This document shows positions 1 through 64,000 of a stretch of 64,000 nt of DNA, one piece after another (positions within the stretch are counted from its first letter, which is position 1; each line of letters begins with the position of its first letter). The DNA is taken from assembly GCA_043813875.1 (NCBI GenBank), contig JBDRKP010000054.1, positions 751 through 64,750 of the forward strand, written 5' to 3'. A model generated the notes under the pieces. It made no database searches. It saw only the letters and a program-made list of their open reading frames with translations, and was not told the origin of the DNA. Both the position numbers and the translations under genes were made by a program. The DNA is from an archaeon (GTDB lineage: Archaea > EX4484-52 > B79-G9).

Positions 1-105
1 TAGAAATTTTTCTTTCCATACCACCTAGGTGTCATATGACACATATATATCTTTCGGTCAAAAAAATAAAACAAAAAAACAATAAAAAAGAAAAAAGGAA
101 GATTT

Positions 106-852
106 CTATTTCTTCCCGACCCTCTCGATGGCCCGTAGCACCTCGAGCGGTATAGCGAAAATCACTGTATTGCTCTGATCGCTTGAGAGATCATTGATGC
201 TCTGGAGCGTCCTAAGGTGCAGCGCCCCGTCAGCCGAAGCAAGCGTCTTCGCCGCCTTCGCCAGATTATTTGCAGCAATAACTTCTCCTTCAGCCTTGAT
301 GATGACTGCTCTTCTCTCACGCTCAGCCTCTGCTCCTTTAGCCATCACTCTCTTCATCTCGCCAGGCAATTCAACATCCTTGAGATCGACAGAAGTCACC
401 TTGATACCCCATACATCGCTCTCTCTGTCAACAATCATCATTATTTTCTCAGCAACCTTGTCCCTCATCGAAAGAAGCTCATCAAGCGACACCTCTCCGA
501 TGACATTTCTCATGGTGGTCTGCGCAAGCTGGCTCATGGCATACATATAATCCTCAACAGAAATTATAGCCTTTGATGCATCCGAAATCTTATAATACAC
601 CACCGCATTCACACGCGCAGAAACATTATCCTTTGTGATGGCCTCCTGCGACGGCACATCGATTGTCTTCACACGAAGATCCACCTTCTGCATAGACTGA
701 AAAATCGGCAGCACAATCCTCCATCCAGGATTCATCATATGCGAATACCTTCCCATCGTAAAAAGTATTCCCCGCTCATACTCATAAATCTGCCTGATGC
801 TGATGATGAGTATAAACACCGCTCCACCTAAAAAAAGTATCTCAAACGCCAT
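106..852 (-). CDS. SPFH/band-7 (stomatin/prohibitin-like) membrane protein
   Basis: N-terminal TM helix followed by an SPFH domain, then a C-terminal coiled-coil (AEAERERRAVIIKAEGE). The ORF track starts at 861 on a GTG; the ATG at about 852 is the likely start. Confidence 0.8.
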   Translation of the reverse strand: MAFEILFLGGAVFILIISIRQIYEYERGILFTMGRYSHMMNPGWRIVLPIFQSMQKVDLRVKTIDVPSQEAITKDNVSARVNAVVYYKISDASKAIISVEDYMYAMSQLAQTTMRNVIGEVSLDELLSMRDKVAEKIMMIVDRESDVWGIKVTSVDLKDVELPGEMKRVMAKGAEAERERRAVIIKAEGEVIAANNLAKAAKTLASADGALHLRTLQSINDLSSDQSNTVIFAIPLEVLRAIERVGKK

Positions 853-944
853 ACAATCCACCTCGCCATATTTTGATCGGTTCTATTCATTTGTATTTAA
901 TAATATATTGTCAGAATACTATATATAATCGATATATTCAAGTG

Positions 945-1961
945 ATGACAATGTTTTCAAAGATGCCTCAGGTTCCAAGAAAAGACGAGCTGTTAAACAA
1001 AGCCTTCTCCCACGCCAGAACCGTAAAAAAGACAATAGACCCTCATGACCGCATAAACTCGATCCGTGAATACGAACAGAACAAAATAAACACATCTTCC
1101 ACCGTCATAAACACCACACTCCATAACATTCTTGCAAAAACCCCTCAGACCTCGGAACTGGACGAGTTCTATCAGAACCTCGTAGCATTAGTCATCGACA
1201 TCAATCAATTCAAGAAATCCCTTGCTGCACTCAAATGGGCGATCGGCTTCAACAAAGAGCTCGAACACAAATACCGCCGGCGCATAAAAGGCGCCCCCTT
1301 AAAATCCATTGCACCGATACGGAAAGAATACTATGGCCGCCTCTCATCTGTAGTGAAACAGATACAAGATGACCTCATCTTCCTTGAAGAATGCCGCAAG
1401 GTCCTAAAAAAGCTGCCCATACTCAAGAACCTGCCAACCGTAGTCATCGCCGGCTACCCTAACGTAGGCAAGTCCTCCCTCTTGAAATCCTTGACCGGCG
1501 CAGAACCTGAGATAAAGAATTACCCTTTCACCACAAAAAAGATCCTTGTTGGCTCAATAGACGAAAAAGTACAGATGATCGACACCCCTGGCTTGCTTGA
1601 CCGCCTGCCGGACGAAAGAAACCAGATAGAGCGCCATGCCATGCTCGCGCTCCGATACAAGGCGGGTCTCATACTATTTCTCATCGATGCGACAGAATCC
1701 TGCGGCTACCCGCTGGCAAAACAGGCCTTGTTATGCGAACACATAAGCAGAGAATTCAAGAATATCCCGATAATCATCTGCATGACAAAATCCGAACTCC
1801 TCAAAGAAAAAGACAGCAAAAAGAATGCTTTAGGCAATACGATTTATATCTCGTCAAAGACCGGCGAAAATATTGAGCTTCTAAGAAAATTACTTCTAAG
1901 ATCAGTTGATTGGAAGACATACCAGTTCAGAATAAAGGATAAATCTGATTTCGGACAATAA
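945..1961 (+). CDS. NOG1-family GTPase (archaeal nucleolar GTP-binding protein 1 homolog)
   Basis: G1 motif GYPNVGKSS, DTPG, and CMTKSEL (NKxD-like), with a NOG1-type N-terminal region. The ATG at about 945 is preferred over the track's TTG at 873. A TATA-like run at 921-938 lies just upstream. Confidence 0.7.
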   Translation: MTMFSKMPQVPRKDELLNKAFSHARTVKKTIDPHDRINSIREYEQNKINTSSTVINTTLHNILAKTPQTSELDEFYQNLVALVIDINQFKKSLAALKWAIGFNKELEHKYRRRIKGAPLKSIAPIRKEYYGRLSSVVKQIQDDLIFLEECRKVLKKLPILKNLPTVVIAGYPNVGKSSLLKSLTGAEPEIKNYPFTTKKILVGSIDEKVQMIDTPGLLDRLPDERNQIERHAMLALRYKAGLILFLIDATESCGYPLAKQALLCEHISREFKNIPIIICMTKSELLKEKDSKKNALGNTIYISSKTGENIELLRKLLLRSVDWKTYQFRIKDKSDFGQ

Positions 1962-2312
1962 TTCATCTAGAATTCATCTAGATATGGATGCTGTTAGTCA
2001 TAAAGTATAACCCTATCTATTCGAGCTCTGCGCTATGCTATTGTGCCATCTGTTTGATAGTCGTATAAACAATTAACAGGAAAATGCGAAACATCGCAGA
2101 TTAAAATAAAACACAATAAATCGCGCACAGAAGAAGAGTATAATATTAACTGAGTGTAAGAGGGATCACAAGGACCCCATCTCACATCCCAGTAAGGGAG
2201 ATAAAACAAATATGAACTTGTTTTTAATTAACTCACATAAGTTAATTCTTATATTGGATGGAAAACTATATATATTTTTCTATTGTTTTTCAAAAAACCC
2301 GGGTTAAAGAAT

Positions 2313-3359
2313 TCATTCAAAACCGTGCTTTTTAGGTTTTTGGAGGTCAAAGCTAACGATTTTGTCATATTTGTTAACATTAAACAGACCGTCGATGAAT
2401 TTTTCAACAACCCATATATTTGTCTCAGTATGCTTCGTGATCTCTGACGTCTTGATACTGCCGCCAGAGATAGCGAGAATTGGTATTAGCTGGTCGCATA
2501 GATATTTATCGACACATGCTTTTGCCTTCAATTCATCAATAAGTTGAAGTGCTGCCTCTTCACCGATCGATTCAGCCCTCTTGCCGGGTTCACCGACAGC
2601 TGACGCGCCAAGATACATATCCCCTCCGGTAAAGAGAACAATACCTGCTCCGGGAGAAACAGAATCAACATAAGTCTGTTCAATATCGACTTTACCGGAA
2701 ATATTCGCCTCTTCAAGCCTCTTTTTTGCGCTCTCTGCCTGCCTCAAAGCCACGTCTCTGCCCTCAAGCTCGCTTGAAGCGACACTCAGCCCGGAAATAT
2801 CTGCCTTCTCAGAAAAATGAATAATATCCGCGCATCTTGGTTTAGGCGGCCTTATCTCGACACGCACACGCCCCCCCCCTTTTGGATAGAACCCGTGCCG
2901 CATGACCTCTGCATTGACATCAAATCCGAACCTGGCAATCGCCCGTGAGAACACATTCTGTATATATGTCATCGGTGGAGCCCACTTACCGAAACTTGCC
3001 CCCCCGTCGATTTCTATCCTGATATTCTCTTTGGCTCTTGCAGCAGCTATGATGATCGGCTGGACAACAAGCCCAACAGATCCTGCAGTAGGTATTTTCA
3101 CCTTGATATCATTTTTCAGATCCTTTCCCGGCAAAAACTCCGCCGTCTTTGAACCCACGAAAACTCCCTTGGTCCTGGCAGAACATAGCTTGGCTGCAGC
3201 ATTGATTGCGCACACATGCTGCCACGAAAGTCCGGGATTAGGCCTGTTTGCGCGTATATTCTCTATTCTTGTATCTTTCAGAAAAAGCGCCGAAAGCCCG
3301 ACAGCAGTCCTGACAATCTGCCCTCCGCCCTCATGATATGATCCGTCAATAACAATCAT
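2313..3359 (-). CDS. rtcA: RNA 3'-terminal phosphate cyclase
   Basis: N-terminal IDGSYHEGGGQIVRTA signature and full-length RtcA architecture of about 340 aa. Confidence 0.9.
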   Translation of the reverse strand: MIVIDGSYHEGGGQIVRTAVGLSALFLKDTRIENIRANRPNPGLSWQHVCAINAAAKLCSARTKGVFVGSKTAEFLPGKDLKNDIKVKIPTAGSVGLVVQPIIIAAARAKENIRIEIDGGASFGKWAPPMTYIQNVFSRAIARFGFDVNAEVMRHGFYPKGGGRVRVEIRPPKPRCADIIHFSEKADISGLSVASSELEGRDVALRQAESAKKRLEEANISGKVDIEQTYVDSVSPGAGIVLFTGGDMYLGASAVGEPGKRAESIGEEAALQLIDELKAKACVDKYLCDQLIPILAISGGSIKTSEITKHTETNIWVVEKFIDGLFNVNKYDKIVSFDLQKPKKHGFE

Positions 3360-3424
3360 GATATAGATATCTCTGCTATAAATAAAAAGTTAATCATGCA
3401 ATTTCCTTGTGTGAGTTGATTGAG

Positions 3425-4501
3425 ATGGACATCGAGACAAAAATGGCTCTGGCCCGCGAGGTAGGAGAAGAGATAATAACTGAAGATGAGCTGCGCTCCC
3501 TCTTTGAGACAAAAACGCATCCTATTGCCTACGATGGCTTCGAGCCGTCCGGAAAGATGCACATAGCTCAAGGTATACTGCGCGCGATAAACGTGAACCG
3601 GATGACGAAATCTGGAGTCAGATTCAAGATTCTTGTGGCAGACTGGTTCGCCTGGATGAATAACAAGATGGGTGGTGACCTTGAGAAAATAAGGACCACG
3701 GGCGATTACTTCATAGAGATGTGGAAAGTGCTTGGGATGGACTTGAAGAACGTCGAGTTTATCTGGTCAAAGGACCTTGTGAGACAAGAAGGACATTGGA
3801 AAACCACGATAGATATTGCAAGAGTTTCGACCGTTACAAGAATGCTTCGATGCTCTCAGATTATGGGTAGGCATGAGACTGAGACGTTAAGCGCCGCCCA
3901 GATAATCTATCCCTGTATGCAGGCAGCAGACATATTCCACCTGAAAGCGGATATCTGCCAGCTTGGGATGGATCAGCGAAAAGTCAATATTCTTGCGCGT
4001 GAAGTAGGCCCTAAGTTAGGGTTTTGGAAGCCCGTTTGCGTGCATCATCATATGTTGCTTGGTCTGCCTCCGCCCAGAACCTCTGCCTCCGATCCTTCAG
4101 AGCGGATTCTTGACCTGAAGATGTCAAAATCGAAACCAGATTCCGCGATATTCATGACAGATTCAACTGAGGACATAAAGCGCAAGATTTCAAAGGCATA
4201 TTGTCCTGAAAGAGAACTAAAAGAGAACCCGATAATGGAGTATGCGCAGTATCTCATATTCCCTAAATATGATTCCTTTAAGATTGAGCGTCCTGCAAAA
4301 TTCGGTGGCGACTTGGAAATCATGAATTTCGATGAATTGAGCGCCCTATATTGTAAAGGTAAGATCCACCCGATGGACTTGAAGCAGTCTGTGTCAAGAT
4401 ACATAGACGCAATGATTGAGCCGGTACGCACTCATTTTGAAAAGAACAAGAAAGCAAGATCGCTTCTGGAACAGGTCCAGTCCTACCAGACAACGCGATA
4501 G
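3425..4501 (+). CDS. tyrS: Tyrosyl-tRNA synthetase, archaeal type
   Basis: Aligns residue by residue with M. jannaschii TyrRS (GFEPSGKMH, KMSKS, and a C-terminal ...AYCP...NPIME...RPAKFGGDLE...HPMDLK). The track's TTG start at 3407 is probably an extension; the ATG at about 3425 gives MDIETKMAL. TATAAATA at about 3377. Confidence 0.85.
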   Translation: MDIETKMALAREVGEEIITEDELRSLFETKTHPIAYDGFEPSGKMHIAQGILRAINVNRMTKSGVRFKILVADWFAWMNNKMGGDLEKIRTTGDYFIEMWKVLGMDLKNVEFIWSKDLVRQEGHWKTTIDIARVSTVTRMLRCSQIMGRHETETLSAAQIIYPCMQAADIFHLKADICQLGMDQRKVNILAREVGPKLGFWKPVCVHHHMLLGLPPPRTSASDPSERILDLKMSKSKPDSAIFMTDSTEDIKRKISKAYCPERELKENPIMEYAQYLIFPKYDSFKIERPAKFGGDLEIMNFDELSALYCKGKIHPMDLKQSVSRYIDAMIEPVRTHFEKNKKARSLLEQVQSYQTTR

Positions 4502-6103
4502 TTAGTATTTTTGTTCATCCATTCTTCATATTCTGTATGTTCTCTCTGTAATTCTAATGATTTTACTCACTAAATTCTCACATTTATCTGCAATTTTTTC
4601 AAAAATTCTCTATTTCCTGTGTATTTTCTTTGGTTTTGTGTTCATTTCGACATATTGTTTCTTCATGTGAATTCACTTTCAATTCATGCAGTATATTTGT
4701 CTATGGCTGTGTTCTGATTCAAAACATTCATCTTCATTGCGATGAATATCACGTATCTTCATGTTTTACGGATATTCTTCGTGAATGATATCTGTTTCGT
4801 TAGTAGTTTGCTCTATTGCCGCAGAAATTTATTTATGGGTAATAATTCCTAAAAAAGTGTTATGGCTATGATCCTTATTTTTGGTCTGAGTTATCTCTTT
4901 TGAGTATAGCAATTCCGATGCTATTCCAACTCAGATGCGATTTGTATTTCCGCCTCAATATTCCTTTATCTTGTTGTTTATGTTGCTCTTAGTATGCTTC
5001 TTTTTTTTTTGTGTCATCTCCCGTTAGAGTCAACAGTGATTATTTTGGTTGGTCACATACTCATTTTGAGTGAAGTCGATGTATATGGAAATCGCAGTCA
5101 TTCAGCCGAAATATTGCTTTTTGCTATCTTATGCATGATTCGTATGATGCGTGTCTCACATTTGTTCTGGCAATTATTGATTGTGCGTGCTCTTGTGAAT
5201 TTTATTTGTTCTTTCTTTTGTGATATGATCTTGCAGGTTACCTTGTTTCTCATCCCGCTGTATTCTCTGCGGCTCTCCATATCCTCATTGATGGTAGTTT
5301 GATTTATGATTGAGGTCATTGATTTGGTGACTTACGCTGATGCTATGTGTGTTTTGTTCTCTGTTTAAAAAAGTGGCTTTTGGTCTTTGGCATTATTTTT
5401 TAATCGTAAACTGTCTTGTGATCGTCTCTTCATGAACTTGTCCTCGGACAATCAACCTTCTTTTTGAACGGTTGCCATAATGCTTGTTCTTTTTATTCGG
5501 GGTCTTCATAATTTCCAGTTATTATCCGATACTATCTGTGGTTACGAGGGCAAAAGTATCTGTTTTTTTATTTTGTATTTGTATGTATTTTATTGTTGGA
5601 TTATATTTGGGATAATTGGCTTATTTACAATCCTGTCTCCCGCATTAATATGATTATAGACCCCCGTAACGGGGTTACTATCTCTGTTTACTCGCGGGTA
5701 TTTTTATCGCCCTTGTCCGTTACTATCCGATACTATCTTTCCTAGTATCTATGGTTACTATAGATACTGCTCTATTGTTATCGTTTTTAAAGTAACGGAT
5801 ATGTTTGGTTATTTGTGCGCAGGCTATCGTTTTTCTTATGGTGGTTACTGTATCGGATACTATCGATATTATCGATATCATGGTAACCGATACTATCCAT
5901 TACTCTTATTTGTGTCTTTTTCATTGCCTATGATGCCTCTCTTGTCAATGAAAAAGCTTGAAATCCGCCAATCATACCGAAATTTCATGATTTTTCAATA
6001 AACTCTTATAAAAAACAGTATCTATAAGCCTATTTGTATGCTAGTAACCGTGGTTACCATTATGAGAAACCATATTATGTGTCTATTGCTATCGGTAACG
6101 GCT
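4502..6103. repeat. 1.6-kb AT/T-rich non-coding region with an iteron array (GGTTACTAT / CCGATACTATC / GGTAACC units, at least 8 copies between about 5520 and 6110)
   Basis: Direct reading shows no long ORF apart from a Tyr-rich repeat artefact. The motifs CCGATACTATC occur at about 5524, 5718, 5856 and 5890. GGTTACTAT/GTAACGG/GGTAACC occur at about 5672, 5745, 5800, 5842, 5883, 6048 and 6095. Confidence 0.5.
5950..5997. repeat. 48-bp palindromic intergenic element, copy 1 (A5-GCTTGAAAT-loop-ATTTCATGA-T5)
   Basis: GAAAAAGCTTGAAATccgccaatcataccgAAATTTCATGATTTTTCA. The TGAAAT/ATTTCA stem is flanked by A5 upstream and T5 downstream, so it is symmetric on both strands. Confidence 0.55.
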
Positions 6104-6808
6104 CTATTGGTTGTATAATAATGTTGCTTTGACAGAATTAGGTATGTTGAGCAACTTCTTGTTTTGCGCAATATATTCTTCTATCGGGAATCCCGATTCT
6201 CTGATATCTCTGACATATACTTTGACTGTGTTGTATGTGAGTCCCATCTTAGTTGCGATTTGCTTATAGGATATGGGGCTTTCTGCATGAAGAAGTATGT
6301 TTACTAGCGCTCTTCGTGAATTAGGCAATTGCTCGAGTATTTCTGCAAGGGATGCTTTCGGTTCTGATTGTAATTTGGTTTCAAGTATCATTTCAGGATG
6401 GTCTTCTATATCTGTTTGAGCTAATGCGCTTATATTCAGTACTTCATGCCGCAATGCCTCTAGCTCTTCTTTCGTCACGATTTTTCTTGAGTACTTGTCA
6501 AGGCGCTCTCTGTTCTCGATAGCAAGCTGCCCCATTACCGCGAGGTCTGCGAATTTGGCATTCATCTGGTATACTGCCTCCATGATTTTTTTGATCCTGC
6601 CGTCATATCTGTCCATGCTGTCTTTATCCAGTTCAATCATATTGTGGATCTTCTTGATCTCGAGCGAAAGATCGTGTCTGAGCGCATCGTTTTCTTTGAT
6701 GATTTCAGTTGATATGTCCTTTTTGATATCTTCCTTTATCTTCTCTATATTGATCATTGGGCTGATGCTGCTTTTCTTTCTGCCGAACAAGAGGTCAAAT
6801 AATCCCAT
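6104..6808 (-). CDS. Coiled-coil protein with a C-terminal winged-HTH DNA-binding domain
   Basis: The N-terminal approximately 150 aa are charged coiled-coil. The C-terminus (LAEILEQLPNSRRALVNILLHAESPISYKQIATKMGLTYNTVKVYVRDIRESG) is MarR/ArsR-like wHTH. It sits next to the iteron array. Confidence 0.5.
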   Translation of the reverse strand: MGLFDLLFGRKKSSISPMINIEKIKEDIKKDISTEIIKENDALRHDLSLEIKKIHNMIELDKDSMDRYDGRIKKIMEAVYQMNAKFADLAVMGQLAIENRERLDKYSRKIVTKEELEALRHEVLNISALAQTDIEDHPEMILETKLQSEPKASLAEILEQLPNSRRALVNILLHAESPISYKQIATKMGLTYNTVKVYVRDIRESGFPIEEYIAQNKKLLNIPNSVKATLLYNQ

Positions 6809-6910
6809 TTTATCAACTGATTATATGTTCTTCGATGATTACTATAATTATGGGTGATATGATATATTAATAAATTTGCCTGAATAACCATGGTTTAGGA
6901 TGCGGTACCG

Positions 6911-8209
6911 ATGCTTGACATAAAACAGATTCGAAGTGACCCTGATCTCGTAAGAGCCAACCTGAAAAAAAGAAATGATCCTAGCTACATGAAGATGCTG
7001 GACGAGTTGATTGGATTCGATGTCCTGTGGCGCAAGAACCAGGCCGGTCTTGACAAAGAGAGGCACGAGCGCAATCGCATCGCCCTGGAGATATCGAACC
7101 TGAAAAAGGAAAAAAAAGACGCTGATGCCCTGATAAGGAGCATGAAATCCATATCAAGTTCCATAGAAAAAAAAGAAAAAGATATCGCAGACTTAAGGAA
7201 AAAAATGGATGGTATTCTCCATCGTCTCCCGAACCTTCTTCACGAATCAGTTCCCGTGGGATTAGACGACACACAAAATGTAGAAGTCCGACGATGGGGG
7301 ACACTAAAAAAGCCCTCTTTTAAGCTGAAAAGCCACAACGAACTCCTGGAATCCTTGGATCTGGCAGACATCGAGCGCGCAGCAAAAGTCTCCGGCGCCC
7401 GCTTCTACTACCTGAAGAACGATCTCGTCATGCTCGACTTCGCCCTCATGAAATTCGCACTCGACTTCCTCATAGGTCGTGGCTACACGATAATGGAGAC
7501 TCCTCTCATGATAAGAAGAAAGCCCATGGAAGGCGCAGTCGCCTTATCCGACTTCGAGGACATGCTATACAAGATCGAAGGCGAAGACCTCTACATGATC
7601 GCCACATCAGAACACGCTCTTGCCGGCTATCACATGGACGAGACCCTGGACCCTAAGAGTCTGCCCCTAAAATACGCAGGCTTAAGCGCATGCTTCAGGA
7701 AAGAGGCCGGAAGCCACGGAAAGGACACGAAAGGCATATTCCGCGTCCACCAGTTCAACAAGATCGAGCAGTTCATATTCTCCACCCCCGAAACTTCGTG
7801 GGAAGAACACGAAAAGCTCATAAAGAACGCAGAATACCTCTTTCAGGCCCTTGAGTTGCCGTACCGTCTGGTGAACATCTGCACAGGCGACATCGGCACA
7901 GTCGCGGCAAAGAAATACGACCTGGAAGTCTGGATGCCGCACCAGAACGCATACCGTGAGATGGTCTCCTGCAGCAACTGCACCGACTACCAGTCAAGAA
8001 AACTGAACATCAGATACGGCAAAGAGGGCACAGAAAAAGAGTTGGTCCACACATTGAACTCGACAGCGATAGCTACCTCTCGCGCGATAGTCGCCATCCT
8101 TGAGAACAACCAGCAAAAAGACAGCACAGTATCCATCCCTAAAGTCCTCTGGCCCTACATGAACGGCAAGAAAGTGTTGGGTATTCCCTCCAAGAGCAAA
8201 AAGGAATAA
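6911..8209 (+). CDS. serS: Seryl-tRNA synthetase
   Basis: N-terminal coiled-coil arm (MLDIKQIRSDPDLVRANLKKR) followed by a class II catalytic core (FRKEAGSHGKDTKGIFRVHQFNKIEQ, GDIGTVAAKKYDLEVWMP). Confidence 0.95.
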   Translation: MLDIKQIRSDPDLVRANLKKRNDPSYMKMLDELIGFDVLWRKNQAGLDKERHERNRIALEISNLKKEKKDADALIRSMKSISSSIEKKEKDIADLRKKMDGILHRLPNLLHESVPVGLDDTQNVEVRRWGTLKKPSFKLKSHNELLESLDLADIERAAKVSGARFYYLKNDLVMLDFALMKFALDFLIGRGYTIMETPLMIRRKPMEGAVALSDFEDMLYKIEGEDLYMIATSEHALAGYHMDETLDPKSLPLKYAGLSACFRKEAGSHGKDTKGIFRVHQFNKIEQFIFSTPETSWEEHEKLIKNAEYLFQALELPYRLVNICTGDIGTVAAKKYDLEVWMPHQNAYREMVSCSNCTDYQSRKLNIRYGKEGTEKELVHTLNSTAIATSRAIVAILENNQQKDSTVSIPKVLWPYMNGKKVLGIPSKSKKE

Positions 8210-8359
8210 TGCCGGTTGCATCTTTATTTGCGCAAAATCAAACGTTATTTTTTTGGCTCATCAGCCGGCAAATAACTCTCAACTCTCAGCGCACAAATGT
8301 CGAAAATTGAGCGCTGCACAGTCTCGGTCCGTTATAGCATTTTTGTGCGTTTATATTTA

Positions 8360-8794
8360 TCAGCTTGCCTCGCCACTGAAGGATATCATGTATTTTATGT
8401 CTTTTGTGTCTTGCTTTGTGGACTTTATGATTTTTTCTTTTTCCGCTTTTTTTTCCATCTTACTGATGGTATTTCCAACATAATCCGATATACCATCGAA
8501 CGCGATCCTTTTATAACCGATGGGTTCGTAGTCTGTAAGCTCTGTGCCATTGCCATTATAGAAGTCTGGGAATGTGCTCTTATCTTCGCCATTTGTCTTT
8601 GCTATAGTATGCATCATATTTCTCCTCTCTAGATCTATGATTACTTTTTCGAGAGAGAGTCTGGACATGCCTCCATTAGCATATATTTCCAAAAATTTCG
8701 TTTCATCATTATTCGAAGAATCGCCGCGTATTGTTTCATATACTCCAATAGGTATGTATGTAGCTTCTTCTTCTCTAAATATCTCAATCTTCAT
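8360..8794 (-). CDS. Hypothetical protein
   Basis: A 144-aa ORF with no recognisable domain and plausible coding composition. Confidence 0.4.
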   Translation of the reverse strand: MKIEIFREEEATYIPIGVYETIRGDSSNNDETKFLEIYANGGMSRLSLEKVIIDLERRNMMHTIAKTNGEDKSTFPDFYNGNGTELTDYEPIGYKRIAFDGISDYVGNTISKMEKKAEKEKIIKSTKQDTKDIKYMISFSGEAS

Positions 8795-9337
8795 ACGTTA
8801 TCACCTCTAAAGACGTTGCATTATCTATTATGGGGAATTTTTAAATACTTATCGGTAGTTACAAAATATCTGGTGGCCTCGTTATATTTCTCCGCAAGAT
8901 ATCGTTTTACCCTTTCAGCATCCAATCAGTGGTCAAAAAAATCCCAAAGAAAATGTGAGAGTTAACAAGACATTTCTAAGCATTTGTTACATATGTTCAG
9001 AGCAAAACTAATCATTCTGAAGAAATTCAATGAAATCATCAAAGAACCTGCTGGCTCCTACCATCAGTCCAAAAATACATTCAGCGCAATAAAAACCGCA
9101 ACCAATCCCCCCCCCAAACCAGCAATTTTCCTCACAATTCAACTCAACCCTCATCCGGAAAATCTCCAAGAACCAGCAGCATGCTAAAGAAAACAACCGT
9201 CATATGAACACGTGACACATTAACTGTCAAAGTGCATTCATGTCTTCATCCAATCTTCATCAAAATTATGGGTTTTCATCAAAATTCAACCGATAACTAT
9301 AAATACTTTCATTACTAATATAGATACTATTACTACT

Positions 9338-9538
9338 ATGCATCATAGTAGTAAAAACGATTTTTTCGTTGATCCTATGGCAGACACATACAAGACCCTC
9401 AAAATCAAACAGGACATCCATGCGCGCCTCCTAACCTATCTGTCAAGAGAGCAACTCAGGAACGGCGGGCAGAGGATAACGATATGTGATGTCATGACAA
9501 AGCTTTTGGATATAGCAGAAGACAAAAAAAAGAACTGA
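9338..9538 (+). CDS. Small hypothetical protein (possible antitoxin-like) with a palindromic operator over its start
   Basis: A 66-aa ORF. A perfect 10-bp inverted repeat, TACTACTATGcaTCATAGTAGTA, spans the ATG at about 9326-9350. It is followed by an untracked roughly 50-aa ORF at about 9610-9762 (MNIDNRKEQVDYWLKNRDYALRSGRLKEVKRINKILSFYGHRKDLRDIAS). Confidence 0.35.
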   Translation: MHHSSKNDFFVDPMADTYKTLKIKQDIHARLLTYLSREQLRNGGQRITICDVMTKLLDIAEDKKKN

Positions 9539-9766
9539 TGCTCATTCTTATATCCTTGAGTTCATCTCGTTTGGTTGCTTTAGTATAGACGATTCAGAAC
9601 GGTGAGTGAAATGAATATAGATAACAGAAAAGAACAGGTAGATTACTGGCTAAAGAACAGGGATTATGCTTTGCGTAGCGGCCGGCTTAAGGAAGTGAAA
9701 CGCATAAACAAGATTCTCTCCTTCTACGGCCACAGGAAGGACTTAAGGGACATAGCCTCTTGATAT

Positions 9767-10414
9767 TTATTGTATGTCTGACCCTCCAACAAGCGGCACG
9801 AACACGCAATTTGTTATTGCTTCCTCGCTGGCCTTGCCCTTTATTTTTCTGATCTTAAAAAGAGTCTGCATAAACATCCCGCCGACAGGGATCACAAGGA
9901 TGCCTCCTTCTTTTAGCTGTTTGAAAAGCTCTTCCGGTACCTCCTCACATGCAGCAGTGACGATGATCCGGTCATAAGGCGCATCCTTCTCATACCCGGT
10001 CGACCCGTCCGAAAGAATCAGCGTGACATTCTTGTACCCAAGCCGGGAAAGCACTTTTTTTGCATTTTTAAAAAGCTCATCACGGATCTCGACCGTCACC
10101 ACCGACTTTGCGAGCCGCGAAAGGACCGCCGTCTGGTATCCTGACCCCGTCCCGACCTCAAGCACCAACTCATTCCCGCGAAGCTCAATGCACTCCGTCA
10201 TAAGCGCCACCATATACGGCTGCGAGATAGTCTGCCCCTCACCGATAGGCAGTGGATAGTCGCGATACGCCTCGTTCCTCATATCGCGCGGCACGAATTC
10301 GTGGCGCGCCACATCCTCCATCACCGAAAGCACGCGCTCATCCGTGATGCCGCGCTCTCTTATCTGGTACTTCACCATATTCCTGCGCTGAAGTGCATGA
10401 TCCTCTTTATCCAT
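9767..10414 (-). CDS. pcm: Protein-L-isoaspartate O-methyltransferase
   Basis: TISQPYMVALM, the SAM motif LEVGTGSGYQTAVLS, and the C-terminal VIPVG... typical of PIMT. Confidence 0.9.
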   Translation of the reverse strand: MDKEDHALQRRNMVKYQIRERGITDERVLSVMEDVARHEFVPRDMRNEAYRDYPLPIGEGQTISQPYMVALMTECIELRGNELVLEVGTGSGYQTAVLSRLAKSVVTVEIRDELFKNAKKVLSRLGYKNVTLILSDGSTGYEKDAPYDRIIVTAACEEVPEELFKQLKEGGILVIPVGGMFMQTLFKIRKIKGKASEEAITNCVFVPLVGGSDIQ

Positions 10415-10511
10415 GATTATTATTGTGCGCCTAAATTAAAAAAAGCACAGGAATTAGCTGCTATGGCAAAAACTGCTTGTTTATGATTGGTCAGCAAGAA
10501 TCCGTTTTTTA

Positions 10512-10898
10512 TCAGGCATTCATCGTCGCCTCAAGATAATCCTCGTAATACGGCCTGAAATCATCAAATTCCCTGATAGTATCAATAGCGATATCATATG
10601 CCTTATCATAATCATTGAATAGAAGCACCTTCCCATCCTCAAGCACCCGTTTTCTGATATATATCGGTAGCTTGTTGAATATCTGGACATCGATATCCGG
10701 AAACGCCGAAAGATATTTGAGCCTCTTCTTTGACATCAAAAGCGCGCTCATCCGGCTATCAACCACAAGCGCGACATCGACATCGCGATACTTCTCCCCC
10801 CTCGCCGCGCTCCCGAAAAGTATGACTGCGATGATCTCCTTATCCTCTTTGGCCATCTTAATCACTGGCTCCAAACGCGCCTTGAGTTTCCTGTCCAT
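10512..10898 (-). CDS. Minimal nucleotidyltransferase (MNT-type), solo
   Basis: ILFGSAARGEKYRDVDVALVV is a GS...D.D polymerase-beta-like NTase motif. The internal Met at about 10898 is preferred because a TATA (TTTATATTA) lies about 30 bp upstream of it. The track's GTG start at 11060 is rejected. Confidence 0.6.
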   Translation of the reverse strand: MDRKLKARLEPVIKMAKEDKEIIAVILFGSAARGEKYRDVDVALVVDSRMSALLMSKKRLKYLSAFPDIDVQIFNKLPIYIRKRVLEDGKVLLFNDYDKAYDIAIDTIREFDDFRPYYEDYLEATMNA

Positions 10899-11222
10899 AC
10901 AAACCCTATTGGCTGCGCTATAATATAAATCTGTTCTGTCGCGCGAGTAAAAAATCCCATCAAAAATGTGAGAGTTCCGCTCCTTGATCGATTGGCACGA
11001 ATCAGTCAAAATTTCCAGATTTAGAAAAAACCCTCTTTTGATGGCATCATTCAACACCACATAAAATCGACAGCGTGTAATGATTTATCCGTCAATATGT
11101 CTGCCTTTTCAGGGCTATCGGCAGCCAAAAAAGGCGCAAAAACTTCTCCAAAGACGCGATTACCATACACGTGACACATTAAACACAAAAAATATGATTT
11201 TCACAACAAACCCAAAAAAACG

Positions 11223-11232
11223 TATATATACC
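11223..11232 (+). promoter_or_regulatory. TATA box (ACGTATATATACC) about 25 bp upstream of the surface-protein ATG; leaderless-type archaeal promoter
   Basis: The AT-rich TATATATA lies 23-32 bp before the ATG at 11255. A/T-rich BRE-like sequence is immediately upstream. Confidence 0.35.
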
Positions 11233-11254
11233 ACAAATCCCAAAAATAACACTT

Positions 11255-14200
11255 ATGAAGAGATTTGCATATTCCTATTTATCAGCATTGTTGATCCTCA
11301 TCCTTCTCACACAATCATCACACGCAGACAACCCCATACCCTATCTGATAGAAGAGGCCACCCAGGAACTCTTCACAAACGGCACAGTAAAGACCCCGCT
11401 CACCGCAGAGGGCCGCCTCGAAATATCAGTCCCAAACACCCCCGACGTCCTCCAGTACGTGAGGATCAACATCTCAAGCGACTACATAGGAAAAACAAAC
11501 ATACAATCGCAAGAAACCTTCGCCGACGTAGCCGCATCCCCCCTGCCACAGGACCGCTCCCCCATCTACATCGACACAACCGGCGGCTACGACATCCGCT
11601 ACAACATCACAGACCACAATGTCTTCCCCCAAATCAGCCTCAAACTGACCCATAATAACGCTGAAGGCGGCAAAGACATCCACTCAGGCGCCCCCAACAC
11701 CCTCTCATTCAACCTCACCATAACATCAGACAAGACCCCCGCAAACCCGACATACACTGACCTCTACTTCAAGATAAAAGACAACACCTATGCACAAGAC
11801 AGCATGGTCCTCGGCGCCCCCGCCGCAACCTCATCAATCACCCTTCAGGCCCTCGACACCGATGGCGACACCTATGCAGACACAATCTACTGGCGCGGCG
11901 ACCTCACGGCAGGCACCCCCGTCTACATAACCTTTCCCGGCACGACCCAGGCCAACGTAAACTACAACCGCGGCGACCAGTACGTAGACATAGACGAGAT
12001 AGACGCGACAAGATCAGTATACTCCAAGGCCTCATCATTCACCGGGATCACAATCACAAGCAGATTCTCACGCGGCCCCATACGCCAGGGACTTCGCATG
12101 CTATTCAAAGACAGCGTATGGCTCCGCGGCACAATAACAAACAAGGCCCATGGTATCACATACTCCCTCACCGACTGGGCGCTCTACAACGTCACCGACC
12201 TCTTAACACCCATAGCATCAGGCGTAGTCCCCGCACCCCAGCAGCTGGCCCCTGGCGAGACCTACGAAACACAGTGGTTCATAACCCCCAACTTCACAGA
12301 AAAATACTTCGTCTCAGAATTCAACTGGCGCGTAAGATGGGCCCCCTCATCATATCTAAGCACAGCAACAACCGCCATCAATCTCCCCACACTCTACCAG
12401 GCAGACGGCGTATCCCAGAAAACCATCTCATTAGTCCAGATAACTCCCGCCCGCATCTTAAACATAGAAGACAGCGCAAGACACATGGGCCACTCATCGC
12501 TATACTTCAACGCGACAACAATCACATCAACCGTCCCGGTAGGCTACACCATCGAAGACATTAACGTCTACTACTCAAACATAACCGTAGGCGGCAGCGA
12601 ATACAACATAACATCAAACGTCACGATAAACATAACCGCAAACGTCCTCAAAGTCACAATAGAAGACATATCAAAAATTCTAAGGAAACAGTTAGGCTTA
12701 AACGAAGACCTCATAATCCGTTATCAGGCCACAGGCCCGACAACACCAGCAGACTACACATTCGCATCAGACAACACGTTCATCCTGAACACCACCTCCG
12801 GCACACCGCTGACATTAACATCATCAGGTTCAGTGCTCCTGCCCGGGACAGAACCCCCGGCACCCCCAGCCGGTCCCGGTGGCGGCGCAGGCGGCGGCTT
12901 CATCAATGAATTCGCATCCATCGAAAAACTGGACTCACTGATAGTCCAAAAAGAACAGCCAGACACAGCCGAAGTGAAAGCCGTATTCAGGATAATCGAT
13001 ATCGGCAACAAAGGCGTCGGCGACATATACGCAAAAATAATACTCCCAAAAGACTCCATCCTCGACGAGGAAAGCATCAACGTATCAACCTACAACCCCA
13101 TAACCAAGAAATGGACCACATACACCGAAAAAGACCTCATAATAAAAAAAGATACCGCAATAATCAACAACACAATCAGCTACTCAGTAAAAATAAAATC
13201 CACAAACTGGGACGAGGAATCATTCGAACTCAACCTGAATAACAACGAACTCTATTCAATAACATACAGCGCAAAACTCACCCTCGGCAGCAACGAACTG
13301 ACGACACGCCTTCTCGGCTTCAACTATTATACCGATGAACAGATCTCAAAAGACATAGAGGCATACATCCGCATCATTCACGACGAAATCTACATCTCCG
13401 AACTCGAAATAAGGGAATCCGAATTCCAGCCCCAGCAGATAATCGTCGGGAAACCCCCTCGCTGGCTCAAGACAATCGACGTCTACAACCCCAACACCGT
13501 ATCAGTCTCGCACGAATTCAGGATCGGTTTATTCCCTGAAGTCATATCATCGCACATAAGCACCGAAAACAGGGAACTGGACCACAATCTTGACAGCAGG
13601 GACATAGTATATGCCGTATTCAAAGACACCATAAGAGAAGGCCAGAAAAAGACATACCTTATAGACATAACCACGCCGCCGATACTGATCACCGACGAAA
13701 AATACACGATTGATCGATACGACAGCACAAAACTCATATTCACGACAAACCTGACACTAGAAAATCCCTCAAGCATAGACTACGAAAATATAATGCTCAT
13801 ATACCCGATCGGCAGGGAAAGCATCATCAAGGTATTAGAAGATGGGAAAGACCTCAAGTTCGCATCAGACAACCCGGATCAGATAAAGATAGAGATACCC
13901 CGGATAAAAAAGAAAAGCAGCACAACAATCTCGCTATATTACATAAAGACACCCCCTGTATTGACTGCATCCGTCGACAAGCCATCCTATACCTCTGGCG
14001 AAAAAGTGAACATCTCAGTAGTCTTCATCCCGCATGAAAACATGTCATCCTCATTCATCCAGATAGAAGTATTAGAGAACGCAAAAGACCCCGAGACCAT
14101 ATACGCAGAAATAGAACAGGTCAATAACCTGAAAGAAAGCACCCCCTACACATTATCCCGCGAATTCACAACACCGGCTGCAAGGCAGGGCGAATATATC

Positions 14201-14416
14201 GTCCATGCAGCAGCCACATTAAGCCCTCTCGGACAGATAACAGACACAACCACATTCCATATCGAAAGCAACCTGACAACAATCACAAAACTCAGCTTCA
14301 AACTGATGTTGCTATTCGTCCTGGTGATACTCCTCCTTCTGATAAAGCGCATCTACAAGAGAAAAGAATTTGTTGATGAGATCAGGTCACTGAAAAAAGA
14401 GATTGAAAAACTATGA
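11255..14416 (+). CDS. Large cell-surface (S-layer-like) glycoprotein
   Basis: Signal peptide MKRFAYSYLSALLILILLTQSSHA. The 1053-aa sequence is Thr/Asn-rich with dozens of N-x-S/T sequons. It has an internal PPAPPAGPGGGAGGG linker and a C-terminal TM anchor (LMLLFVLVILLLLIKRIYKRK) plus a short charged tail. Confidence 0.55.
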   Translation: MKRFAYSYLSALLILILLTQSSHADNPIPYLIEEATQELFTNGTVKTPLTAEGRLEISVPNTPDVLQYVRINISSDYIGKTNIQSQETFADVAASPLPQDRSPIYIDTTGGYDIRYNITDHNVFPQISLKLTHNNAEGGKDIHSGAPNTLSFNLTITSDKTPANPTYTDLYFKIKDNTYAQDSMVLGAPAATSSITLQALDTDGDTYADTIYWRGDLTAGTPVYITFPGTTQANVNYNRGDQYVDIDEIDATRSVYSKASSFTGITITSRFSRGPIRQGLRMLFKDSVWLRGTITNKAHGITYSLTDWALYNVTDLLTPIASGVVPAPQQLAPGETYETQWFITPNFTEKYFVSEFNWRVRWAPSSYLSTATTAINLPTLYQADGVSQKTISLVQITPARILNIEDSARHMGHSSLYFNATTITSTVPVGYTIEDINVYYSNITVGGSEYNITSNVTINITANVLKVTIEDISKILRKQLGLNEDLIIRYQATGPTTPADYTFASDNTFILNTTSGTPLTLTSSGSVLLPGTEPPAPPAGPGGGAGGGFINEFASIEKLDSLIVQKEQPDTAEVKAVFRIIDIGNKGVGDIYAKIILPKDSILDEESINVSTYNPITKKWTTYTEKDLIIKKDTAIINNTISYSVKIKSTNWDEESFELNLNNNELYSITYSAKLTLGSNELTTRLLGFNYYTDEQISKDIEAYIRIIHDEIYISELEIRESEFQPQQIIVGKPPRWLKTIDVYNPNTVSVSHEFRIGLFPEVISSHISTENRELDHNLDSRDIVYAVFKDTIREGQKKTYLIDITTPPILITDEKYTIDRYDSTKLIFTTNLTLENPSSIDYENIMLIYPIGRESIIKVLEDGKDLKFASDNPDQIKIEIPRIKKKSSTTISLYYIKTPPVLTASVDKPSYTSGEKVNISVVFIPHENMSSSFIQIEVLENAKDPETIYAEIEQVNNLKESTPYTLSREFTTPAARQGEYIVHAAATLSPLGQITDTTTFHIESNLTTITKLSFKLMLLFVLVILLLLIKRIYKRKEFVDEIRSLKKEIEKL

Positions 14417-14528
14417 TCCCGTCTCCATATACCTATCTACTCAGGTTTCAAATTCAGATAATGATATATTTTTATAATTTTACCCAAATAATGATAAATC
14501 AATAATCATTAATCAATAGTTGGTGGCA

Positions 14529-15743
14529 ATGAAATACATAATATTCCTGGGCGACGGGATGGCAGACGACACAAAAACCTGCAAACAGGGAAACACCCCT
14601 CTCATGATTGCCAAAAAACCCAACATAGACGCTCTGATGAAAAAAGGAATCATAGGCTCGCTCACAACAATCCCGAAGATTATGCCCGCAGGAAGCGAAA
14701 TCGCAAACATGAGCATCCTTGGCTACGACCCAGCCGTATACTACCAGGGAAGAGGCGTCCTTGAGGCCGCAAGCATGGGCATTGACATAAAAGAAGGCGA
14801 AGTAGCCATAAGATGCAACCTCATCTGCATAGAAGACAACAAAATAAAAAATCATTCAGCAGGCCATATCACTTCACAGGAATCAGAACAGCTCATAAGC
14901 TACCTTGACGAGAAACTCGGCGACAGCAACATAAGATTCTATCCAGGCATAAGTTACAGGCACCTTCTGGTCATAAAAAACGCAAGCAATGCAATAGATC
15001 TCACCCCTCCTCACGACGTACCTGGAACAGAAGTAGGATTGGTCATGCCGCGACCCCTCCATGAAAAAGGAGAGGCAACAGCAAAACAGATAGACTCACT
15101 TATCCGCAAATCCTGGGAACTCCTATCAACCCACCAGATCAACATAAAAAGGATAAAAGAAGGCAAAGACCCCGCAAACTCCATCTGGCCCTGGTCCCCC
15201 GGCTACAGGCCGCATATGATAAGTTTCCATGAAAAATACGGCATCCGCGCAGCAGTCATCTCCGCAGTCGACCTCATCAAAGGCCTCGGCGTCTACGCCG
15301 GCATGGACATCATCAAAGTCGACGGCGCAACCGGCCTCTACGACACCAACTACGAAGGAAAGGCAGACGCCTGCATAGCCGCCTTAAAAGACCACGACCT
15401 GGTCTACGTCCACGTAGAAGCCCCCGACGAAGCAGGTCACGAAGGCAACTTCGCGCTAAAAGTAAAGACCATAGAAGACTTCGACAAAAGATTGATAGGA
15501 AGAGTCCTAAACAACCTGAAAACCATCGACGGCAGCGTAAAAATCGCAGTCCTCCCGGACCACCCGACACCCATCAAACTGCGTACCCACACCCGCGACC
15601 CTGTACCCTTCATAATCGCAGACCCAGATGACCCACAAAAAGACACAATGTTGGCCTACGACGAGCGCATAACAGACAACGCCAACACCAGCCATCTCAA
15701 AGGCGACGACTTCATAAAACTCTTTTTAAAAGTAGACTCTTGA
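14529..15743 (+). CDS. apgM: 2,3-bisphosphoglycerate-independent phosphoglycerate mutase, archaeal type
   Basis: MKYIIFLGDGMADD, LTTIPKIMPAGSE, HVEAPDEAGHEGN and VLPDHPTP match the ApgM family. The ATG at about 14529 is preferred to the track's TTG at 14520. Confidence 0.9.
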   Translation: MKYIIFLGDGMADDTKTCKQGNTPLMIAKKPNIDALMKKGIIGSLTTIPKIMPAGSEIANMSILGYDPAVYYQGRGVLEAASMGIDIKEGEVAIRCNLICIEDNKIKNHSAGHITSQESEQLISYLDEKLGDSNIRFYPGISYRHLLVIKNASNAIDLTPPHDVPGTEVGLVMPRPLHEKGEATAKQIDSLIRKSWELLSTHQINIKRIKEGKDPANSIWPWSPGYRPHMISFHEKYGIRAAVISAVDLIKGLGVYAGMDIIKVDGATGLYDTNYEGKADACIAALKDHDLVYVHVEAPDEAGHEGNFALKVKTIEDFDKRLIGRVLNNLKTIDGSVKIAVLPDHPTPIKLRTHTRDPVPFIIADPDDPQKDTMLAYDERITDNANTSHLKGDDFIKLFLKVDS

Positions 15744-17094
15744 ACTCTTCATATCCGCCACCAAGATATTCCACAAATTCTTCCTTATCATCAAGCGCCC
15801 TCAAACTATCAGGCACCTCCGGTTCAACACCCATGATCTTGACAACATCCGTTGGGAACTTCGCCGGATGCGCAGTCTCAAGACACACACCGACAGTCAT
15901 ATCCCCCGTCTCCTTCCGATATTCCAAAAGCGCACGCCACCCCACAGCCCCGTGCGGCTCAAGAACAACCTTATACTTCTCATAAACCCTTTTAATCACA
16001 TCCCGCGTCTCATCATCCAAGACCGACAAAGAAAAGACATCACTTCTCATCGCATTCATATCCGGCATCTTATTGATCATCCCGCGCTCATCCATCTGCC
16101 CGCCGTAAAGCGCCACCAGCCGCGCCAGATTGCTCGGGTGCCCAACATTCATGGCATTCGACACGCAATTCCGTGACGGCGAAATCTTTGCATACTCACC
16201 CGTCTCAAGGAACACCGGGAACTCATTATTCTCATTGACAGCAGCGATGAACCGCGCAACAGGAAGCCCCATCTTCTTGGCGAAAAGCCCGCCCATAAGA
16301 TCCCCGAAATTACCCGACGGCACAGAAAAGACAATCTCCTCCCCATCACGAGCGACCCTCGAATAAGCATAGAAATAATAGATGCTCTGCGGGATAAGCC
16401 TCCCGATATTGATAGAATTCGCGGAAGTTAGATTAATACCCAGAAGATCCGGGTCAGAAAACGCCTCCTTCACCATAGCCTGGCAGTCATCGAACTTTCC
16501 GTCGACAGCGATAGCAGTGATATTCCCCGAAAGCGTAGTCATCTGCCTCCGCTGACGCTCTGACACCTCATCCTTCGGAAAAAGAACGACCACCCGTATA
16601 TTTGAAAGCCCGAAAAACGCCTGCGCGACCGCGCTCCCCGTATCCCCTGAAGTCGCCGTAAGGATAGTGATCTCCATATCCTTCTTCTTCATGAAATACT
16701 GCATAAGCCGCGCCATCATCCTCGCAGCAAAATCCTTGAAAGACGCAGTAGGCCCGCAATCGAGCCGCATGATATGATCCTTGTCCGTGACCTTTTCAAT
16801 AGGCACCCTGAAATTATAAGCATCCTTTGTGATCCGTCTAAGCGCCAGATCATCCACATCATCCCCTATGATTCTCTTCAGTACAACATACGCGATCTCA
16901 TCATACTCCATCCTTTTCATGGCCTCGATCTCATCAGAGGAAAAAGAAGGCAGCTTGCGCGGCATAAAAAGCCCCTTGTCGGGAGCGAGCCCTAAAAAGA
17001 GCGCCCTCTCAAAATCAACATCATCGCAATGCATATTCGTGCTATAATAATTCGTCTTGCCCATATTCATCCACACAAAGAGATTGTCAGGCAT
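15712..17094 (-). CDS. thrC: Threonine synthase
   Basis: PLP-fold type II enzyme with a FKDFAARMMARLMQYF lysine motif region and LTATSGDTGSAVAQAF. Its 460-aa length fits the long-form ThrC. Confidence 0.9.
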   Translation of the reverse strand: MPDNLFVWMNMGKTNYYSTNMHCDDVDFERALFLGLAPDKGLFMPRKLPSFSSDEIEAMKRMEYDEIAYVVLKRIIGDDVDDLALRRITKDAYNFRVPIEKVTDKDHIMRLDCGPTASFKDFAARMMARLMQYFMKKKDMEITILTATSGDTGSAVAQAFFGLSNIRVVVLFPKDEVSERQRRQMTTLSGNITAIAVDGKFDDCQAMVKEAFSDPDLLGINLTSANSINIGRLIPQSIYYFYAYSRVARDGEEIVFSVPSGNFGDLMGGLFAKKMGLPVARFIAAVNENNEFPVFLETGEYAKISPSRNCVSNAMNVGHPSNLARLVALYGGQMDERGMINKMPDMNAMRSDVFSLSVLDDETRDVIKRVYEKYKVVLEPHGAVGWRALLEYRKETGDMTVGVCLETAHPAKFPTDVVKIMGVEPEVPDSLRALDDKEEFVEYLGGGYEEFKSLLLKRVL

Positions 17095-17182
17095 TATTTA
17101 AAATTTATCTGTTCTGCTTGCTCATCATAAATCTCTTACAATTTTATTTATGTTTTTATTGCATATCGTCTGCATTGGCAAT

Positions 17183-17228
17183 AAAAAGCTTGAAATTCTC
17201 CCATCAGGCCGGGATTTCATGATTTTTA
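17183..17228. repeat. 48-bp palindromic intergenic element, copy 2
   Basis: AAAAAGCTTGAAATtctcccatcaggccggGATTTCATGATTTTTA. It overlaps the 3' end of the HEPN gene and lies upstream of the thrC start. Confidence 0.55.
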
Positions 17229-17677
17229 AAGAACAAGGATGCGTTATCGATAGATTCTTTAGCCGGCTCAACATTCGCCTGCGGTAGCTTCTGGTATGTA
17301 TATTCTCCTCTCTTCCTTTTCTCAAGCGAGTATATGCTCAATAGTTCTTCGGCGCGCAGAAACATTTTCTTGTATATAGTCAATAGATGAACGTCAAGCC
17401 TGCCTGTCTTCACAAAAAAATCATCAAAAGCATCAATCGTTTTCTTATGAACCTCGGGCGCATCCGTTTTGATATCCTCCGTCATAAGAATTGCCTTTGC
17501 CGAATAGAAGATGCAGTAATATGCATGGCTTATGGCCGAACTATAGAACGTGAAATTCTTCTCGAGCTTGAATTCTTCTTTTTGAAGTCTTTCGTTATAA
17601 GAAGTCTCAAAAAGCAGTTGAGCCGCAACAAGTTCAGTCTCAGCTCTTTGCAGATACAGCTCAGCCAATGCGTTCAT
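17204..17677 (-). CDS. HEPN-domain protein (partner of the upstream nucleotidyltransferase)
   Basis: An all-alpha 157-aa protein that overlaps the NTase gene by 17 bp. Its N-terminal LAELYLQRAETELVAAQLLFE is typical of a HEPN helix. Confidence 0.6.
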   Translation of the reverse strand: MNALAELYLQRAETELVAAQLLFETSYNERLQKEEFKLEKNFTFYSSAISHAYYCIFYSAKAILMTEDIKTDAPEVHKKTIDAFDDFFVKTGRLDVHLLTIYKKMFLRAEELLSIYSLEKRKRGEYTYQKLPQANVEPAKESIDNASLFFKNHEIPA

Positions 17678-18287
17678 GTTTCACACCCTTTATCATATTA
17701 TAATACTCAATTAGCCCGTAAAAAACAACATTCTTCCTGTATATCTCTTTTCCGACATTCTCATCATCCGCCAGAAGCATTTCAATAAACTCATTTCTTG
17801 TAAAAACATGATAGTCGATATTGACAATCTCCCGCCTCTTCACAGTTTCAACATAAGGCGCAATATCCTTTTTAGCCTCCCCGCACTCGACAATAATCGC
17901 AATATCGACATCAGACTTCTGTGTTGCCTTATTTTCAGCATAACTGCCAAAGACAATAAGGACAAAGAACTCGGAATACTTCAATATCCTCTTTTGTATA
18001 TCCTCAAGTATCTTCTTCGGTAGTTTCCGGTTTTCATAAATCTCGAGTTCATTTATCAGGTTAAGATATGACAGTGTCAGATTATTGTCAAAATTAAGAT
18101 AATATGTCGTAACATCTCCGGTCATCTGCGTTCTGACAAGATTCTCATCAAGAAACTGTTTCAGCGCAATCTGGACAGTATTATTGGACTTCTGCTTGCT
18201 TTTTTCCTTTATATCCTTAAAAGTAAGGCGCCGAGAAACATCTTCCCGAAAAACACCTAAAATCCTCAACTGTTCCTTAGTCAACAT
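17661..18287 (-). CDS. HTH-fused nucleotidyltransferase (MNT family)
   Basis: N-terminal wHTH (LTKEQLRILGVFREDVSRRLTFKDIKE) plus the NTase motif LIVFGSYAENKATQKSDVDIAIIVE. Confidence 0.7.
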   Translation of the reverse strand: MLTKEQLRILGVFREDVSRRLTFKDIKEKSKQKSNNTVQIALKQFLDENLVRTQMTGDVTTYYLNFDNNLTLSYLNLINELEIYENRKLPKKILEDIQKRILKYSEFFVLIVFGSYAENKATQKSDVDIAIIVECGEAKKDIAPYVETVKRREIVNIDYHVFTRNEFIEMLLADDENVGKEIYRKNVVFYGLIEYYNMIKGVKHERIG

Positions 18288-18493
18288 GATTTACACCATT
18301 CTCTCATAAATTACCTATTTTAAGGTAAAGTAAAACCACTTAATAGGTAAAATATACCCTATTATTAGGTATTCATATTAATAAACCTTTGGATTGATTA
18401 AAAGAAATAAATGATTATTCTGACAAAAACAGGACACGAAAACATTAACCGCAACCCCCGATTCACGTTTCCATGTCCTTAAACCCTTACAAC

Positions 18494-18811
18494 CTATCTC
18501 GTCTTTCCGTCCCTGCAATAATACCCGCTCGGCTCCCCGTTAGCAAGACGATACTCAGTCCATATCGGGCACATGCTACATATACACATCTGCTTGAAAT
18601 CAAGATCCTTGCACCTTGCAGACCCGCCAGAGCAATAAAGGCCCGGTATCTCCTTTGGAACAGGCATTCCCCCGGTAACCATCATCTTTTTCGCCTTCTC
18701 CATATGCTCCTTTGAGCACTGGCTCTTCACCTGTACCGGGCACTTCCCGCAGATACACTTCATGACATTTTCCTTTGTAAACAAAACATTCGTCATCTTA
18801 CCACCTCTCAT
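18494..18811 (-). CDS. DUF2769-family Cys-rich protein
   Basis: CICGKCPV ... YCSGGSARCKDLDFKQMCICSMCPIWTEY ... YYCRDG matches the DUF2769 cysteine pattern. Confidence 0.6.
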   Translation of the reverse strand: MRGGKMTNVLFTKENVMKCICGKCPVQVKSQCSKEHMEKAKKMMVTGGMPVPKEIPGLYCSGGSARCKDLDFKQMCICSMCPIWTEYRLANGEPSGYYCRDGKTR

Positions 18812-18856
18812 ATCTCAATATCCGCTCGGTTTCATTCTCCATCAAATCCACCTCAT

Positions 18857-19654
18857 CTACTTACCAAAAAAAGCGCCGAAAACAAGATACCCGAAAGCCG
18901 CAACAAGAATGATCGTCGCCCCCGACGGCAGGTCATACGCATAAGACACGAGAAGTCCAAGTCCCATGAACACAGAGGAGACGACCGTAGAGACCGCCAT
19001 CATCCCCTTGAGACTGGAAGAAAACCTCCCCGAGATCGCCGCCGGTATAGAAAGCATCGCGATCACAAGAATGATTCCCACGATCTTGATAAGAATCACA
19101 ACCGTAAGCGCGATAAGCGCAAGCAGGATCATATTCACCCTCTCCACCGGCACTCCCCTTACCGTAGCGAACTCCTCATCAAAAGACACAGCAAAAAAGT
19201 CATTATACAAAAGAATCACACCGAGAACTATGACCAGATCAAGCGCCGCCATCAAAAAAAGATCATCCAGAGTAACAGTAAGGATGCTCCCGAAAAGATA
19301 GCTCATAAGATTCGGCGCATAGCCTGGCGTCATATACACAAACACAATGCCTATCGCCATCCCCAAAGACCACATTATGCCGATTGCAGTATCCGTCCTC
19401 TCATTGGTCCTCCTGGTGATTTTCCCGATAAGCAGAGCAAATACCACGCCAAAGACAGCCGCGGCAAGGATGGGATTGACCCCGAGGAAATACCCTATCC
19501 CGATTCCGCCGAAAGCAGCATGAGAGATGCCCCCGCTGATGAACACCATCCTTTTGGATACCACATATGTCCCGATGATGCCCGCCGCCACACTAGCAAG
19601 GACCCCGGCGGCAATCGCATTCCTCATGAACTCGTACTGAAGTATCTCAATCAT
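18857..19654 (-). CDS. znuB: Zinc/manganese ABC transporter permease
   Basis: About 8 TM helices of the ZnuB/MntB family. It overlaps znuC by 4 bp (ATGA). Confidence 0.85.
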   Translation of the reverse strand: MIEILQYEFMRNAIAAGVLASVAAGIIGTYVVSKRMVFISGGISHAAFGGIGIGYFLGVNPILAAAVFGVVFALLIGKITRRTNERTDTAIGIMWSLGMAIGIVFVYMTPGYAPNLMSYLFGSILTVTLDDLFLMAALDLVIVLGVILLYNDFFAVSFDEEFATVRGVPVERVNMILLALIALTVVILIKIVGIILVIAMLSIPAAISGRFSSSLKGMMAVSTVVSSVFMGLGLLVSYAYDLPSGATIILVAAFGYLVFGAFFGK

Positions 19655-20436
19655 TTCCGCTCCCTCTTTTTCTTCTGGTGCATATCAAGCACCCTGTGCG
19701 GCACTCCGTGCGCGATAAGCTCCACCGGGCACTTGTAGGTCTTCGAAAGCACCTCAGAAGTGATCTCCTTGTCATCATGATAGAAAAGCTTCTGGTTCAC
19801 GCACGCGATCTTGTTGACATACACCGAGATGGCGCCGATATCATGCGACACAAGGACTATCGTCATCCTCTTGTTAAGCTTTAACAGAAGCTCATAGAAC
19901 CCGCTCTCGACACTCGTATCCACGCTCGCCGTCGGCTCATCAAGAAGAAGTATCTTCGGTTCAGTTGCAAGCGCCCTCGCCACAAGCACCCTCTGCACCT
20001 GCCCGCCCGAAAGCTCTCCCACCTTCCTATCCCATAGATCATGGACCCCGACAGTCTTTAAGGCATCAAGAGCGATCCGCCTGTCCTCATCATCAAACCT
20101 CTTGAACAATCCTTTGCCCATCCGCCCCATCATCACCGTATCAAGGACACTTGCAGGAAACTGCCTGTCAAAATTGCAATGCTGCGGCACATATCCAATC
20201 ATGCTCCTATTCAAAAGAGGGCTCCTCCCGTATATGCGCACATCACCCGCCGACGGCCTGATGAGCCCAAGGATCACCTTGAGTATCGTAGTCTTCCCCG
20301 CGCCGTTAGGCCCTATGATGCCCAAAAAATCATTCTCATAGATGGTAAGATTCACATCATCGAGCGCAACCACATCCCCGAACTTCACAGTAACGCAAGT
20401 AAGGCTCACCGCAAGCTCATCTTTTATCATAGGCAT
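19651..20436 (-). CDS. znuC: Zinc/manganese ABC transporter ATP-binding protein
   Basis: Walker A GPNGAGKTT, the signature LSGGQVQRV, and Walker B LLLDEP. Confidence 0.9.
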   Translation of the reverse strand: MPMIKDELAVSLTCVTVKFGDVVALDDVNLTIYENDFLGIIGPNGAGKTTILKVILGLIRPSAGDVRIYGRSPLLNRSMIGYVPQHCNFDRQFPASVLDTVMMGRMGKGLFKRFDDEDRRIALDALKTVGVHDLWDRKVGELSGGQVQRVLVARALATEPKILLLDEPTASVDTSVESGFYELLLKLNKRMTIVLVSHDIGAISVYVNKIACVNQKLFYHDDKEITSEVLSKTYKCPVELIAHGVPHRVLDMHQKKKRERK

Positions 20437-20500
20437 TATCTCAAAAACATTATTATGAAGTCAACCTTAAAAATCATTGACTGGTTTTAACAGGTAAAAC

Positions 20501-20893
20501 TCATTTTAACTCAACCATAACCGCTTCAAGCAAAGGCTCAAAACAATTTTGGGCAATCGATATGACATCATTTACCTCAACTAATTTCGGCCTGTAGCCA
20601 TAATAATTTATATTATGCCTTAATCTCCTGAGATTATCTATCACACGTATCGGTCTTTCGGTCCTGACTTCAAGCTTCAGAAGTTCCTTTATTGGCATGA
20701 CATGATCCTCGGATTCCATGCCCTTTGCAATCATCAATGCATCTCCAAGCATCCTGAAGCATTCATAAATATTTCTTATTATTGTAGAGGCTGAATCCTC
20801 GGTTGGTTGTAATGAAAGTGTGAATTTCATGTCTCGTTGTGCAGCCAGGACAATACTCAGCGCATTCTTCTTATCAGGTCTTTTATATCTCAT
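20501..20893 (-). CDS. HEPN-domain protein (partner of the nucleotidyltransferase at 20895..21527)
   Basis: A 130-aa alpha-helical protein immediately downstream (1-bp gap) of an HTH-NTase. This is the same gene order as the other two pairs. Confidence 0.55.
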   Translation of the reverse strand: MRYKRPDKKNALSIVLAAQRDMKFTLSLQPTEDSASTIIRNIYECFRMLGDALMIAKGMESEDHVMPIKELLKLEVRTERPIRVIDNLRRLRHNINYYGYRPKLVEVNDVISIAQNCFEPLLEAVMVELK

Positions 20894-20894
20894 A

Positions 20895-21527
20895 CTATGG
20901 TCTCACCTCTAAAAATCCTTCAAGTACGATTCCATTAGCGATATTAGCAAACAGATTTAAATCGATTTTATTTCTTGAGAAGACATGGACATTTACAGGC
21001 ACATTTATCCTGTATCCTAATTGAGGTATAATCCCAACCTCAAAGATTCGCACGTCTTCATCATCCAGAACTTCAACGGCAATATCTATATCGCTTTTCT
21101 CATTATCATCCCCTTTCCTGTAGCTCCCGAACAGGATAATTGCCTTTGAATTAGGAATCTGTCTATGTATTTCTTCCAGTATGCCGGATTCATATATCAT
21201 GCCTAGGTTATAGCTTATTTTTCGTTGATATAACCGGGGATGATCTTTGTTGGATGATATTCTCCATAGCTTTCCAAGAATCTCTTTTCTTAAGAAACCC
21301 TCATCAACAAGTTGTGTGACAATCCTGTTTGCAGTTGTCTTTGAGATCTTCAGTACCGTCGACAGATCAGTAAGGCTCATTTCTTTATCAGGATACGAAA
21401 AAAACCAGTATTGGATCTTCAGATACGCCTCAAGATCTTCGCGCACTTTTATTTTTTTCATTTTTCTGGCCATAAGATTGGTTACATTCGAAACTATATA
21501 AACTTTTTGATAACCGATTGGTTTCAA
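20895..21527 (-). CDS. HTH-fused nucleotidyltransferase (MNT family)
   Basis: wHTH (LSTVLKISKTTANRIVTQLVDEGFL) plus the NTase motif ILFGSYRKGDDNEKSDIDIAVEV. Confidence 0.7.
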   Translation of the reverse strand: MKPIGYQKVYIVSNVTNLMARKMKKIKVREDLEAYLKIQYWFFSYPDKEMSLTDLSTVLKISKTTANRIVTQLVDEGFLRKEILGKLWRISSNKDHPRLYQRKISYNLGMIYESGILEEIHRQIPNSKAIILFGSYRKGDDNEKSDIDIAVEVLDDEDVRIFEVGIIPQLGYRINVPVNVHVFSRNKIDLNLFANIANGIVLEGFLEVRP

Positions 21528-21933
21528 ACGAGACCATATGATTTTTTAAAGAACCGGTAATCTTTCATTCCCGGGTGGGTCTGATATCCCGCCGCTTGCT
21601 CCGGTGTAATCCGGTCGGGAAGATAAAAATCGCCGTAACAAAGAAAAAAAATAAAAACCCTGGTTACCTATGAGCAGGGCAAAACCGTTTGATAGACCGG
21701 CAACGCCGCTGCAAGCGCCTCTTCAAGAACTTATGATGGTTCTCTCCCGCCCATTCAGGCGGTTTCTCAATCTCCATAAGGAGTTTGAGGACATATTCGA
21801 TGGACCACCCAAAAAGGACTTGATGAAAGGCGATGTTCTGATCCTTCCCTCAGGGCTTTTCCTTGCGATGCTAAAAAAACAGGCACCAACTCCCTCAGAA
21901 ACATAAATCCGGCTCCAAAGAACCTATAACATA

Positions 21934-22803
21934 TCATCTCATACTCTCCGCCAGACTTTTTGAGACATTGCGCATATTAAGAAGATAGTCCTCTGCGAGC
22001 GGGTCAGCAAGAGCTATTGTCCCGTTTATTTCGCTGGCAATGGCCTGCGCATTCTTGAAATTGACCCCCGGCTGGACAAAGATGGTCTTGATGCCATTCT
22101 CCTTTGCATACTCAATCAGCCGCAAGACATCAGAGCTGCTCGGCTCCTTTCCCTCATCCTCAATCGCGACCTGCACAAGACCGTAATCACGTGCGAAATA
22201 CCCGAAAGATGGGTGAAGGATCATGAAGGTCCTCTTATCTGCGCCATTGAACATGTTCTGTATCTGCATATCAAGCATATCTATCTCAATAAGATACTTG
22301 TTATAATTATCATAATAATACTCTTTATTGACGGGATCAGCCGAAGCGAGCCCGTCATATATGTTCTTTGCGATTATCCCTGCGTTCCTCAAAGACATCC
22401 ATACATGCGGATCATTTTCGACAATAGTGATTCCATTTGAACAATTGACCACAACGATATTAGGTTTATCCCTTCCGGCCTTGTCCATGCTTTCCTCAAA
22501 TGGAATGCCGGATCCGACCATGACATGCATCCTTGCAAGAGAAAGCGTCTTAAGCTGGCTTGGCGTCGGCTCATAAGTCTCAGGGCTTGCAAGCGGCGGC
22601 ACCATCACAGTGACCTCGACCTTATCAGCGCCAATCTTCTCGACAAAATCAGCCAAAGGAAGAATACTCACAACGACATCGATTTTCTTATCATCATCAT
22701 CAGGAATAGAAGAAACATCATCATGCGCCATGCACCCCGACACAAGGACGACCGCAATGAAAGCGATCCAGATCATCATGCCTTTTTTTCCAATGCATAC
22801 CAT
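21934..22803 (-). CDS. znuA: Zinc/manganese ABC transporter substrate-binding lipoprotein
   Basis: Lipoprotein signal (MMIWIAFIAVVLVSGC) and a TroA/ZnuA-like cluster-9 SBP fold (VVVSILPLADF, HVWMSL). The track start at 22884 is likely an N-terminal over-extension. Confidence 0.85.
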   Translation of the reverse strand: MVCIGKKGMMIWIAFIAVVLVSGCMAHDDVSSIPDDDDKKIDVVVSILPLADFVEKIGADKVEVTVMVPPLASPETYEPTPSQLKTLSLARMHVMVGSGIPFEESMDKAGRDKPNIVVVNCSNGITIVENDPHVWMSLRNAGIIAKNIYDGLASADPVNKEYYYDNYNKYLIEIDMLDMQIQNMFNGADKRTFMILHPSFGYFARDYGLVQVAIEDEGKEPSSSDVLRLIEYAKENGIKTIFVQPGVNFKNAQAIASEINGTIALADPLAEDYLLNMRNVSKSLAESMR

Positions 22804-22880
22804 AATATACTCTCCGCAATTAATCTTTATCTCTGTATCTGCAAGATATGCCTGATTTTCAGGCCGCATTCCAGTACTCA

Positions 22881-23891
22881 TCAAAACCTTTCTTTGGCAA
22901 CCAGTTCGGCGATCTCGACGGCATTCAGTGCCGCCCCCCTAAGAAGTTGGTCCCCGCAGACGAAAAACTCTAAGCCGTGCTTTCCGAACACAAGATTCTG
23001 CCTGATGCGCCCGACCTCGACATCATATTTCTCAGTAGCAGTCAAAGGCATGGGATAAACATTATTCTTTACGTCATCCCTGACGACAATCCCCGAAGTC
23101 TCATCAAACAGCTTCCGCACATCATCAGCATTCACAGGCTTCACCGTCTCGACAACTATGCTCTCCGAATGCGCTCTCATCGTCGGTATCCTCACGCATG
23201 TGCAGGAGATAGGTATGCTCTCGTCCCCGAAAATCTTATGCGTCTCCCACACCACCTTCATCTCCTCCTTGGTGTATTTGTTATCAAGGAACACATCGAT
23301 ATGCGGGATAAGATTGAAAGGGATAGGATGCGCAAAAACCTTGTTCTCGGCTTTCCCGCCATCAAGCACCCGCTTGGTCTCAGAAAGAAGTTCGGCCATG
23401 CCGCCGTTCCCCGCGCCGCTTGTGGCCTGGTAGGTCGATATGATCACCTTCTTCAGACCGTATTTCTTATATATCTGGTAAAGAGGGATAGCGGCGATAG
23501 CCGTCGTGCAATTTGGATTAGCGATAAGCATAGCATCCCCGATAGCCTTTGGGTTGATCTCCGGGATGACAAGCGGCACATCCTTATCATACCTGAACGT
23601 GGAAGAATTATCGACAACAACACACCCTTCGCGAGCAGCTTTAGGCGCATTCTCCTTTGGCCATCCTCCTCCGATGGCAAAAAACGCGATATCAAGCTCT
23701 GAATAATCCGCCTTATCAGCATCCTCGACACAAATCTCCCCCATAGGCGTCTCAAGACTTTTACCGACCGACCTCTCAGATGCATAAAGCCTCAAAGACT
23801 CAATCGGGAACTTGCGCAGAGAAAGCACTTTGATGATTTCCCTTCCGACAACCCCTGTAGCCCCAAGAATACCGACTCTCATTTTTTTCAT
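22881..23891 (-). CDS. asd: Aspartate-semialdehyde dehydrogenase
   Basis: MKKMRVGILGATGVVGRE Rossmann N-terminus and a catalytic Cys region (ANPNCTT). The MKKM start is preferred over the upstream MNCLMVIG. Confidence 0.9.
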   Translation of the reverse strand: MKKMRVGILGATGVVGREIIKVLSLRKFPIESLRLYASERSVGKSLETPMGEICVEDADKADYSELDIAFFAIGGGWPKENAPKAAREGCVVVDNSSTFRYDKDVPLVIPEINPKAIGDAMLIANPNCTTAIAAIPLYQIYKKYGLKKVIISTYQATSGAGNGGMAELLSETKRVLDGGKAENKVFAHPIPFNLIPHIDVFLDNKYTKEEMKVVWETHKIFGDESIPISCTCVRIPTMRAHSESIVVETVKPVNADDVRKLFDETSGIVVRDDVKNNVYPMPLTATEKYDVEVGRIRQNLVFGKHGLEFFVCGDQLLRGAALNAVEIAELVAKERF

Positions 23892-24004
23892 ACCGATCAC
23901 CATCAAACAATTCAATGAAACTCTATTACCATTACTGCTTCATCTTTTTATAATTTATGTCATTATCGGTTGGACAACCTCAAAAAACAGAAACATTTAA
24001 ATAC

Positions 24005-24040
24005 TATGCGCAACAACATAATGTTATGCTGCATAATGTT
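24005..24040. repeat. 36-bp direct repeat, upstream copy (TATGCGCAACAACATAATGTTATGCTGCATAATGTT)
   Basis: A near-identical copy lies at 25449-25484 (TATGCGCTAGAACATAATGTTTTTGTGCATAATTTT). Each contains the near-palindrome AACATAATGTT. Confidence 0.5.
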
Positions 24041-25438
24041 TCATTTATCAACCGGGAAAAAGAGATTGCGTTCCTGAAAGAAGCATACGCCGATGACAAA
24101 GCACAGCTGATCGTCTTATATGGCCGAAGGCGCGTTGGAAAAACATGCCTCCTCACTCACTTCATGCAGGGCAAAAAACACACATACTATCTTTGCACAA
24201 AAGGAAACGAAACAGAGCAGATAAAGCTGCTTTCAAGGATGATCGGTGAACGCCTGGATGACACTGCCCTGACCCTGTCTCCTTTCAGTGAATGGCATTC
24301 CTTATTTCTATACTTGCACGAAAAAGCAAAAAAAGAAAGATACCTCCTTGTAATTGACGAATTTCCGTATCTTATAAATATCAATCCCGCAATAACCTCG
24401 ATATTCCAGAAATACTGGGACGAATACCTTTCAAAAACAAAAATAATGCTCGTACTTTGCGGATCAAGCATAGCGATGATGGAAAGCGAAGTGCTTGCGC
24501 ACAAAAGCCCTCTTTACGGCAGAAGAACAGGGCAATGGAAAGCAGACCCATTAAGTTTCAAAGACGCATCGAAATTCTTCCCGGAAAAATCAAGCATCGA
24601 AGAGATCATCAGGACATACACAATAACCGGCGGAGTACCTTATTATCTTCAGGAACTGGACCTTCAAAAAAGCGCAATCTCAAACATTCTGGAAAAAATA
24701 GCAAAAAAAGGAAAATTACTCTACGAAGAAGGCGAAATATTGCTTAAAGAAGAGCTGCGTGACCCTTCAACATATTTCTCAATTTTGGAAGCGATGTCTT
24801 CAGGAAATACGAAGCAGGCGCAAATAGCAAATCATGTCAGCATGCCGCAGACCGCACTGCCAAGATATTTATCGACCTTGGAGCGGCTTGCATATATAAA
24901 AAAAATAACACCCGTCACAGAACCAAAAACATCAAAAAAAACAATATACCGGCTGAATGACAATTTCATGAATTTCTGGTTTAAATTTATATACCCTAAC
25001 AAAAGCTATATTGAAGAAGGCAATTATGATAGATTCAAAGAGATTCTGGACAACTATTTTGAGCTGCATGTCTCCTTTGCCTTTGAAGATATTTCCCGTC
25101 AGTTTTTGAAAACTCTGAACGCACGCGGGAAACTGCCGCCGGGGTTCACAAAATTCGGAACATGGTGGGGGCATTATCGTGAAAACAACATAAGAAAAGA
25201 GCACGAGATAGACATCGTAGCACTCAATGAAACCACAAAAGACATCCTCTTCTCTGAATGCAAATGGAAAAACAACGTAAGCGCAAAAAAAACACTAAAA
25301 GACCTGAAAGAAAAATCAGAACACGTCCAGTGGCACAATGACAAAAGAATATCGCACTACGCCATATTCGCAAAAACCTTCAAAGAAAAAACAGAAGATG
25401 CGCTATTATTCGACCTGGACGATCTGGCCGCCTTATAG
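24026..25438 (+). CDS. AAA-family ATPase with a C-terminal DUF234 domain (archaeal ATPase family)
   Basis: Walker A LYGRRRVGKT and Walker B LLVIDEFPYL. The C-terminus is the DUF234-type WWG...EIDIVA region. The ATG at about 24026 (MLHNVSFINREKEIAFL) is the likely start. Confidence 0.75.
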   Translation: MLHNVSFINREKEIAFLKEAYADDKAQLIVLYGRRRVGKTCLLTHFMQGKKHTYYLCTKGNETEQIKLLSRMIGERLDDTALTLSPFSEWHSLFLYLHEKAKKERYLLVIDEFPYLININPAITSIFQKYWDEYLSKTKIMLVLCGSSIAMMESEVLAHKSPLYGRRTGQWKADPLSFKDASKFFPEKSSIEEIIRTYTITGGVPYYLQELDLQKSAISNILEKIAKKGKLLYEEGEILLKEELRDPSTYFSILEAMSSGNTKQAQIANHVSMPQTALPRYLSTLERLAYIKKITPVTEPKTSKKTIYRLNDNFMNFWFKFIYPNKSYIEEGNYDRFKEILDNYFELHVSFAFEDISRQFLKTLNARGKLPPGFTKFGTWWGHYRENNIRKEHEIDIVALNETTKDILFSECKWKNNVSAKKTLKDLKEKSEHVQWHNDKRISHYAIFAKTFKEKTEDALLFDLDDLAAL

Positions 25439-25448
25439 TTTTATTGTT

Positions 25449-25484
25449 ATGCGCTAGAACATAATGTTTTTGTGCATAATTTTA
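25449..25484. repeat. 36-bp direct repeat, downstream copy
   Basis: See the upstream copy. This copy reproduces the start region of the ATPase gene (NV-MLHNV versus NVFVHNF). Confidence 0.5.
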
Positions 25485-25570
25485 TCACACACACTTTTTT
25501 TCAAACATCATCTCTTGCACTTCCAAGAGCATCTGGACTCAGGCCATCGATTCAAAAAAAACAAAACCCT

Positions 25571-27592
25571 CTACCCAAGCCCCAGAAGGACCCCGCCCTG
25601 ATAAACAACAACCGCAAGAACCCACGCGACAACTGTAGTATACACGACCACAAACAGTGGCCACTTCCAGGAATTAGTCTCCCTCCATATAGTCAACACA
25701 ACCGACACGCACGGCACATAAAGAAGTGCCATCACGATAAACGCCGCCGCAGAAAGCGGCGTAAAGCTGCCGGATATCGCGCTCGAAAGCCCTGCCTCAT
25801 CAGCCCCATAAAGCGTCCCGAAAGTCCCGACAATCACCTCCTTAGCGGCGAACCCGAACAGAAGCGCAACCCCCGCCTGCCAGCTCCCGAACCCCGCAGG
25901 CTCAAACACCGGCGCGATAAAACCCCCAATTTGCCCGATGACACTCTCTTGAGACGCATACTCTACACCCCAAGGCATGCTCGCAAGAAACCATATGACG
26001 ATGACAATCACAAAAATGACAGTACCCACTTTCTTCACAAACAGGCTGCCCCTCTCCCACATATGTATGAAAGCGCCCTTGAGCGTCGGCCACCTGTACG
26101 GCGGAAGCTCCATCACAAACGGCGACGAAAGCCCCTTTAGTATCGTGTTCTTGAAAAGAAGCCCGGAAAAGATTGCGACAGCGATACCCAGAAGATAGAT
26201 CATAAATATTATCGTCCCCTGGCTCTCGGCAAAAAACGCGCTGACAAACAGCACATAGACAGGCAGCCTTGCAGAGCACGACATGAAAGGCGCGATAAGC
26301 ATGGTAAGTATCCTGTCCTTCTCATTATCAAGCGTCCTCGTCGCCATGATAGCCGGCACATTGCACCCGAACCCGATGATCATCGGAATGAAAGACTTCC
26401 CGTGCAGCCCTATCTTGTGCATGACCTTGTCCATGATGAAAGCTGCCCGCGCCATATATCCCGAATCCTCAAGCAATGATATTGCAAAGAACAGGATGAA
26501 TATATTCGGGATGAAAACAAAAACAGAACCGACGCCGCCGAGTATTCCGTCGGTGACAAGAGTATTGATCCAGACCGGTCCCCCTGCGCCCGAAAGAAAA
26601 TCACCGGCAGCCCTGCCAAGCCACACGAATATCCACTCGATCAGTTCCGTGAACGGCGCTCCCAAAGTAAAAGTCAGATAAAACATCCCCCACACAAGGA
26701 GAAGAAATATAGGTATCCCAAGCACGCGGTGAGTGACGACCTTATCGATATTTTCAGAAACACTCAATCGGTCCATATCCTTCTTGACGACAGCCTCGCG
26801 AAGCACCCCAGCGATAAACCCGTAACGCGCACATGCAACCGACTCATCGACATTCTCCCCGAATACGTCAGAAAGATGCTTCCTCATCCTCTCGGCTTCA
26901 TCTACGATAGTCTTTCCGCCATCTATTTTCATGATCTTGTTGATGACATCGATATCATCTTCAAGCAGCTTGAGCGCCACCCACTTTGGCCTGTACTTCT
27001 TCGGGAGTTTTAAGGAAGCCATCATCCTCTCAAGTTCATCGCTATGCCCGTCGATCTCCGCTCCGTACTTTATCAGCGGCCTGGGCCTCTCAGCCCTGTG
27101 GCTTGCATTCATCACTTCAGAAAGAACCTCGTTGACGCCTTCATTGCTCCTCGCATCGATCCTGACAACGGGAATCCCAAGGAAATGGCTCATCTTCTTC
27201 TCATCGATCCTGATGCCGTGTGATTGCGTCGTATTGCTCATATTCAGTGCAAGGATCACATTCGCCCCAACCTCGATAAGCTGCACGCAAAGATATAGGT
27301 TCCTCTCAAGATTGCATGAATCGACCACATGGACGACGACATCAGGTCCGTCATCGACAATATGGTTCCTTGCGATGATCTCTTCAGCCGAATAAGCGCT
27401 CAGGCTGTAAGTCCCGGGCAGGTCCACGACCTCGATATCATGATCCATATGCATGAAATGGCCTGTCTTTCTCTCGACAGTCTTTCCCGGCCAGTTTCCG
27501 ACATGCTGGTGCGTCCCGGTGAGCGTATTGAAAAGCGTAGTCTTTCCGACATTAGGATTCCCTGCAAGCGCGATCCTTATCTTTTCAGCCAT
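25571..27592 (-). CDS. feoB: Ferrous iron transporter B
   Basis: N-terminal G-protein domain ([19 protein letters not shown]) plus a polytopic permease domain. Its 673-aa length fits FeoB. Confidence 0.95.
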
Positions 27593-27664
27593 AATACCTA
27601 CCTGATTTTACACATGATTTATCAAAAAAATACTCAATACTAAGAACAACCGCATGATCTACAT

Positions 27665-27901
27665 CTACATTATCTCGACAACAACATCATTTGCCTCATT
27701 CTTTCTCAATGAGAGCATATATCCTCTCACCTTCACCTCGATCGGATCCCCGAGCGGCGCAGCCTTCACCACCTCGATGAGGGCGCCCGCAGTCACTCCC
27801 ATCTCAAGCATCCTCTTGTGTATCCTTGAACTGTTCTTTACTGATATGACTGTTGCCTTCTGCCTGGCAGTAAGCTTATCAAGAGTTGTCCTTTTTCCCA
27901 T
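27665..27901 (-). CDS. feoA: Ferrous iron transport protein A
   Basis: A 78-aa SH3-like FeoA domain (LTARQKATVISV...GVTAGALIEV) directly upstream of feoB. Confidence 0.8.
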   Translation of the reverse strand: MGKRTTLDKLTARQKATVISVKNSSRIHKRMLEMGVTAGALIEVVKAAPLGDPIEVKVRGYMLSLRKNEANDVVVEIM

Positions 27902-28123
27902 AAGGATAATTGGACAGCAAGAATAATATACCTTACGTGAATCACCGAAAATATCATCCGGATGGTCTGTCTATAAATGCGATTAAGGGAAGTTTTGTTT
28001 CCGCGTGACCAGAAACAAAATTTGGTACTGACATAGTTTGGTACACTTCCCGGAATAATGCATAAACATTTAAATATTGATTATGAATATATATTCACAA
28101 CTAACCAATGGAGGTAGATAAAA

Positions 28124-28366
28124 ATGCCGAATAAAGACAGAACAGGACCCCTTGGACAAGGTGTTCAGACAGGAAGAGGTTTAGGTCCTTGTGGTGGAGG
28201 TATGCGAAAAGGATTAGGAAGAGGTTTTGGTAGAGGGCTGGGTTTAAGATGCAATAGATTAGTTCCTTTAACCGAAGCAGAGGAAAAGAAAGTCGTTGAA
28301 ACAGACCTTAAAGAACTTGATTTGGAAAAGCAAGAGATAGAGAAAAGACTAAAAGAGATGAACTGA
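28124..28366 (+). CDS. DUF5320-family small protein
   Basis: Gly/Arg-rich N-terminus (GPLGQGVQTGRGLGPCGGG) and a C-terminal coiled-coil. A GGAGG RBS lies upstream. This is the first gene of the low-GC island A. Confidence 0.7.
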   Translation: MPNKDRTGPLGQGVQTGRGLGPCGGGMRKGLGRGFGRGLGLRCNRLVPLTEAEEKKVVETDLKELDLEKQEIEKRLKEMN

Positions 28367-28428
28367 TTCATTTCTCTTGCTTTTTTCTTTTCGCAAAATT
28401 TAAATAGGAATATGAATAAGTATTCATT

Positions 28429-28902
28429 ATGGTACGTCCAAGATTGTGCAGAAGAGTTAGATTCAGCCCGGATGTAACCTATTTTAAGCCACAAGGCATT
28501 CCATTAAGAGAATTGCGAGAGGTTATTTTACATGTTGACGAATATGAGGCAGTCAGGCTTAAAGATTTAGAAGGATTAGAGCAGGAAGAATGCGCTAAAA
28601 AAATGAACATTTCACAACCGACTTTCCATCGGCTTGTGTTGTCTGCAAGAAAAAAAATAGCTGACGCCATTGTTAATGCTAAAGCAATCAAAATAGAAGG
28701 AGGTGCTTATGAAATGGTACAACCGATATTTGGAGGCGGAAGGGAACAGGCAGGAAGAATGGGCATAGGCATGGGCTTTGGAGGTCCTGCCATGACTTGC
28801 ATATGCCCTGATTGCGGATATCAGGAACAAAAGGTAAGAGAAGTGCCATGCGCCAGTAAAAAATGTCCCAAATGCGGCACACTGATGAGGAGAGGTGATT
28901 AA
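28429..28902 (+). CDS. DUF134 (UPF0251) predicted DNA-binding protein with a C-terminal zinc ribbon
   Basis: PRLCRRVRFSPDVTYFKPQGIPL...EAVRLKDLEGLEQEECAKKMNISQPTFHRLVLSARKKIADAIVNAKAIKIEG matches DUF134. The C-terminus has CPDCG...CPKCG. Confidence 0.8.
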   Translation: MVRPRLCRRVRFSPDVTYFKPQGIPLRELREVILHVDEYEAVRLKDLEGLEQEECAKKMNISQPTFHRLVLSARKKIADAIVNAKAIKIEGGAYEMVQPIFGGGREQAGRMGIGMGFGGPAMTCICPDCGYQEQKVREVPCASKKCPKCGTLMRRGD

Positions 28903-29248
28903 TATGAAAGTGGCCATAAGTTCGACTGGAAAGGATATAAACAGCAATGTTAGCAATGTGTTTGGAAGATGCCCTTATTTTGTTATCGCAGAGATTGAAA
29001 ACAAAAAAATTACAAAAATTGAATCAATGGAAAATACAACTGCGAATCAGGTGGGTATGGCAGGCATTTCTGCGGCACAGAAAGTTGCAGAAAAAAATGC
29101 AAACATTGTGATAGCAGCAGATGTTGGACCGAGAGCATTAGATGTTTTCAGGCAATTTGATATTATGGCATATAAAGGAAGCGGGACAGTCAAAGAAGTT
29201 TTGCAAAAATTTATAGACGATAGACTTGAGAAAATAGGAAGTAGGTGA
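28895..29248 (+). CDS. NifX/NifB-like dinitrogenase FeMo-cofactor-binding domain protein
   Basis: FGRCPYFVI signature of the Nitro_FeMo-Co domain. The 117-aa length fits. Confidence 0.8.
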   Translation: MINMKVAISSTGKDINSNVSNVFGRCPYFVIAEIENKKITKIESMENTTANQVGMAGISAAQKVAEKNANIVIAADVGPRALDVFRQFDIMAYKGSGTVKEVLQKFIDDRLEKIGSR

Positions 29249-29252
29249 GAAA

Positions 29253-29612
29253 ATGAAAATAGTGATTTCAACAGATGGTAAAAGAGGATTAGATGACACA
29301 GTGGCAGAACATTTTGGCAGATGTAATACATATACTTTTCTTGATGAGAAAGGCAATATTGTTGAAATAATAGACAACACCAGCGAGCACATGGGTGGCA
29401 CAGGGCTTCCACCAGAGCTTATGAAAAAACATGGAGCGGATGTCTTATTATGCAGAGGGCTTGGCCCAAGAGCTCTTGATCTGTGCAAAGAACTGGGAAT
29501 AGATGTTTATGTATGCCATGCAGAAACCGTAAAAGAAATATTTGAGAAATGGAAAAATAAGATAATTAAAAAGGCAGGTTTTGAAGATGTTTGCGAGGAG
29601 CATAGGCTATGA
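29253..29612 (+). CDS. NifX/NifB-like FeMo-cofactor-binding domain protein (second paralog)
   Basis: HFGRCNTYTFLD signature. A tandem paralog of the preceding gene. Confidence 0.8.
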   Translation: MKIVISTDGKRGLDDTVAEHFGRCNTYTFLDEKGNIVEIIDNTSEHMGGTGLPPELMKKHGADVLLCRGLGPRALDLCKELGIDVYVCHAETVKEIFEKWKNKIIKKAGFEDVCEEHRL

Positions 29613-30217
29613 AGAATAGCAAAGCAGAGGCATTTAATAGGAAATCATCTAGCCCGAAAAACAGACCCGATGATGTTATAAAAGCGTTGAGCTTAAAGCA
29701 GGGACAAAACATTGCAGACATAGGAGCAGGAGGAGGCTATTTTTCACTCAGGTTCGCAGAAATAGTCGGCGTAAAAGGAAAGGTTTATGCGATAGATATA
29801 AATCAGGATTTTCTGGAATTCATAAAAAATAGCGCTGCAGAAAAAGGTCTTGACAATTTAGAGATCGCTTTTGCCAAAGATGGCAAAATTGATTTGCCAA
29901 AGAAAAGAATTGATCTCATATTTTTCCGCAATATGACCCACCATATGGAAAACAGGGCTGAATATTTCAGGCAGCTAAATCAGTTCCTTGCTCCTCACGG
30001 CAGGATTGCCATTATAGAGTACAAAAAGGAAAGTTCCTTTACCTTCCACGGGATTTTCAGACATTACATTGCCAAAGAAACCTTGATGCAGGAGATGGAA
30101 GATGCTGGCTATGTTCCTGAGAGGGAACTTGATTTCTTGCCTGAACAGCACTTTGTTATTTACAGACGCGGGAGTTCTGCTTTAAACAAGAATAGGATTA
30201 AAGGTGAAAAAAGATGA
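29609..30217 (+). CDS. Class I SAM-dependent methyltransferase
   Basis: Motif I DIGAGGGYF and motif II KVYAIDIN. Confidence 0.75.
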   Translation: MKNSKAEAFNRKSSSPKNRPDDVIKALSLKQGQNIADIGAGGGYFSLRFAEIVGVKGKVYAIDINQDFLEFIKNSAAEKGLDNLEIAFAKDGKIDLPKKRIDLIFFRNMTHHMENRAEYFRQLNQFLAPHGRIAIIEYKKESSFTFHGIFRHYIAKETLMQEMEDAGYVPERELDFLPEQHFVIYRRGSSALNKNRIKGEKR

Positions 30218-31086
30218 GAATCGCAGTTACGGGCGGAAAAGGTGGAACAGGCAAGTCAATGGTAGCGACTTCATTAGCAGTTGAATTTGCAAGAAATGAA
30301 AAGACCCTGCTTATGGATGCGGATGCAGAATGCCCCAATGATCATTTACTGCTTTCCATAGATATGAAAAAATACGCTGCTGTTTATCAGCCGATACCTA
30401 AATGGAATTTTGATAAATGTATAAAATGTGGCAAGTGCGCTTCTGTCTGCAAACAAAATGCCATTGTTTTTGTTAAAGAGAAATATCCTGCTTTTGTTAA
30501 GGATGTTTGTATTGGTTGTAAAGCATGTATTGTTACATGCCCAAAAAAAGCTATAACTGAAACCAAAAAAGAAATCGGAACAATCTTTACAGGAAAAAAC
30601 TATAATGTAAATTTGGTTTCAGGCGAGCTCAAATTAGGAGAACTTGCATCAGGGGAGGTAGTTGCTGAATTAAGAAAATGTTCTGAAAAGATAGGCAAAA
30701 AGATGAAGGCAGATATAATTTTAATAGACTCTGCTGCAGGAGTTGGCTGCCCGGTAATCGCCTCTTTGGTCGGAACGGATTATATCGTTGGCGTAACAGA
30801 ACCAACACCATCTGCTCTTCATGATTTGAAAAGGGTTTTGTATCTGGCAAATCATTTTGGGATTAAGCATGGAATTGTCATAAACAAATTTGATCTTGAA
30901 AGAGGTTTCTGCTCAGAAATAGAGAAATTTGCAAAGGAGAACAATATACCTATTATTGGAAGGATTCCATACAGAAAAGTTTTTGTGGACTCAACAATAA
31001 AGATGAAGCCTGTTGTTGAAATAAACCCCAAATATAGAAAAACATTCGAGGAGATTATCAACAAAATAAAGATTGTGTGCGGTTAA
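30214..31086 (+). CDS. MinD/ParA-family P-loop ATPase with two embedded 4Fe-4S ferredoxin motifs
   Basis: Deviant Walker A GGKGGTGKS. Two CxxCxxCxxxCP clusters (CIKCGKCASVCKQ, CIGCKACIVTCP) are inserted after the P-loop. Confidence 0.8.
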   Translation: MRIAVTGGKGGTGKSMVATSLAVEFARNEKTLLMDADAECPNDHLLLSIDMKKYAAVYQPIPKWNFDKCIKCGKCASVCKQNAIVFVKEKYPAFVKDVCIGCKACIVTCPKKAITETKKEIGTIFTGKNYNVNLVSGELKLGELASGEVVAELRKCSEKIGKKMKADIILIDSAAGVGCPVIASLVGTDYIVGVTEPTPSALHDLKRVLYLANHFGIKHGIVINKFDLERGFCSEIEKFAKENNIPIIGRIPYRKVFVDSTIKMKPVVEINPKYRKTFEEIINKIKIVCG

Positions 31087-31116
31087 GAATGAAAGAATTG
31101 AGACATATAAACTGCA

Positions 31117-31500
31117 TTAATTTTTTTGGCATTTTTTACAGTCGTCTTTACATATACCTCTTACTTCAAGCTGAAAACTTCTTATCGAGCCAGGAATCTT
31201 GTCTTTTAGGAAATCCAGAGAGTCAATATTAAAGTGAAAAATCTTGCCAGTACTTTCACATATAAAATGGCAGTGGCTTTTATTCTGTTTGGAGTATATC
31301 GTTTTTCTGTCGCATTTATAAGAATATATCTGGTTGCTCTTTTTTAGCTCATTTAGAAACCGGTAAATTGTGGCAATTCCTATATTTTTTTCTTCTTTCT
31401 TAGCCTCTTCCAGTAAGTCTTCAGCAGTAAAAAAATTATTTATTTTTTCTAATTTTGTCTGAATGCTCTCTTTTTGTCTGGTGTTTCTTTTCTTTACCAT
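31117..31500 (-). CDS. Fur-family metalloregulator (likely Zur)
   Basis: DNA-binding helix ATIYRFL, a metal site HCHFICESTG..HF, and a C-terminal CxxC. It is divergent from znuA2. Confidence 0.75.
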   Translation of the reverse strand: MVKKRNTRQKESIQTKLEKINNFFTAEDLLEEAKKEEKNIGIATIYRFLNELKKSNQIYSYKCDRKTIYSKQNKSHCHFICESTGKIFHFNIDSLDFLKDKIPGSIRSFQLEVRGICKDDCKKCQKN

Positions 31501-31562
31501 ATAGATCTCTTATTGATAATCTTAATCAATAAGGTATTTAAAATGAGCCTATTTATAAATTT

Positions 31563-32564
31563 ATGGTGATTCCCATGAAAACTAAAATTATCTTTATGTC
31601 TGTGTTAATTGTTGCTGTTTTATTGGTTGCTGGTTGTGTAAACAATGTACAAAAAGAGTCTAAAGACAAGATGACAATTGTAACAACACTTTTTCCATTA
31701 TATGAATTTGCAAAAGAAGTCGGTGGTGAAAAGATTGATGTGACTCTTTTACTTCCACCAGGAGCAGAAGCCCACACTTTTGAGCCAAAGCCAAGCGATA
31801 TACAAAAAATAAACAACGCAGATGTTTTTTTATATATTGGAGCAGGCATGGAGCCATGGGCTCACGATATTGTGGAAGGTTCTAATAATAAGGACTTGTT
31901 GCTTTTAGATGCAAGCTCTAAAGTAACTTTGCTTAAATCAGAAGAGCATGATGAACACGAACATGAGGCAGAGGAAGAACACGATCACGAATCAGAAGAA
32001 CATGAAGAAGAGCATCAGCATGGTGAATATGACCCTCATATCTGGCTTGATTTTGAAAATGATGAAAAAATAGTGGATGCGATTGCTCAAACATTTGCCC
32101 AAAAAGACCCAAAAAATAGCGAGTTTTACATAAAAAATGCTCAAGGATATAATGCTAAGTTGAGTTCTTTGAATCAAAAGTATAGTGATGGGCTATCTAA
32201 TTGCAAACAAAAGGAATTCATATCAGGTGGGCATAACGCATTTGCATATCTTGCTCATAAATATAACCTCGAATCAATCTCAGCATTTGGAATATCCCCG
32301 GATTCTGAGCCAACTCCTCAGAAAATCAAAGAGATAGTTGATCTGACAAAAGAGCATGGCATTAAATACATATACTTTGAAAAATTAGTGAATCCAAAAA
32401 TGGCTGAGACAATTGCTCAGGAAGCAAATGCTAAAACATTAGTCTTAAATCCTGCGCATAATCTTCTAAAGGAGCAATTTCAGCAAGAAGTAACTTTCAT
32501 CTCTCTGATGGAAGAAAACTTACAGAATCTTAAAATTGGTTTGGAATGTGAATCAAATTCATGA
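31563..32564 (+). CDS. znuA: Zinc ABC transporter substrate-binding protein (island copy) with a His/Glu-rich loop
   Basis: Signal peptide plus a TroA-like SBP. A long acidic/His loop (EEHDEHEHEAEEEHDHESEEHEEEHQHGEYDPH) is diagnostic of zinc-specific ZnuA. Confidence 0.85.
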   Translation: MVIPMKTKIIFMSVLIVAVLLVAGCVNNVQKESKDKMTIVTTLFPLYEFAKEVGGEKIDVTLLLPPGAEAHTFEPKPSDIQKINNADVFLYIGAGMEPWAHDIVEGSNNKDLLLLDASSKVTLLKSEEHDEHEHEAEEEHDHESEEHEEEHQHGEYDPHIWLDFENDEKIVDAIAQTFAQKDPKNSEFYIKNAQGYNAKLSSLNQKYSDGLSNCKQKEFISGGHNAFAYLAHKYNLESISAFGISPDSEPTPQKIKEIVDLTKEHGIKYIYFEKLVNPKMAETIAQEANAKTLVLNPAHNLLKEQFQQEVTFISLMEENLQNLKIGLECESNS

Positions 32565-33295
32565 GCACCATGCTTAAACTGGAAAACATATCTTTTTCCT
32601 ATGCTAACTCGGATGTTGTAAAAGATATCTCCTTTTCAGTTAAAAAAGGAGATTTTGTAGGATTAATAGGTCCAAATGGCTCAGGAAAGACCACTCTCCT
32701 CAAAATTATATTAGGAATATTGAATCCGCGAAAAGGCTCTATTTATTTATTTGAAAGGGACTTGAAAAAATTTGATAAATGGGATAAGATTGGATATGTC
32801 CCACAAAAAGCAACAAATATCGAGAAAAATTTTCCAGCAACAGTTCATGAAGTCGTTTCTATGGGGCTTTTGGCAATTAAGAAATTTCCGAAAATAATCA
32901 CAAAACAAGATGACACAGAAATAAAAAATGCTCTTTCTGTTGTAAGGATGGAAAAATATTCACAAAAAAGGATTACTGAGCTTTCTGGAGGGCAACAGCA
33001 AAGAGTTTTAATCGCAAAAGCATTGGTAACAAAGCCAGAAATCTTGATTCTTGACGAGCCGACAACAGGAGTTGATCAGGAAAACCAGAAGTCATTTTAT
33101 GACTTGCTTGGAAAACTCAACAAAGAAGGAATGACTATTGTTTTAGTGTCCCATGATATTGGAAGAATAACTCAGTATGTAACTAAAATAGCAAGTATTA
33201 ACCAAACACTTAATTTTTATGGGAGTCACAAAGAATTTTGCTTAAAAGATCCAGCCCATAAACATGAGCATAGTTTATGCTTGGATAAAGGTTAA
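32561..33295 (+). CDS. znuC: Zinc ABC transporter ATP-binding protein (island copy)
   Basis: GPNGSGKTT, LSGGQQQRV and ILILDEP. Confidence 0.9.
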   Translation: MSTMLKLENISFSYANSDVVKDISFSVKKGDFVGLIGPNGSGKTTLLKIILGILNPRKGSIYLFERDLKKFDKWDKIGYVPQKATNIEKNFPATVHEVVSMGLLAIKKFPKIITKQDDTEIKNALSVVRMEKYSQKRITELSGGQQQRVLIAKALVTKPEILILDEPTTGVDQENQKSFYDLLGKLNKEGMTIVLVSHDIGRITQYVTKIASINQTLNFYGSHKEFCLKDPAHKHEHSLCLDKG

Positions 33296-33298
33296 AAA

Positions 33299-34147
33299 AT
33301 GATTGAAATACTATCTTACGCATTCATGCAGAAAGCATTTATTTCTGGAATAGTTATAGCTATTGCATGCTCGCTTTTGGGAATGTTTTTAGTATTAAGA
33401 AAATTCTCATTAATTGGAGATGGAATTGCTCACATCTCTTTTGGAGGAGTCGCTACCGGACTGTTATTTAATATAACACCATTTACGGGTGCTCTTTTGT
33501 TTGGATTAATAGGTTCATTTGGAATACTTAAGCTGAAAGAAAAGTCGCATTTACATGGGGATGCTGCAATAGGAATAGTAAGCCATGTAAGTTTGGGTCT
33601 TGGAATATTTATTGCCAGCATTGCAAGTGGTTTTAATGTAGATATATTGAGTTATTTGTTCGGAAGCATACTTTCAATAAAGACCAATGAGTTGGTTTTA
33701 TCTATTTTTTTGGCATTGACAGTTATTGCATTTATTCTCAGTTACTATAAAGATTTGTTTTATATCTCATTTGATGAAGAATCTGCAAAAGTTTCTGGAA
33801 TAAACGTAGATTTCCTGAATTCGATGCTTATCGTTTTGACAGCAGTTACAATTGTCTGCTCAATGAATGTGGTTGGGCTTATGCTTGCATCATCATTAAT
33901 AATATTGCCCGCTGCATCTGCCTTACAAGTTAAAGCAAGTTTTAAGAGAACTTTATTATATGCTGTGGTTATCTCAGTATTTTCAGTAGTTTCTGGACTC
34001 GTTATTGCATATTATTATGACTTTGCAGTATCTGGAACTATTGTTCTTATTAACGCCTTTGTTTTTCTATCGCTTTTGGTCTATAATAAATTGCAAACAT
34101 ATTTTTCATCACATATAAATTCTAAACCCGTAGATGAAAAAGCTTGA
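33299..34147 (+). CDS. znuB: Zinc ABC transporter permease (island copy)
   Basis: Polytopic ZnuB-family permease. Its TGA stop lies inside copy 3 of the 48-bp palindromic element (AAGCTTGA). Confidence 0.85.
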   Translation: MIEILSYAFMQKAFISGIVIAIACSLLGMFLVLRKFSLIGDGIAHISFGGVATGLLFNITPFTGALLFGLIGSFGILKLKEKSHLHGDAAIGIVSHVSLGLGIFIASIASGFNVDILSYLFGSILSIKTNELVLSIFLALTVIAFILSYYKDLFYISFDEESAKVSGINVDFLNSMLIVLTAVTIVCSMNVVGLMLASSLIILPAASALQVKASFKRTLLYAVVISVFSVVSGLVIAYYYDFAVSGTIVLINAFVFLSLLVYNKLQTYFSSHINSKPVDEKA

Positions 34148-34183
34148 AATCCCCCAATAACATCAAAATTTCATGATTTTTCA
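34136..34183. repeat. 48-bp palindromic intergenic element, copy 3
   Basis: GAAAAAGCTTGAAATcccccaataacatcaAAATTTCATGATTTTTCA, located between the convergent znuB (island copy) and the thioredoxin-like gene. Confidence 0.55.
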
Positions 34184-34316
34184 GTAAGAAAGTTGAGTGC
34201 GTCCCTTTAGTTACAAAATCCCCCTCGTTCTTAGTTTAGTAAGCCGAAAATTGAATATATCAATACTTTGTCCTATATTTGCCCATCTCTACCATAGCCA
34301 CGCCTCATTCTGTGGG

Positions 34317-34721
34317 CTAAAGCGCGCATCCTGAAAGTTCAGATAGCTTCAATAAAGGCTGTATCCCCGGATAGTTCTCACCCATGATGACCCATGTGGG
34401 ATACCCTTCGACCCCTGCATCAAGGCACTTCTGCATGTTCTTGTCGCAGTCGACATAATTCACGCGCGCAAAAGAATCCTCAAAGAGCGCCTTCTGGTCC
34501 TTGCAATGTGAGCACCACTCTGTCCCGTACATGACCGCTCCTTTGTCCGTGAGGCACTGCGCGAACGCATCAAACTGCCCCGGCGCAGCCGACGGCTTCA
34601 TCAAAGAGAAAGCCACAAAAAGGACAATGATCCCCACGACAATGATTCCTGCAACATTATTTTTTTTGTCATTATTTTCATTTTTTAGCTTGCTTGCCAT
34701 CTTCTTTTTCATCATGATCAC
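34317..34721 (-). CDS. Membrane-anchored thioredoxin-fold protein (CxxC)
   Basis: N-terminal TM helix and a WCSHC active-site motif with a thioredoxin-like fold length. Confidence 0.65.
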   Translation of the reverse strand: MIMMKKKMASKLKNENNDKKNNVAGIIVVGIIVLFVAFSLMKPSAAPGQFDAFAQCLTDKGAVMYGTEWCSHCKDQKALFEDSFARVNYVDCDKNMQKCLDAGVEGYPTWVIMGENYPGIQPLLKLSELSGCAL

Positions 34722-34778
34722 CCGGTATGTGATATTCCTGAGATATTATTGATATTTATATGGATGTTTATATGAATT

Positions 34779-34890
34779 TATAGTTGACGTCGTTACTAGC
34801 TGGACAAATATAACCTATGAACCAATAGACGTCAATCTATATGGAAAAGTCATATAGTCCAAAAAGTTATGACTTTTACTATATATCTGA
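34779..34890. repeat. Approximately 110-nt structured repeat, copy A (TATAGTTGACGTCGTTACT ... AGACGTCAATCTATATGG ... inverted repeats)
   Basis: About 80% identical to 61989-62140. It contains long-range inverted repeats (TATAGTTGACGTC / GACGTCAATCTATA; AAAAGTCATA / TATGACTTTT). Confidence 0.5.
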
Positions 34891-34908
34891 AACACTTATT
34901 AAACATTC

Positions 34909-35664
34909 CTATGAAACCGGTTTCATCTTATAGACTCTTGCCGCATCATCCGAATATGCAAGTTCGAATCCCTCTATCACTTCGCCATTGAGAGCCCGCC
35001 CGATATTTGTCCTCATGAATCCGATACTCAAAGGATCAACCGGCTCACCCCCGTAAGACACATAGAACGCATGTGACTTATCCTTATCCGCAGTCTGTAC
35101 ATAAAAGACGCTTGCCCCGTACTTCTCCATTACCTTCCTCAATATTTCGCTATCATACTCAGTAAAAGCCCTTGCGACATCCATAATCTTGCCATGCGCT
35201 GTGCAGTCATCGCACACAATATCATCTTTCGGCTTGCCTATATATTTAGAAACAGTAGTCGCAAGGATCTCGCGTGACGGCGCATCAAGGACAACTTCCC
35301 TCTCCGCATATCCCCTGATCATATGCCCGTGATCCCACCAGCTAAGCACCACCGCATCATCATCAGTATTCTCCTTGATCCAGTTAAGCCCGCCAACAAT
35401 CTCATCTGAAAGCATCATATCCGGCTCGACAACCTTCCCGTCCTTCACATACCGTATTTTCTTCATGTTATAAGTTGTGCCATTGGCGCTCACAACGACA
35501 TCAATGACAGTCAGGTTATACTTCCCCCCAATCACCTCAGTCCCGATAATTTCTTCAGTGAAACCGCTTGCTTGAGGCAGAGTGGCCCTGTCTTCCCTGA
35601 CGCACCCGCTAAGAAAAACAACCCCTAAAACAAAAATGATCAGAATAAATTTTCCATGGCGCAT
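34909..35664 (-). CDS. Hypothetical secreted lipoprotein
   Basis: Signal peptide with a lipobox (FLSGC). No confidently recognised domain. It contains an SWWDHGH motif. Confidence 0.45.
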   Translation of the reverse strand: MRHGKFILIIFVLGVVFLSGCVREDRATLPQASGFTEEIIGTEVIGGKYNLTVIDVVVSANGTTYNMKKIRYVKDGKVVEPDMMLSDEIVGGLNWIKENTDDDAVVLSWWDHGHMIRGYAEREVVLDAPSREILATTVSKYIGKPKDDIVCDDCTAHGKIMDVARAFTEYDSEILRKVMEKYGASVFYVQTADKDKSHAFYVSYGGEPVDPLSIGFMRTNIGRALNGEVIEGFELAYSDDAARVYKMKPVS

Positions 35665-35823
35665 ACATTAACCTGTAATCTTATTTTTATCTATGGCCCA
35701 GATGATTGCAGCAAGAAAAACTTCAGCATAAGGATTGAACTTCATACCCATATTGATGATTCAGACTTTATACATTTTGTTGACGCTTCCAGCGATATGC
35801 CAGTCAGGAAAAAAAGAACGCCC

Positions 35824-37464
35824 CTACTCGCATTCGATCGTGAAACGCAGCTTTCCGCTCACAGTATTTGTCTCGATTATCCTGCAATTGGTCGGTGTCG
35901 TGATAGTCTCATTGCCCGACGGCGCCCCCGGAGTTATTATCTCCTGCGACCCCCACGGGAAAAGCTTCACCTGCTCGGTCTTGGCATCAACAACAGCAAC
36001 CGACTTCAAAGTCATCGATTCCATCACCCCTGAATACACAGGGACAACATAGTAGAACCCGCCTTTGATCTGCTTGAACAGGGGCTGCAATGCATACCAG
36101 TCGCTGTAAAGCGATATCTCGCCACGGACATCCGCCAGAGCCCTCTCAGGGCCGATAAGTCCGAGCGCCCTTGTATCATATATGGTGACATCGCCGTAAT
36201 TTTTCCCTGAAGACTCGATTTCAATGTATTGTGTTATCGCTTTTCTGGTCGGCCCTTCCGGCTCGAGCTGGACAAGGCCGAATGATCTGTCGCCGGATTT
36301 GTCATACTGGAAATAAAGGTCCTGCGCAATCTCAAAGACATCCTCATGCGTAAAATAGAAGTTCAGGAATCCCTTCCAGCTTGCGAATTCCGCCCACCTG
36401 GCGACTCGTATCTCAGAATAATCCTCATCGATCAGGACCTGGTCGGCAAGTAGCCATGGCGGCGCGTCACCGCCTTTGATCTGGTTTTCAGTATAAAGTG
36501 TGGTGCTGCCATCATTTTCAAGTACGATGACACCGACCTGTATAGTGTAGAATTTCGTGACGAATATTGTCGGGATATCAAGCTTCGCTGGAGCGAACCA
36601 CACAGGTTTTCCGTCATCGTCATGAGTGAATACAGTATCCCCATAAGTGAAATACGGGTGCTTGAGCCACAGGTTGAAGTTGACGTCCCGTATCTTGCCG
36701 GTTATTGCCTGGTATAAGAATGGAGCGAGCCCTTTTCTCTCTTCTGAGAACTCTATCGTCTCTTTGATTTTTACCCTGTCAGAAGGATTCTGTGCATTGA
36801 CAATTATATATGCCGGCGATGGCGCTCCATTATTCGCAAGCCGTGTCGGCTCGTATGCCATGACCCAGTAGAGCGTATCATCTATCGCATAGACTCCGTC
36901 CCAGTCATTTGAAAGCCTCCACCCGCTCTCAGTGACCATTGTCTTTGGCACCTGCAATGCATATTCCTGCGCCACGATACGCATATCTTTGATGTCATCC
37001 CACTCAAGATTCATCACATCAGATGCTTCCTTATTATCGACAGTCATTATCTTCGCGTCTTTCATATTGTACCAGTCGACTTCCATCGGCGGCGCGAAAA
37101 CAACAGTCAGCACTCTAAGAAAGACAAGTATAAAGATTATTGCAGTGATCAGCTTTCGCCGGGAGAATTTGATTACCTCGACTTTCTCTTTTGTGAACGC
37201 GTCCTTTATGATCTTCATGCTCACGTTTTTTGAGATACCGATAACAAAAAGCCTGAAAAACACCGCAAAAACAAGCCCGCCTATGGGGCTCGAAGTTATG
37301 ATGGCAACCCCGACGATCCAGCTGAAAAGGATGTCCCTGATAATCTTTTTCGTGGTGAAACGGGATATGAATCCGAAAACCGCAATACCCCCGACAAGAA
37401 AAGCCCACAAGGTATAGAACCCGAAAAATCCAAGAGACATGAAGAATTCCGGCCAAGGCAACAT
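35824..37464 (-). CDS. Hypothetical membrane protein with a large extracytoplasmic domain
   Basis: About 4 N-terminal TM helices followed by an approximately 400-aa Trp/Tyr-rich soluble domain ending in a Cys pair. Confidence 0.5.
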   Translation of the reverse strand: MLPWPEFFMSLGFFGFYTLWAFLVGGIAVFGFISRFTTKKIIRDILFSWIVGVAIITSSPIGGLVFAVFFRLFVIGISKNVSMKIIKDAFTKEKVEVIKFSRRKLITAIIFILVFLRVLTVVFAPPMEVDWYNMKDAKIMTVDNKEASDVMNLEWDDIKDMRIVAQEYALQVPKTMVTESGWRLSNDWDGVYAIDDTLYWVMAYEPTRLANNGAPSPAYIIVNAQNPSDRVKIKETIEFSEERKGLAPFLYQAITGKIRDVNFNLWLKHPYFTYGDTVFTHDDDGKPVWFAPAKLDIPTIFVTKFYTIQVGVIVLENDGSTTLYTENQIKGGDAPPWLLADQVLIDEDYSEIRVARWAEFASWKGFLNFYFTHEDVFEIAQDLYFQYDKSGDRSFGLVQLEPEGPTRKAITQYIEIESSGKNYGDVTIYDTRALGLIGPERALADVRGEISLYSDWYALQPLFKQIKGGFYYVVPVYSGVMESMTLKSVAVVDAKTEQVKLFPWGSQEIITPGAPSGNETITTPTNCRIIETNTVSGKLRFTIECE

Positions 37465-37641
37465 ATTCCATATATAGGGCGCGGAGTTTTATATTTCTGA
37501 CATGTTGGGAGACGGGAGGCGCGCCATATGCCATAACAATCCAAATACAATTGGTGAAATAATGATATTGAGAAGAAGCCGAAACGCAGGGTAGAAGGGC
37601 TGGGGTTCCGTTCGTAGTATTGGGGCGAGAATTGTATCATT

Positions 37642-37920
37642 TCATTTAGTGGATTTCATTTCAGTCATTAGTTTTAACATTCGTTCTCTTCTTTCGTCAA
37701 CTGATGGCGCATATTGTGGGCATGATTTGCAGGTTGATGGTACATTATCAGTAACTTCTGTCGGACAATCTTCAAACATATTTTTGCCTACGCATTTTGG
37801 ATACTTATTAGAATCAAGCTTCTTTGACCATTCTGCATCTTCTTTATTGTGGCCAAGATGATGCGCTCTGCGCAAACGTGCTCTTTCAGAGTTTTTATTG
37901 CAGTTGGGCGCAGTTGCCAT
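37642..37920 (-). CDS. Small Cys-rich hypothetical protein
   Basis: 92 aa with 8 Cys and a basic N-terminus, at the left edge of the low-GC R-M island. Confidence 0.3.
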   Translation of the reverse strand: MATAPNCNKNSERARLRRAHHLGHNKEDAEWSKKLDSNKYPKCVGKNMFEDCPTEVTDNVPSTCKSCPQYAPSVDERRERMLKLMTEMKSTK

Positions 37921-38024
37921 ACTAACTTATCCGGTCATCAATATATTTATATTTAAGGAATTTTCTCACGCCTTGACATGAAAAATAAATAGTAATAAAT
38001 AAAGGTTATGTTTAAGTATAATAT

Positions 38025-40823
38025 ATGGATGAAAAACAGACTAGAGAGCAGTTAATAGACAAACAGTTAAAATCTGCGGGCTGGCTTAAAAAATATATAA
38101 AAGAAGAAGTTAATTCGGTTAAATCAAATTTTAAAAATAAAGATTATGTGCTTTCTAAAGGCAGGAATGATGATTCGGGAAGATTTCTAGATTATTTGTT
38201 GCTGGCTGAAGATAATAGTCCAATTGCTTTAATTGAAGCCAAAAAAACCTCGGTTTCAGTAGATAGCGGGCGAGCTCAATCAAGAACATATCTTAAAGAT
38301 ATTGAATCTCAAACAAAGGAAAAAATCCCTATTTTTTTAACTAATGGTACTAACTGGCTTCTCATAGATCAAGATGGAATTGAGCGATATGTTAGTGGGC
38401 CTTTCTCCCAATCGGACTTGAAAAGAAGGATGGAACTTTTTAGAAAGAGGAGAGATCCGACTAAAATCAATATCGGAAAAATTGTAGATCGGCCAAAAAG
38501 CATTCTTATTGTTAAACAAATGATGGAACATATTCAAAATGGTCACAGAACAGCCTTAATAAATATGGCTACAGGAACAGGAAAGACCAGGGTTGCTATG
38601 GCAATTATTGATGTTCTGCTTAGAGCAAATATTGTGAGGAATGTTTTATTTATCGCTGATAGAATTGCATTGACTAATCAGGCAAAATCGGCTGGTTTTA
38701 AGGAATTTTTTGGTAGTGAAGCGGTAACCGATTTACGTGATAATCCTCAAAGTTTTCCAAATGGCTTATATGTTTCAACAATTCAGACCCTTAAGGGTGG
38801 TAAGAAAAGAAGATACTATCCTAAAATTAATTCCGGATTTTTTGATTTGATTATTTTTGATGAAGCCCATAGATCTATTTATGATCCGACCCAAGAAATA
38901 TTTAGATATTTTGATGCCATAAAACTTGGACTTACAGCAACGCCATCAAAAGAGGAAAGTCATAACACATTTAAGTTGTTTGGTTGTGTTGACAATAAGC
39001 CAACAGTTGAATATTCTTATGATGAAGCAATACGGGATGGAGTTTTAGTTCCTTATAATGCGGAGATAATTGATACAAAAAATTTAACACTGGGAATCGA
39101 AGGAGCTAAACTTGATAAGTATCTTCAAGACCAATTAAGAAAACAAGAAGAAGATCCAAATTATACTATGCTTTCAGGCGGGTCTTTTGCAAAAGTTTTT
39201 ATGGATGACAAAACTAATGAATTGATTATCCGAGAATTTATGAATAGATGTTATAAATCTGATGAAGGAAAACCGGCAAAAACGATATTCTTTTGTGCAA
39301 ATCAAAAACATGCATGGCATATTAAACGAATATTTAGTAAATTATATCCTAAGTTAAATGATGATGTTCAGGTAATAGTTTCAGAGGTTTATCGTTATAC
39401 TGATGAATTGGCTAGATTCAAATTAGATTCTGAGCCAAGAATAGCTTTATCTGTTGGTGTTTTAGATACGGGAGTTGATATACCCGAAGTGTGCAATTTA
39501 GTTTTTGTTAAACCCGTTTTCACACCAATAAGGTTTTGGCAAATGTTGGGTAGAGGGACTAGAAATTATAATTCTTGTAAGCATAAAGACTGGCTTCCAA
39601 ATAGTGAGAAAAATGATTTTTTAATTATGGATTTTAAAATTGGAGAGCATTCAAATATCAAGTATCATAATCTTAAAGTTGCCAAAGAAAGTAAGGCCGG
39701 AACAGATTCTATGACTATAAGTTTCATAAATAAAGTAGAACTGTTAAAGAAAAAATTAAACCCTACTCAAAAAGAATTTGTTGAAACAAAAATCATTAAT
39801 GAGGTAGATTCCTTAGATAAAGATTCGTTTATTGTCAGAGAAAAACTTTCATTAATTAATACTATATTGGATACTAGGAGCGTTTCTTCTAAATCAATGA
39901 TGGTTGCAGAAACAAAAGAACCGTATGGGGCTAGTATAAAGAAAACTGTAAGATCACGATTTGAGTTAAAAGATTACATCGGTGAATTAAAAAATGAGAT
40001 TGCGCCACTTATTTCGTTAAATCCTGGAAAACATCCTATTGTTTCTTCATTCATTTTACAAGTTGAAAAATTATTCAAGTTTATTTTAGATAATAATAAA
40101 GACGGCATATATAAGATACAAGAATCGGTTAAAGAAAAAATGGAGAATATCTTACAGAAAGATAATTTGGAAGCGATTCAAGAAAAAAGACAAGACATAT
40201 TGAGGGTTTTTCAAGAGAACTTCTGGGATGAACTGACTTTTTACGATGTTGAGTTTATGATTACAGAGCTTGCACCATTGATGGTTTATTATGAAAAAAA
40301 TCCAAAAAGAATGATTCAGATTGATGCTCCAGATTTAGTTTTAAAGGTTGAAGAATTCAAGAAAGAAGTTAAAGTGGACGACGAATTAATTAAATTTTTA
40401 GAAACAAATCCTCTTGTCAATAAAATCAGGAACGGGGAAGGAATAACTCCCGCTGAATTGCTCAAGCTTGAGGAACAATTAAGTGCATTACGACCAGAAA
40501 TAACTATTGATAATGTCCAGAGGATTCAAAAGATTGATTTTTTGGTTTTCTTAAGAAATATATTGGGCTTGAAGCAAGAATACGACCCTTCGGTTTTGAT
40601 AGAGCGGGAGTTTGACAAGCATATTCTTGAAAAAAGCCAGCATTATACTTCTGAGCAGATAAAGTTCTTACAGATTTTAAAAAAGGTGTTTGCTCGTACA
40701 AAGCACATAGAATTAAAGGATTTTACGGTTCCGCCTCTTTCTAATGAACGGCCTCTTGATAAGTTTCAGACTTCCGAGCTTCAAAGAATAGTTCTTGAGT
40801 GTAATAAGATTAAGATGAGGTAA
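38025..40823 (+). CDS. hsdR: Type I restriction enzyme, R subunit
   Basis: N-terminal HsdR_N nuclease-like domain (LLLAEDNSPIALIEAKK), helicase motif I NMATGTGKT, and motif II DEAH (IIFDEAHRS). 932 aa. Confidence 0.8.
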   Translation: MDEKQTREQLIDKQLKSAGWLKKYIKEEVNSVKSNFKNKDYVLSKGRNDDSGRFLDYLLLAEDNSPIALIEAKKTSVSVDSGRAQSRTYLKDIESQTKEKIPIFLTNGTNWLLIDQDGIERYVSGPFSQSDLKRRMELFRKRRDPTKINIGKIVDRPKSILIVKQMMEHIQNGHRTALINMATGTGKTRVAMAIIDVLLRANIVRNVLFIADRIALTNQAKSAGFKEFFGSEAVTDLRDNPQSFPNGLYVSTIQTLKGGKKRRYYPKINSGFFDLIIFDEAHRSIYDPTQEIFRYFDAIKLGLTATPSKEESHNTFKLFGCVDNKPTVEYSYDEAIRDGVLVPYNAEIIDTKNLTLGIEGAKLDKYLQDQLRKQEEDPNYTMLSGGSFAKVFMDDKTNELIIREFMNRCYKSDEGKPAKTIFFCANQKHAWHIKRIFSKLYPKLNDDVQVIVSEVYRYTDELARFKLDSEPRIALSVGVLDTGVDIPEVCNLVFVKPVFTPIRFWQMLGRGTRNYNSCKHKDWLPNSEKNDFLIMDFKIGEHSNIKYHNLKVAKESKAGTDSMTISFINKVELLKKKLNPTQKEFVETKIINEVDSLDKDSFIVREKLSLINTILDTRSVSSKSMMVAETKEPYGASIKKTVRSRFELKDYIGELKNEIAPLISLNPGKHPIVSSFILQVEKLFKFILDNNKDGIYKIQESVKEKMENILQKDNLEAIQEKRQDILRVFQENFWDELTFYDVEFMITELAPLMVYYEKNPKRMIQIDAPDLVLKVEEFKKEVKVDDELIKFLETNPLVNKIRNGEGITPAELLKLEEQLSALRPEITIDNVQRIQKIDFLVFLRNILGLKQEYDPSVLIEREFDKHILEKSQHYTSEQIKFLQILKKVFARTKHIELKDFTVPPLSNERPLDKFQTSELQRIVLECNKIKMR

Positions 40824-40825
40824 TT

Positions 40826-40851
40826 TGTAAACTTGAGTTTACAAATTAGCT
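40826..40851. terminator. Perfect 11-bp inverted repeat (AATTTGTAAAC-ttga-GTTTACAAATT) 3 bp after the hsdR stop
   Basis: Read directly from the sequence. It lies between hsdR and the embedded operon. Confidence 0.4.
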
Positions 40852-40868
40852 AAAGGTATATAAAGCTA

Positions 40869-41288
40869 TTGGTTCAAGTTATTGATATGATTAAAGAAAA
40901 ATGGGATGATAAGTATGATGTCAAGACGGTATCTGCTAAACTCAACCAGCTGGATTTTGTTAAATTTAAAATACACTGTGATACTAAAGGCATAACTCCT
41001 TCAAAGGAAATTAAAAATTTAATCGCTCATGAAATTAATGATCCAATAGCACAGAATGTTGCAGGTAAAAGCGTTTTTGTGTATAATCCTGCAAAAGACA
41101 ATTTCGGCTGGAAAGCTGTTTTGGATAAAGAGATTATTTCTTATATTGAAGATGACTTGTCTTTTGAATTTTTGAAGCAGTTAAAAGATGCTATTGATGT
41201 GGCAATTGATGAGCGAAACACATTCATACAGAAAACTAATAACGATTCTGTTTCAATACCAGGTAAAATACTGAGGAAAGGATTATGA
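40869..41288 (+). CDS. Hypothetical protein (first gene of the operon embedded in the R-M locus)
   Basis: 139 aa with no recognised domain. It overlaps the next gene by 4 bp. Confidence 0.4.
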   Translation: MVQVIDMIKEKWDDKYDVKTVSAKLNQLDFVKFKIHCDTKGITPSKEIKNLIAHEINDPIAQNVAGKSVFVYNPAKDNFGWKAVLDKEIISYIEDDLSFEFLKQLKDAIDVAIDERNTFIQKTNNDSVSIPGKILRKGL

Positions 41289-42157
41289 ACGAAGAAGCAA
41301 TAATCTCAAATGAAACGATAAAAAATAGAATTCATACAATCAGAGCAGTTCAAGTAATGCTGGATAGTGATTTAGCTGAATTGTATGGAATTCCTACGAA
41401 AGCGTTAAATCAAGCAGTTAAAAGGAATATTGCACGTTTTCCTGAAGATTTTATGTTTCAGTTGACCGACTCTGAAAAAGAAGAGCTGGTCACAGAATGT
41501 GACCACCTTACACCCCTTAAATTTTCTTATCAGTTGCCCAATGTATTTACAGAACAAGGCGTTGCAAGCTTATCGGGTGTTTTGAAAAGCGAAAAGGCAA
41601 TTGAAGTAAATATCCATGTAATCAGGGCTTTTGTTTCAATGCGCAGATTTATTTCAAAAAATGCAGAACTATTTAGACGATTGGATACGGTTGAAAGAAA
41701 ACAATTAGAATATGATAATAACTTTGAGCGAGTTTTTAACGCGATTGAAAACAAAGAATTTGTTAAAAAACAAGGAATCTTTTTTGACGGTCAGATTTTT
41801 GATGCTTATAATTTTGTTTCCGACTTGATAAGAAGCGCAAAAAAATCGATTGTGCTTATCGATAACTTTGTTGATGATTCTGTATTAACATTATTTTCCA
41901 AAAGAAGCGATAATGTAAATGTCATAATTTATACAAAAACCAGAACAAAGCAACTGAGATTGGACTTGGAAAAATATAATTCTCAATATCCCGCAATTGA
42001 TATCAAGGAATTTGATCGGTCTCATGACCGATTTCTGATAATTGACAATAATGTTGTATATCATATTGGCGCATCACTGAAAGATTTAGGAAAGAAATGG
42101 TTTGCCTTTTCAAAATTTGACAAAGATGCAATAAAGTTGTTGGATAAATTAGAATGA
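41285..42157 (+). CDS. ORF6N-domain protein
   Basis: N-terminal IRAVQVMLDSDLAELYGIPTKALNQAVKRNIARFPEDFMFQLT matches the ORF6N (KilA-N-related) domain. The C-terminal approximately 170 aa are uncharacterised. Confidence 0.7.
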   Translation: MNEEAIISNETIKNRIHTIRAVQVMLDSDLAELYGIPTKALNQAVKRNIARFPEDFMFQLTDSEKEELVTECDHLTPLKFSYQLPNVFTEQGVASLSGVLKSEKAIEVNIHVIRAFVSMRRFISKNAELFRRLDTVERKQLEYDNNFERVFNAIENKEFVKKQGIFFDGQIFDAYNFVSDLIRSAKKSIVLIDNFVDDSVLTLFSKRSDNVNVIIYTKTRTKQLRLDLEKYNSQYPAIDIKEFDRSHDRFLIIDNNVVYHIGASLKDLGKKWFAFSKFDKDAIKLLDKLE

Positions 42158-42206
42158 TGGTTGTGTGTTTGAATGGATAAATTAAGTAATTTACCTAAAA
42201 GATGGA

Positions 42207-43523
42207 ATGATGTTGAATTTAACAGAAGTGAGGAGCAAAAATATGATTACTGAATCCGAAACATTAGAGTTAAAAAAATCAACATCAGAACTAAAAGAAG
42301 CAGTTATTTCTATATCTTCAATTCTTAACAAACACCAAAAAGGAAAATTATATTTCGGAATCAAAAACAATGGGGTTGTTGTAGGTCAAAATATCGGTGA
42401 ACAAACAATAAGAACTATTTCAAAAACAATTTCAGATAAGATTGAACCTAAAATTTATCCCATAATAAATGTGATTACATTACAAGAAAAAGAATGCATA
42501 ATTGTAGAATTTCAGGGAATTGATGTACCGTATTACGCATACGGAAGAACCTATATGCGCGTGGGGGATGAAGATAGACAGTTAAGCGCAAAGGAAACAG
42601 AGAATTTAATTTTACAAAATAATAAAGATAAATTTGTATGGGATAACCAAGTTAATGAAAAATTTAGTTTAAATGATATTTCAGAGGATAAATTAAAATC
42701 GTATGTTAAAGATGCGGGCTTGAAGTATACGTCAAAAAAAGAAGTTCTTGAAAAATTAGAATTAATTAAAGATGGTAAATTGACTAATGCATCAATTGTG
42801 TTGTTTGGAGTCGAACCATCAAAATATTTTAGTTTATTGAATCTTAGATGTGCAACTTTTTTGGGTGAAAATAAAGCAAGTACGCCTTTGGATATGAGTG
42901 ATTTTAACGGCGATCTTTTTGAATTGATGATTCATGCCGAAAATTATATTTTACAGCACATTAATGTAGGGATGAGACTTGAAGGATTATATCGTATTGA
43001 TGTTCCTGAAATAAACAAAGATGCATTTAGAGAAGTAATCATAAATGCTTTTTGTCATAGGGATTATTCTATACCTCAAGAAATAAATGTCGCAGTGTTT
43101 AAGGATAAAATAGAAATAAGAAACCCTGGAGAATTATATGCTGGTTTGACAATTCAAGACATTTTAACAAAAAAAGTTTCTAAGCGAAGAAATTCATTAA
43201 TTGCAAATATATTTCATCGAGTTCATTTAGTTGAAAAGTGGGGAACGGGAATTGAAAAAATAAGATCGTTAGAGCCCACTGTTGAATTTGATGAATTTTC
43301 TGGGTTTTTTAATACAACGTTTAAGAGAAAGAATGTAGTTACAACAACTGTGGAGAAAATAATTGAGCTGATAAAAGAGAATCCACGCATAACGCAAAAG
43401 GAACTGGAAGAAAAAACCAACCTTTCCAGAAGAGGTGTAGAGTGGAATATTCAGCAAATGAAATCCAAAGGTATTATAAAAAGAGTCGGACCTGATAAAG
43501 GCGGCCATTGGGAAGTTGTTTGA
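42207..43523 (+). CDS. AlbA_2 (Schlafen-like) + HATPase_c_4 + C-terminal wHTH protein (RecG-C-like 'putative transcriptional regulator')
   Basis: N-terminal ETLELKKSTSELKEAVISISSILNKHQKGKLYFGIKNNGVVVGQ (AlbA_2). The central part resembles a HATPase-like domain. The C-terminal HTH is IIELIKENPRITQKELEEKTNLSRRGVEWNIQQMKSKGIIKRV. Confidence 0.7.
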   Translation: MMLNLTEVRSKNMITESETLELKKSTSELKEAVISISSILNKHQKGKLYFGIKNNGVVVGQNIGEQTIRTISKTISDKIEPKIYPIINVITLQEKECIIVEFQGIDVPYYAYGRTYMRVGDEDRQLSAKETENLILQNNKDKFVWDNQVNEKFSLNDISEDKLKSYVKDAGLKYTSKKEVLEKLELIKDGKLTNASIVLFGVEPSKYFSLLNLRCATFLGENKASTPLDMSDFNGDLFELMIHAENYILQHINVGMRLEGLYRIDVPEINKDAFREVIINAFCHRDYSIPQEINVAVFKDKIEIRNPGELYAGLTIQDILTKKVSKRRNSLIANIFHRVHLVEKWGTGIEKIRSLEPTVEFDEFSGFFNTTFKRKNVVTTTVEKIIELIKENPRITQKELEEKTNLSRRGVEWNIQQMKSKGIIKRVGPDKGGHWEVV

Positions 43524-44196
43524 GGTGGACAAACGAAAAATAGAGATATTAAAGTTAATTGATAAGGCGAAAAATTCAAATTATTGTGAAGATTATACGA
43601 CTTTGAAACGAGCAGGATATGAAAGTGGTTTGTTAAAATCCATGATCGACGATAAGTTAATAGAGTATAATTATTCGTTTTACCTAAAAGAAAAGGGCGA
43701 GACAATATTGCGTGATTATCTTATGATTGAAGCATTAGATAAAAAAAATACACCTAAACTCAAGATTATCTTTGATAGTAATGTGTATGATGAAATTGTC
43801 TCTGGAAATTTAAACCTCAATACAATCAACAAGGAAAAATATGAATTTTATATAACCCATATTCAGTCAGACGAGATAAGTAGCTGTCCTGATAATGAAA
43901 AAAGACAAGTACTAACATTGTTTCTATTAAAAATCGCACCAATAATAATTCCTACGGAATCAATAGTTCTCGACGTTTCAAGGTTTGGAGAAGCAAAGTT
44001 TGGAGATGGTCAACTTTTAGAAAAACTAAAGATAGGTAATTCTAAACACACAAAAGATGCTTTAATAGGCGAAACTGCAATTAAAAACAAACTTATTCTC
44101 GTCACGAATGATAAAAAAATGAACATCCGTGTGAATTTAAATGGTGGAAAGGCCATAGATATACACGAATTCAAAGAGATGTTAAATAATGATTAA
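43516..44196 (+). CDS. PIN-like domain protein (putative nuclease) with an N-terminal extension
   Basis: KIIFDSNVYDEIV (first acidic PIN motif) and DALIGETAIKNKLILVTNDKK (a C-terminal PIN motif similar to VapC A.IaatA...LvT.D). Confidence 0.45.
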   Translation: MFEVDKRKIEILKLIDKAKNSNYCEDYTTLKRAGYESGLLKSMIDDKLIEYNYSFYLKEKGETILRDYLMIEALDKKNTPKLKIIFDSNVYDEIVSGNLNLNTINKEKYEFYITHIQSDEISSCPDNEKRQVLTLFLLKIAPIIIPTESIVLDVSRFGEAKFGDGQLLEKLKIGNSKHTKDALIGETAIKNKLILVTNDKKMNIRVNLNGGKAIDIHEFKEMLNND

Positions 44197-45334
44197 AGAA
44201 AAACTGCCAGACGGTTGGACGGAAGTTGAATTGGGAGATGTATTAGATTACGAACAACCAACAAAATATATTGTTGATAGTGATGAATATAATGATGATT
44301 GTAAGACTCCAGTTTTAACCGCTGGTAAGTCTTTCATTTTAGGATATACTGATGAAAATGAAGGGATATATGATAAACTACCCGTAATCATATTTGATGA
44401 TTTTACTACCGCGAATAAATTTGTTACATTTCCATTTAAAGTAAAATCAAGTGCTATGAAATTATTGACTCTAAAAACGAAGGATGCTGATTTGAAATTT
44501 ATTTTCTGGTTAATGCAAACTCTTAATGTCAATTCCATCACACATAAACGATATTATTTATCCAAATATCAACACATTAAAATCATTCTCCCACCCCTCG
44601 CCACCCAGCAAAAAATCGTCTCAATTTTAGAAAAAGCAGAAAAAGCAAAAGGATGGCGAAAAGAAGCCGATAAACTGACAAATGATTTATTGAAAAGCGT
44701 TTTTTTGGATATGTTCGGGGACCCAGTGAGAAACAATAAAAAGTGGGAGATAAAAACTATTGAAGAATTATCTTCAGAGATTGTAGATTGTCCTCATTCA
44801 ACACCAAATTATGTTGATTATGTGACCGATTTTCCTTGCATCAGAACGACCGAGCTAAAAGATGGGTACATTGATTGGAAACAAATGAAATATTTAGATG
44901 AAGAAGGATATACGAAAAGGATCAAGAGACTGATCCCCATCGAAGATGACGTGATTTATGGTAGAGAAGGTTCATTTGGTGAATCTGCAAGAGTCCCCAC
45001 CAATACCAGGATAAGTTTAGGACAGAGGGTGATGTTGTTTAGACCGAAATCAGGAGTATGCAATAGCGTATTTTTATGGGCGTTACTCAGATCTAAAAGC
45101 ATTTATTTTCAAGCATCAAAAAAAACAAGTGGCTCTACCGTAGGGCACGTTAACATAAAGGACATTAAAAAATTCAAAGGTATATGCCCTCCAATAAAAT
45201 TACAGAACGAATTTTCTCAAATCGTTGAAAAAATCGAGGCGATGCGCGTCACCCAAAAAGAATCAAAGCATGAACTCGAAAACCTGTTCAATGCGCTTAT
45301 GCAGAAAGCTTTCAAGGGGGAATTGGCAGTATGA
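44189..45334 (+). CDS. hsdS: Type I restriction-modification system, specificity subunit
   Basis: Two target-recognition domains separated by a conserved central region (ILPPLATQQKIVSILEKAEKAK) and ending in a conserved C-terminal helix (LMQKAFKGEL). Confidence 0.85.
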   Translation: MIKEKLPDGWTEVELGDVLDYEQPTKYIVDSDEYNDDCKTPVLTAGKSFILGYTDENEGIYDKLPVIIFDDFTTANKFVTFPFKVKSSAMKLLTLKTKDADLKFIFWLMQTLNVNSITHKRYYLSKYQHIKIILPPLATQQKIVSILEKAEKAKGWRKEADKLTNDLLKSVFLDMFGDPVRNNKKWEIKTIEELSSEIVDCPHSTPNYVDYVTDFPCIRTTELKDGYIDWKQMKYLDEEGYTKRIKRLIPIEDDVIYGREGSFGESARVPTNTRISLGQRVMLFRPKSGVCNSVFLWALLRSKSIYFQASKKTSGSTVGHVNIKDIKKFKGICPPIKLQNEFSQIVEKIEAMRVTQKESKHELENLFNALMQKAFKGELAV

Positions 45335-45966
45335 AAGTAAAAACAATAAAACAGTATGCTTTAAGCGAAGAAACGCTAGAAAAAGACATCGATAAATTTA
45401 TACTATCTGCGCAAAATGGCGAATACAATTACGATTACAAATACGGTCAGGAAGGGCTAAAACTCATAAAAGCATATTTTAGAATGATTGAGGACGAGTT
45501 CAAAAAACAAAATTATACAGAATGCCAAAAATGCTACAAAAAATTAATGTTTTTACTTCTTCAATCCGAATATAACTACTTTGATTACGAAGATATTGTT
45601 GGAAAACTTAATTTTGAAAAGTTAATAAAAAACTATTTTTTATGCCTAATAAATATTTTTTCCGTTGAAGAACTATTCAACGAATATGTCGAATTTCTAA
45701 AAATAAGTGAAGATTATGAATTTGATTCAACACATAAAACCATACTATCTAACTTAAATGAAAAACAATTAGAGCAATTTAGAGAATTGGCTGAAAAAAA
45801 AGCAGAAACTATCAAAAAGGGTGATTATGCTAGTTATGACATTATTTATTTTATTTTAGAATTAGCACAACTCAAAAATGATCCAATTCAGTACAACCTG
45901 TTTTGCAAGAAATACACTCATATTTTAAGCGACGATGAGGATGATGAATTTGATGCAGTTAATTAA
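45331..45966 (+). CDS. Hypothetical all-alpha protein embedded between hsdS and hsdM
   Basis: 211 aa with no recognised domain. Overlapping start and stop with hsdS. Confidence 0.4.
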   Translation: MKVKTIKQYALSEETLEKDIDKFILSAQNGEYNYDYKYGQEGLKLIKAYFRMIEDEFKKQNYTECQKCYKKLMFLLLQSEYNYFDYEDIVGKLNFEKLIKNYFLCLINIFSVEELFNEYVEFLKISEDYEFDSTHKTILSNLNEKQLEQFRELAEKKAETIKKGDYASYDIIYFILELAQLKNDPIQYNLFCKKYTHILSDDEDDEFDAVN

Positions 45967-46010
45967 GTGATCGTGCATGAATACTCCAATTGGGTACTTG
46001 AGGTGAAAAC

Positions 46011-46883
46011 ATGAATAAAAACCATTCGATAAGATTATTCGAAAACAAGAATGTAAGGGTTCAATGGAATCAAGAAGAAGAAAAATGGTATTTTTCAATT
46101 ATCGATGTAATAGAAATATTAACTGGCAGCTCAATTCCAAGAAGATATTGGTCAGACCTAAAAATAAAGCTAAAATCTGAGGGTTTTGAGTTGTACGAAA
46201 AAATCGTACAACTGAAGATGCTTTCTTCAGATGGCAAAAAATATGAAACTGATTGTGCTGACACAGAGCTAATATTAAGAATAATTCAATCCATCCAATC
46301 ACCCAAAGCAGAGCCATTCAAAGTCTGGCTTGCAAAAGTCGGTAATGATAGAATAAATGAAACTTATGACCCCGAACTGGCATTTGACCGGGCAATGAAA
46401 ACATACATTCAAAAAGGGTACTCGAAAGAGTGGATCAATCAGAGACTAAAAACAATTGAAGTAAGAAAGGATCTTACGGACGAATGGCGCCGAACAGGAA
46501 TAGAAAAAGAAACGGACTTTGCCATACTTACAAACGAAATTACAAAAGCATGGTCTGGAAAAACAATTACCGAATACAAAAATCTAAAAAATCTAAAGAA
46601 AGAAAATCTGCGTGACAATATGTCAAATCTAGAACTTGTTTTGAACATGCTTGCAGAAGCCACAACAACAGAATTTTCAAAAAAAGAAGACCCCAAAACC
46701 TTCAGCCACAGTAGGCGTGTGGCCGTATTGGGCGGCACTGTTGCAGGAAATACAAGAAAAGATATAGAAAAACAATTAGGTGAGAGCATAGTGACATCAA
46801 AAAATGCAAAAGACAATCTTTCAGAATTATCATTAAATAATGTTTTTAAAATAGATGAAAAAAAGATTAAAAAGAGGCGATAA
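46011..46883 (+). CDS. Bro-N / DinD-like domain protein
   Basis: N-terminal IRLFENKNVRVQWNQEEEKWYFSIIDVIEILTGS resembles Bro-N/DinD (DNA-damage-inducible protein D) domains. The C-terminal half is coiled-coil. Confidence 0.55.
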   Translation: MNKNHSIRLFENKNVRVQWNQEEEKWYFSIIDVIEILTGSSIPRRYWSDLKIKLKSEGFELYEKIVQLKMLSSDGKKYETDCADTELILRIIQSIQSPKAEPFKVWLAKVGNDRINETYDPELAFDRAMKTYIQKGYSKEWINQRLKTIEVRKDLTDEWRRTGIEKETDFAILTNEITKAWSGKTITEYKNLKNLKKENLRDNMSNLELVLNMLAEATTTEFSKKEDPKTFSHSRRVAVLGGTVAGNTRKDIEKQLGESIVTSKNAKDNLSELSLNNVFKIDEKKIKKRR

Positions 46884-48354
46884 TATGCTAGACTCACAAT
46901 TAAAATCAAAAATAAACTTGCTTTGGAATAAATTCTGGAGCGGAGGGATATCAAACCCGCTTCAGGCAATAGAGCAGATGTCTTACTTAATCTTTATGAA
47001 ACGACTTGAAGACGAAGATGTTTCAAGAGAGCAAAACGCAAAACTTTTAGGTGGAAAATTCACATCAATATTCCCAAAACAAGATTATAAATGGTCTGTC
47101 TGGACAGAATATCCTGCCGAACAGATGCTTGAACATGTAAGAGATAATGTTTTTCCATTCTTAAGAAAGCTTAATGGCGGAGAAAATGGCGTTTATTCTA
47201 AATACATGAAAAACGCTTCTTTTTCAATTCCCACAGCATCCCTTTTAGCAGAAGCAGTAAAAATTATAAATGATATGCACATAAAAGAGCAGAACAGAGA
47301 TACAAAAGGAGATCTTTATGAGTATCTGTTAAGCCAGCTTCAAACAGCAGGGAAAAATGGGCAGTTTAGGACACCAAGGCATATAATCAAGATGATGGTA
47401 GAAATCCTAAATCCAAAATATGGCGATAAAATCTGCGATCCTGCCTGCGGAACAGCTGGCTTTTTGGTTGCGGCCTTTGAACATATTTTGAAAAACAACA
47501 CTTCTGATGATTTAGTGAAAGAAGGGAATTATGCAGGCGATAAATTAAATGAGCTCCAATGGAGAATGTTGCGAGACGAAACACTATATGGTTATGATTT
47601 TGATGATGTGATGCTCAAAATATCATTAATGAACTTAATGATGCACGGGATAAACAATCCTAATGTTGAGCAAAAAAATACTCTTTCAAAAAGGTTTGAT
47701 GAGTCAAACAGCTATGAAATAATCCTTGCAAATCCTCCATTTAAAGGAAGCATAGATGAATCAGACATAGGGGAAAATTTTAGGACACAAACAAAAAAAA
47801 CAGAACTTTTGTTTTTGGAATTGATGTATAATCTTTTAGTAAATAGCGGAAAATGTGCGGTCATTGTTCCAGACGGCGTTTTATTCGGCAATTCAAAAGC
47901 ACATAAAAATATCCGGCAATTGCTTTTAGAAAAATGCCGTCTTGATGCTGTTATTTCGATGCCGTCCGGGGTTTTCAAGCCTTACGCGGGTGTTTCAACC
48001 GCTGTAATGTTTTTCACAAAGGGCGAGCCAACTAAAGAAGTTTGGTTTTACGACATGCAGGCAGATGGTTTTAGCCTGGATGACAAAAGAACACCTCAAC
48101 CAGAAAAGAACGATATTCCAGATATTCTGAAACAATTTAAAAATAGGCAAAAAGATAAGCCCTTGGATAGAAAAGGAAAAGCTTTCTTTGTTCCGTTTGA
48201 AGAGATTAAAGGAAACAATTATGACTTAAGTATTTCAAAATACAAAGAAATAGAATATGAGGAAGTAGCATATGAAAAGCCAGAAGTCATAAAGAAGAAG
48301 ATATTAGAACTTGAGAATAAAATTATAGATGCTTTGAAAGATTTGGAGATATAA
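46855..48354 (+). CDS. hsdM: Type I restriction-modification system, N6-adenine DNA methyltransferase subunit
   Basis: HsdM_N region, motif I DPACGTAGFLV, and motif IV NPPF (LANPPFKGS). Confidence 0.9.
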   Translation: MKKRLKRGDNMLDSQLKSKINLLWNKFWSGGISNPLQAIEQMSYLIFMKRLEDEDVSREQNAKLLGGKFTSIFPKQDYKWSVWTEYPAEQMLEHVRDNVFPFLRKLNGGENGVYSKYMKNASFSIPTASLLAEAVKIINDMHIKEQNRDTKGDLYEYLLSQLQTAGKNGQFRTPRHIIKMMVEILNPKYGDKICDPACGTAGFLVAAFEHILKNNTSDDLVKEGNYAGDKLNELQWRMLRDETLYGYDFDDVMLKISLMNLMMHGINNPNVEQKNTLSKRFDESNSYEIILANPPFKGSIDESDIGENFRTQTKKTELLFLELMYNLLVNSGKCAVIVPDGVLFGNSKAHKNIRQLLLEKCRLDAVISMPSGVFKPYAGVSTAVMFFTKGEPTKEVWFYDMQADGFSLDDKRTPQPEKNDIPDILKQFKNRQKDKPLDRKGKAFFVPFEEIKGNNYDLSISKYKEIEYEEVAYEKPEVIKKKILELENKIIDALKDLEI

Positions 48355-48610
48355 AGACACGCCCTCCATAAATATCTTTTTCTTTAGAAAAAGCCTAACA
48401 GTGCGAAGCACCGACGCTCCCCGTAATCTTGAGACGAAGCCGAAACACACTGTCCGAAGGACAACGCCCATCTCTCGTTTTTTAAAAAGTAATCCAAGAA
48501 TTGAAATCAACAACGAATTCTATTCACTTTTCCACGCTCTTCTTATTCTCCAACTCACATCATAAATAATCGCCAATTACCCAAAAAATCCATCAAGCGC
48601 CACCCCACCC

Positions 48611-49375
48611 TCAAACAGCATCACTCTTCTCAAAAAAATAAGCCCCAAGAGACACCATGATTACAGAGAACCCAAGAAGCACAAAAAAATCAGTCGCAAC
48701 CCCAAACGACGAAAACCCGATAAGCGCTCCCCGCAACCCGTCAACCCCGTAAGTAAGCGGATCAAGATACGACAGGTACCGAACAACAGCCGGCAGGTTC
48801 TCAAGCGGGAACAGTGCCCCCGACAAGAAGAAAAGCGGGAAGATGACGAAATTCATTATCATGTTGAACCCCTGTATGTCCTTCATATTCGATGCGAAGA
48901 TAAGCCCAAGCCCGATAAACGTGCAGGCGATCAAGACCATGAACACCACCGCAGTCAGAAACTGCGCCACTCCCACAACCTCAAAACCCATCAGCAAAGA
49001 GATCAGAAGAATCATCATCCCCTGGATCAAAGCCGTAGTAGTCCCGCCTGCGATCCTCCCAAGGACGATAGACACCCGGTCGACCGGCGCCACCATGATC
49101 TCCTTCAGGAACCCGAACTCCCTGTCCCACAGGACCGAGATTCCCGCAAACATGGACGTAAAAAGCATAGTCATCCCGATGATCCCCGGCACAAGAAACT
49201 GGATATAATTGACCCCGCTAGGCACATTAGGGATAGCCGCCGTATTGAACCCGAACCCGAGAAACGCAAGAAAAAAAAGCGGCATCGCAAGAGTGCCGAT
49301 AATCCTCGACTTGGCCCGCACAAACCTCTTCATCTCCCGAAGCCACATCACATAGATCGCAGTCGTATTAATCAT
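48611..49375 (-). CDS. ABC-2 type transporter permease
   Basis: 6 TM helices of the ABC-2 family. It overlaps the upstream ATPase gene by 4 bp. Confidence 0.8.
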   Translation of the reverse strand: MINTTAIYVMWLREMKRFVRAKSRIIGTLAMPLFFLAFLGFGFNTAAIPNVPSGVNYIQFLVPGIIGMTMLFTSMFAGISVLWDREFGFLKEIMVAPVDRVSIVLGRIAGGTTTALIQGMMILLISLLMGFEVVGVAQFLTAVVFMVLIACTFIGLGLIFASNMKDIQGFNMIMNFVIFPLFFLSGALFPLENLPAVVRYLSYLDPLTYGVDGLRGALIGFSSFGVATDFFVLLGFSVIMVSLGAYFFEKSDAV

Positions 49376-50370
49376 CGTCTCATCCTCATTCTCCTCTTGA
49401 TCAATTCCCTGTTCCGCTCCCCCTGGCTTGCTTCCTCCTCCCTTATGGTCTTCCCCGTGAAATGCAGGAACACATCCTCAAGGCTCGGCTTATGCAGGTT
49501 CACGCTCACGACATTGGTCCCCGTCTTCTCTGCCGCGCTCATAAGCTCAGGGATCCTCTTCTCGCCGCTCACGGCAGTTATATCAATATGCCTTTCGCGC
49601 TCCTTGATCTTCTGGACCCACTTGAACCCGGAAAGTACATCCCTGAACTTCTTGACATCACCCTCGATCTCGAGGCATATCGCATCCCCGCCAAGCACAT
49701 CCTTCAGTTTCGCCGGCGTATCCATGGCGACAATCTTCCCATTATCGATGATAGCGATCCTGTCGCATAGATAGTCCGCCTCCTCCATATAATGCGTAGT
49801 AAGAATTATCGTGACCTGCCCCTCCTTATTCAGCTTCTGGATATACTCCCAGATATGCCTCCTCGTCTGCGGGTCAAGCCCAAGCGTCGGCTCGTCAAGA
49901 AAAAGCACCTTAGGCCTGTGGATAAGCCCCCTTGCGATCTCAAGCCTCCTCTTCATGCCCCCTGAATAATTCTCGACAAGCACATCTGCCTTATCCTTAA
50001 GCTCGACAAGCGAAAGCACCTCATTAATCCTCTCATCTCTCAGTTTTTTCTGCATCCCGTACATCATCGCATGGAACTCAAGATTCTCCCGACCGGTGAG
50101 CTGGAAATCAAGCGCAGGCTCCTGAAAGACAATCCCTATGCTTCTCCTCACATCATCCTTGTGGAGGCTCACGTCAAACCCTGCCACTTCAGCATGGCCA
50201 GACGTAGATTTAAGCAGAGTGGAAAGAATATTGATAGTAGTCGTCTTGCCGGCGCCATTAGGCCCAAGCAGCCCGAAAAGCTCACCAGTTTTAACAGCAA
50301 ACGAAAGAGAATCCACAGCAACAAAATCCCCGAACTTCTTGGTCAGCTTTTCAACCTTTATAGCATCCAT
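49372..50370 (-). CDS. ABC transporter ATP-binding protein (DrrA-like exporter ATPase)
   Basis: GPNGAGKTT, YSGGMKRRL and LFLDEPTLGLD, with a C-terminal extension typical of the DrrA/CcmA family. Confidence 0.9.
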   Translation of the reverse strand: MDAIKVEKLTKKFGDFVAVDSLSFAVKTGELFGLLGPNGAGKTTTINILSTLLKSTSGHAEVAGFDVSLHKDDVRRSIGIVFQEPALDFQLTGRENLEFHAMMYGMQKKLRDERINEVLSLVELKDKADVLVENYSGGMKRRLEIARGLIHRPKVLFLDEPTLGLDPQTRRHIWEYIQKLNKEGQVTIILTTHYMEEADYLCDRIAIIDNGKIVAMDTPAKLKDVLGGDAICLEIEGDVKKFRDVLSGFKWVQKIKERERHIDITAVSGEKRIPELMSAAEKTGTNVVSVNLHKPSLEDVFLHFTGKTIREEEASQGERNRELIKRRMRMRR

Positions 50371-50432
50371 AAACTCACAATCATATTATTGATTCAAATC
50401 ATCTTAAAATTTGCAGTCATTCCCGACATCAA

Positions 50433-51393
50433 GGCTTTGTCCCAAAATACGGTTGGTAAAATATAATTAGTACAGCGTACATATTTTATCTTGGGAAATC
50501 AAAATGAGCAGGCTGCATAAATTGTAGTGACTTTTATTCTTTATGGTTCCGTTCGACAAAAGAGCGTGGCAATATACAACGCTTCAAATGTAAGTCTTGC
50601 GGTTCTGTTTTTGTAAAAGACGACGGCTTCAGATGGAGACACAAGAGCAGGAAAACAATAATCGATAGCTTACTTCTTTCCACGAAGCTCTCTTTCAGAG
50701 AAGTCAGGGAAATCATGTATGTCAGCAAGAATACGATTTGGGCATGGCTAAAATGTTATACTGTAAAGCTTTCCGCATATCTGAAAGAGAAGATACAGAT
50801 GCAATGCGAAAAACTCCACATGGATGAGCTTTTTCTCAGTATGTGCAATGGTTTCCATTACATCTGGGATGCTATATGCAGCGACACAAAATATGGATAT
50901 TGGTTTCTTGCCGAAAAAAGAACATCAAATAATGCAAAAAAGCTGATGAGAATGAGTGCGATACCACTCGATAAACTCATAACAGACGGATTTTTCTCAT
51001 ACATACGGCCAGTAAAGGAGGTCTACGGATTACGCTTCTATTACACGAAATATCACCGCTGCGAATCCTTTGAAGACAAGAAAAACAACAATATAATCGA
51101 ACGCTTGCAGAACACATTAAGAAGATACCTGCACTTCAAGCGTGGTTTCTATAGCTGTAAGACAGGGAATGTATTCCTGGATTTCGTCAAAATATATTAC
51201 AACTTTGTCAGAAATCATATGGCGATTGGATGTACCCCTGCAGAGAAAGCAGGATTGATATGTTTCTTAGAGGAAAAGAGAGAGTATGACCGGTTGAGGA
51301 AGTTGATTGAACTCTCTTTTTTGCGTTTGTTTTACAGTTGTTGGTCATTGGTTCAATTGGATTTTGGCTCACCAACCGTAAATTGGGACAAAG
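50433..51393 (+). mobile_element. IS6-family insertion sequence, copy 1 (about 960 bp) with 20-27-bp terminal inverted repeats
   Basis: IRL GGCTTTGTCCCAAAATACGGTTGGTAA at 50433-50459. IRR is the reverse complement, CCGTAAATTGGGACAAAGCC, at about 51371-51393 (2 mismatches). The internal DDE transposase carries the IS6-type zinc-finger N-terminus. Confidence 0.75.
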
Positions 51394-51416
51394 CCGACAA
51401 CTGTCTCAGAAAATAA
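50503..51416 (+). pseudogene. IS6-family transposase, N-terminus disrupted (frameshift between MSRLHKL and the zinc-finger/HTH frame)
   Basis: The ATG at about 50503 gives MSRLHKL then a stop. The +1 frame continues RFKCKSCGSVF...LSFREVREIM into the tracked ORF 50715..51416 (HMDELF ... TDGFF ... IIERLQNTLRR, a DDE-like motif). Compare the intact N-terminus of copy 2 (MSCCIYCGS...RFYCKDCMRIF). Confidence 0.6.
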
Positions 51417-51420
51417 TATA

Positions 51421-53296
51421 TATGCGTCCTGCACAAATATTGATTGACCGTGAATATCGTATATCTCCCGTGCCTGACATGAAAAAAGCATTCGCATTTA
51501 ACTGGATAATAACCGGCCTGATAGTAGGCCTTGTGGCCATCGGCATATTTCTAGGCATCCTCAACAACATCTTCACCGAACGCGCAAGACAGGATGCGAA
51601 CAAGCAGTTCTCAGACATGTACACCGACATAAACACCCTCTGCAAAGCAGGCGCAGGCGAAGAGACATACCGGAAAACAGAACTTCCCGACATCGTCGAA
51701 GCCATATACACGACAGACAATGTAAAAATATATCCCGATGATATCGACGAGAAAATAACTATCCATAACACTTCCATCGGGACATACTTATGCATGAAAT
51801 TAAGAGAAGAGAAACCTAAATGCAAAAAACTGAACTGCATAGCAGAAGTAAGCTACCTCGGCCAGAAAAAGACAGTATTATCCTTGGCAGACAAGATTCT
51901 AAAACGCTCAAGCTACACAACATATCCGCTTGACTTCACAAAAAAAGAATGCGGTGTCCGTGTTTTCGATGAGGATACCGGCGATGCGGATTCAATCATG
52001 GATTGCGGATACTGCGGAGATAATATCATAGATTCAGACGAGATATGTGATGGCAATGACGGATGCAGTGGATCTATGGTCTGTAAAGACGATTGCAGCA
52101 TATGCGAATCAGGGCCTGTACTGTCCTTCTCAGTCTCCTGTGACCCTGGTCATCCAGCTGACGCCGTCTTCGTAAATACCGACAAGACCTTATGCTTTGA
52201 CGGAAAGAAACGGTTCCCACTTTCAATGCATGCTGTATGTTATCCTTGGCAAGAAGGTAGGGATTCTACCGTATCTCCATGCAATCCAGACACATTTACA
52301 GGAGCATTCAATGCAGACTCAGCACATTCAGGTTCAACGTATTCAAGTGCTGGAATCCACGGGAGTATTTCAATAACAAATGCTCCAAGCAGTGATTCTG
52401 GTTTTACCTTCTACGTCCAGCCGGATGAACCAGCAGACTCTTTGATGTCAACAGTCCGTGATTATTATGATACTGCGCATACTAGTGATCCAGAACATCC
52501 TGTTATTCTAAATCACTGGCATAACCTTATGACGTGGTCTCAATATGCAGATATAATTACTTGGGATACATATACCCTCCGTTATGGTAGTCCTACTACC
52601 TGGGATAACTGGGACAGAGACGATTTCTTGTATGCATGGGAATATCAATCCAAGGCCGCTGCCTTGCCTAGCAATGATATTGAAGATATTCCGAAGCCGG
52701 TGTGGGCTGTTCTTCAAGCCAACGGAATTTCTTTTAGCGAAGGATCATCTCAATTTTACATACCGACACAAAAAGAGGCAAGAGCGCAGGCATATACTGC
52801 CATAACTACGAATGTAAATGGTCTGGGTTGGTGGGGAAATAAGGTTGATAGTAACCTCAATGTAATCGGGTTGGATAGAGATGAAACTGTACAGACGTAT
52901 TTCATTAATCTTGGAAAAGAACTGACAGGATTAAATGACATTCTGATACTTCCGTCAACAGATTATTCGTGGGAATATCGTCCAGGTACAATGGTTTCAT
53001 TCAGCGATAAATACACAAAGTCTCTTGGCGGTTATGTCAATCATATATTCTCTTCAAACTTCAACTACATGCTCAAGCAAAATGGAGCAACCTATTATCT
53101 GATTGTTGTCAACAAAGACATCCGCCCAATATCTGATGTGGATATCACCACAAGCGGATTATCCGGAGTGATGACCGCCAGAACTATTGGATTGGCTGAA
53201 GCCGGAAGCGTTCCAGGAAGAACCTTGGCCGTGACAGAGGGCAGATTCAGAGACTCTTTTGACGGCTATGCAGTGCACATCTATATGATTGAATGA
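51421..53296 (+). CDS. Secreted/membrane-anchored Cys-rich protein (cargo between the two IS6 copies)
   Basis: N-terminal signal anchor (MKKAFAFNWIITGLIVGLVAIGIFLGI), a Cys-rich module (DCGYCGDNIIDSDEICDGNDGCSGSMVCKDDCSICESG), then an approximately 400-aa Trp-rich domain. The track start at 51338 runs through the IS right IR; the ATG at 51421 or 51479 is more likely. Confidence 0.5.
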
Positions 53297-53484
53297 TGCG
53301 CATCGTTTGACCCCTCATTAGTGTGTTATCTTCTCATTCTCTTTCTTTACCATCTCATACCGCCTATCAAGCGCCTTCCTGATCATCTCCTTTGCGATGG
53401 CAAGCGCCGCATCCCTCGGCATCACGCCTTCCTTTTCCGCGCGCGACAGGACAAGCTCGGTATTCCTGTTGATCTTCTCCTCAA

Positions 53485-53733
53485 TCATCCGGTAACCGTA
53501 TTCTTGCATACCGGCATGAACTCTTCAACTTCACGAAACGACATTTTAGTCGTCAAAAGGATGCTCTTCACGATTGTTTCTTTGCTCTTGTGCTTGTTCT
53601 TGAAACCACCGTCCACAACAAAGATTCGCATACAGTCTTTGCAATAGAACCTTTGGATCTTACCTCGCTCTTTAGTAAGTCTTGACCCGTATTTTATTAA
53701 AGAGAGAGAACCACAATATATACAGCAGCTCAT
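53485..53733 (-). pseudogene. Truncated IS6-family transposase (N-terminal zinc-finger/HTH region only), copy 2
   Basis: MSCCIYCGS...KERGKIQRFYCKDCMRIFVVDGGFKNKHKSKETIVKSILLTTKMSFREVEEFM is homologous to the copy-1 N-terminal frame. It stops after 82 aa and has no DDE domain. Confidence 0.6.
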
Positions 53734-53904
53734 GTTTTATCTCCTAATAAAATATGGCTGCTACTATAGTCAAGGCATGAAATAAATGAGCAAACATCGC
53801 CAAAAACCAATTTGCCTTGATCTATATGGGAAGGCACTCTGCTCAATTTATTAGTGCCTTCACTATAGTTATTTAAATTACCAACCGTATTTTGGGACAG
53901 TGCC
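53500..53904 (-). mobile_element. Partial IS6-family element, copy 2 (inverted orientation), retaining the left terminal IR
   Basis: TTACCAACCGTATTTTGGGACAGTGCC at 53878-53904 is the reverse complement of the copy-1 IRL with 2 mismatches. Homology to copy 1 ends near 53500. Confidence 0.6.
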
Positions 53905-55005
53905 AACATCAAAAAACCCTCTCTTTATCCCCACATAAGCGCACTGCCCATAACTCACCCCGTAGTCCCCGCAGGCGACATCGACATTCATCTTCACACC
54001 CTTATCCGTAAGTATCCCCCTGATGATGGAATTATAAGCGACACCGCCGGAAAACACAATCTCCTTCTTGTACTTGGAAGCGATACCAAACAACCCGGAA
54101 GCGACATAATGATGCGCAGTCGCCGAAAGTCTCCCCTTATCCGAATCCCGGTTCTCATACAGGAACTCAAAAAGCCGGGTAGTATCAAGTATCCATCTAT
54201 CCTTCATCTTGATCACAGGCAAAAGCTCAAACGGCTCTGCCCCGATTGCATGCTTCTCAAGAACAATCGCCGGCTCCCCGTCATAAGTCCTCTTTCTACA
54301 GAACCCAAGCATAGCCGAAACCGCATCAAGCACCCGCCCGCAACTGGTCGTATGAAACACATTGAAACCAAGCTCAGCCTGCCTACTCATCAAAGACACC
54401 TCAGCCGGATCAAATCCCTCAAGCTTGCCGATCTCATCACGAGAAAGGAACTTCGTCAATATCCCAAAAAGCATCCTGAGAGGATACATGACAGCGCTGT
54501 CACCCCCGACCATCATCTGCTCCTCAAGCGACCCCACGCGCTTGTCACCCAAAAATACCTCGCCGCCCCATATCTTTCCGTCACTCCCATATCCCGTCCC
54601 GTCGCACGCGATGCCGCAGAAATCATCATCAATAATTCCATTCTCAACAGCAGCAGAATACACATGCGCCGCATGATGCTGCACATCGACAAGTTCAGCG
54701 CCAGCCTCATCCGCGACCTCTTTCGCATACTCCCTGTTGGAATATTGAGGATGCATATCCCGCGCCACAACATCAATAGGACCCGTCGTTTTCATAATTT
54801 TGACAACCGCCGCCCTGAAAGCATCCATATTCTCCACATAAGAAAGATCCCCGAAATTGCGCGACAGATGCGCCTTATTACCCGAAAACACACAGAAACT
54901 CCCGTTCGCCTCCGCCCCCATTCCAAGAATCGTGCTGGAACATATTGGAATCCCCAGATCAAAAGAATGATTCCCCTTCCGTAAAGATGACTGTCCCTCT
55001 GCCAT
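53878..55005 (-). CDS. HypF-like carbamoyltransferase Kae1/YrdC-type C-terminal domain protein (stand-alone), with its C-terminus supplied by the IS terminal repeat
   Basis: VQHHAAHVYSAAVENG and ACDGTGYGSDGKIWGGEV match the HypF C-terminal (Kae1-like) domain. The last residues TVPKYGW-stop are encoded by the IS6 IR. Confidence 0.65.
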   Translation of the reverse strand: MAEGQSSLRKGNHSFDLGIPICSSTILGMGAEANGSFCVFSGNKAHLSRNFGDLSYVENMDAFRAAVVKIMKTTGPIDVVARDMHPQYSNREYAKEVADEAGAELVDVQHHAAHVYSAAVENGIIDDDFCGIACDGTGYGSDGKIWGGEVFLGDKRVGSLEEQMMVGGDSAVMYPLRMLFGILTKFLSRDEIGKLEGFDPAEVSLMSRQAELGFNVFHTTSCGRVLDAVSAMLGFCRKRTYDGEPAIVLEKHAIGAEPFELLPVIKMKDRWILDTTRLFEFLYENRDSDKGRLSATAHHYVASGLFGIASKYKKEIVFSGGVAYNSIIRGILTDKGVKMNVDVACGDYGVSYGQCAYVGIKRGFFDVGTVPKYGW

Positions 55006-55079
55006 GGATTATAATCTGTTATCTAAAAATTAAATACCTGTAATAATTCTGCAACCGTAGACTCACAGATTGTATATAA

Positions 55080-56021
55080 TTACGCAAACATATGGTCTAG
55101 GTCCGGTGTGTTCTTATTGTAAAAATCATCAATGCGCATTTTTTGTTTTTCACACATTTCACTGAACAGATTTTCATTCACTGCCATATCCAGCAAAGAA
55201 CAGATGCCTTGATATATGGTTTTGCTGCTATTGACCACATTATCAAAGCTTGGGAATTCATCATATTTTATGCCTGCTTTGATGACCATGCAATTGACCG
55301 GTGTTCTGTCTTCGTTTTGCGCTCCCCTTCGTTGTTGCGCTATGTCCTGTATCATATAAGCATGATGGTCTTTCAATGATCCTCTACTGTTCAAAGGTTT
55401 GGCTTTAAACGAATCTAATATTTTATCAGTATACTCGTCTCCATCATATGCGCCTGTATAGTAAAAGCCGTCGCCATTTTTATTGATCTTGTCCTTGAAC
55501 ATGCCTATGGAGATGATATTTTTGATCTCATTTTCAATAGCTATCTTGTAAGTGCAATGCCTGACGATATGATCGTTCTCAGGGCTATATCCTGTTTTAG
55601 GTAATGAAAATATTGTATTCTTATCCAGAGAGTAGAACAGGGCTGTTTCAGGTATTTCTGCCTGTCCGTGATAATCATGGATTTCTGGTTCATTGAAGTT
55701 CGTTATATACGCGAGCGGTTTGGCATTTAGTTGCTTGATGACAGTCTTAAGTGCTATTGCATTCGGAAATGGATCATGTGGCAGCATCAATGTATTGCTT
55801 GCAGCAGCTTCTATGATTGTGGCATCTTTGAATTTGAGTTGTGATTTCAGGAATTCCTTATCATAGATTATATGTTCATCATAGTTTATTCCATTTGTTT
55901 CCATGATATTCACATCAAAATCTATCTGGTATTGCTTTATTTCACAAAACATTTTAAATACTTTCTGGTTGTAACAAAAAACAAATATCATCCCACCCAA
56001 ACATGAGACGAAAATATTCAC
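55080..56021 (-). CDS. Hypothetical protein (AT-rich; possible small accessory island with the adjacent NTase/HEPN pair)
   Basis: 313 aa with no recognised domain and lower GC than the flanking core genes. Confidence 0.35.
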   Translation of the reverse strand: MNIFVSCLGGMIFVFCYNQKVFKMFCEIKQYQIDFDVNIMETNGINYDEHIIYDKEFLKSQLKFKDATIIEAAASNTLMLPHDPFPNAIALKTVIKQLNAKPLAYITNFNEPEIHDYHGQAEIPETALFYSLDKNTIFSLPKTGYSPENDHIVRHCTYKIAIENEIKNIISIGMFKDKINKNGDGFYYTGAYDGDEYTDKILDSFKAKPLNSRGSLKDHHAYMIQDIAQQRRGAQNEDRTPVNCMVIKAGIKYDEFPSFDNVVNSSKTIYQGICSLLDMAVNENLFSEMCEKQKMRIDDFYNKNTPDLDHMFA

Positions 56022-56131
56022 AAAGTCAGATGAACTTCCATTCTTATTGTGATTCGCATAAGGAATATATTTAAGTTATAAGATATCAATAGAGAGTATA
56101 TATGCATTGAAAAATATCTGATGACCTGATA

Positions 56132-56806
56132 TTGATACCTAAAAGATGTTGTAATATTAAAACCGGCGCGATAGATATGACTGCTAATCCAAAAAAACCC
56201 TCAAGTTCAAACCCAAAAATAAGTGATATGACTCAAAAATGGGTTCGTCTATTATTCCCATTCACAAACAATTATGGCGCAAGACTCACAGAAACAGAAC
56301 TATCACGATTATCAGACATACCCCAACAGACCGCGTCAAGATATCTGAACCAGCTGGTTGAACAGAACCTTATAGATTATACAAGACAGGGAAAAAACAA
56401 GCTATTCTACATAGACCATTCAAGACAGACATCAATCCTGCTTCTTGAAATACTCGAAGCGCACAAGGCATTGCATTTCCAGCAAAAATCCGGAGAGATA
56501 TCTCTGATAATCAACGACATCCTCAAAACTTTTGAATCTGTGATAGTATTCGGTTCCTACTCATCCTACACATTTGATAAAGATTCCGACCTTGACCTTG
56601 TCATAATCGGAAAGGACAATCAGGACCTCTTAAAACAGATAAAGCAGCGCCATACGATCAACATAAACGAACACATCTTATCCGCCAACGAATTTTCCAG
56701 ATCATTAAGATCAAAAAATCCCCTGTCTTTGGAGATACTGAAAAACCACATAATATTCGGCAACATTTCACGCATTGTCAGTCTTTTTTCAGAGGTGTCA
56801 GGATGA
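56132..56806 (+). CDS. HTH-fused nucleotidyltransferase (MNT family)
   Basis: wHTH (LSDIPQQTASRYLNQLVEQNLIDYTRQGKNKLFY) plus the NTase motif VIVFGSYSSYTFDKDSDLDLVIIG. Confidence 0.65.
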   Translation: MIPKRCCNIKTGAIDMTANPKKPSSSNPKISDMTQKWVRLLFPFTNNYGARLTETELSRLSDIPQQTASRYLNQLVEQNLIDYTRQGKNKLFYIDHSRQTSILLLEILEAHKALHFQQKSGEISLIINDILKTFESVIVFGSYSSYTFDKDSDLDLVIIGKDNQDLLKQIKQRHTININEHILSANEFSRSLRSKNPLSLEILKNHIIFGNISRIVSLFSEVSG

Positions 56807-57288
56807 ACCTCCAAAAGATATGCTGGTGTATCAATCAGAAGAAAGGGATACGTTTGATTGACCTGAAGCCGCACCTGAGCGAATCCTATATACTGGAAGC
56901 AGACGAAACCCTCGAAAATGTATTTACAGCCAAAGGTAAATGGAAACTGATAACCGCATACTATGCCGCATACAACGCGCTCTATTCCATATTGATGAAA
57001 TCAGGCATAAGATGCGAGATCCATGATTGCACAATTGAGTTGATGAGTTTATTTGGCTTCACAGATAAAGACACAGAATATATGAGAGACCTGAAAGACA
57101 AAAGGATCCAGGCGCAATATTACCTGAAAAATATCGCCTTGGATGACGAGCAGGATGTCAAGAGATTCATTCTGGAATGTAAACTGATATTAAGCTCTCT
57201 CAACTCAGAAAAAATAGAAAAGATAAGATCCGAAATATCGAAAGCAAAAGAGAGTCCGAATAATGATCTGTCCTCATACAACCAGTAA
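56803..57288 (+). CDS. HEPN-domain protein (partner of the upstream nucleotidyltransferase)
   Basis: 161-aa alpha-helical protein that overlaps the NTase gene by 4 bp. Same architecture as the other pairs. Confidence 0.55.
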   Translation: MNLQKICWCINQKKGIRLIDLKPHLSESYILEADETLENVFTAKGKWKLITAYYAAYNALYSILMKSGIRCEIHDCTIELMSLFGFTDKDTEYMRDLKDKRIQAQYYLKNIALDDEQDVKRFILECKLILSSLNSEKIEKIRSEISKAKESPNNDLSSYNQ

Positions 57289-57407
57289 CTTAAAAACAAC
57301 CACAACAACCCCGATAACAACAAACACATTGACAAGTATCTGCGCAACCGTGATCCCCAGAAATATCTTCGCCTGCGCATCCGGCGTCAGATTAGAGAAC
57401 CACTTCC

Positions 57408-57791
57408 TCATCCGGTATCAACCTCATCCACCGGAACAATCAGGACCGCCCCCATAAGTTCTCCATGCTTGATGACCCCGTCAGCAGCCACACAGAACAG
57501 CACCTTGTCAATCGACCTCTCGCTCGTGATAGGCAAAAAAAGATCCTCTCCCACACCGACGACAGCGCCAAGCGGATGCCTCATATAAGGGCACAGGATG
57601 ACGATATTATTCTTATGTATTGTGACTGTCTTCACATCGATGAACATGTTCGTATTATCCTCGATCTTCATCTCCTTCTTGCAATAGAGATAAGCGATCC
57701 GCATCCTGTCCTCTATCTCATAATTATAGTCCTTAAGATGCCTCTTCCTCGCCTCCTCATGCCCCGAAATCAGATGCTTTATATACGACAT
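57408..57791 (-). CDS. Hypothetical protein co-transcribed downstream of atpD
   Basis: A 127-aa ORF that overlaps the atpD 3' end by 13 bp. No domain recognised. Confidence 0.35.
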   Translation of the reverse strand: MSYIKHLISGHEEARKRHLKDYNYEIEDRMRIAYLYCKKEMKIEDNTNMFIDVKTVTIHKNNIVILCPYMRHPLGAVVGVGEDLFLPITSERSIDKVLFCVAADGVIKHGELMGAVLIVPVDEVDTG

Positions 57792-58438
57792 TCACTCACC
57801 CCTTCACACTCGCTCTCGCTTTTCATGGCTTCCTTGATATGCTTCAGCCTCGAATAATCCTCCCTCTCCATCTCATCAAGATAATCCCTGATATACTTAT
57901 CAGCAGCAACAAGACTCACGATCTTCACCTTCTCAAGCGCATTCACCTTTCGCCTCGTTTTCTTGATCTCAAAAGAAAGCACATGCACCTTCTTCTCAAG
58001 CGCCGCAAGCTTCACCGCCATTATAGATAGCTCCCTCATCTTTAGAACAACATCATCAAGCGCGATCGGCGTCCCGATAAGGCTATAAGCTACCCCTCCA
58101 TCATCACTCATTCGAGCATCGACGACCGGCACCTTCACGCCGACCATCTTTTTGTGATTCATGCTGATCTCGATCCTTTTGGACTTATTATATGCCGTAT
58201 TCCGGTATGCCATAGACCCCATCTTCATCTCGGCAAGCTTCGCCGAAAGAAAACACATCCGCCCGAAAGTCCCGGCCTCTCTCCTGTAGATATCGAGCTC
58301 CTCCTTCGCCTTCAGCTGCTCGGTGATAAGCGTATCCCTCTTCTTCTTGAGCATATTATGCCCTTTTCTTGCAAGCACAAGCTTCGCATCCACAGCCTGA
58401 AGTTCCATCCTCGTCGGGCTCACATCGACATCATTCAT
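57779..58438 (-). CDS. atpD: A/V-type ATP synthase subunit D
   Basis: N-terminal SPTRMELQ...[19 protein letters not shown] typical of subunit D. Coiled-coil throughout. Confidence 0.85.
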
Positions 58439-59859
58439 TCCTTCGCACCTTCTTTACCATCTTCGCCTGCTTCACTTTCTTTAAGATGTTTCGCGACAAT
58501 CTCATCCGGGATCCTCTTAAGCTCGCTCTTCGGCAGTCCCGAAAAAAGCTTCCAACCGATATCAAGCGTATCATCGATTGTCCTGTTCTCACTGGACTTC
58601 TGGCACAGGAATTTCTCCTCGAACTCCCGCGCAAACGTAAGATACTTATAATCAACATCACTCAGGCTCTCCTCCCCGATGACCGAGACGATCTCGCGGA
58701 TGTCCTTGCCCTCCGAATACGCGCTATAAAGCTGGTTGGACACAGAGTGATGATCCTCCCTCGTCTTTCCCGCCCCGATACCATTCCCCATCAGCCTCGA
58801 AAGCGACGGCAGCACATTGATAGGCGGCGTGATGCCTGCCTGGTGCATCTTCCTGTTCAACACGATCTGCCCCTCGGTGATATAGCCGGTAAGGTCGGCG
58901 ACAGGATGCGTGATATCGTCATTAGGCATAGTGAGAATCGGGATCTGCGTGATAGTCCCCTTCGCCCCCTTGACTCTTCCCGCCCTCTCGTAGATCGAAG
59001 CAAGATCCGTATACATATAGCCCGGGTACCCTCTCCGTCCCGGCACCTCGTTTCGTGACGCGCTCACCTCTCTCAAGGCCTCGCAGTAGTTAGTCATGTC
59101 AGTAAGTATCACAAGCACATGATAGTCATGCTTATAAGCAAGAAATTCAGCCGTAGTGAGCGCCACCCTCGGCGTGATAAGCCTCTCTATAGCCGGGCTG
59201 TCAGACAGATTAAGGAACATCACAACATTCTCGATAGCGCCGCTCTCATCGAAATTCCTGACAAAAAAATCCGCCTCTTCAAATGTTATGCCCATGGCAC
59301 AAAACACCACGCAGAACTTCACATCCTCATTGCCCTCACCCTTCACGACCGCCTGCCTTGCTATCTGCGCCGCAAGCTCATTGTGCGGCAGCCCCGCCCC
59401 TGAAAAGATAGGCAGCTTCTGCCCCATCACAAGCGAATTCATGCCGTCGATCGCAGAGACGCCCGTCTGGATGAAATCCTTCGGCGACTCCCTTGCCGTA
59501 GGATTGAGCGACCTCCCGTTGACATCCTCCTTCACCTCGGCAACCACCTTAGGGCCGCTTATCGGCCTCCCTGCCCCGTCAAACACACGTCCCACCATAT
59601 CCAAAGAAAGCGCGACCTTGAAAGTCTCGCCAAAAAACCTCACCTTCGTCCCCTTCGTGTCAAGCCCCATCGTAGATTCAAAAATCTGCACGCATGCGAT
59701 ATTCTCGCTGATCTCAAGTATCTTCCCCCTCTTAAGGACACCTGATGATGTCTCTACCTCGACAATCTCCCCGTAGCCGACACCGGACACCCCTTCCACA
59801 AAAAGAAGCGGCCCCTCGACTGATCTGACATTACAGTATTCTTTGATCACTCTTTCCAC
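58435..59859 (-). CDS. atpB: A/V-type ATP synthase subunit B
   Basis: Non-catalytic nucleotide-binding subunit with [15 protein letters not shown] and [20 protein letters not shown]. Confidence 0.95.
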
Positions 59860-61630
59860 CCGATTTCAAAAATTCATCATCGATTCCCTTCATCATGTCC
59901 GTATATCCCGAATAGAACTCATTGTCATCCATATATCGCACAAGAGCGATCTTCTTGACGCAATCCATCATCCGTATCTTCCTGATATCGCGCACAGCAT
60001 CACCGGCCTTCAGCCCTTCATGATAGAACTTGAGGATCAGGTTGACCATCTTCATCTGCTTCTCGAGAGGCGTATACATATCATTCTGATTATACACATC
60101 CTGCTGCAAAAAATCCTCCCTTATTATCTTTGCGGCAAGCATGGTAAGCTGGTCGCGATAAGGCAGCGCATCCATCCCGACAAGCTGCACGACCTCCTTG
60201 AGCTCATTCTCCATCTTGAGAATCTTCACAAGCTCGGCGCGCGCATCGCTCCACTCCTCCTTGAGCCTCTCCTTATACCAGCTGGCAAGCCGGTCGACAT
60301 AAAGGCTGTAAGACTTGTTCCAGTTCACAGCAGGAAAATGCCTCATATCCGCAAGCTTTGCATCAAGCGCCCAGAAGCACTTCGTGACCCGAAGCGTACT
60401 CTGCGTCACAGGCTCGGAAAAATCCCCTCCCTGCGGCGACACCGCCCCGACAATAGACACAGAACCATAATCTCCGCCAAGCGTCTCGACAAGCCCGCTC
60501 CTCTCATAGAACTCAGATAATCTTGAAGAAAGATATGCAGGATACCCCTCCTCCCCGGGCATCTCCTCTAATCGTGAAGATATCTCCCTCATAGCCTCAG
60601 CCCACCTCGATGTGCTGTCAGCGATAAGAGCGACAGAATACCCCATGTCCCTGTAATATTCAGCGATAGTTACCCCTGTATAGATAGACGCCTCCCTTGC
60701 CGCCACAGGCATATTCGAAGTATTGGCGATCAATACTGTCCTCTCCATCAGCGGCTTTCCGGTCTTCTTATCGATAAGCTTCGGCAGCTCCTCAAGCACA
60801 TTCGTCATCTCGTTGCCTCTCTCCCCGCACCCGACATAGACTATGATATCCGCATCGCTCCACTTGGCGACCTGGTGCAGTGTGACAGTCTTGCCTGCGC
60901 CGAACGGCCCCGGTATCGCGGCAGTCCCTCCTTTTGCGATAGGGTAGAACATATCGATGACGCGCTGGCCGGTGATCAGCAGCTCCTTTGGCGCATGCTT
61001 CATCAGATACGGCCTCTTCTCCCTTACAGGCCACCTCTGCACCATCGAAAACCTCTTCTTTCCTCCCACATCAGCATCAACCTCGCATACGATCTCATCA
61101 GCGCCAAACACCCCGTCAGATATTTTCGTGACTGTCCCGCTCCTGATACCGATCGGGACCATCACTTTATGCGTGATGGCATCACTCTCCTTCACAAGCC
61201 CGACAACATGGCCCGCCTTCACTTTATCGCCTTTCTTCAAAGATGCCGTAAATTTCCATTTCCTGCTCTTATCGATTGCATCAGCCCTCTCTCCCCGGTT
61301 GATGAATATTCCGCTATTCTTCCTGATAGTCTCAAGCGGCCTCTGTATGCCGTCATATATCGACCCTATGATTCCTGGTCCGAGTTCTAAAGAAAGCGGC
61401 CGCCCCGTACTCACGACAGGATCTCCTGGCTTGAGTCCTTGAGTCTCCTCATATACCTGGATTATCGCCTCATCCCGCCTAAGCTCGATGATTTCGCCGA
61501 TCAGCCTCTCATCCGCTACCTCGACCACGTCATACATCTTGGCGCCGGCCATATTCTTTGCGACAATCACCGGCCCTGCAATCGACCTTATCTTTCCTCT
61601 GATACGTTTATCTTTTTTCAACAAAAACAC
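59831..61630 (-). CDS. atpA: A/V-type ATP synthase catalytic subunit A
   Basis: Walker [11 protein letters not shown] 599-aa catalytic subunit carrying the A-subunit-specific insertion. Confidence 0.95.
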
Positions 61631-61639
61631 CGTTACTCA

Positions 61640-61909
61640 TCATCCGTTTCCGTAACCGCCATCAATATCCACAACAAGCGGCATGCTGGCATCCGCCTTC
61701 AGCCTTTTGATAAAACCCTCATCATCAACATCGACAAACGATTTTTCGACAACAATCAACCCTGCATCCCCCTTCTCGATGGCTTCATTGATTTTAATTT
61801 TGACATCCTTTCTGTCTTTCACGACAATCCCCCGGTCAAACCCGCCGTAAAGGAACCCCGCGACAAAGAATTCATCCCCGATAACAACCGACATCATATT
61901 ATTGGCCAT
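61640..61909 (-). CDS. atpF: A/V-type ATP synthase subunit F
   Basis: An 89-aa protein (VIGDEFFVAGFLYGG...) immediately upstream of atpA. Matches subunit F. Confidence 0.8.
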   Translation of the reverse strand: MANNMMSVVIGDEFFVAGFLYGGFDRGIVVKDRKDVKIKINEAIEKGDAGLIVVEKSFVDVDDEGFIKRLKADASMPLVVDIDGGYGNG

Positions 61910-61988
61910 ATTATTTATATATCACAGGCACCAAATAAAAAGCAATTGGTATTATCACTGAGTGAAAAATACATTATCATAATCTTCA

Positions 61989-62140
61989 GATATAGTTAAC
62001 GTCGTTACTAAAGAGACAAACTTAACCAAAAACCAAGAGACGTTAATCTATATGGCAAAGACATTAGTCCATTTTGAACGTCAGTTCAAAAGCTTGGCAT
62101 GTAAGTGCCATGAAAAGGTTATGTCTTTGACTATATTTTC
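61989..62140. repeat. Approximately 150-nt structured repeat, copy B (homolog of 34779-34890), inside the ATP synthase operon
   Basis: TATAGTTAACGTCGTTACTA ... AGACGTTAATCTATATGGCAAAGACAT ... ATGTCTTTGACTATATTTT. Relative to copy A it carries an insertion of about 40 nt. Confidence 0.5.
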
Positions 62141-62146
62141 AGCAAT

Positions 62147-62350
62147 ATGTTGATATTGCCCGTAATCCTTTTTATTCTGCTCATGACATTCATCTGGTAT
62201 CAGAACAGGAATGACGGAGCAAAGGAATACGATCTTAAATCCGTATCAGGTAGATTCTCTGGCATCGAAGGTAATCTGGAAAAGATAATCAGAAGCAGCA
62301 AGCGCCTGAAGAAAAAAATCGAGCGCCTGAAGGTCAGATATGACAATTAA
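62147..62350 (+). CDS. Small hypothetical membrane protein (antisense to the ATPase operon)
   Basis: 67 aa with an N-terminal TM helix (ILPVILFILLMTFIWY) and a coiled-coil tail. It sits between atpF and atpC on the opposite strand, immediately after repeat copy B. Confidence 0.3.
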   Translation: MLILPVILFILLMTFIWYQNRNDGAKEYDLKSVSGRFSGIEGNLEKIIRSSKRLKKKIERLKVRYDN

Positions 62351-62362
62351 GATCTTCGGGCG

Positions 62363-63565
62363 CTATCGATTCTCCATCACGATCCTCATATCATCATCAA
62401 TCTCGAATCTCACACTGTCCGTTATCCCTTTAAAGATACTCCCAAGCATCATGACCTCATTTCTCTTGAGCGCCATATACCGTAGCATCACCGCGATACT
62501 GAACTGGTTTTCCCGCGCCATCGCCTTCACATGACCTACAAGATAATCATCAAGCCTCCTTGCGATACCGTCGATCTTTCCGGTCTTAAGGAACTCATTC
62601 AGCCCGTTCTTGAACGTTTCTTCATAAGGCGTCTCCGCCATGATCACACCCATATTCTCTATTTTTTCAGCCGACATCATCGCCTTTAATTTCTCCGGAC
62701 TTATAAACAGTCCGAAAGGTATGAACTGCTCACGGTATTCATCAGCATCAGCCTTCGAAAGGATAAGTCTCATAGCAACGATGATATTCAGTATATCCGC
62801 CCTGGTGCGTGCATAATTATGGATGACAAAAGAATCCGCTTTGTTCATATTATGATCAACAGCCGATTTCTTTCCGCCAAAAAGACGCATCATATCCCCG
62901 CCCAAAACACCTCTTGCCGCATCATCATGAAGTTTCACGATATTGTATTTATCAAGCATGGCATCAAGCATTCCGGTATTATTGCCGCCATATTTTTTGA
63001 AATATCCGTCAATCACAGGATAATATTCCGTATCTTTTAGTTTTTCGATCGCTAGAGCCACATCATTAGTGAAAACAATCTCCTTCATCTTATCATGGCC
63101 TAATGCGCCGGCATCCACAAAATACTTCACTGCATCATCCTTATCGACCGGTATTTTATTGATGACAATATGCATAAGAGACAAAAGATTCCTGATCTCC
63201 CACTCCCGAAGATAATAATTGAAAAGCGGCATCGTAATCTTTGGAGAAAACTTCTGCACTTCAACAATATGGTCAACAAGATACTGGTCAAATGCCATCT
63301 GTGGGTTTTTTGAACAGATCTCAACGTTATCCATTTTGCTATAATCACTATTAGAAAGCGCCTCAATTGCGCTCTTGACCGATTTTTGGCTCGCGATCTC
63401 CCTCATTCTGGAAAGAGTTAAAAGCCTCACTTCCATCGCAGAAAGCCTTGCATTCGAATAAGCATACACAAAAAGCGGCCATACCTTGGATACGCTCAGA
63501 AAAATAGTCAATATGATAAAACCGATGATACCTCCGACAATGACGACATAAATGGGCTCAATCAT
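62363..63565 (-). CDS. atpC: A/V-type ATP synthase subunit C
   Basis: YAYSNARLSAMEVRLL matches the conserved subunit C N-terminus but is preceded by an unusual 40-aa hydrophobic extension. ATGA overlap with atpE. Confidence 0.8.
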   Translation of the reverse strand: MIEPIYVVIVGGIIGFIILTIFLSVSKVWPLFVYAYSNARLSAMEVRLLTLSRMREIASQKSVKSAIEALSNSDYSKMDNVEICSKNPQMAFDQYLVDHIVEVQKFSPKITMPLFNYYLREWEIRNLLSLMHIVINKIPVDKDDAVKYFVDAGALGHDKMKEIVFTNDVALAIEKLKDTEYYPVIDGYFKKYGGNNTGMLDAMLDKYNIVKLHDDAARGVLGGDMMRLFGGKKSAVDHNMNKADSFVIHNYARTRADILNIIVAMRLILSKADADEYREQFIPFGLFISPEKLKAMMSAEKIENMGVIMAETPYEETFKNGLNEFLKTGKIDGIARRLDDYLVGHVKAMARENQFSIAVMLRYMALKRNEVMMLGSIFKGITDSVRFEIDDDMRIVMENR

Positions 63566-64000
63566 CGCAATACCTTTTCTGTCTTTAGAGCTTCACCGAA
63601 CAATATTTTAGAGACCCCCGTCCTGATTTCATCCTCCATGCTCTTGAACATGGTATCAAACGAATAATCAAGAAACATATTATTCGATTCATCATACACG
63701 ATAAACCCGCCGCACATCTTCTGCGTCTTTATCTCAATATTGATTTTGCGCCCTGCCTCTTTTTTGATCTTCTCGATAGTCTTTTTATCAAGAACAGTAG
63801 CATTTGCCTTATTTGCGATTATCGCCAGTTTATCTCCGCCGCATTCACCTATCCCTCGTCTTAAAAGAGAAATCAATTCCTTTTTCAATTTCATCGGCTT
63901 CAGAGCATTCAATTCCTCCATTGCCTCATCAATGGTCTCATTAATGATTTCTCCCCTGGCATCGCGCACTATTCCGTTGATCTCGACATTCGCTTGAGAT
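63562..64000 (-). CDS. atpE: A/V-type ATP synthase subunit E (5' end probably beyond the window edge)
   Basis: The C-terminal region (GGFIVYDESNNMFLDYSFDTMFKSMEDEIR) is typical of subunit E. Coiled-coil upstream. The reading frame stays open to the window end. Confidence 0.7.
   Translation of the reverse strand, partial: SQANVEINGIVRDARGEIINETIDEAMEELNALKPMKLKKELISLLRRGIGECGGDKLAIIANKANATVLDKKTIEKIKKEAGRKINIEIKTQKMCGGFIVYDESNNMFLDYSFDTMFKSMEDEIRTGVSKILFGEALKTEKVLR

What the first reader, a model, noticed from the sequence alone, without database searches (positions are those of the whole stretch)
5950..5997. A 48-bp palindromic A5-hairpin-T5 element present three times (5950, 17183, 34136)
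The consensus is AAAAAGCTTGAAAT-N16-20-(A/G)ATTTCATGATTTTT. A 6-7-bp stem (TGAAAT/ATTTCA) is flanked by an A-run on one side and a T-run on the other, so each strand presents a hairpin followed by oligo-U. In archaea oligo-T is the main termination signal. All three copies sit at gene 3' ends: after the HTH gene at 6104, at the stop of the HEPN gene at 17204 ahead of thrC, and overlapping the stop codon of the island-copy znuB. The element looks like a dispersed bidirectional terminator or a small mobile intergenic repeat. The strict conservation of the flanks (HindIII site AAGCTT included) across core and island DNA is more than coincidence.
Basis: seen in the sequence. Interest (0 to 1): 0.5.

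Follow-up and report, generated by a model that had tools for sequence, protein, structure and literature searches.

The report
Tiny hairpin mobile element in DPANN archaea
The three "A5-hairpin-T5" repeats are copies of a roughly 65-bp mobile DNA element with no transposase gene of its own; it inserts at TTTTT(N)A sites, has cut off the ends of two genes in this window, and is spread through several lineages of small-genome (DPANN) archaea.

Summary
AAAAAGCTTGAAAT-N17-ATTTCATGATTTTT occurs at 5951-5995, 17183-17227 and 34137-34181, all on the + strand, with 0 mismatches in the 28 flank bases and 0 matches expected by chance.

The 45 bp are only the 3' part of a 64-68-bp insertion: a variable 5' hairpin (H1), then the conserved imperfect hairpin (H2). 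The insertion is bracketed by a direct repeat of the target, TTTTT(C)A.

- A relative has the empty site at copy 3.
- Deleting the body plus one repeat in silico restores full-length znuB (278 aa) and HEPN (160 aa) with the C-termini of their homologues.
- About 100 copies occur in DPANN-type archaeal MAGs. They are almost all intergenic, show no preferred orientation to neighbouring genes, and often sit in tandem arrays whose copy number differs between close relatives.
- The H2 stem covaries, but its G·A and T·T mismatches are essentially invariant.
- It has no terminal inverted repeats, no Rfam family, no neighbouring transposase and no literature match.

The terminator look (T5 on both strands) comes from the target preference. 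Termination may be a side effect but is not the reason the repeat exists. The mobilising enzyme is unknown. The anatomy resembles IS200/IS605-type hairpin ends (PATE/REP-like) most closely, but membership is not established.

The parts
5917..5923 (+). Copy 1, left copy of the target repeat TTTTTCA. It also forms the outer 5' arm of hairpin H1.
   Evidence: Sequence. The same 7 nt recur at 5991-5997. It pairs with 5949-5955 (TGAAAAA) in the folds.
5924..5990 (+). Copy 1, element body (67 bp). It comprises TTGC, the H1 loop, CAATG, an A5 'guide', and H2 (arms GCTTGAAAT 5956-5964 and ATTTCATGA 5982-5990; loop 5965-5981).
   Evidence: (67.2 bits). Syntenic relatives L067 and L068 have no element at this position.
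5991..5997 (+). Copy 1, right copy of the target repeat TTTTTCA.
17153..17158 (+). Copy 2, left copy of the target repeat TTTTTA. On the - strand this is part of the K-N codons of the original HEPN reading frame.
17159..17222 (+). Copy 2, element body (64 bp), inserted inside the HEPN coding sequence. It supplies the new tail ...HEIPA and the stop codon used by ORF 17204-17677(-).
   Evidence: (56.1 bits).
17223..17228 (+). Copy 2, right copy of the target repeat TTTTTA.
17125..17152 (-). Displaced original 3' end of the HEPN gene (…INKIVRDL, stop), cut off by copy 2.
   Evidence: Removing 17159-17228 gives a 160-aa ORF ending FFKNINKIVRDL*. Homologues end FFKNINKIIRG or FFKNINKVIRK.
34101..34108 (+). 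Copy 3, left copy of the target repeat (A)TTTTTCA. It lies within the znuB codons Y-F-S.
   Evidence: The empty site in L065 reads catATTTTTCAacgagaaag.
34109..34176 (+). Copy 3, element body (68 bp), inserted inside znuB. It supplies the new tail SHINSKPVDEKA and the stop codon at 34145-34147.
   Evidence: (68.6 bits).
34177..34183 (+). Copy 3, right copy of the target repeat TTTTTCA.
34184..34210 (+). Displaced original 3' end of znuB (VRKLSASL, stop), cut off by copy 3.
   Evidence: Removing 34109-34183 gives a 278-aa ZnuB ending YFSVRKLSASL*. Homologue P0003 ends FFSARKLSASL.

Best explanation
**Shown**
- Each copy is an insertion of a 64-68-bp non-coding element, bracketed by a 6-8-bp direct repeat of an oligo-T target, TTTTT(N)A.
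- The element runs, 5' to 3': TTGC, a variable loop of about 15-20 nt, GCAA, T-N', A5, then an imperfect hairpin H2 (GCTTGAAAT, a 17-nt loop beginning nCnCCAA, ATTTCATGA).
- The central A-run, with the few bases before it, is complementary both to the left target copy (forming hairpin H1) and to the right one (extending H2).
- The element always sits in one orientation relative to the asymmetric target.
- It has no terminal inverted repeats.
- It occurs singly and in direct tandem arrays that gain and lose units between close relatives.
- Longer relatives carry 40-66 extra nt between H1 and H2.

**Inferred**
- It is a non-autonomous transposable element, moved in trans by an enzyme that reads the strand-specific imperfect hairpin.
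- The most likely enzyme is an HUH/Y1 single-strand transposase of the IS200/IS605 (or RAYT) kind.
- In that model the A-rich segment at the 5' foot of H2 acts as a guide that pairs with the T-rich target and with the right-end cleavage site. The apparent target duplication would then be the target plus the element's own right end.

**Consequence**
Because the target is T5, the element tends to land in T-rich DNA. It supplies new stop codons, and oligo-T on both strands, to the genes it truncates.
For: **Mobility**
- Empty versus filled site at copy 3: L065 and the window are 91.6% identical over 3.8 kb.
- A second empty/filled pair, L019 versus L025.
- In-silico excision restores znuB and HEPN to the length and C-terminus of their homologues.
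- A nested insertion occurs in L033.
- Copy number and element type differ at orthologous loci of close relatives.

**Family size and spread**
- 60 archaeal loci carry the pattern in GTDB representative genomes.
- Covariance-model searches give about 100 hits.
- 29 more loci carry it in metagenome contigs.
- Three copies sit in the same TyrRS-HTH spacer of a relative with about 80% identical SerRS.

**Hairpin under selection**
- H2 shows 20 double-change cells against 3.7 in shuffles, 0/500. Compensated stems include GGAAT/ATTCC, GAAAAT/ATTTTC and GGAAAT/ATTTCC.
- The G·A and T·T mismatches are kept in 96-98 of 98 copies.
- The N/N' position in H1 covaries: T-A 58, A-T 20, G-C 12, C-G 4, out of 125.
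- The guide is complementary to at least one flank in most informative copies.

**Not tied to neighbouring genes**
- No recurrent neighbour gene; the flanks are housekeeping genes.
- Orientation relative to genes is random.

**Background**
- IS200/IS605 is the most widespread IS family in archaea (PMC13343696).
- Terminal-only derivatives as short as 52 bp, with near-terminal palindromes and no inverted repeats, are described as PATEs (PMC3119063).
Against: - No transposase of any kind was found next to any copy or in the 64-kb window.
- No H1-gene-H2 autonomous copy was seen.
- IS200/IS605 elements and PATEs are defined as causing no target duplication, whereas a 6-8-bp direct repeat is seen here. 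In L009, L013 and L052 the left and right repeats agree with each other but not with the guide. That fits a true duplication better than guide-defined ends.
- Orientation is mixed over short distances within contigs. This gives no support to a lagging-strand bias.
- The three window copies differ greatly outside the H2 arms. They are therefore not recent copies of one master, and the invariance of the arms could instead reflect a host function selected in place.
- All 77 seed copies were retrieved with an exact-arm pattern, which inflates the apparent conservation of the arms.
Confidence: 0.72

Rival explanations
1. The element is a bidirectional transcription terminator selected in place at gene 3' ends: a hairpin followed by oligo-U on either strand.
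For: - T5 follows the H2 hairpin on the + strand, and GCTTTTT follows it on the - strand, in every copy.
- Oligo-T is the archaeal termination signal (established knowledge).
- All three window copies are at or near gene 3' ends.
Against: - The 3' T5 is the duplicated target and already exists at the empty site.
- Copies 2 and 3 interrupt ORFs instead of following them.
- There is no enrichment for 3' ends (79 against 92) or for sense orientation, and 19 of 78 copies lie between divergent genes.
- Tandem arrays of identical units occur.
- The strict conservation of the mismatches and of the loop motif CCAA is not needed for termination.
Confidence: 0.1
2. The element is a small RNA gene family. 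Each unit carries its own promoter (TATAAA in the H1 loop, about 25 nt before the A-run) and ends at the T-run. This would give a roughly 45-nt hairpin RNA whose C-rich loop (CCACCAA) acts on some target such as Shine-Dalgarno-like sequences. Mobility would only be the means by which it spread.
For: - Many copies have RTATAAAGTATG at a fixed distance upstream of AAAAAGCTT.
- Stem covariation and a conserved loop motif are present.
- The same H1 module precedes other 'bodies' that also end in H2.
- The upstream neighbour gene faces away from H1 in 51 of 82 cases, often 44-73 nt away, so an outward promoter is conceivable.
Against: - The window copies have degenerate motifs (CTATGAT, ATATCGT) in place of TATAAA.
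- Short connector hairpins without any TATA replace H1 in tight arrays.
- No Rfam family matches, even at E<=10.
- No expression data are available.
- The T-run comes from the target.
- RNA fold z-scores are modest, -0.3 to -2.5.
Confidence: 0.1
3. The element is a classical MITE moved by a DDE transposase that makes a staggered cut and a true target-site duplication of about 7 bp at T-rich sites.
For: - Direct repeats of 6-8 bp flank the copies.
- In L009, L013 and L052 the two repeats agree with each other although the internal A-rich segment does not match them.
- The element is small and non-coding.
Against: - Once the repeats are removed, no terminal inverted repeats remain: TTGCRTAT... 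at one end against ...ATTTCATGA at the other.
- The element is always in the same orientation relative to an asymmetric target.
- Repeat length varies from 6 to 12 nt.
- The internal segment is complementary to the flanks.
Confidence: 0.12
4. The element is a CRISPR-like mini-array or solitary repeat unit: GCTTGAAAT and ATTTCATGA would be the end and start of a repeat flanking a 17-nt pseudo-spacer.
For: - CUUGAAAU resembles the 8-nt crRNA 5' handle AUUGAAAS (from memory, a lead only).
- Arrays have a regular period of 54-77 nt.
Against: - The 'spacers' are only 17 nt, share a consensus, and are often identical within an array.
- The 'repeats' between them differ from unit to unit.
- No cas genes were seen among the window genes that were scanned or in the partial (top-25 families) listing for the flanking ORFs.
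- The insertion and duplication evidence is not explained by this reading.
Confidence: 0.02

Closest known systems
PATEs (palindrome-associated transposable elements) and 'terminal-only' derivatives of IS200/IS605-type transposons in haloarchaea (PMC3119063)
   Same: [quoted passage not shown]
- No terminal inverted repeats.
- Near-terminal palindromes.
- Insertion next to a short specific target oligonucleotide in a fixed orientation.
- Heterogeneous sequence outside the palindromes.
- High copy number, and nested insertions occur.
   Different: - PATEs cause no target duplication, whereas a 6-8-bp direct repeat flanks these copies.
- No IS605-type transposon with matching ends has been found.
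- The target is longer (T5NA), and 6-10 nt of ordinary Watson-Crick complementarity link an internal segment to it.
- The host is a DPANN archaeon, not a haloarchaeon.
IS608 / ISDra2 ends (IS200/IS605 'peel and paste' single-strand transposition)
   Same: - An imperfect subterminal hairpin whose mismatches distinguish the top strand from the bottom strand.
- A short segment at the 5' foot of the hairpin is complementary to the target and to the cleavage site 3' of the hairpin.
- Insertion is orientation-specific.
   Different: - Only one strongly conserved hairpin is present (H2); the left hairpin is short and variable.
- The hairpin has a 17-nt loop with a conserved motif.
- The guide-target pairing is longer and canonical.
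- No enzyme has been identified, so this is an analogy and not a test.
Bacterial REP / BIME / REPIN elements mobilised by RAYT transposases (PMC2817692)
   Same: - Short imperfect palindromes with conserved stems and variable loops.
- Tens of copies per genome, mostly extragenic.
- Often clustered.
- No linked transposase at each copy.
   Different: - Clusters here are direct tandem repeats, not alternating orientations.
- There is no GTAG/GGAG 5' motif.
- The element is AT-rich rather than GC-rich.
- Copies can interrupt ORFs.
- To my knowledge RAYTs have not been reported in archaea (from memory).
MITEs that insert into gene ends (for example Rickettsia palindromic elements and Neisseria Correia elements)
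   Same: - Small non-coding insertions with a target duplication.
- They can alter protein termini and bring regulatory signals.
   Different: - Those elements have terminal inverted repeats and are 100-150 bp or longer.
- This element has no inverted termini and is only about 65 bp.

Membership tests
Archaeal oligo-T terminator | A run of five or more T on the sense strand just downstream of a gene | tested here: met
   T5 follows H2 on the + strand, and T5 (GCTTTTT) follows it on the - strand. However, the + strand run pre-exists at the empty site.
Archaeal oligo-T terminator | Positioned at gene 3' ends, in the sense orientation of the gene it serves | tested here: not met
   79 adjacent 3' ends against 92 adjacent 5' ends. 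19 of 78 copies lie between divergent genes. Two window copies lie inside ORFs.
Archaeal oligo-T terminator | Transcript 3' ends map to it | not testable with these tools
   No RNA data are available.
MITE | Terminal inverted repeats related to those of a transposase-encoding IS | tested here: not met
   After the direct repeat is removed, the termini are TTGCRTAT... and ...ATTTCATGA, which are not inverted copies of each other. The 14-bp A5/T5 inverted arms are internal to the element and target-derived respectively.
MITE | Target-site duplication | tested here: met
   TTTTTCA (copy 1), TTTTTA (copy 2), ATTTTTCA (copy 3), ATTTTTAT (L067) and TTTTTAT (L025). Two empty sites were found.
MITE | Small and non-coding | tested here: met
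   Bodies are 64-68 bp. Short ORFs across the copies are not conserved in frame, and there are loop length variants.
PATE / IS200-IS605-derived element | No terminal inverted repeats, with palindromes close to the termini | tested here: met
   H1 is at the 5' end and H2 at the 3' end. Both are supported by covariation.
PATE / IS200-IS605-derived element | No target duplication | tested here: inconclusive
   A 6-8-bp direct repeat is present. It could be the target plus an identical element right end. Sequence alone cannot separate the two readings, and three copies favour a true duplication.
PATE / IS200-IS605-derived element | Insertion in a fixed orientation next to a specific short target | tested here: met
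   The first three positions of the T-run 3' of H2 are T in 92-97 of 98 copies (73-78 at the fourth and fifth), and the corresponding T-run lies 5' of H1.
PATE / IS200-IS605-derived element | Ends homologous to those of a TnpA/TnpB-encoding transposon in the same genomes | not tested
   No H1-gene-H2 arrangement was seen in about 0.45 Mb of fetched loci. Whole genomes could not be scanned, and the Pfam overview of flanking ORFs showed only the top 25 families.
REP / BIME (RAYT-associated) | Conserved GTAG/GGAG tetranucleotide 5' of a GC-rich palindrome, with clusters in alternating orientation | tested here: not met
   The 5' context is AAAAAGCTT, the element is 22-35% GC, and the arrays are direct.
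REP / BIME (RAYT-associated) | A single-copy RAYT gene flanked by the repeats | not testable with these tools
   This needs complete genomes of the carriers.
CRISPR array / solitary repeat unit | Identical repeats separating unique spacers of 25-50 nt, with cas genes nearby | tested here: not met
   The inter-arm segments are 17 nt and share a consensus, and the connectors vary. No cas domains were found in the scanned window genes.
Any Rfam RNA family | Covariance-model match | tested here: not met
   There were 0 hits at gathering score in the window and 0 at E<=1 in five element-rich loci. Only chance-level hits appeared at E<=10 around copy 1.

The most novel reading that the evidence does not exclude
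The element is a minimal, self-contained substrate of a single-strand (HUH/Y1 or RAYT-like) transposition system in DPANN archaea. It would choose its insertion site by 6-10 nt of ordinary base pairing between an internal A-rich guide and the target, so that changing the guide would retarget it. Alternatively, or in addition, the invariant H2 hairpin has been co-opted by these streamlined genomes as a REP-like functional module, for example for termination, transcript stability or protein binding.
Probability: 0.25. Interest if true: 0.75.

Novelty: new variant of a known kind. Interest (0 to 1): 0.5.

Why it matters
- DPANN archaea are regarded as streamlined and poor in insertion sequences. 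One survey of complete genomes found no IS elements in Nanohalarchaeota. A hairpin element of about 65 bp, present at tens of copies per genome across several DPANN lineages, would be invisible to IS-finding tools.
- The element demonstrably rewrites gene ends: it replaced the C-termini of ZnuB and of a HEPN toxin in this window.
- It coincides with assembly breaks. The 100-N gaps in L068 and L069 begin where the relative L067 carries a copy; in L068 the gap starts exactly at that copy's target repeat.
- It varies in copy number between close relatives, which makes it a ready strain marker.
- Its anatomy is a compact model for hairpin-guided insertion: a single strongly conserved imperfect hairpin, a segment complementary to both flanks, and strict orientation.
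- If target choice really depends on pairing, the system would be of mechanistic and possibly practical interest.

Tried and rejected
- **Small peptide gene.** MKKLEI... on the + strand and MKFRYDW... on the - strand were considered. The frames are not conserved between copies, variation shows no codon periodicity, and loop length variants of 16-20 nt occur.
- **Remnant of the HEPN 3' end copied elsewhere.** Rejected, because the similarity stops at the element boundaries.
- **C/D-box sRNA, K-turn or bulge-helix-bulge.** By inspection the boxes do not fit (CUUGA and AUGAUU instead of CUGA and UGAUGA). Only chance-level snoRNA hits appeared in Rfam.
- **Integron attC site.** There are no RYYYAAC/GTTRRRY cores, and the flanking genes are housekeeping genes rather than cassettes.
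- **CRISPR-like array.** See the rival explanations.
- **Viral or plasmid origin.** There were 0 hits in IMG/VR.
- **Literature search for the sequence.** It returned only unrelated primers. Searches on DPANN plus repeats found nothing relevant.
- **Search for an autonomous copy or transposase.** No orphan H1...gene...H2 arrangement was found, there is no recurrent neighbour family, and the window genes are housekeeping, R-M or transport genes. The bulk Pfam scan of 148 flanking ORFs lists only the 25 commonest families, so it cannot exclude a single transposase.
- **Exact-protein look-ups.** Those for the window's own ZnuB and ThrC found nothing on record.
- **Four bacterial hits of the pattern** (Agriterribacter x2, Legionella, Flavobacterium). 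They have 18-19-nt spacers, lack the A/T runs or the loop motif, and score only 26-38 bits. They were treated as chance or unrelated matches.
Full report
**1. Observation**

The three copies exist as described, with small corrections. The exact frame is AAAAAGCTTGAAAT-N17-ATTTCATGATTTTT (45 bp), at 5951-5995, 17183-17227 and 34137-34181. All three are on the + strand. There are no mismatches in the 28 arm bases, the spacing is always 17, and no matches appear in 100 shuffles. A version of the pattern with 20 N finds nothing.

The two arms are an imperfect inverted repeat matching at 12 of 14 positions. A covariance model of the core finds only these three copies in the window: 68.6, 67.2 and 56.1 bits, with the next hit at 19.7 bits.

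**2. The repeat is part of a larger unit**

A listing of 77 copies from other genomes shows a second hairpin (H1) directly upstream. It has the form TTTT-N-ATTGC, a loop of about 17 nt, then GCAAT-N'-AAAA, which runs into AAGCTTGAAAT. All three window copies have H1:
- Copy 1: TTTTTCATTG...CAATGAAAAA
- Copy 2: TTTTTATTGC...GCAATAAAAA
- Copy 3: TTTTTCATC...GATGAAAAA

The N/N' position covaries: T-A 58, A-T 20, G-C 12, C-G 4, out of 125.

The H2 stem also covaries. Examples are GGAAT/ATTCC, GAAAAT/ATTTTC and GGAAAT/ATTTCC. On 98 model hits there are 20 double-change cells against 3.7 in shuffles, 0/500. By contrast, the G·A and T·T mismatches are present in 96-98 of 98 copies. The first half of the 17-nt loop carries a conserved nCnCCAA motif.

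**3. It is an insertion**

*Copy 3.* A contig from another sample (L065) is 91.6% identical to the window over 3.8 kb, and its ZnuB is 93% identical. It reads ...catATTTTTCAacgagaaagttgagtgcg. The window reads ...catATTTTTCA[68-bp body]TTTTTCAgtaagaaagttgagtgcg.

Deleting 34109-34183 yields a 278-aa ZnuB ending YFSVRKLSASL*. This matches homologues that end FFSARKLSASL. As it stands, the gene ends in 12 element-encoded residues and an element-encoded stop codon.

*Copy 2.* Homologues of the HEPN protein end FFKNINKIIRG or FFKNINKVIRK. The window protein ends FFKN-HEIPA. Deleting 17159-17228 yields a 160-aa ORF ending FFKNINKIVRDL*. The element therefore sits inside the coding sequence, 8 codons before the original stop. 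It is flanked by TTTTTA on both sides, and on the - strand this repeat is part of the F-K-N codons.

*Copy 1.* It is flanked by TTTTTCA on both sides. Syntenic relatives (SerRS 80-81% identical) have no element at the corresponding point, although one of them carries three other copies in the same TyrRS-HTH spacer.

*A second empty/filled pair.* L019 reads aaggTTTCTTATTagcttttccc. L025 has two tandem units between aaggTTTTTTATT and TTTTTATGagcttctccc.

*Other signs of turnover.* A nested insertion occurs in L033. Differences in unit number or type at orthologous loci of close relatives complete the picture.

**4. Distribution**

The pattern occurs in 60 archaeal stretches of GTDB representative genomes. 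One MAG alone (CSMAG_1486) contributes 20 contigs. It also occurs in 29 metagenome contigs and in no IMG/VR contig.

The carriers fall into at least three groups of related MAGs. Proteins are 80-99% identical within groups and only about 26-59% identical between groups, though this rests on few proteins.

The submitters' labels conflict. 'Methanosarcinales' SFP3_US_04_2 shares up to 83% protein identity and near-identical element loci (L036/L040, 94-96%) with 'Nanohalarchaeota' CSMAG_321, which in turn is 78-99% identical to concoct_152.

The window itself is DPANN-like:
- Its SerRS is closest to unnamed sequences (76-81%) and then to Woesearchaeota/Nanoarchaeia (about 61-62%).
- Its ZnuB and HEPN have Nanoarchaeota, Pacearchaeota and Woesearchaeota best hits.

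Flanking genes are housekeeping genes with no recurrent partner. Copies are almost always intergenic and have no preferred orientation to their neighbours.

**5. What it is not**

No Rfam family matches. It has no coding signature and no CRISPR or integron anatomy. The sequence is not mentioned in the literature.

**6. Mechanism**

*Shown.*
- The target is oligo-T plus N-A.
- A 6-8-bp direct repeat flanks the body.
- The element is always oriented with the T-runs on the H2-sense strand.
- There are no terminal inverted repeats.
- An internal A-run, with the preceding 1-4 nt, is complementary to the left flank (29 of 54 copies over all 4 extra positions) and often to the right flank.
- Folding therefore alternates between H1 plus a short H2, and an extended H2.

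*Inferred.* These four features are the hallmarks of IS200/IS605-type single-strand transposition and its non-autonomous derivatives: an asymmetric target with fixed orientation, no inverted termini, a strand-marking imperfect hairpin, and a segment at the 5' foot of the hairpin that pairs with the target and the 3' cleavage site. PATEs are one such derivative, and terminal-only forms as short as 52 bp are described (PMC3119063). IS200/IS605 is the commonest IS family in archaea (PMC13343696).

*Against membership.*
- PATEs make no target duplication.
- In three copies the two flanking repeats agree with each other but not with the guide.
- No transposase or autonomous copy was found.

I therefore say it works most like a hairpin-ended, trans-mobilised element. 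I do not file it as a PATE, a MITE or a REP.

**7. The terminator idea**

Because the target is T5 and the element carries GCTTTTT on the opposite strand, every copy presents oligo-T after a hairpin in both directions. It may therefore terminate transcription as a side effect.

Its placement does not follow gene ends in general. The window's apparent association with 3' ends is three insertions into T-rich DNA, two of which truncate the gene.

**8. Caveats**

- The seed set was collected with an exact-arm pattern, so arm conservation is overstated.
- Gene calls in the loci are crude longest-ORF calls.
- Between-group protein identities rest on few proteins.
- The three window copies are very different outside the H2 arms. 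Either several diverged source elements coexist, or the arms are selected in place. This could not be resolved.

**9. Verdict**

This is a real feature that does not appear to have been described. It is a family of very small hairpin-bearing mobile elements in DPANN archaea: a new variant of the known class of non-autonomous prokaryotic transposable elements. The mobilising enzyme is unidentified, and the dependence of target choice on base pairing is possible but unproven.

Noticed in passing
window 34778-34886, 53763-53870, 61989-62135 (also L001, L008, L016, L032, L059, L064): A second, unrelated small repeat family lies in intergenic DNA. Its layout is TATAGT, stem A (about 9 bp), a roughly 33-nt loop containing CCAAAAACCAA, stem A', CTATATGG, stem B (9 bp), a loop, stem B', then ACTATA(GT). 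Both stems differ in sequence between copies but keep their pairing. No Rfam match was found at E<=10. It is probably another hairpin-type mobile element or a structured RNA.
   Followed up: partly
window 62060-62125 (inside the 61989-62135 copy of the second family): The stem-B loop carries TTTTGAAC-GTCA-GTTCAAAAGCTTGGCAT-GTAA-GTGCCATGAAAAGG. This is an H1'-H2'-like module with the same AAGCTTG...CATGA frame as the finding but a different inner stem (GGCAT/GTGCC). It suggests that the frame with its two mismatches is the recognised feature.
   Followed up: no
window 5500-6060 (compare L067 8560-8880 and L068 2580-2900): This is an ORF-poor, AT-rich spacer between the TyrRS and HTH genes. It contains multiple direct and inverted 16-20-bp boxes (GTTAC..CCGATACTATC.., TACTATCTGTGGTTAC). 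The boxes are conserved in relatives whose proteins are only about 80% identical. It may be a replication origin or a multi-site regulatory region. Copy 1 is inserted among these boxes.
   Followed up: partly
L068 2406-2504 and L069 2400-2498: Scaffold gaps of 100 N lie where relative L067 carries an element copy; in L068 the gap begins exactly at ...ctgatttttat, that copy's target repeat. The repeats probably break short-read assemblies.
   Followed up: no
window 28000-34000 and 38000-48000: There are two low-GC (0.31-0.39), positive-GC-skew islands in a 0.42-0.50 GC, negative-skew background. The first holds DUF134, a methyltransferase, MinD/Fer4, FUR and ZnuABC. The second is a type I restriction-modification system (HsdR, HsdS, HsdM) interleaved with ORF6N, Schlafen/AlbA-HTH and Bro-N genes.
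   Followed up: partly
window 17204-18287 and 10512-11060: A nucleotidyltransferase-HEPN pair lies directly upstream of thrC, and its HEPN toxin was C-terminally truncated by copy 2. A second, solitary nucleotidyltransferase gene lies at 10512-11060.
   Followed up: no
L019 3480-3860; L033 and L053 (flank of the element); L095 250-470: Several arrays of the element sit immediately next to tRNA genes. In L019 the neighbouring tRNA appears to carry an intron.
   Followed up: no
L001, L034, L036 versus L016, L040 and L031, L055: The taxonomic labels of the carrier MAGs conflict. 'Methanosarcinales archaeon SFP3_US_04_2' shares up to 83% protein identity and near-identical element loci (L036/L040) with 'Nanohalarchaeota CSMAG_321', whose proteins are 78-99% identical to those of an unnamed MAG (concoct_152). 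That unnamed MAG also encodes an MtrH-like protein (L031 1410-2309).
   Followed up: partly

What the first reader, a model, noticed from the sequence alone, without database searches (positions are those of the whole stretch)
4502..6103. 1.6-kb non-coding, strand-biased T-rich region with an array of short iterons, next to a coiled-coil/wHTH gene
Between the convergent tyrS and the wHTH gene there is no credible ORF. The first 900 bp are strongly T-rich on the top strand. The last 600 bp hold at least 8 copies of GGTTACTAT / CCGATACTATC / GGTAACC-type units in both orientations. Iteron clusters beside an AT-rich unwinding region are the hallmark of replication origins or plasmid and virus integration remnants, and the adjacent DNA-binding protein is a candidate iteron binder. 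No orc1/cdc6 is nearby, so this would be a non-canonical origin, an integrated replicon remnant, or a large regulatory or ncRNA region.
Basis: partly seen in the sequence, partly recalled or inferred. Interest (0 to 1): 0.5.

Follow-up and report, generated by a model that had tools for sequence, protein, structure and literature searches.

The report
Conserved repeat array beside its DNA-binding gene
A cluster of short palindromic DNA repeats next to a gene for a coiled-coil DNA-binding protein is conserved across an uncultivated archaeal lineage. Distant relatives of the protein in DPANN archaea carry their own repeat arrays, in one clade beside a textbook replication origin, so this looks like a new protein-plus-binding-site module for chromosome maintenance rather than an origin itself.

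Summary
Region 4502-6103 has no credible gene and is T-rich on the top strand. Its last ~600 bp hold a repeat cluster that is unique in the window: 23 GWTAY pentamers in 400 bp against ~4 expected.

The repeats form odd palindromes: GATA-S-TATC, GGT-W-ACC and a 21-bp composite. They are almost invariant in 10 or more related lineages and always lie between tyrS and the coiled-coil/HTH gene, even where that gene is inverted. The 900-bp T-rich part is not conserved.

The protein belongs to an undescribed archaeal family (hhalign probability 99.75% to the DPANN relatives). In all five remote loci examined, a subfamily-specific array of short palindromes lies directly 3' of the gene. In three Woesearchaeota-type loci, canonical ORB origin boxes, MCM, TBP and (in two of them) PolD flank the gene on its 5' side.

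The window locus has no ORB motif and no orc1/cdc6 in 64 kb. Its strong GC skew keeps the same sign on both sides.

Verdict: this is the cognate binding array of the adjacent protein, a self-contained protein/cis-site module. It is probably a centromere-like or origin-accessory nucleoprotein site, not an Orc1/ORB origin and not a replicon remnant. Its function remains inferred.

The parts
3407..4501 (+). tyrS (tyrosyl-tRNA synthetase), the conserved left flank
   Evidence: Pfam tRNA-synt_1b, E 3e-50. It is syntenic in all relatives that extend far enough.
4562..4600 (+). Conserved element just after tyrS: CTnAnTAAAyyCTCACATTT-N7-9-TTTTTT. It is probably the tyrS terminator or 3' element. A second TCTCACATTT lies at 5154.
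   Evidence: It is present 57-100 nt after the tyrS stop in the window, L003, L175, L176 and L177, and also in L002 and L005. Identity to the window is 49%, against ~25% in the surrounding spacer.
4601..5500 (.). T-rich, non-conserved spacer with no gene. The equivalent space in relatives holds variable cargo.
   Evidence: Identity to relatives is 24-26%, the level of a random alignment. There are no Pfam hits in the four frames scanned. L003 has a Nudix-like ORF here, L175 a tRNA_edit fragment and L005 a duplicated HTH C-terminus.
5518..5560 (.). Iteron block 1: GTTATTATCC GATACTATC TGTGGTTAC ... GTATC
   Evidence: Identity across 6 other lineages is 56%.
5557..5650 (.). AT-rich tract between iteron blocks (GC 18% over 5557-5616)
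   Evidence: It is conserved only in the closest relative, L178, and it is not the AT-richest 60-mer in the window.
5655..5691 (.). Iteron block 2: CCCCGTAACGGGG palindrome followed by GGTTACTATC
5715..5812 (.). Iteron block 3: CGTTACTATCCGATACTATC ... GTATC..GGTTAC..GATAC ... CTCTATTGTTATCGTTTTTAAAGTAACGGATAT..GGTTAT
   Evidence: Identity is 73%, and 64% of columns are near-invariant across 7 lineages.
5843..5905 (.). Iteron block 4, the core: GGTTACTGTATCGGATACTATCGATATTATCGATATCATGGTAACCGATACTATCCATTACT. It holds 9-bp tandem CGATAYTAT units plus the 21-bp composite palindrome GTAACCGATA-S-TATCGGTTAC.
   Evidence: Identity is 87%, and 80% of columns are near-invariant, across lineages whose HTH proteins are only 55-64% identical.
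5906..5992 (.). Inserted small repeat element (ATGAAAAAGCTTGAAAT-N16-ATTTCATGATTTTTCA). It is not part of the array.
   Evidence: It is absent from the relative L178, whose HTH gene is 88% identical at DNA level. Other copies lie at 34134-34187 and 17144-17233.
6016..6103 (.). Iteron block 5, next to the HTH stop codon: CAGTATCTATA, CTAGTAACCGTGGTTACCAT, CTATCGGTAACGG
   Evidence: Identity is 52% for 6041-6103. In the sister clade this end abuts the TATA box of the inverted HTH gene.
6104..6808 (-). Gene for the 234-aa protein. It has a conserved N-terminal peptide (MGLFDLLFGRKK), a long helical hairpin or coiled coil (about residues 20-106), a linker, and a C-terminal sigma-70-region-4/LuxR-like HTH (about residues 150-212) that is almost invariant.
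   Evidence: Pfam HTH_11 scores 29.8 bits (cutoff 25) and Sigma70_r4_2 scores 26.6 bits (cutoff 25.7). Alignment A1. AlphaFold2 model with mean pLDDT 64. Foldseek gives sigma region 4/DosR/VpsT hits. hhalign to the DPANN relatives gives 99.75%.
6809..6910 (.). Divergent promoter region of the HTH gene and serS. It has a conserved TTTATAAT-type box and no iteron cluster.

Best explanation
Proposal. The right-hand ~600 bp (5518-6103, minus the insertion at 5906-5992) is the cognate binding array of the neighbouring coiled-coil/HTH protein.

Anatomy. The array is built from GWTAY half-sites arranged as odd palindromes: GATA-S-TATC, GGT-W-ACC and the composite GTAACCGATA-S-TATCGGTTAC. Many are spaced 9-10 bp apart.

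Inferred mechanism. The protein dimerises or oligomerises through its helical hairpin. Each HTH reads one half-site. Cooperative binding along ~20 half-sites builds one large nucleoprotein complex at a single chromosomal locus. The conserved N-terminal peptide would then be free to contact a partner, such as a ParA/MinD-type ATPase, the membrane or replication factors.

Role. Gene plus adjacent array is a self-contained module shared by a whole, undescribed archaeal protein family. I infer a chromosome-maintenance role, either centromere-like or origin-accessory, and not a role as the Orc1/ORB initiation site.

Other parts. In the sister clade the array also overlaps the gene's own promoter, so autoregulation is a likely secondary function there. 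The left-hand 900-bp T-rich stretch is non-conserved spacer.

Shown: the array, its conservation, its linkage to the gene, the family-wide pattern, and the ORB adjacency in Woesearchaeota-type relatives.
Inferred: binding by this protein, oligomerisation, and the cellular role.
For: 1. Uniqueness and enrichment of the array.

2. Near-invariance of blocks 5715-5810 (73% identity) and 5850-5905 (87%) in lineages whose HTH proteins are 55-64% identical, while the spacers sit at random-alignment level.

3. The array lies next to the gene in every locus with enough sequence: L001-L006 and L175-L181. This holds in the clade where the gene alone is inverted (tyrS> array HTH> serS>).

4. The sites act as DNA, not RNA. 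Palindrome arms are broken without compensation in the window and in L176. Conservation is equal in all six frames. Rfam finds nothing.

5. The HTH region of the protein is almost invariant while the coiled coil varies, which matches the invariant target.

6. Family-level co-variation. The remote homologues are full-length relatives (hhalign 99.75%, E 2e-27). Each has a different short palindromic repeat concentrated in the 300 nt after its stop codon:
- CGTTATAAC-type, 5 copies, in L184
- CATTATAATG-type, 4 copies in L185 and 5 exact-pattern matches in L187 (about 9 by eye)
- TAGACG/CGTCTA, 10 copies in L186 and 8 in L188
. The recognition-helix sequence differs in parallel: TYNTVKVYVRD, SINTVRVYMNQ and SVSTIKNHICN.

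7. Chromosome-maintenance context. In L184, L185 and L187 the gene lies 130-650 nt from canonical ORB boxes, with 0-3 mismatches to the DoriC common ORB motif (PMC4164010). It also lies next to TBP and MCM, and to PolD DP1/DP2 in L184 and L185. In L186 and L188 it is near RFC and FEN1.

8. A repeat array just 3' of the binding-protein gene, plus a conserved N-terminal peptide, parallels the layout of plasmid partition loci (parB-parS, sopB-sopC; my own knowledge). N-terminal partner peptides of archaeal and bacterial centromere-binding proteins are described in bioRxiv 10.1101/2025.11.19.689047.
Against: - No binding data exist. The protein-array link rests only on adjacency and co-variation.
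- No ParA/ParM/TubZ-type motor gene is adjacent in any locus. The only ParA/MinD-like ORF in the window is a Fer4-containing CbiA-family gene 24 kb away.
- Single-copy status in the genome cannot be checked from 64 kb.
- The window lineage has no replication genes or ORB near the module, so the origin association is clade-specific.
- In the sister clade, and partly in L187, the repeats reach the gene's promoter, so plain autoregulation could explain part of the pattern.
- The structural model is only moderately confident (pLDDT 64), and the N-terminal domain matches nothing specific.
Confidence: 0.55

Rival explanations
1. The region is a replication origin, non-canonical or secondary. In this reading the iterons are initiator-binding sites, the AT-rich or T-rich DNA is the unwinding element, and the adjacent HTH protein is a lineage-specific initiator or origin-specifier, comparable to WhiP at Sulfolobus oriC3.
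For: - Intergenic repeats in both orientations flank an AT-rich tract (GC 18% at 5557-5616).
- The gene for a DNA-binding protein is adjacent.
- The element is highly conserved.
- Woesearchaeota-type homologues sit next to canonical ORB origins and MCM, with PolD in two of the three loci.
- GC skew is locally weakened between 3.4 and 8.8 kb in the window and in L176.
Against: - No ORB motif with up to 4 mismatches occurs in the window or in any same-lineage locus.
- None of ~56 window ORFs, and no ORF within 10 kb in the relatives, is orc1/cdc6, MCM, primase or another replisome gene.
- The very strong strand skew (-0.2 to -0.38, independent of gene strand) has the same sign on both sides of the locus in the window, L001, L175, L176 and L005. 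L175 shows no local dip.
- In the Woesearchaeota-type loci the ORBs and the iterons are separate elements on opposite sides of the gene, so the iterons are not the initiator boxes.
- The AT-rich tract is not conserved beyond the closest relative.
- The protein has no AAA+ or Rep-like domain.
Confidence: 0.12
2. The array is only a transcriptional operator. The HTH protein is an ordinary autoregulated transcription factor, and the repeats control its own promoter, a neighbouring promoter, or convergent read-through between tyrS and the HTH gene.
For: - In the sister clade the last repeats abut the TATA box of the HTH gene.
- L187 has a small repeat cluster upstream of the gene as well.
- The HTH is of the sigma region 4/LuxR type typical of transcription factors.
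- In L003 a Nudix-like ORF starts just beyond the array.
Against: - In the window clade, and in all five remote loci, the main array lies 3' of the gene, 700 bp or more from its promoter. That promoter is conserved and free of iterons.
- The gene downstream of the array varies or is absent: nothing in the window, Nudix, a tRNA_edit fragment, ThiI-like, PmbA/TldD, or unknown ORFs.
- About 20 half-sites spread over 400-600 bp, kept in order across lineages, is far more than an operator needs.
Confidence: 0.2
3. The region is a remnant of an integrated plasmid or virus replicon, made up of a Rep-like protein and iterons.
For: - Iterons beside a small DNA-binding gene resemble the rep/par modules of plasmids.
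- Cargo next to the array varies between lineages.
- An inserted small repeat element is present.
Against: - The order RtcA-tyrS-array-HTH-serS is conserved in all relatives.
- There is no integrase, Rep or other mobile-element gene nearby.
- No homologue of the protein occurs in 2.9 million viral contigs.
- The only viral matches to the repeat are a coding DTI tandem repeat.
- Composition does not differ from normal intergenic DNA.
Confidence: 0.03
4. The region encodes a long non-coding RNA, or a long 3' UTR of the HTH gene, on the A-rich bottom strand. In this reading the repeats are RNA elements.
For: - The bottom strand is purine/A-rich like coding strands in this genome.
- The T>A bias on the tyrS-sense strand recurs in most relatives.
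Against: - The T-rich part is not conserved in sequence.
- In several relatives the bias is explained by real ORFs on that strand.
- Palindrome arms change without compensation.
- There is no Rfam match.
- The bias keeps its orientation relative to tyrS when the HTH gene is inverted, so it is not a 3' UTR of that gene.
Confidence: 0.05

Closest known systems
Plasmid and chromosomal partition centromeres with their centromere-binding proteins: P1 parB-parS, F sopB-sopC, R1 ParR-parC, pBtoxis TubR-tubC, pSM19035 omega heptads; in archaea pNOB8 AspA, Sulfolobus SegB and Haloferax HpaB
   Same: - A cluster of many short repeats in both orientations lies directly beside, here mostly 3' of, the gene for a small dimeric DNA-binding protein.
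- The protein has a conserved N-terminal peptide and an oligomerisation region.
- In one clade the module lies next to the chromosomal origin, as parS/parB does in bacteria.
- Autoregulation is likely where the array meets the promoter.
The layouts of the plasmid systems are from my own knowledge. AspA, SegB and HpaB are as summarised in bioRxiv 10.1101/2025.11.19.689047.
   Different: - No ParA/ParM/TubZ motor gene is adjacent in any of the ~15 loci.
- The DNA-binding domain is a sigma-region-4/LuxR-like HTH joined to a long helical hairpin. It is not a ParB fold, an RHH or a PadR-like wHTH.
- There is no detectable sequence relationship to any of these proteins.
Archaeal oriC of the ORB/Orc1-Cdc6 type (Pyrococcus, Sulfolobus oriC1/2, haloarchaea; Sulfolobus oriC3 with WhiP)
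   Same: - It is an intergenic cluster of dyad-symmetric repeats in both orientations with an AT-rich tract.
- A DNA-binding protein gene is adjacent.
- Homologous modules in Woesearchaeota-type genomes sit beside true ORB origins.
   Different: - The repeats are not ORBs: the window has zero matches to TCCASTKGAAAYRAAGGGGT with up to 4 mismatches.
- There is no orc1/cdc6, whiP or replisome gene nearby.
- There is no skew switch.
- Where ORBs exist they are separate from the iterons.
Iteron-controlled plasmid origins (Rep/iterons: pSC101, R6K, P1 oriR/incA)
   Same: Repeats beside the gene of their presumed binding protein, including an array 3' of the gene, as with P1 incA (my own knowledge).
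   Different: - Plasmid iterons are 17-22-bp direct repeats. Here the units are 5-9-bp palindromic half-sites in mixed orientation.
- The protein lacks WH1-WH2 Rep features.
- The context is chromosomal and syntenic, and no mobile genes are present.
LuxR/GerE and ECF-sigma region-4 helix-turn-helix domains
   Same: The C-terminal domain matches Sigma70_r4_2 and HTH_11 just above the Pfam cut-offs. It superposes on SigD/SigE region 4, DosR and VpsT DNA-binding domains.
   Different: - There is no sigma region 2 and no receiver domain.
- The domain is fused to an N-terminal coiled coil found only in this archaeal family.
- Its targets are dense arrays rather than a single -35 box or lux box.

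Membership tests
Archaeal ORB/Orc1-Cdc6 replication origin | Origin recognition boxes (DoriC common motif TCCA[CG]T[TG]GAAA[TC][GA]AAGGGGT, PMC4164010) | tested here: not met
   No match with up to 4 mismatches in the 64-kb window, L001-L005, L175-L177 or L180. As a positive control, matches were found in L184 (1 mismatch), L185 (3 mismatches) and L187 (0 and 2 mismatches). Simpler ORB patterns are also absent from 4502-6103.
Archaeal ORB/Orc1-Cdc6 replication origin | Adjacent orc1/cdc6 (or whiP, primase or another replication gene) | tested here: not met
   Pfam scans of ~56 window ORFs found none. None is listed within 10 kb in L001, L175, L176 or L177.
Archaeal ORB/Orc1-Cdc6 replication origin | Location at an extremum or sign switch of compositional skew | tested here: not met
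   Plus-strand GC skew is -0.2 to -0.38 on both sides, independent of gene strand, in the window and in four related loci. Cumulative skew falls monotonically through the locus. Only 64 kb is available, so the true extremum could not be located.
Archaeal ORB/Orc1-Cdc6 replication origin | AT-rich unwinding element flanked by the repeats | tested here: inconclusive
   A tract with GC 18% lies at 5557-5616 between repeat blocks. It is not the AT-richest in the window and is conserved only in the closest relative.
Archaeal ORB/Orc1-Cdc6 replication origin | Initiation activity (autonomous replication, marker-frequency peak) | not testable with these tools
   This needs coverage profiles of the population or an ARS assay.
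Iteron-type plasmid origin (Rep + iterons) | Tandem direct repeats of ~17-22 bp plus a Rep initiator with WH domains, in a mobile-element context | tested here: not met
   The units are 5-9-bp palindromic half-sites in mixed orientation. The protein has no Rep family hit. Chromosomal synteny is conserved and there are no viral homologues.
Partition centromere plus centromere-binding protein | [quoted passage not shown] | tested here: met
   The array abuts the HTH gene in all ~10 lineages of the window family and in 5 of 5 remote family loci. Binding itself is inferred.
Partition centromere plus centromere-binding protein | Partner NTPase motor (ParA/SegA, ParM or TubZ) encoded in the same operon | tested here: not met
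   No such gene is adjacent in any locus. A distant orphan partner cannot be excluded.
Partition centromere plus centromere-binding protein | Homology of the protein to a known centromere-binding protein (ParB, RHH ParG/ParR/SegB/HpaB, TubR, AspA) | tested here: not met
   A PDB profile search gave nothing. Pfam, NCBIfam and Foldseek hits are only to generic HTHs.
Sigma-70 region 4 / LuxR-type HTH superfamily (C-terminal domain only) | Profile match above the curated cut-off, plus structural superposition | tested here: met
   Sigma70_r4_2 scores 26.6 bits against a 25.7 cutoff and HTH_11 scores 29.8 against 25. Foldseek aligns 44-65 residues to SigD4, SigE4 and DosR-C with TM(target) 0.54-0.66, but overall E-values are weak.
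ESCRT-III / PspA-Vipp1 (considered because of the N-terminal MGLFD..FG.KK peptide and helical hairpin) | Profile similarity to Snf7 or PspA_IM30 | tested here: not met
Proposed new family: archaeal coiled-coil/HTH protein with an adjacent palindromic iteron array | ~210-290-aa protein (short conserved N-terminal peptide, long coiled coil, C-terminal HTH ...P(L/I)SY.QIA.K(T/M)G...T(V/I)(K/R)VY...LYN) plus a dense array of short palindromes within ~300-600 nt of the gene | tested here: met
   A1 against A3 gives hhalign 99.75% over 210 columns. Arrays are present in every locus examined.

The most novel reading that the evidence does not exclude
The module is the cis-acting centromere, or an origin-proximal control locus, together with its binding protein. 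It would belong to a previously unknown chromosome-maintenance system of DPANN archaea and of this 'Nanohalarchaeota'-labelled lineage. The coiled-coil/HTH protein would polymerise on its private palindrome array. Through its conserved N-terminal peptide it would tether that one chromosomal site to a partner: a motor ATPase, the membrane or division site, or the replisome at the neighbouring ORB origin.
Probability: 0.25. Interest if true: 0.8.

Novelty: new variant of a known kind. Interest (0 to 1): 0.6.

Why it matters
How archaea outside the Sulfolobales and haloarchaea segregate or position their chromosomes is largely unknown, and so is how origin activity is controlled in DPANN archaea. 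No cis-acting sites have been described for these groups.

This locus defines a compact, testable pair. One part is a ~190-bp near-invariant DNA core (5715-5905). The other is a 234-aa protein that could be expressed heterologously.

It also generalises. Related proteins in Woesearchaeota/Nanoarchaeota-type genomes each have a private array, and in one clade that array sits beside a canonical ORB origin, MCM and, in two of the three loci, PolD.

If the module is a centromere or an origin-accessory site, it gives a handle on chromosome biology in uncultivated archaea and a marker for locating origins in their MAGs. If it proves to be only an autoregulatory operator, it is still a clean example of protein-site co-variation, but of modest importance.

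Tried and rejected
1. Exact 15-mer scans (GATAGTATCGGTTAC) of the viral and metagenome collections returned 48 hits and 120 or more hits. These were chance single hits: none showed a comparable repeat cluster and none encoded the HTH gene.

2. A specific 22-mer scan of viral contigs gave two hits. Both are a coding (GATACTATC)x3 repeat in a phage gene and are unrelated.

3. A protein-based viral scan found no relatives.

4. Pseudogene hypothesis for the T-rich 900 bp. There are no Pfam hits in the four frames scanned and no protein-level similarity to the cargo ORFs of relatives.

5. Recoded stop codons. All three stop codons are present in every frame.

6. RNA gene. Rfam at gathering threshold and at E up to 10 gave only noise. 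There are no tRNAs. The arms of the palindromes do not co-vary.

7. ESCRT-III/PspA homology of the N-terminal domain was rejected.

8. Solved-structure relatives by sequence: none.

9. The sigma-70 promoter and intrinsic-terminator scan is uninformative for an archaeon. The one 'terminator' it found is the window-specific palindrome at 5743-5769.

10. Literature searches for the motif, for DPANN origins and for archaeal centromeres found no description of this family or array.

11. Iterons in the HTH/serS promoter of the window clade: none.
Full report
**1. What is there**

tyrS (3407-4501, +) and a 234-aa coiled-coil/HTH gene (6104-6808, -) converge on 1602 bp that hold no credible gene.
- The longest ORFs are 102 aa on the T-rich strand, where stop codons are rare by composition, and 73 aa on the other strand.
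- Pfam finds nothing in the four of six reading frames scanned.
- All three stop codons occur in all frames.
- Rfam and tRNA scans are empty.
- The top strand is 43.5% T and 22% A, with AT skew between -0.27 and -0.47 throughout.

The repeats are real.
- GATACTATC occurs 6 times in the window against 0.49 expected, and 4 copies lie in 5528-5897.
- GGTTACTAT with up to 1 mismatch has 8 of its 16 window hits in 5673-6060.
- The underlying half-site GWTAY (reverse complement RTAWC) occurs 23 times in 5501-5900. The window mean is ~4 per 400 bp and the highest count elsewhere is 12.

**2. Anatomy of the array**

The half-sites are arranged as odd palindromes:
- GATA-S-TATC
- GGT-W-ACC
- CCCCGT-A-ACGGGG
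- the 21-bp composite GTAACCGATA-S-TATCGGTTAC

In the core (5843-5905) there are three 9-bp tandem CGATAYTAT units. Neighbouring half-sites are mostly 6, 9 or 10 bp apart.

The array falls into five blocks: 5518-5560, 5655-5691, 5715-5812, 5843-5905 and 6016-6103. An AT-rich tract (GC 18% at 5557-5616) separates blocks 1 and 2.

Coordinates 5906-5992 are not part of the array. They are a small repeat element with two other copies in the window. It is missing at this site in the close relative L178, so it is an insertion.

**3. Conservation in the lineage**

The HTH protein family is tiny: 19 clusters among 5.8 billion proteins. They come from MAGs labelled 'archaeon' or 'Candidatus Nanohalarchaeota'.

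I recovered the locus from a same-species MAG (L001, 99.7% identity) and a close relative whose HTH gene is 88% identical at DNA level (L178). I also recovered it from lineages whose proteins are only 55-64% identical: L002-L006, L175-L177 and L179-L181.

Every locus with enough sequence has the repeat cluster next to the gene.

In a seven-lineage alignment, identity to the window is as follows:

| Window segment | Identity | Near-invariant columns |
|---|---|---|
| 5850-5905 | 87% | 80% |
| 5715-5810 | 73% | 64% |
| 5501-5550 | 56% | 38% |
| 6041-6103 | 52% | 37% |
| Spacers and the 4601-5500 T-rich stretch | 17-26% (random alignment) | 3-9% |

Similarity is equal in all six frames. Palindrome arms change without compensation, in the window copy and in L176. 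The selection therefore acts on double-stranded DNA sites, not on a peptide or an RNA hairpin.

In a sister clade (L177, L179-L181) the HTH gene alone is inverted, giving tyrS> array HTH> serS>. The array keeps its place and its orientation relative to tyrS, and its last repeats abut the gene's TATA box.

That refutation fails, and clearly.

**4. The T-rich 900 bp**

This part is not conserved in sequence. In relatives the same interval holds different things: a Nudix-like ORF (L003), a tRNA_edit fragment (L175), and a duplicated HTH C-terminus (L005).

Only a short element 57-100 nt after the tyrS stop is shared (AAAyyCTCACATTT followed by a T-run). It is probably the tyrS 3' end or terminator.

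I read the T-rich stretch as decaying or variable spacer, not as a functional unwinding region. I could not explain why its T>A bias recurs in most lineages.

**5. The protein**

- The conserved N-terminal peptide is MGxFDxLFGxKK.
- Two long helices (about residues 20-59 and 64-106) form a hairpin or coiled coil, followed by a low-confidence linker.
- The C-terminal HTH (about residues 150-212) is nearly invariant across the family, whereas the coiled coil varies.
- Pfam places the HTH just above threshold in HTH_11 and Sigma70_r4_2.
- Foldseek superposes it on sigma region 4 and on DosR/VpsT-type domains.
- Nothing specific matches the N-terminal part.
- The ESCRT-III/PspA idea, prompted by the N-terminal peptide, was tested and rejected.

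**6. A wider family with the same design**

An exhaustive HMM search found ~40 remote relatives of the same length and architecture. A profile of 13 of them retrieved 73 proteins, named Woesearchaeota or Nanoarchaeota where named at all.

The two profiles align over 210 columns with 99.75% probability, N-terminal peptide included. No Pfam or NCBIfam family covers them.

I could look up five of their loci. In all five, a dense array of short palindromes lies within 300 nt after the stop codon, and the repeat differs by subfamily:

| Locus | Repeat | Copies near the stop | Copies elsewhere in the locus |
|---|---|---|---|
| L184 | CGTTATAAC-type | 5 | 1 |
| L185 | CATTATAATG-type | 4 | 3 |
| L187 | CATTATAATG-type | 5 exact-pattern matches (about 9 by eye) | 1, just upstream of the gene |
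| L186 | TAGACG/CGTCTA | 10 | 5 |
| L188 | TAGACG/CGTCTA | 8 | 6 |

The presumed recognition helix differs in parallel: TYNTVKVYVRD, SINTVRVYMNQ and SVSTIKNHICN.

This family-level co-variation is the strongest evidence available here that each protein binds its neighbouring array.

**7. Link to replication, and why this locus is still not an ORB origin**

In L184, L185 and L187 the homologue's 5' neighbours are TBP and MCM. PolD DP1/DP2 lies a few kb away in L184 and L185.

The 335-760-nt gap upstream of the gene contains canonical origin recognition boxes. TCCAGTGGAAATAAAGGGGT in L187 matches the DoriC 'common' ORB motif of PMC4164010 perfectly. The others match with 1-3 mismatches.

In these genomes the module is therefore origin-adjacent. 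The ORBs and the iterons are distinct elements on opposite sides of the gene. The second remote subfamily lies near RFC and FEN1 but has no ORB within 10 kb.

In the window lineage there is no ORB-like sequence with up to 4 mismatches in 64 kb or in any related locus. None of ~56 ORFs encodes orc1/cdc6, MCM or another replisome protein.

The genome's unusually strong strand asymmetry also argues against an origin here. Plus-strand GC skew is -0.2 to -0.38 irrespective of gene orientation, and GC3 skew reaches -0.59. The sign is the same on both sides of the locus in the window, L001, L175, L176 and L005.

A dominant bidirectional origin or terminus would switch the sign. A local weakening of the skew between 3.4 and 8.8 kb is seen in the window and in L176 but not in L175, so I do not lean on it.

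**8. Most likely mechanism**

Shown:
- a unique, strongly conserved array of palindromic half-sites
- obligate linkage of that array to the gene
- a family-wide 'gene plus private array' design
- origin adjacency in one clade

Inferred:
- the protein dimerises or oligomerises through its helical hairpin and reads GWTAY half-sites with its HTH
- it coats the ~20 half-sites cooperatively and forms one large nucleoprotein complex
- its free, conserved N-terminal peptide recruits a partner

The layout most resembles partition centromeres. It has an array directly 3' of the binding-protein gene, as in parB-parS and sopB-sopC. It has an N-terminal partner peptide, and bacterial parS lies next to oriC. 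I therefore favour a centromere-like or origin-accessory role.

My estimates:
- about 0.75 that the array is the protein's cognate site
- about 0.3 that the role is segregation or anchoring
- about 0.12 that the locus itself fires as an origin
- about 0.2 that it is only an operator

The main weakness is the absence of any adjacent motor NTPase and of any experimental data.

**9. Comparison with known systems, and novelty**

- It works like a centromere/centromere-binding-protein or Rep/iteron module. It fails membership tests for ORB/Orc1 origins (motif, initiator gene and skew all not met).
- It fails for iteron plasmid origins (repeat type, Rep protein and mobile context not met).
- It fails for known centromere-binding protein families (no homology, no motor gene).
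- Only the HTH domain can be filed, in the sigma-region-4/LuxR superfamily.
- I found no description of the protein family or of the arrays in the searchable literature.

[quoted passage not shown] There is a realistic chance that it marks a new archaeal chromosome-maintenance system.

**10. Limits**

- Only 64 kb of the genome and 10 kb either side of each relative were available.
- The single metagenome scan was wasted on a pattern that was too short.
- Genome-wide copy number of the array, the true origin position and any partner protein remain unknown.

Noticed in passing
window 1-64000 (also L001, L175, L176, L005): Strand asymmetry is exceptionally strong for an archaeon. Plus-strand GC skew is -0.2 to -0.38 over most of the window regardless of gene orientation, and GC3 skew reaches -0.59. 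This implies that one replication direction dominates across the whole window, with the origin probably to the right.
   Followed up: partly
window 28000-34200 and 38000-48400: Two low-GC islands (0.31-0.39) have the opposite GC skew. One carries FUR, ZnuABC-type metal transport, DUF134 and a MinD/ParA-like Fer4 protein. The other carries a type I restriction-modification system (HsdR/S/M) with ORF6N, Bro-N and Schlafen/AlbA-HTH genes. They are probably horizontally acquired.
   Followed up: partly
window 5906-5992, 34134-34187, 17144-17233: A small repeat element, ATGAAAAAGCTTGAAAT-N16-ATTTCATGATTTTTCA, has conserved arms and a variable centre. At 5906-5992 it is an insertion relative to L178. 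The AAAAAGCTTGAAAT arm also occurs in intergenic DNA of L002, L005 and L175. Its RNA fold is not significant (z -0.96). Possible readings are a bidirectional terminator, a protein-binding site or a MITE-like element.
   Followed up: partly
L005 6627-6863: A partial duplicate of the HTH protein's C-terminus (residues 153-234, 74% identity) lies between the intact gene and the iteron array. This points to local rearrangement at this locus.
   Followed up: no
L184 9779-9890, L185 9734-9843, L187 2975-3083: Canonical ORB boxes lie between TBP/MCM and the HTH homologue in Woesearchaeota/Nanoarchaeota-type contigs. These are apparently unannotated oriC candidates with no orc1/cdc6 within 10 kb.
   Followed up: partly
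window 4562-4600 and 5150-5163: The motif TCTCACATTT occurs twice. The first copy is part of an element conserved after tyrS in seven loci. The meaning of the second copy is unknown.
   Followed up: partly
window 2313-3359 versus L001 11202-12249: The RtcA (RNA 3'-phosphate cyclase) gene is intact in the window but is called as two fragments in the 99.7%-identical MAG contig. This could be a frameshift or an assembly error.
   Followed up: no
window 5743-5769: A 12-bp-arm near-perfect palindrome (AGTATCTATGGT/ACTATAGATACT) lies inside iteron block 3 and could form a cruciform. It is specific to the window lineage and is not palindromic in the relatives.
   Followed up: partly
window 10512-11060, 17661-18287, 20895-21527, 56132-56806: There are four paralogous Polbeta/NTP_transf_2 nucleotidyltransferase genes in 64 kb, several next to small ORFs with no family hit. 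They may be toxin-antitoxin (MNT/HEPN-like) pairs.
   Followed up: no

What the first reader, a model, noticed from the sequence alone, without database searches (positions are those of the whole stretch)
28124..31086. Conserved-unknown metal-cofactor gene cluster on a low-GC island: DUF5320 - DUF134 - NifX-like x2 - SAM methyltransferase - MinD/ParA ATPase with double 4Fe-4S insert
Six co-directional, tightly spaced or overlapping genes. The NifX/NifB-type FeMo-co-binding domains (GRCPYF / GRCNTY) sit next to a P-loop ATPase carrying two ferredoxin Cys clusters. That arrangement suggests an Fe-S or metal-cluster carrier and insertion system. DUF134 (a predicted DNA-binding protein with a zinc ribbon) would be its regulator, and DUF5320 a small Gly/Arg-rich partner. 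This neighbourhood recurs in anaerobes but has no assigned function. Here it is horizontally acquired: lower GC, a GGAGG RBS, and adjacency to a second Zur-znuABC copy.
Basis: partly seen in the sequence, partly recalled or inferred. Interest (0 to 1): 0.55.

Follow-up and report, generated by a model that had tools for sequence, protein, structure and literature searches.

The report
Self-regulated metal-cluster cassette on acquired island
Six genes in a DPANN archaeon form an archaeal version of the bacterial "orange protein" (ORP) metal-cluster system, sit on horizontally acquired DNA, and appear to be switched by their own DNA-binding protein through a 14-base palindrome conserved in dozens of related genomes.

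Summary
All six ORFs exist at the stated coordinates, and every domain call passes Pfam's curated cut-off.

- The neighbourhood is not function-less. It is the archaeal/CPR form of the ORP cluster of anaerobes, and one NifX-like protein resembles the tail-less MTH1175/IssA type.
- New here: both promoters carry the exact palindrome TGAATA-N2-TATTCA, 7-8 nt downstream of a TTTAAATA box.
- That palindrome occurs 74 times against 0.33 expected in 927 kb from 82 related loci. It nearly always heads an operon that starts with DUF5320 and contains DUF134.
- The cargo of these operons varies but is always metal-related: CDF, ZIP and ArsP transporters, EncFtn, NifX-like proteins and the Fe-S ATPase.
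- DUF134 is therefore most likely the autoregulator. This is inferred, not shown.
- Long DUF134 proteins share a six-cysteine C-terminal module with neighbouring CDF pumps, which suggests metal sensing.

Horizontal acquisition is supported.
- Island GC3 is 0.24-0.41, against 0.51-0.65 in the flanks.
- Synteny with a relative breaks exactly at the island.
- A contig from another sample carries the island at 92-93% identity.
- CPR bacteria carry the same cassette, with the ATPase 82% identical.

The island spans 28.07-34.15 kb and includes Fur-znuABC. The GGAGG RBS is not evidence of transfer. The biochemical function remains inferred.

The parts
28069..28076 (+). Promoter P1 TATA box (TTTAAATA), preceded by an A-rich BRE-like stretch
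   Evidence: Sequence. In related loci, 67 of 74 exact operator sites have a TATA-like box starting 11-15 nt before the operator start.
28084..28097 (.). Operator O1, a perfect palindrome TGAATATATATTCA lying between the TATA box and the expected transcription start
   Evidence: Exact matches in the window: 2 against 0.05 expected. In related loci: 74 exact against 0.33 expected in 927 kb. The family consensus extends to TTATGAATATATATTCATAA.
28110..28114 (+). Shine-Dalgarno-like GGAGG, 9 nt before the DUF5320 start codon
28124..28366 (+). DUF5320 protein, 80 aa. The N-terminal half is cationic and Gly/Arg-rich, with the motif TGPxGxGxxTGRGxGxC. The C-terminal half looks like a coiled coil.
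   Evidence: PF17253, 2.7e-10. It is the first gene of the operator-headed operon in 61 of 82 loci. The best 150 of 1048 representatives are all stand-alone proteins of 59-137 aa.
28377..28394 (+). T-rich stretch (T6, T4) after the DUF5320 stop codon; a possible archaeal terminator or attenuator
   Evidence: Sequence only; function is inferred.
28399..28406 (+). Promoter P2 TATA box (TTTAAATA)
   Evidence: It has the same TATA-to-operator spacing as P1, and the arrangement recurs at DUF134 genes in L003, L021, L025 and L026.
28413..28426 (.). Operator O2, TGAATAAGTATTCA, ending 2 nt before the DUF134 ATG. This implies a leaderless DUF134 mRNA.
   Evidence: A site the same 2 nt before the DUF134 start codon (listed as distance 3 in the table) occurs in 12 other loci there.
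28429..28902 (+). DUF134/UPF0251 protein, 157 aa. It has an N-terminal beta element, an HTH like sigma-70 region 4, a disordered Gly/Arg linker, and a six-cysteine C-terminal ribbon (C124xC126xxC129...C141...C146xxC149). It is the putative autoregulator.
   Evidence: PF02001, 1.8e-27. The six Cys are invariant in 102 sequences. AF2 gives pLDDT 87-93 for the HTH region. Foldseek matches sigma-E region 4 and DeoR HTH with rmsd 0.6-0.9 A over 40-48 residues. The C-terminal module also occurs on neighbouring CDF pumps.
28904..29248 (+). NifX-like protein 1 (Nitro_FeMo-Co domain, 114 aa), MTH1175/IssA-type without a tail, with one conserved Cys in FGRCPYF
   Evidence: PF02579, 2.9e-19. Best PDB match is MTH1175 (1EO1) at 1.9e-21; ORP (2WFB) scores 6e-7. 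Conservation is shown.
29253..29612 (+). NifX-like protein 2 (119 aa), Cys/His-rich. It has HFGRC at the start and CEEH at the end, a pattern like the CxHFGHCE and CDH motifs of the MrpORP Di-Nase domain.
   Evidence: PF02579, 2.4e-17. PDB matches are PH0822 and TM1816. Conserved residues are shown. The MrpORP motifs are described in PMC6345978.
29609..30217 (+). Class I SAM methyltransferase, 202 aa, with no cysteine. It occupies a facultative slot.
   Evidence: Methyltransf_31, 9.6e-19. Best PDB match is the uncharacterised 3DH0. The gene is precisely absent (29622-30213) from the 92-93% identical L003. A radical SAM gene fills this slot in L005. GC3 is 0.41.
30214..31086 (+). MinD/ParA-class P-loop NTPase, 290 aa, with an inserted 2x[4Fe-4S] ferredoxin domain (Orp3/Orp4 type). 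Conserved features: GGKGGTGKS, C40, C179, NKFD.
   Evidence: Pfam CbiA, ParA, Fer4 and Fer4_NifH. Conservation is shown. It is 37% and 30% identical over full length to the two ATPases beside MrpORP in Peptoclostridium. It is 78-95% identical to 119 homologues, which include CPR bacteria.
31117..31500 (-). Fur-family regulator, 127 aa, convergent with the cluster and divergent from znuA. It is part of the same low-GC island.
   Evidence: PF01475, 2.7e-20. GC3 is 0.33. The same arrangement occurs in L003.
31510..31532 (.). Inverted repeat TTATTGAT-N7-ATCAATAA in the Fur/znuA intergenic region; a candidate Zur/Fur box
   Evidence: In L003 both arms are identical while the spacer differs.
31563..34147 (+). 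Second znuA-znuC-znuB copy (ZnuA with a His/Glu-rich loop, ABC ATPase, ABC-3 permease), belonging to the island
   Evidence: Pfam ZnuA 4.1e-84, ABC_tran and ABC-3. GC3 is 0.24-0.28. The region is 91.7% identical to L003. In tblastx the proteins are only 34-45% identical to the native-type ZnuABC of relative L094.

Best explanation
The six genes form an autoregulated operon for handling metal-sulfur clusters. It is the archaeal/CPR form of the ORP ('orange protein') cluster. It lies on a 6-kb horizontally acquired metal-homeostasis island (about 28.07-34.15 kb) that also carries Fur-znuABC.

Proposed working:
1. DUF134 binds as a dimer to the palindromes O1 and O2. These sit directly downstream of the two TATA boxes, so bound DUF134 would block transcription of DUF5320 and of the DUF134-to-ATPase operon.
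2. Its six-cysteine C-terminal module, possibly together with the Gly/Arg-rich DUF5320, senses a metal or metal-sulfide signal and releases the operator.
3. The induced products are two NifX/ORP/IssA-type small proteins and a dimeric P-loop NTPase. The small proteins would hold iron-sulfur or other metal-sulfide species. The NTPase carries two ferredoxin-type [4Fe-4S] clusters and would use nucleotide hydrolysis and electron transfer to load, unload or pass on those clusters.
4. The methyltransferase is an optional accessory.

What is shown: gene content and domains; conservation of the operator and its position; the variable metal-related cargo in relatives; homology to ORP-cluster ATPases; compositional and syntenic evidence of acquisition.

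What is inferred: that DUF134 is the protein binding the operator; repression as the mode of control; the ligand; cluster binding by the NifX-like proteins; any complex with the ATPase.
For: Domains:
- All six assignments pass Pfam cut-offs.

Operator:
- Exact palindromes occur only at the two promoters in the window, 2 against 0.05 expected.
- In 82 non-redundant related loci there are 74 exact sites against 0.33 expected, present in 65 loci.
- With up to 1 mismatch there are 114 sites. Of these, 79 lie within 120 bp upstream of DUF5320 or DUF134.
- 67 of 74 exact sites have a TATA-like box 11-15 nt upstream.
- Operator-headed operons contain DUF134 in 66 loci and DUF5320 in 61 of 82. Their cargo includes NifX (24), Trx-CcdA (14), split ArsP (14), the Fe-S ATPase (11), CDF (8), EncFtn (8) and ZIP (4).
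- The operator also occurs with DUF134 but without DUF5320, for example in L024, L054, L064 and L071.

DUF134 as the binding protein:
- Its HTH is modelled with pLDDT 87-93 and superposes on sigma-E region 4 and DeoR DNA-binding domains.
- Bacterial DUF134 genes carry different paired palindromes and a different recognition helix.
- The Cys6 module is shared with adjacent CDF pumps, E 1e-8 to 1e-14.
- Other CDFs in these operons are fused to a Nitro_FeMo-Co domain.

Link to ORP and IssA:
- Peptoclostridium has DUF134 > NifX > 2x ATPase > MrpORP.
- The window ATPase is 37% and 30% identical to those two ATPases, E about 1e-45.
- NifX1 matches MTH1175 at 1.9e-21 and ORP 2WFB at 6e-7.
- Published biochemistry: Orp3/4 bind [4Fe-4S], the ORP protein holds a Mo-Cu-S cluster, and MrpORP's Di-Nase domain binds Fe-S (PMC6345978). 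IssA stores thioferrate (PMC5524996).

Horizontal transfer:
-.
Against: - No experiment links DUF134 to the operator. The loci were selected through DUF134 homology, so co-occurrence is partly built in.
- Repression, as opposed to activation, is inferred from site position only.
- The ligand is unknown. The cargo in relatives spans Zn-type CDF, ZIP, ferritin-like, ArsP permeases and thiol-disulfide membrane proteins, so no single metal is indicated.
- The cluster has one ATPase, not the Orp3/Orp4 pair, and no MrpORP.
- NifX1 has a single conserved Cys and no IssA-type tail.
- The physiological role of the Desulfovibrio ORP complex itself is unsettled; cell division has been proposed.
- The AF2 model of the ATPase failed (pLDDT 43), so there is no structural check.
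Confidence: 0.6

Rival explanations
1. Thiophilic-metal or metalloid stress module. The NifX/ORP-like proteins would sequester toxic thiometallates or soft metals (Mo/Cu/Zn/Cd/As) as metal-sulfide clusters. The ATPase and methyltransferase would process them. DUF134 would be a heavy-metal sensor that also switches on exporters (CDF, ArsP).
For: - ORP binds [S2MoS2CuS2MoS2]3- and other metal variants (PMC6345978).
- Cargo in relatives includes CDF pumps with the Zn-type HxxxD/HxxxD motifs, ArsP_1 and ArsP_2 'heavy-metal exporter' permeases, and Trx-CcdA proteins.
- The methyltransferase gives weak, sub-threshold hits to arsenite methyltransferase models.
- The Cys6 module is typical of soft-metal binding.
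Against: - The methyltransferase has no cysteine, whereas ArsM needs conserved Cys (this requirement is from my own knowledge). It is also dispensable, being absent from L003.
- Importers (ZIP, ZnuABC) and a ferritin-like EncFtn are also linked to these operons. That fits homeostasis better than pure detoxification.
- No metal specificity could be tested.
Confidence: 0.2
2. Cell-division or positioning system. The MinD-like ATPase with its NifX-like partners would place the division site or another structure, as proposed for the Desulfovibrio ORP complex.
For: - The ATPase has a deviant Walker A box and is MinD/ParA-class; it matches TIGR01969 minD_arch at 3.7e-16, though below that model's cut-off.
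- Loss of orp expression gives morphological defects, and MrpORP is polar in D. vulgaris (PMC6345978).
Against: - There are no MinC/MinE/FtsZ-type partners in the cluster.
- The co-regulated cargo in relatives consists of metal transporters and storage proteins, not division genes.
- CDF-NifX fusions tie the NifX domain to metal transport.
- The ferredoxin insert and conserved Cys residues point to redox or cluster chemistry.
Confidence: 0.1
3. Nitrogenase-type cofactor (FeMo-co/NifB-co) maturation remnant. The NifX-like proteins and a NifH-like ATPase would serve a nitrogenase-like enzyme.
For: - Pfam names the domain 'Dinitrogenase iron-molybdenum cofactor'. The ATPase gives a Fer4_NifH hit at 5.3e-8.
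Against: - No nifHDK, nifEN or nifB radical-SAM gene was seen among the ORFs annotated in the window or in the called genes of the related loci examined.
- The hosts are DPANN and CPR organisms with small genomes.
- The best structural relatives are the non-nif MTH1175, PH0822 and TM1816 proteins.
Confidence: 0.03

Closest known systems
ORP (orange protein) gene cluster and complex of Desulfovibrio vulgaris / D. alaskensis (Orp3, Orp4, Orp5, Orp8, MrpORP; Fievet 2011; PMC6345978)
   Same: - It has single-domain Nitro_FeMo-Co proteins.
- It has MinD-class ATPases with two [4Fe-4S] ferredoxin motifs. The window ATPase is 30-37% identical over full length to the two ATPases in an MrpORP-containing cluster.
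- A DUF134 gene is the first gene of that bacterial cluster.
- It is restricted to anaerobes.
   Different: - Here there is one ATPase instead of two, and two distinct NifX-like proteins.
- There is no MrpORP.
- There is no sigma-54/EBP control. Instead there are archaeal TATA promoters with a palindromic operator.
- A DUF5320 gene leads the operon.
- A methyltransferase is optional.
- The cluster lies on an acquired island together with Fur-znuABC.
IssA iron-sulfur storage protein of Pyrococcus furiosus (PMC5524996)
   Same: - It shares the IPR003731/Nitro_FeMo-Co globular domain.
- NifX1's best solved relative is MTH1175 (1.9e-21), which that paper places as a tail-less IssA-type protein.
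- IssA is an archaeal anaerobe protein that holds an anionic Fe-S species.
   Different: - Neither NifX-like protein here has the cationic Gly/Arg/aromatic tail that defines IssA.
- A compositionally similar segment sits instead on the separate DUF5320 protein and in the DUF134 linker. This is a resemblance only and was not tested.
NifX / NafY / NifB C-terminal domain (nitrogenase cofactor carriers)
   Same: - Same Pfam domain, PF02579. These are small proteins that carry complex Fe-S clusters.
   Different: - There is no nif context and no radical SAM domain.
- The hosts are not diazotrophs. Sequence relatives are the non-nif clades.
SIMIBI-class metal/cluster NTPases (MinD, Mrp/NBP35/ApbC, CooC, NifH)
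   Same: - It has the deviant Walker A box GGKGGTGKS.
- PDB sequence hits include MinD, an Mrp homologue and CooC.
- It gives a Fer4_NifH Pfam hit.
   Different: - A two-cluster ferredoxin domain is inserted after switch I.
- There is no CxxC Mrp motif.
- C40 and C179 are conserved, and so is an NKxD-like motif.
- No member of this subfamily has a solved structure.
Autoregulated metal-sensing repressors with palindromic boxes (Fur/Zur, DtxR, ArsR/SmtB, NikR)
   Same: - A palindromic operator overlaps the promoter of the regulator's own operon and of metal transport and storage genes.
- A Cys-rich putative sensor domain is present.
   Different: - The fold is unrelated. It is an HTH like sigma-70 region 4 plus a Cys6 ribbon, and DUF134 has no solved structure.
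- It is paired with a small Gly/Arg-rich coiled-coil protein.
- The ligand is unknown.

Membership tests
DUF5320 (PF17253) / DUF134 (PF02001, UPF0251) | Match to the Pfam model above the gathering score | tested here: met
   41.7 bits against 27, and 96.2 bits against 27.
ORP gene cluster (Desulfovibrio type) | Single-domain Nitro_FeMo-Co protein (Orp8/ORP-like) | tested here: met
   PF02579 at 2.9e-19 and 2.4e-17. PDB ORP 2WFB scores 6e-7 and 2.9e-5.
ORP gene cluster (Desulfovibrio type) | P-loop ATPase carrying two [4Fe-4S] ferredoxin motifs (Orp3/Orp4 type) | tested here: met
   Architecture shown. The ATPase is 37% and 30% identical, E 8e-45 and 1e-45, to the two ATPases next to the annotated MrpORP in Peptoclostridium.
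ORP gene cluster (Desulfovibrio type) | Two paralogous ATPases (Orp3 + Orp4) | tested here: not met
   The window has only one such gene. Some related loci have two.
ORP gene cluster (Desulfovibrio type) | MrpORP (Mrp/NBP35 domain fused to a Nitro_FeMo-Co domain) | tested here: not met
   NCBIfam NF041136 gives only partial, sub-threshold hits, 39-53 bits against a cut-off of 450. No such gene was found among the ORFs annotated next to the cluster.
ORP gene cluster (Desulfovibrio type) | Sigma-54 / enhancer-binding-protein control of divergent operons | tested here: not met
   The host is archaeal, with TATA-box promoters. There is a single co-directional operon and no EBP gene.
ORP gene cluster (Desulfovibrio type) | Physical complex of the ATPases with the NifX-like proteins | not testable with these tools
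   This needs pull-down or co-purification.
IssA (thioferrate storage) | Nitro_FeMo-Co globular domain of the IssA/MTH1175 clade | tested here: inconclusive
   NifX1's best PDB hit is MTH1175 at 1.9e-21. No phylogeny was made.
IssA (thioferrate storage) | Cationic, glycine- and aromatic-rich C-terminal tail of about 70 residues | tested here: not met
   NifX1 is 114 aa and NifX2 is 119 aa, and both end with the globular domain.
NifX/NafY/NifB nitrogenase maturation | nif gene context or a NifB radical-SAM domain | tested here: not met
   No nif genes were seen among the window ORFs annotated or in the called genes of the related loci examined.
MinD/ParA division or partition ATPases | Deviant Walker A box (xKGGxxK[ST]) | tested here: met
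   GGKGGTGKS at residues 7-15, invariant in the alignment.
MinD/ParA division or partition ATPases | Score above the curated family cut-off, plus MinC/MinE or ParB partners | tested here: not met
   minD_arch scores 59 bits against a cut-off of 201.75. No partner genes lie in the cluster.
Fur/Zur-regulated ZnuABC uptake system (island part) | FUR-domain regulator divergent from ZnuA, an ABC ATPase and an ABC-3 permease, with a palindrome in the shared promoter region | tested here: met
   Pfam hits. The inverted repeat at 31510-31532 has both arms conserved in L003. Metal specificity was not tested.

The most novel reading that the evidence does not exclude
DUF134, together with DUF5320, is a previously unrecognised family of metal- or metal-sulfide-sensing transcription regulators. 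It has its own conserved box (TTATGAATATATATTCATAA in DPANN, GCATATGC-type in Firmicutes and Enterobacteria). It governs a modular, mobile metal-homeostasis cassette that has been exchanged between CPR bacteria and DPANN archaea. Within this cassette, the Gly/Arg-rich half of DUF5320 and the DUF134 linker would bind anionic Fe-S or thiometallate species, as the IssA tail does. The NifX-like proteins plus the Fe-S ATPase would form a minimal cluster storage and delivery machine for organisms with reduced genomes.
Probability: 0.3. Interest if true: 0.8.

Novelty: new variant of a known kind. Interest (0 to 1): 0.62.

Why it matters
- DUF134, DUF5320 and the ferredoxin-insert MinD ATPases are widespread 'conserved unknowns' of anaerobes. 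The role of the ORP complex has been open since 2011.
- The conserved operator gives a concrete experimental handle: EMSA or footprinting with and without metals. It also gives a way to read the regulon directly from genomes.
- The variable cargo (CDF, ZIP, ArsP, EncFtn, NifX, Fe-S ATPase) and the domain fusions (CDF-NifX, CDF-Cys6) tie the NifX-like domain to metal trafficking outside nitrogen fixation.
- The ATPase is 82% identical between a DPANN archaeon and CPR bacteria, within a syntenic cassette. This is a clear case of inter-domain gene sharing among ultra-small, probably symbiotic, microbes. It suggests how such organisms obtain metal-handling functions.

Tried and rejected
- Exact-protein look-ups for the window's ATPase, FeoB and Asd found no record. 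The source was therefore identified only through homology: 100% matches to NCBI 'MAG: archaeon' proteins on a 65,316-bp contig.
- PDB sequence searches found no solved relative of DUF134 or DUF5320.
- Literature searches for DUF134, DUF5320, UPF0251, COG1149, COG1342 and the operator sequence found nothing functional. Fievet 2011 (PMC3133258) is not held, so I could not verify my recollection that DVU2107 is a DUF134 protein.
- The AF2 model of the ATPase, built from 48 homologues that are all at least 78% identical, was unusable (pLDDT 42.9). No fold search was run on it, and the idea of a NifH-like inter-subunit cluster at C40/C179 stays untested.
- A search for DUF5320 fusions, as a test of the 'IssA tail in trans' idea, found none. 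The best 150 of 1048 representatives are all stand-alone small proteins. The IssA tail sequence could not be retrieved from the paper's supplement.
- There are no flanking direct repeats at the island, no tRNA in the window and no integrase among the island's ORFs. No Rfam family is present in the window.
- No relatives of the ATPase or DUF134 occur in viral contigs.
- The Cys6 module matches no specific Pfam family, only generic zinc ribbons below threshold.
- Rejected: the GGAGG RBS as evidence of transfer.
- Rejected: ArsM identity for the methyltransferase. It has no Cys and gives only sub-threshold hits.
- Rejected: a nitrogenase-related role, because there is no nif context.

Full report
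**Observation.** The window has six co-directional ORFs on the + strand at 28124-28366, 28429-28902, 28895/28904-29248, 29253-29612, 29609-30217 and 30214-31086. Pfam confirms every assignment above its curated cut-off:
- DUF5320, 2.7e-10.
- DUF134, 1.8e-27, with a weaker Sigma70_r4_2 hit over the HTH.
- Two Nitro_FeMo-Co domains, 2.9e-19 and 2.4e-17.
- A class I SAM methyltransferase.
- A CbiA/ParA P-loop protein with two ferredoxin motifs and a Fer4_NifH hit.

NCBIfam has no specific family for any of them. The NifX-like proteins and the ATPase give partial, sub-threshold hits to 'iron-sulfur cluster carrier protein MrpORP'. The first NifX-like gene most likely starts at ATG 28904, after GAGGTGA, which gives 114 aa as in its closest relative.

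**Host.** The neighbouring asd product is 100% identical to an NCBI 'MAG: archaeon' protein on a 65,316-bp contig. Its next relatives (74-91%) are labelled archaeon, Woesearchaeota or Nanoarchaeota where a name is given. The window also encodes NOG1, RtcA, A-type ATPase A/B and archaeal ApgM. The host is therefore a DPANN-type archaeon.

**Promoters and operator.**
- Upstream of DUF5320 lie TTTAAATA (28069-28076), the perfect palindrome TGAATATATATTCA (28084-28097) and GGAGG (28110-28114).
- After a T-rich stretch, the 62-nt gap before DUF134 repeats the design: TTTAAATA (28399-28406) and TGAATAAGTATTCA (28413-28426), ending 2 nt before the ATG.
- TGAATA-N2-TATTCA occurs exactly twice in 64 kb, both times here, against 0.05 expected.

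**Related loci.** DUF134 homologues number in the thousands (4345 at E <= 1e-3). Eighty species-representative genome loci were fetched. Nearly all are DPANN archaea; the set also has a Bathyarchaeota MAG, MAGs labelled Methanosarcinales and two bacterial MAGs. Six metagenome contigs were added.
- In 82 non-redundant loci (927 kb) the exact palindrome occurs 74 times against 0.33 expected, in 65 loci.
- With up to 1 mismatch there are 114 sites. Of these, 79 lie within 120 bp upstream of a DUF5320 or DUF134 start.
- 67 of 74 exact sites have a TATA-like box 11-15 nt upstream. The consensus extends to the 20-bp palindrome TTATGAATATATATTCATAA.
- Sites often come in pairs 24 or about 38 bp apart, or as a second site abutting the DUF134 start codon.

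**Operon content in relatives.** Operons headed by the operator almost always begin with DUF5320 (61 of 82 loci) and contain DUF134 (66 of 82). The rest is variable cargo:
- NifX-like proteins, 24 loci.
- A thioredoxin-CcdA-like membrane protein, 14 loci.
- Split ArsP_1 permease, 14 loci.
- The ferredoxin-insert ATPase, 11 loci.
- CDF pumps, 8 loci.
- EncFtn-like ferritin, 8 loci.
- ZIP transporters, 4 loci.
- Occasionally ArsP_2, thioredoxin or radical SAM genes.

The operator also occurs with DUF134 alone, without DUF5320 (L024, L054, L064, L071). DUF134 is thus the constant HTH protein and the best candidate for the binding factor. This is an inference, and the loci were chosen through DUF134 homology.

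**Proteins.**
- *DUF134.* It has an invariant core (F19 K20 P21...S62-P64 T65 F66...R68...A73 R74), a Gly/Arg linker, and six invariant cysteines C124xC126xxC129...C141...C146xxC149. AF2 gives pLDDT 87-93 for the helical region, a disordered linker at 96-121, and about 70 for the ribbon. Foldseek's best PDB matches are sigma-E region 4 bound to DNA and the DeoR DNA-binding domain, with rmsd 0.6-0.9 A over 40-48 residues.
- *The Cys6 module.* The linker plus Cys6 ribbon recurs at the C-terminus of CDF pumps encoded next to DUF134 (blastp 1e-8 to 1e-14). It matches no specific Pfam family.
- *CDF-NifX fusions.* Other CDFs in these operons end in a Nitro_FeMo-Co domain. This fusion links the NifX-like domain to cation transport.
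- *DUF5320.* Family members share MPxxDGTGPxGxGPxTGRGxGxC, GRGFGRGFGW-type repeats, and a C-terminal heptad-like LTKEEEKKILEAELKEIE... segment. The best 150 of 1048 representatives are all small stand-alone proteins.
- *NifX1.* It is closest to MTH1175 (1.9e-21) and also matches D. gigas ORP (6e-7). Its orthologues conserve FGRCPYF.
- *NifX2.* It is closest to PH0822 and TM1816. It conserves HFGRC, NTSEHMGGTGLPPEL and a terminal CEEH. This recalls the CxHFGHCE and CDH motifs proposed to hold the [3Fe-4S] cluster of MrpORP's Di-Nase domain (PMC6345978).
- *The ATPase.* It conserves GGKGGTGKS, DADxECPN (C40), two CxxCxxCxxxC motifs, GxGCPVI (C179), VTEPTP and NKFD.
- *The methyltransferase.* It has no cysteine. 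Its best solved relative is the uncharacterised 3DH0.

**Link to known systems.** On the Peptoclostridium acidaminophilum megaplasmid the annotated order is DUF134 > NifB/NifX family > ATP-binding > ATP-binding > 'iron-sulfur cluster carrier protein MrpORP'. The window ATPase aligns over full length with both of those ATPases: 37% identity (8e-45) and 30% identity (1e-45). This is the ORP cluster described in Desulfovibrio (PMC6345978):
- Orp3 and Orp4 carry two [4Fe-4S] motifs each.
- Orp8/ORP holds a non-covalent Mo-Cu-S cluster.
- MrpORP transfers Fe-S clusters to Orp3-Orp4-Orp8.
- The complex's physiological role is unsettled; cell division has been suggested.

IssA of P. furiosus uses the same globular domain plus a cationic Gly/Arg/aromatic tail to store thioferrate. 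MTH1175 is a tail-less member of that clade (PMC5524996). Klebsiella plasmids carry DUF134 > NifX > PaaI > Dps near an ArsR gene.

Bacterial DUF134 promoters have other paired palindromes: TTGACATATGCCA...TGGCATATGTCAA in Peptoclostridium, and TTGCATATGCCA / AGCATATGCCAA in Klebsiella. The recognition helix differs accordingly, SQPTFHR against ARTTVQK and SRQTLAN. This is consistent with DUF134 reading these boxes.

**Horizontal acquisition.**
- *Composition.* GC3 of the measured island genes from DUF5320 to ZnuB (28124-34147) is 0.24-0.34, and 0.41 for the methyltransferase. It is 0.51-0.65 for feoB, asd, the thioredoxin-like gene and the native znuABC. The 38-48 kb type I R-M region is a second such island.
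- *Synteny.* A relative with Asd 81% identical (L094) has the order znuB-znuC-znuA-asd-ATPase_2-feoB-feoA, then a 340-aa gene, then the homologue of window 34909-35664. It has no island. A second relative (L093, Asd 82% identical) shares the asd-feoB-feoA block, but its contig ends shortly beyond feoA. The island Znu proteins are only 34-45% identical to that native-type system.
- *Another sample.* Contig L003 is 93.4% identical over 28074-29621 and 91.7% identical over 30214-34108. It lacks exactly 29622-30213, the methyltransferase.
- *CPR bacteria.* The ATPase's 119 best non-self homologues are 78-95% identical. They include proteins labelled Andersenbacteria, Patescibacteria, Thermoprotei and Aenigmarchaeota. 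CPR loci L090-L092 carry DUF5320 > NifX > NifX > ATPase > DUF134; L092 is an 831-kb scaffold with FtsX, RF-1, DivIC and GyrB. Their identity to the window proteins is 82% (ATPase), 75% (NifX2), 62% (NifX1), 59% (DUF134 N-domain) and 52% (DUF5320). That is higher than to the archaeal locus L005, at 72/69/55/58/37%.
- *CPR promoter.* In CPR the promoter is sigma-70-like (TTGACA...CATAAT), with ATGGGTATATATTCAT in the spacer. This keeps one operator half-site.
- *No mobile-element marks.* No att-like repeats, tRNA or integrase mark the island, and no relatives were found in viral contigs.
- *The RBS.* Shine-Dalgarno-like motifs precede 5 of the 6 cluster genes. They also precede internal operon genes in native DNA, so the GGAGG is not evidence of transfer.
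- *Fur-znuABC linkage.* Besides the near-identical contig L003, it recurs next to the cassette in L055 in a different arrangement, and loosely in L043. The Fur/znuA intergenic inverted repeat TTATTGAT-N7-ATCAATAA keeps both arms in L003 while its spacer differs.

**Most likely mechanism.**
- *Shown:* an operon with two TATA-plus-operator promoters; a conserved cis element tied to DUF5320/DUF134 operons with metal-related cargo; an HTH protein with a Cys6 module shared with metal pumps; homology of the effectors to ORP-cluster and IssA-type proteins; acquisition by transfer.
- *Inferred:* DUF134 dimers occupy O1 and O2 and repress transcription. A metal or metal-sulfide signal, sensed by the Cys6 module and perhaps by DUF5320, relieves this. 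The NifX-like proteins then bind Fe-S or other metal-sulfide species, and the Fe-S NTPase drives their loading or transfer. I put about 0.6 on this overall picture. I put more on 'DUF134 is the operator-binding autoregulator' (about 0.75) and on acquisition (about 0.85), and less on any specific ligand.

**Rivals.**
- A soft-metal or metalloid sequestration and detoxification module (0.2).
- An ORP-style role in cell division (0.1).
- A nitrogenase-cofactor role (0.03).

**Novelty.** The gene neighbourhood is a variant of the known ORP cluster, so it is not categorically new. I found none of the following in the searchable literature:
- the conserved operator;
- the DUF5320-first modular cassette;
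- the Cys6 module shared with CDF pumps;
- the CDF-NifX fusions;
- the near-identical cassettes in CPR bacteria and DPANN archaea.

**Dead ends.**
- The AF2 model of the ATPase failed (pLDDT 42.9).
- No DUF5320 fusions were found.
- No solved structures exist for DUF134 or DUF5320.
- Fievet 2011 is not held.
- The IssA tail sequence could not be retrieved.
- The window contig is not in the exact-match index.

Noticed in passing
window 38025-48354: A second low-GC island (GC3 0.23-0.32). It carries a type I restriction enzyme R subunit (38025-40823), an ORF6N-domain gene, a Schlafen/AlbA_2-HATPase_c_4-HTH gene and several ORFs with no Pfam hit.
   Followed up: partly
window 17204-21527: The native znuABC operon (ZnuA 21934-22884, ZnuC 19651-20436, ZnuB 18857-19654, all on the - strand) is interrupted and flanked by nucleotidyltransferase/HEPN-type pairs (20895-21527 + 20501-20893; 17661-18287 + 17204-17677). 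In relative L094 the three znu genes are contiguous.
   Followed up: partly
window 23915-23957; L093 6852-7283; L094 9458-9925: Two related genomes carry a DtxR-type (Fe_dep_repress) regulator gene between the ATPase_2/DUF234 gene and asd. The window has only a 41-nt gap there, so this lineage has lost or never had that iron regulator at this site.
   Followed up: no
L071 8844-10085; L056 1658-2902; L012 1965-3242: These loci encode CDF cation-efflux transporters (Cation_efflux + ZT_dimer) fused to a C-terminal Nitro_FeMo-Co (NifX-like) domain, inside DUF134 operons. Pfam was run on the L071 protein only.
   Followed up: partly
L001 5085-6128; L034 5967-7007; L058 6378-7424; L069 3237-4310 and others: These loci encode CDF transporters with HxxxD/HxxxD motifs whose C-terminus carries the same Gly/Arg linker and six-cysteine ribbon as long DUF134 proteins. 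No Pfam family describes this module.
   Followed up: partly
L090, L091, L092 (CPR bacteria): The same cassette occurs in bacterial genomes in the order DUF5320 > NifX > NifX > Fe-S ATPase > DUF134. Its ATPase is 82% identical to the archaeal window protein. The CPR DUF134 has a different four-cysteine C-terminal ribbon, and the operator half-site sits inside a sigma-70-type promoter spacer.
   Followed up: partly
window 31940-32032 (ZnuA residues ~126-160): The island ZnuA has a His/Glu/Asp-rich loop (EEHDEHEHEAEEEHDHESEEHEEEHQHGEYDPH) encoded by imperfect DNA repeats. Such loops are typical of zinc-specific ZnuA proteins.
   Followed up: no
window 30883-30894 (ATPase residues 224-227): An NKFD motif (N224 and K225 invariant in 48 homologues) resembles the guanine-specificity motif of GTPases such as HypB and UreG. 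The 'ATPase' may therefore prefer GTP.
   Followed up: no
window 11255-14416: A 1053-aa ORF with native composition (GC3 0.60) has no Pfam hit at E <= 1e-5.
   Followed up: no
L003 (5,625-bp contig): This contig ends within about 100 nt of both island borders. That is the pattern expected when an assembler breaks at DNA present in several genomic contexts, which hints that the island is mobile.
   Followed up: no
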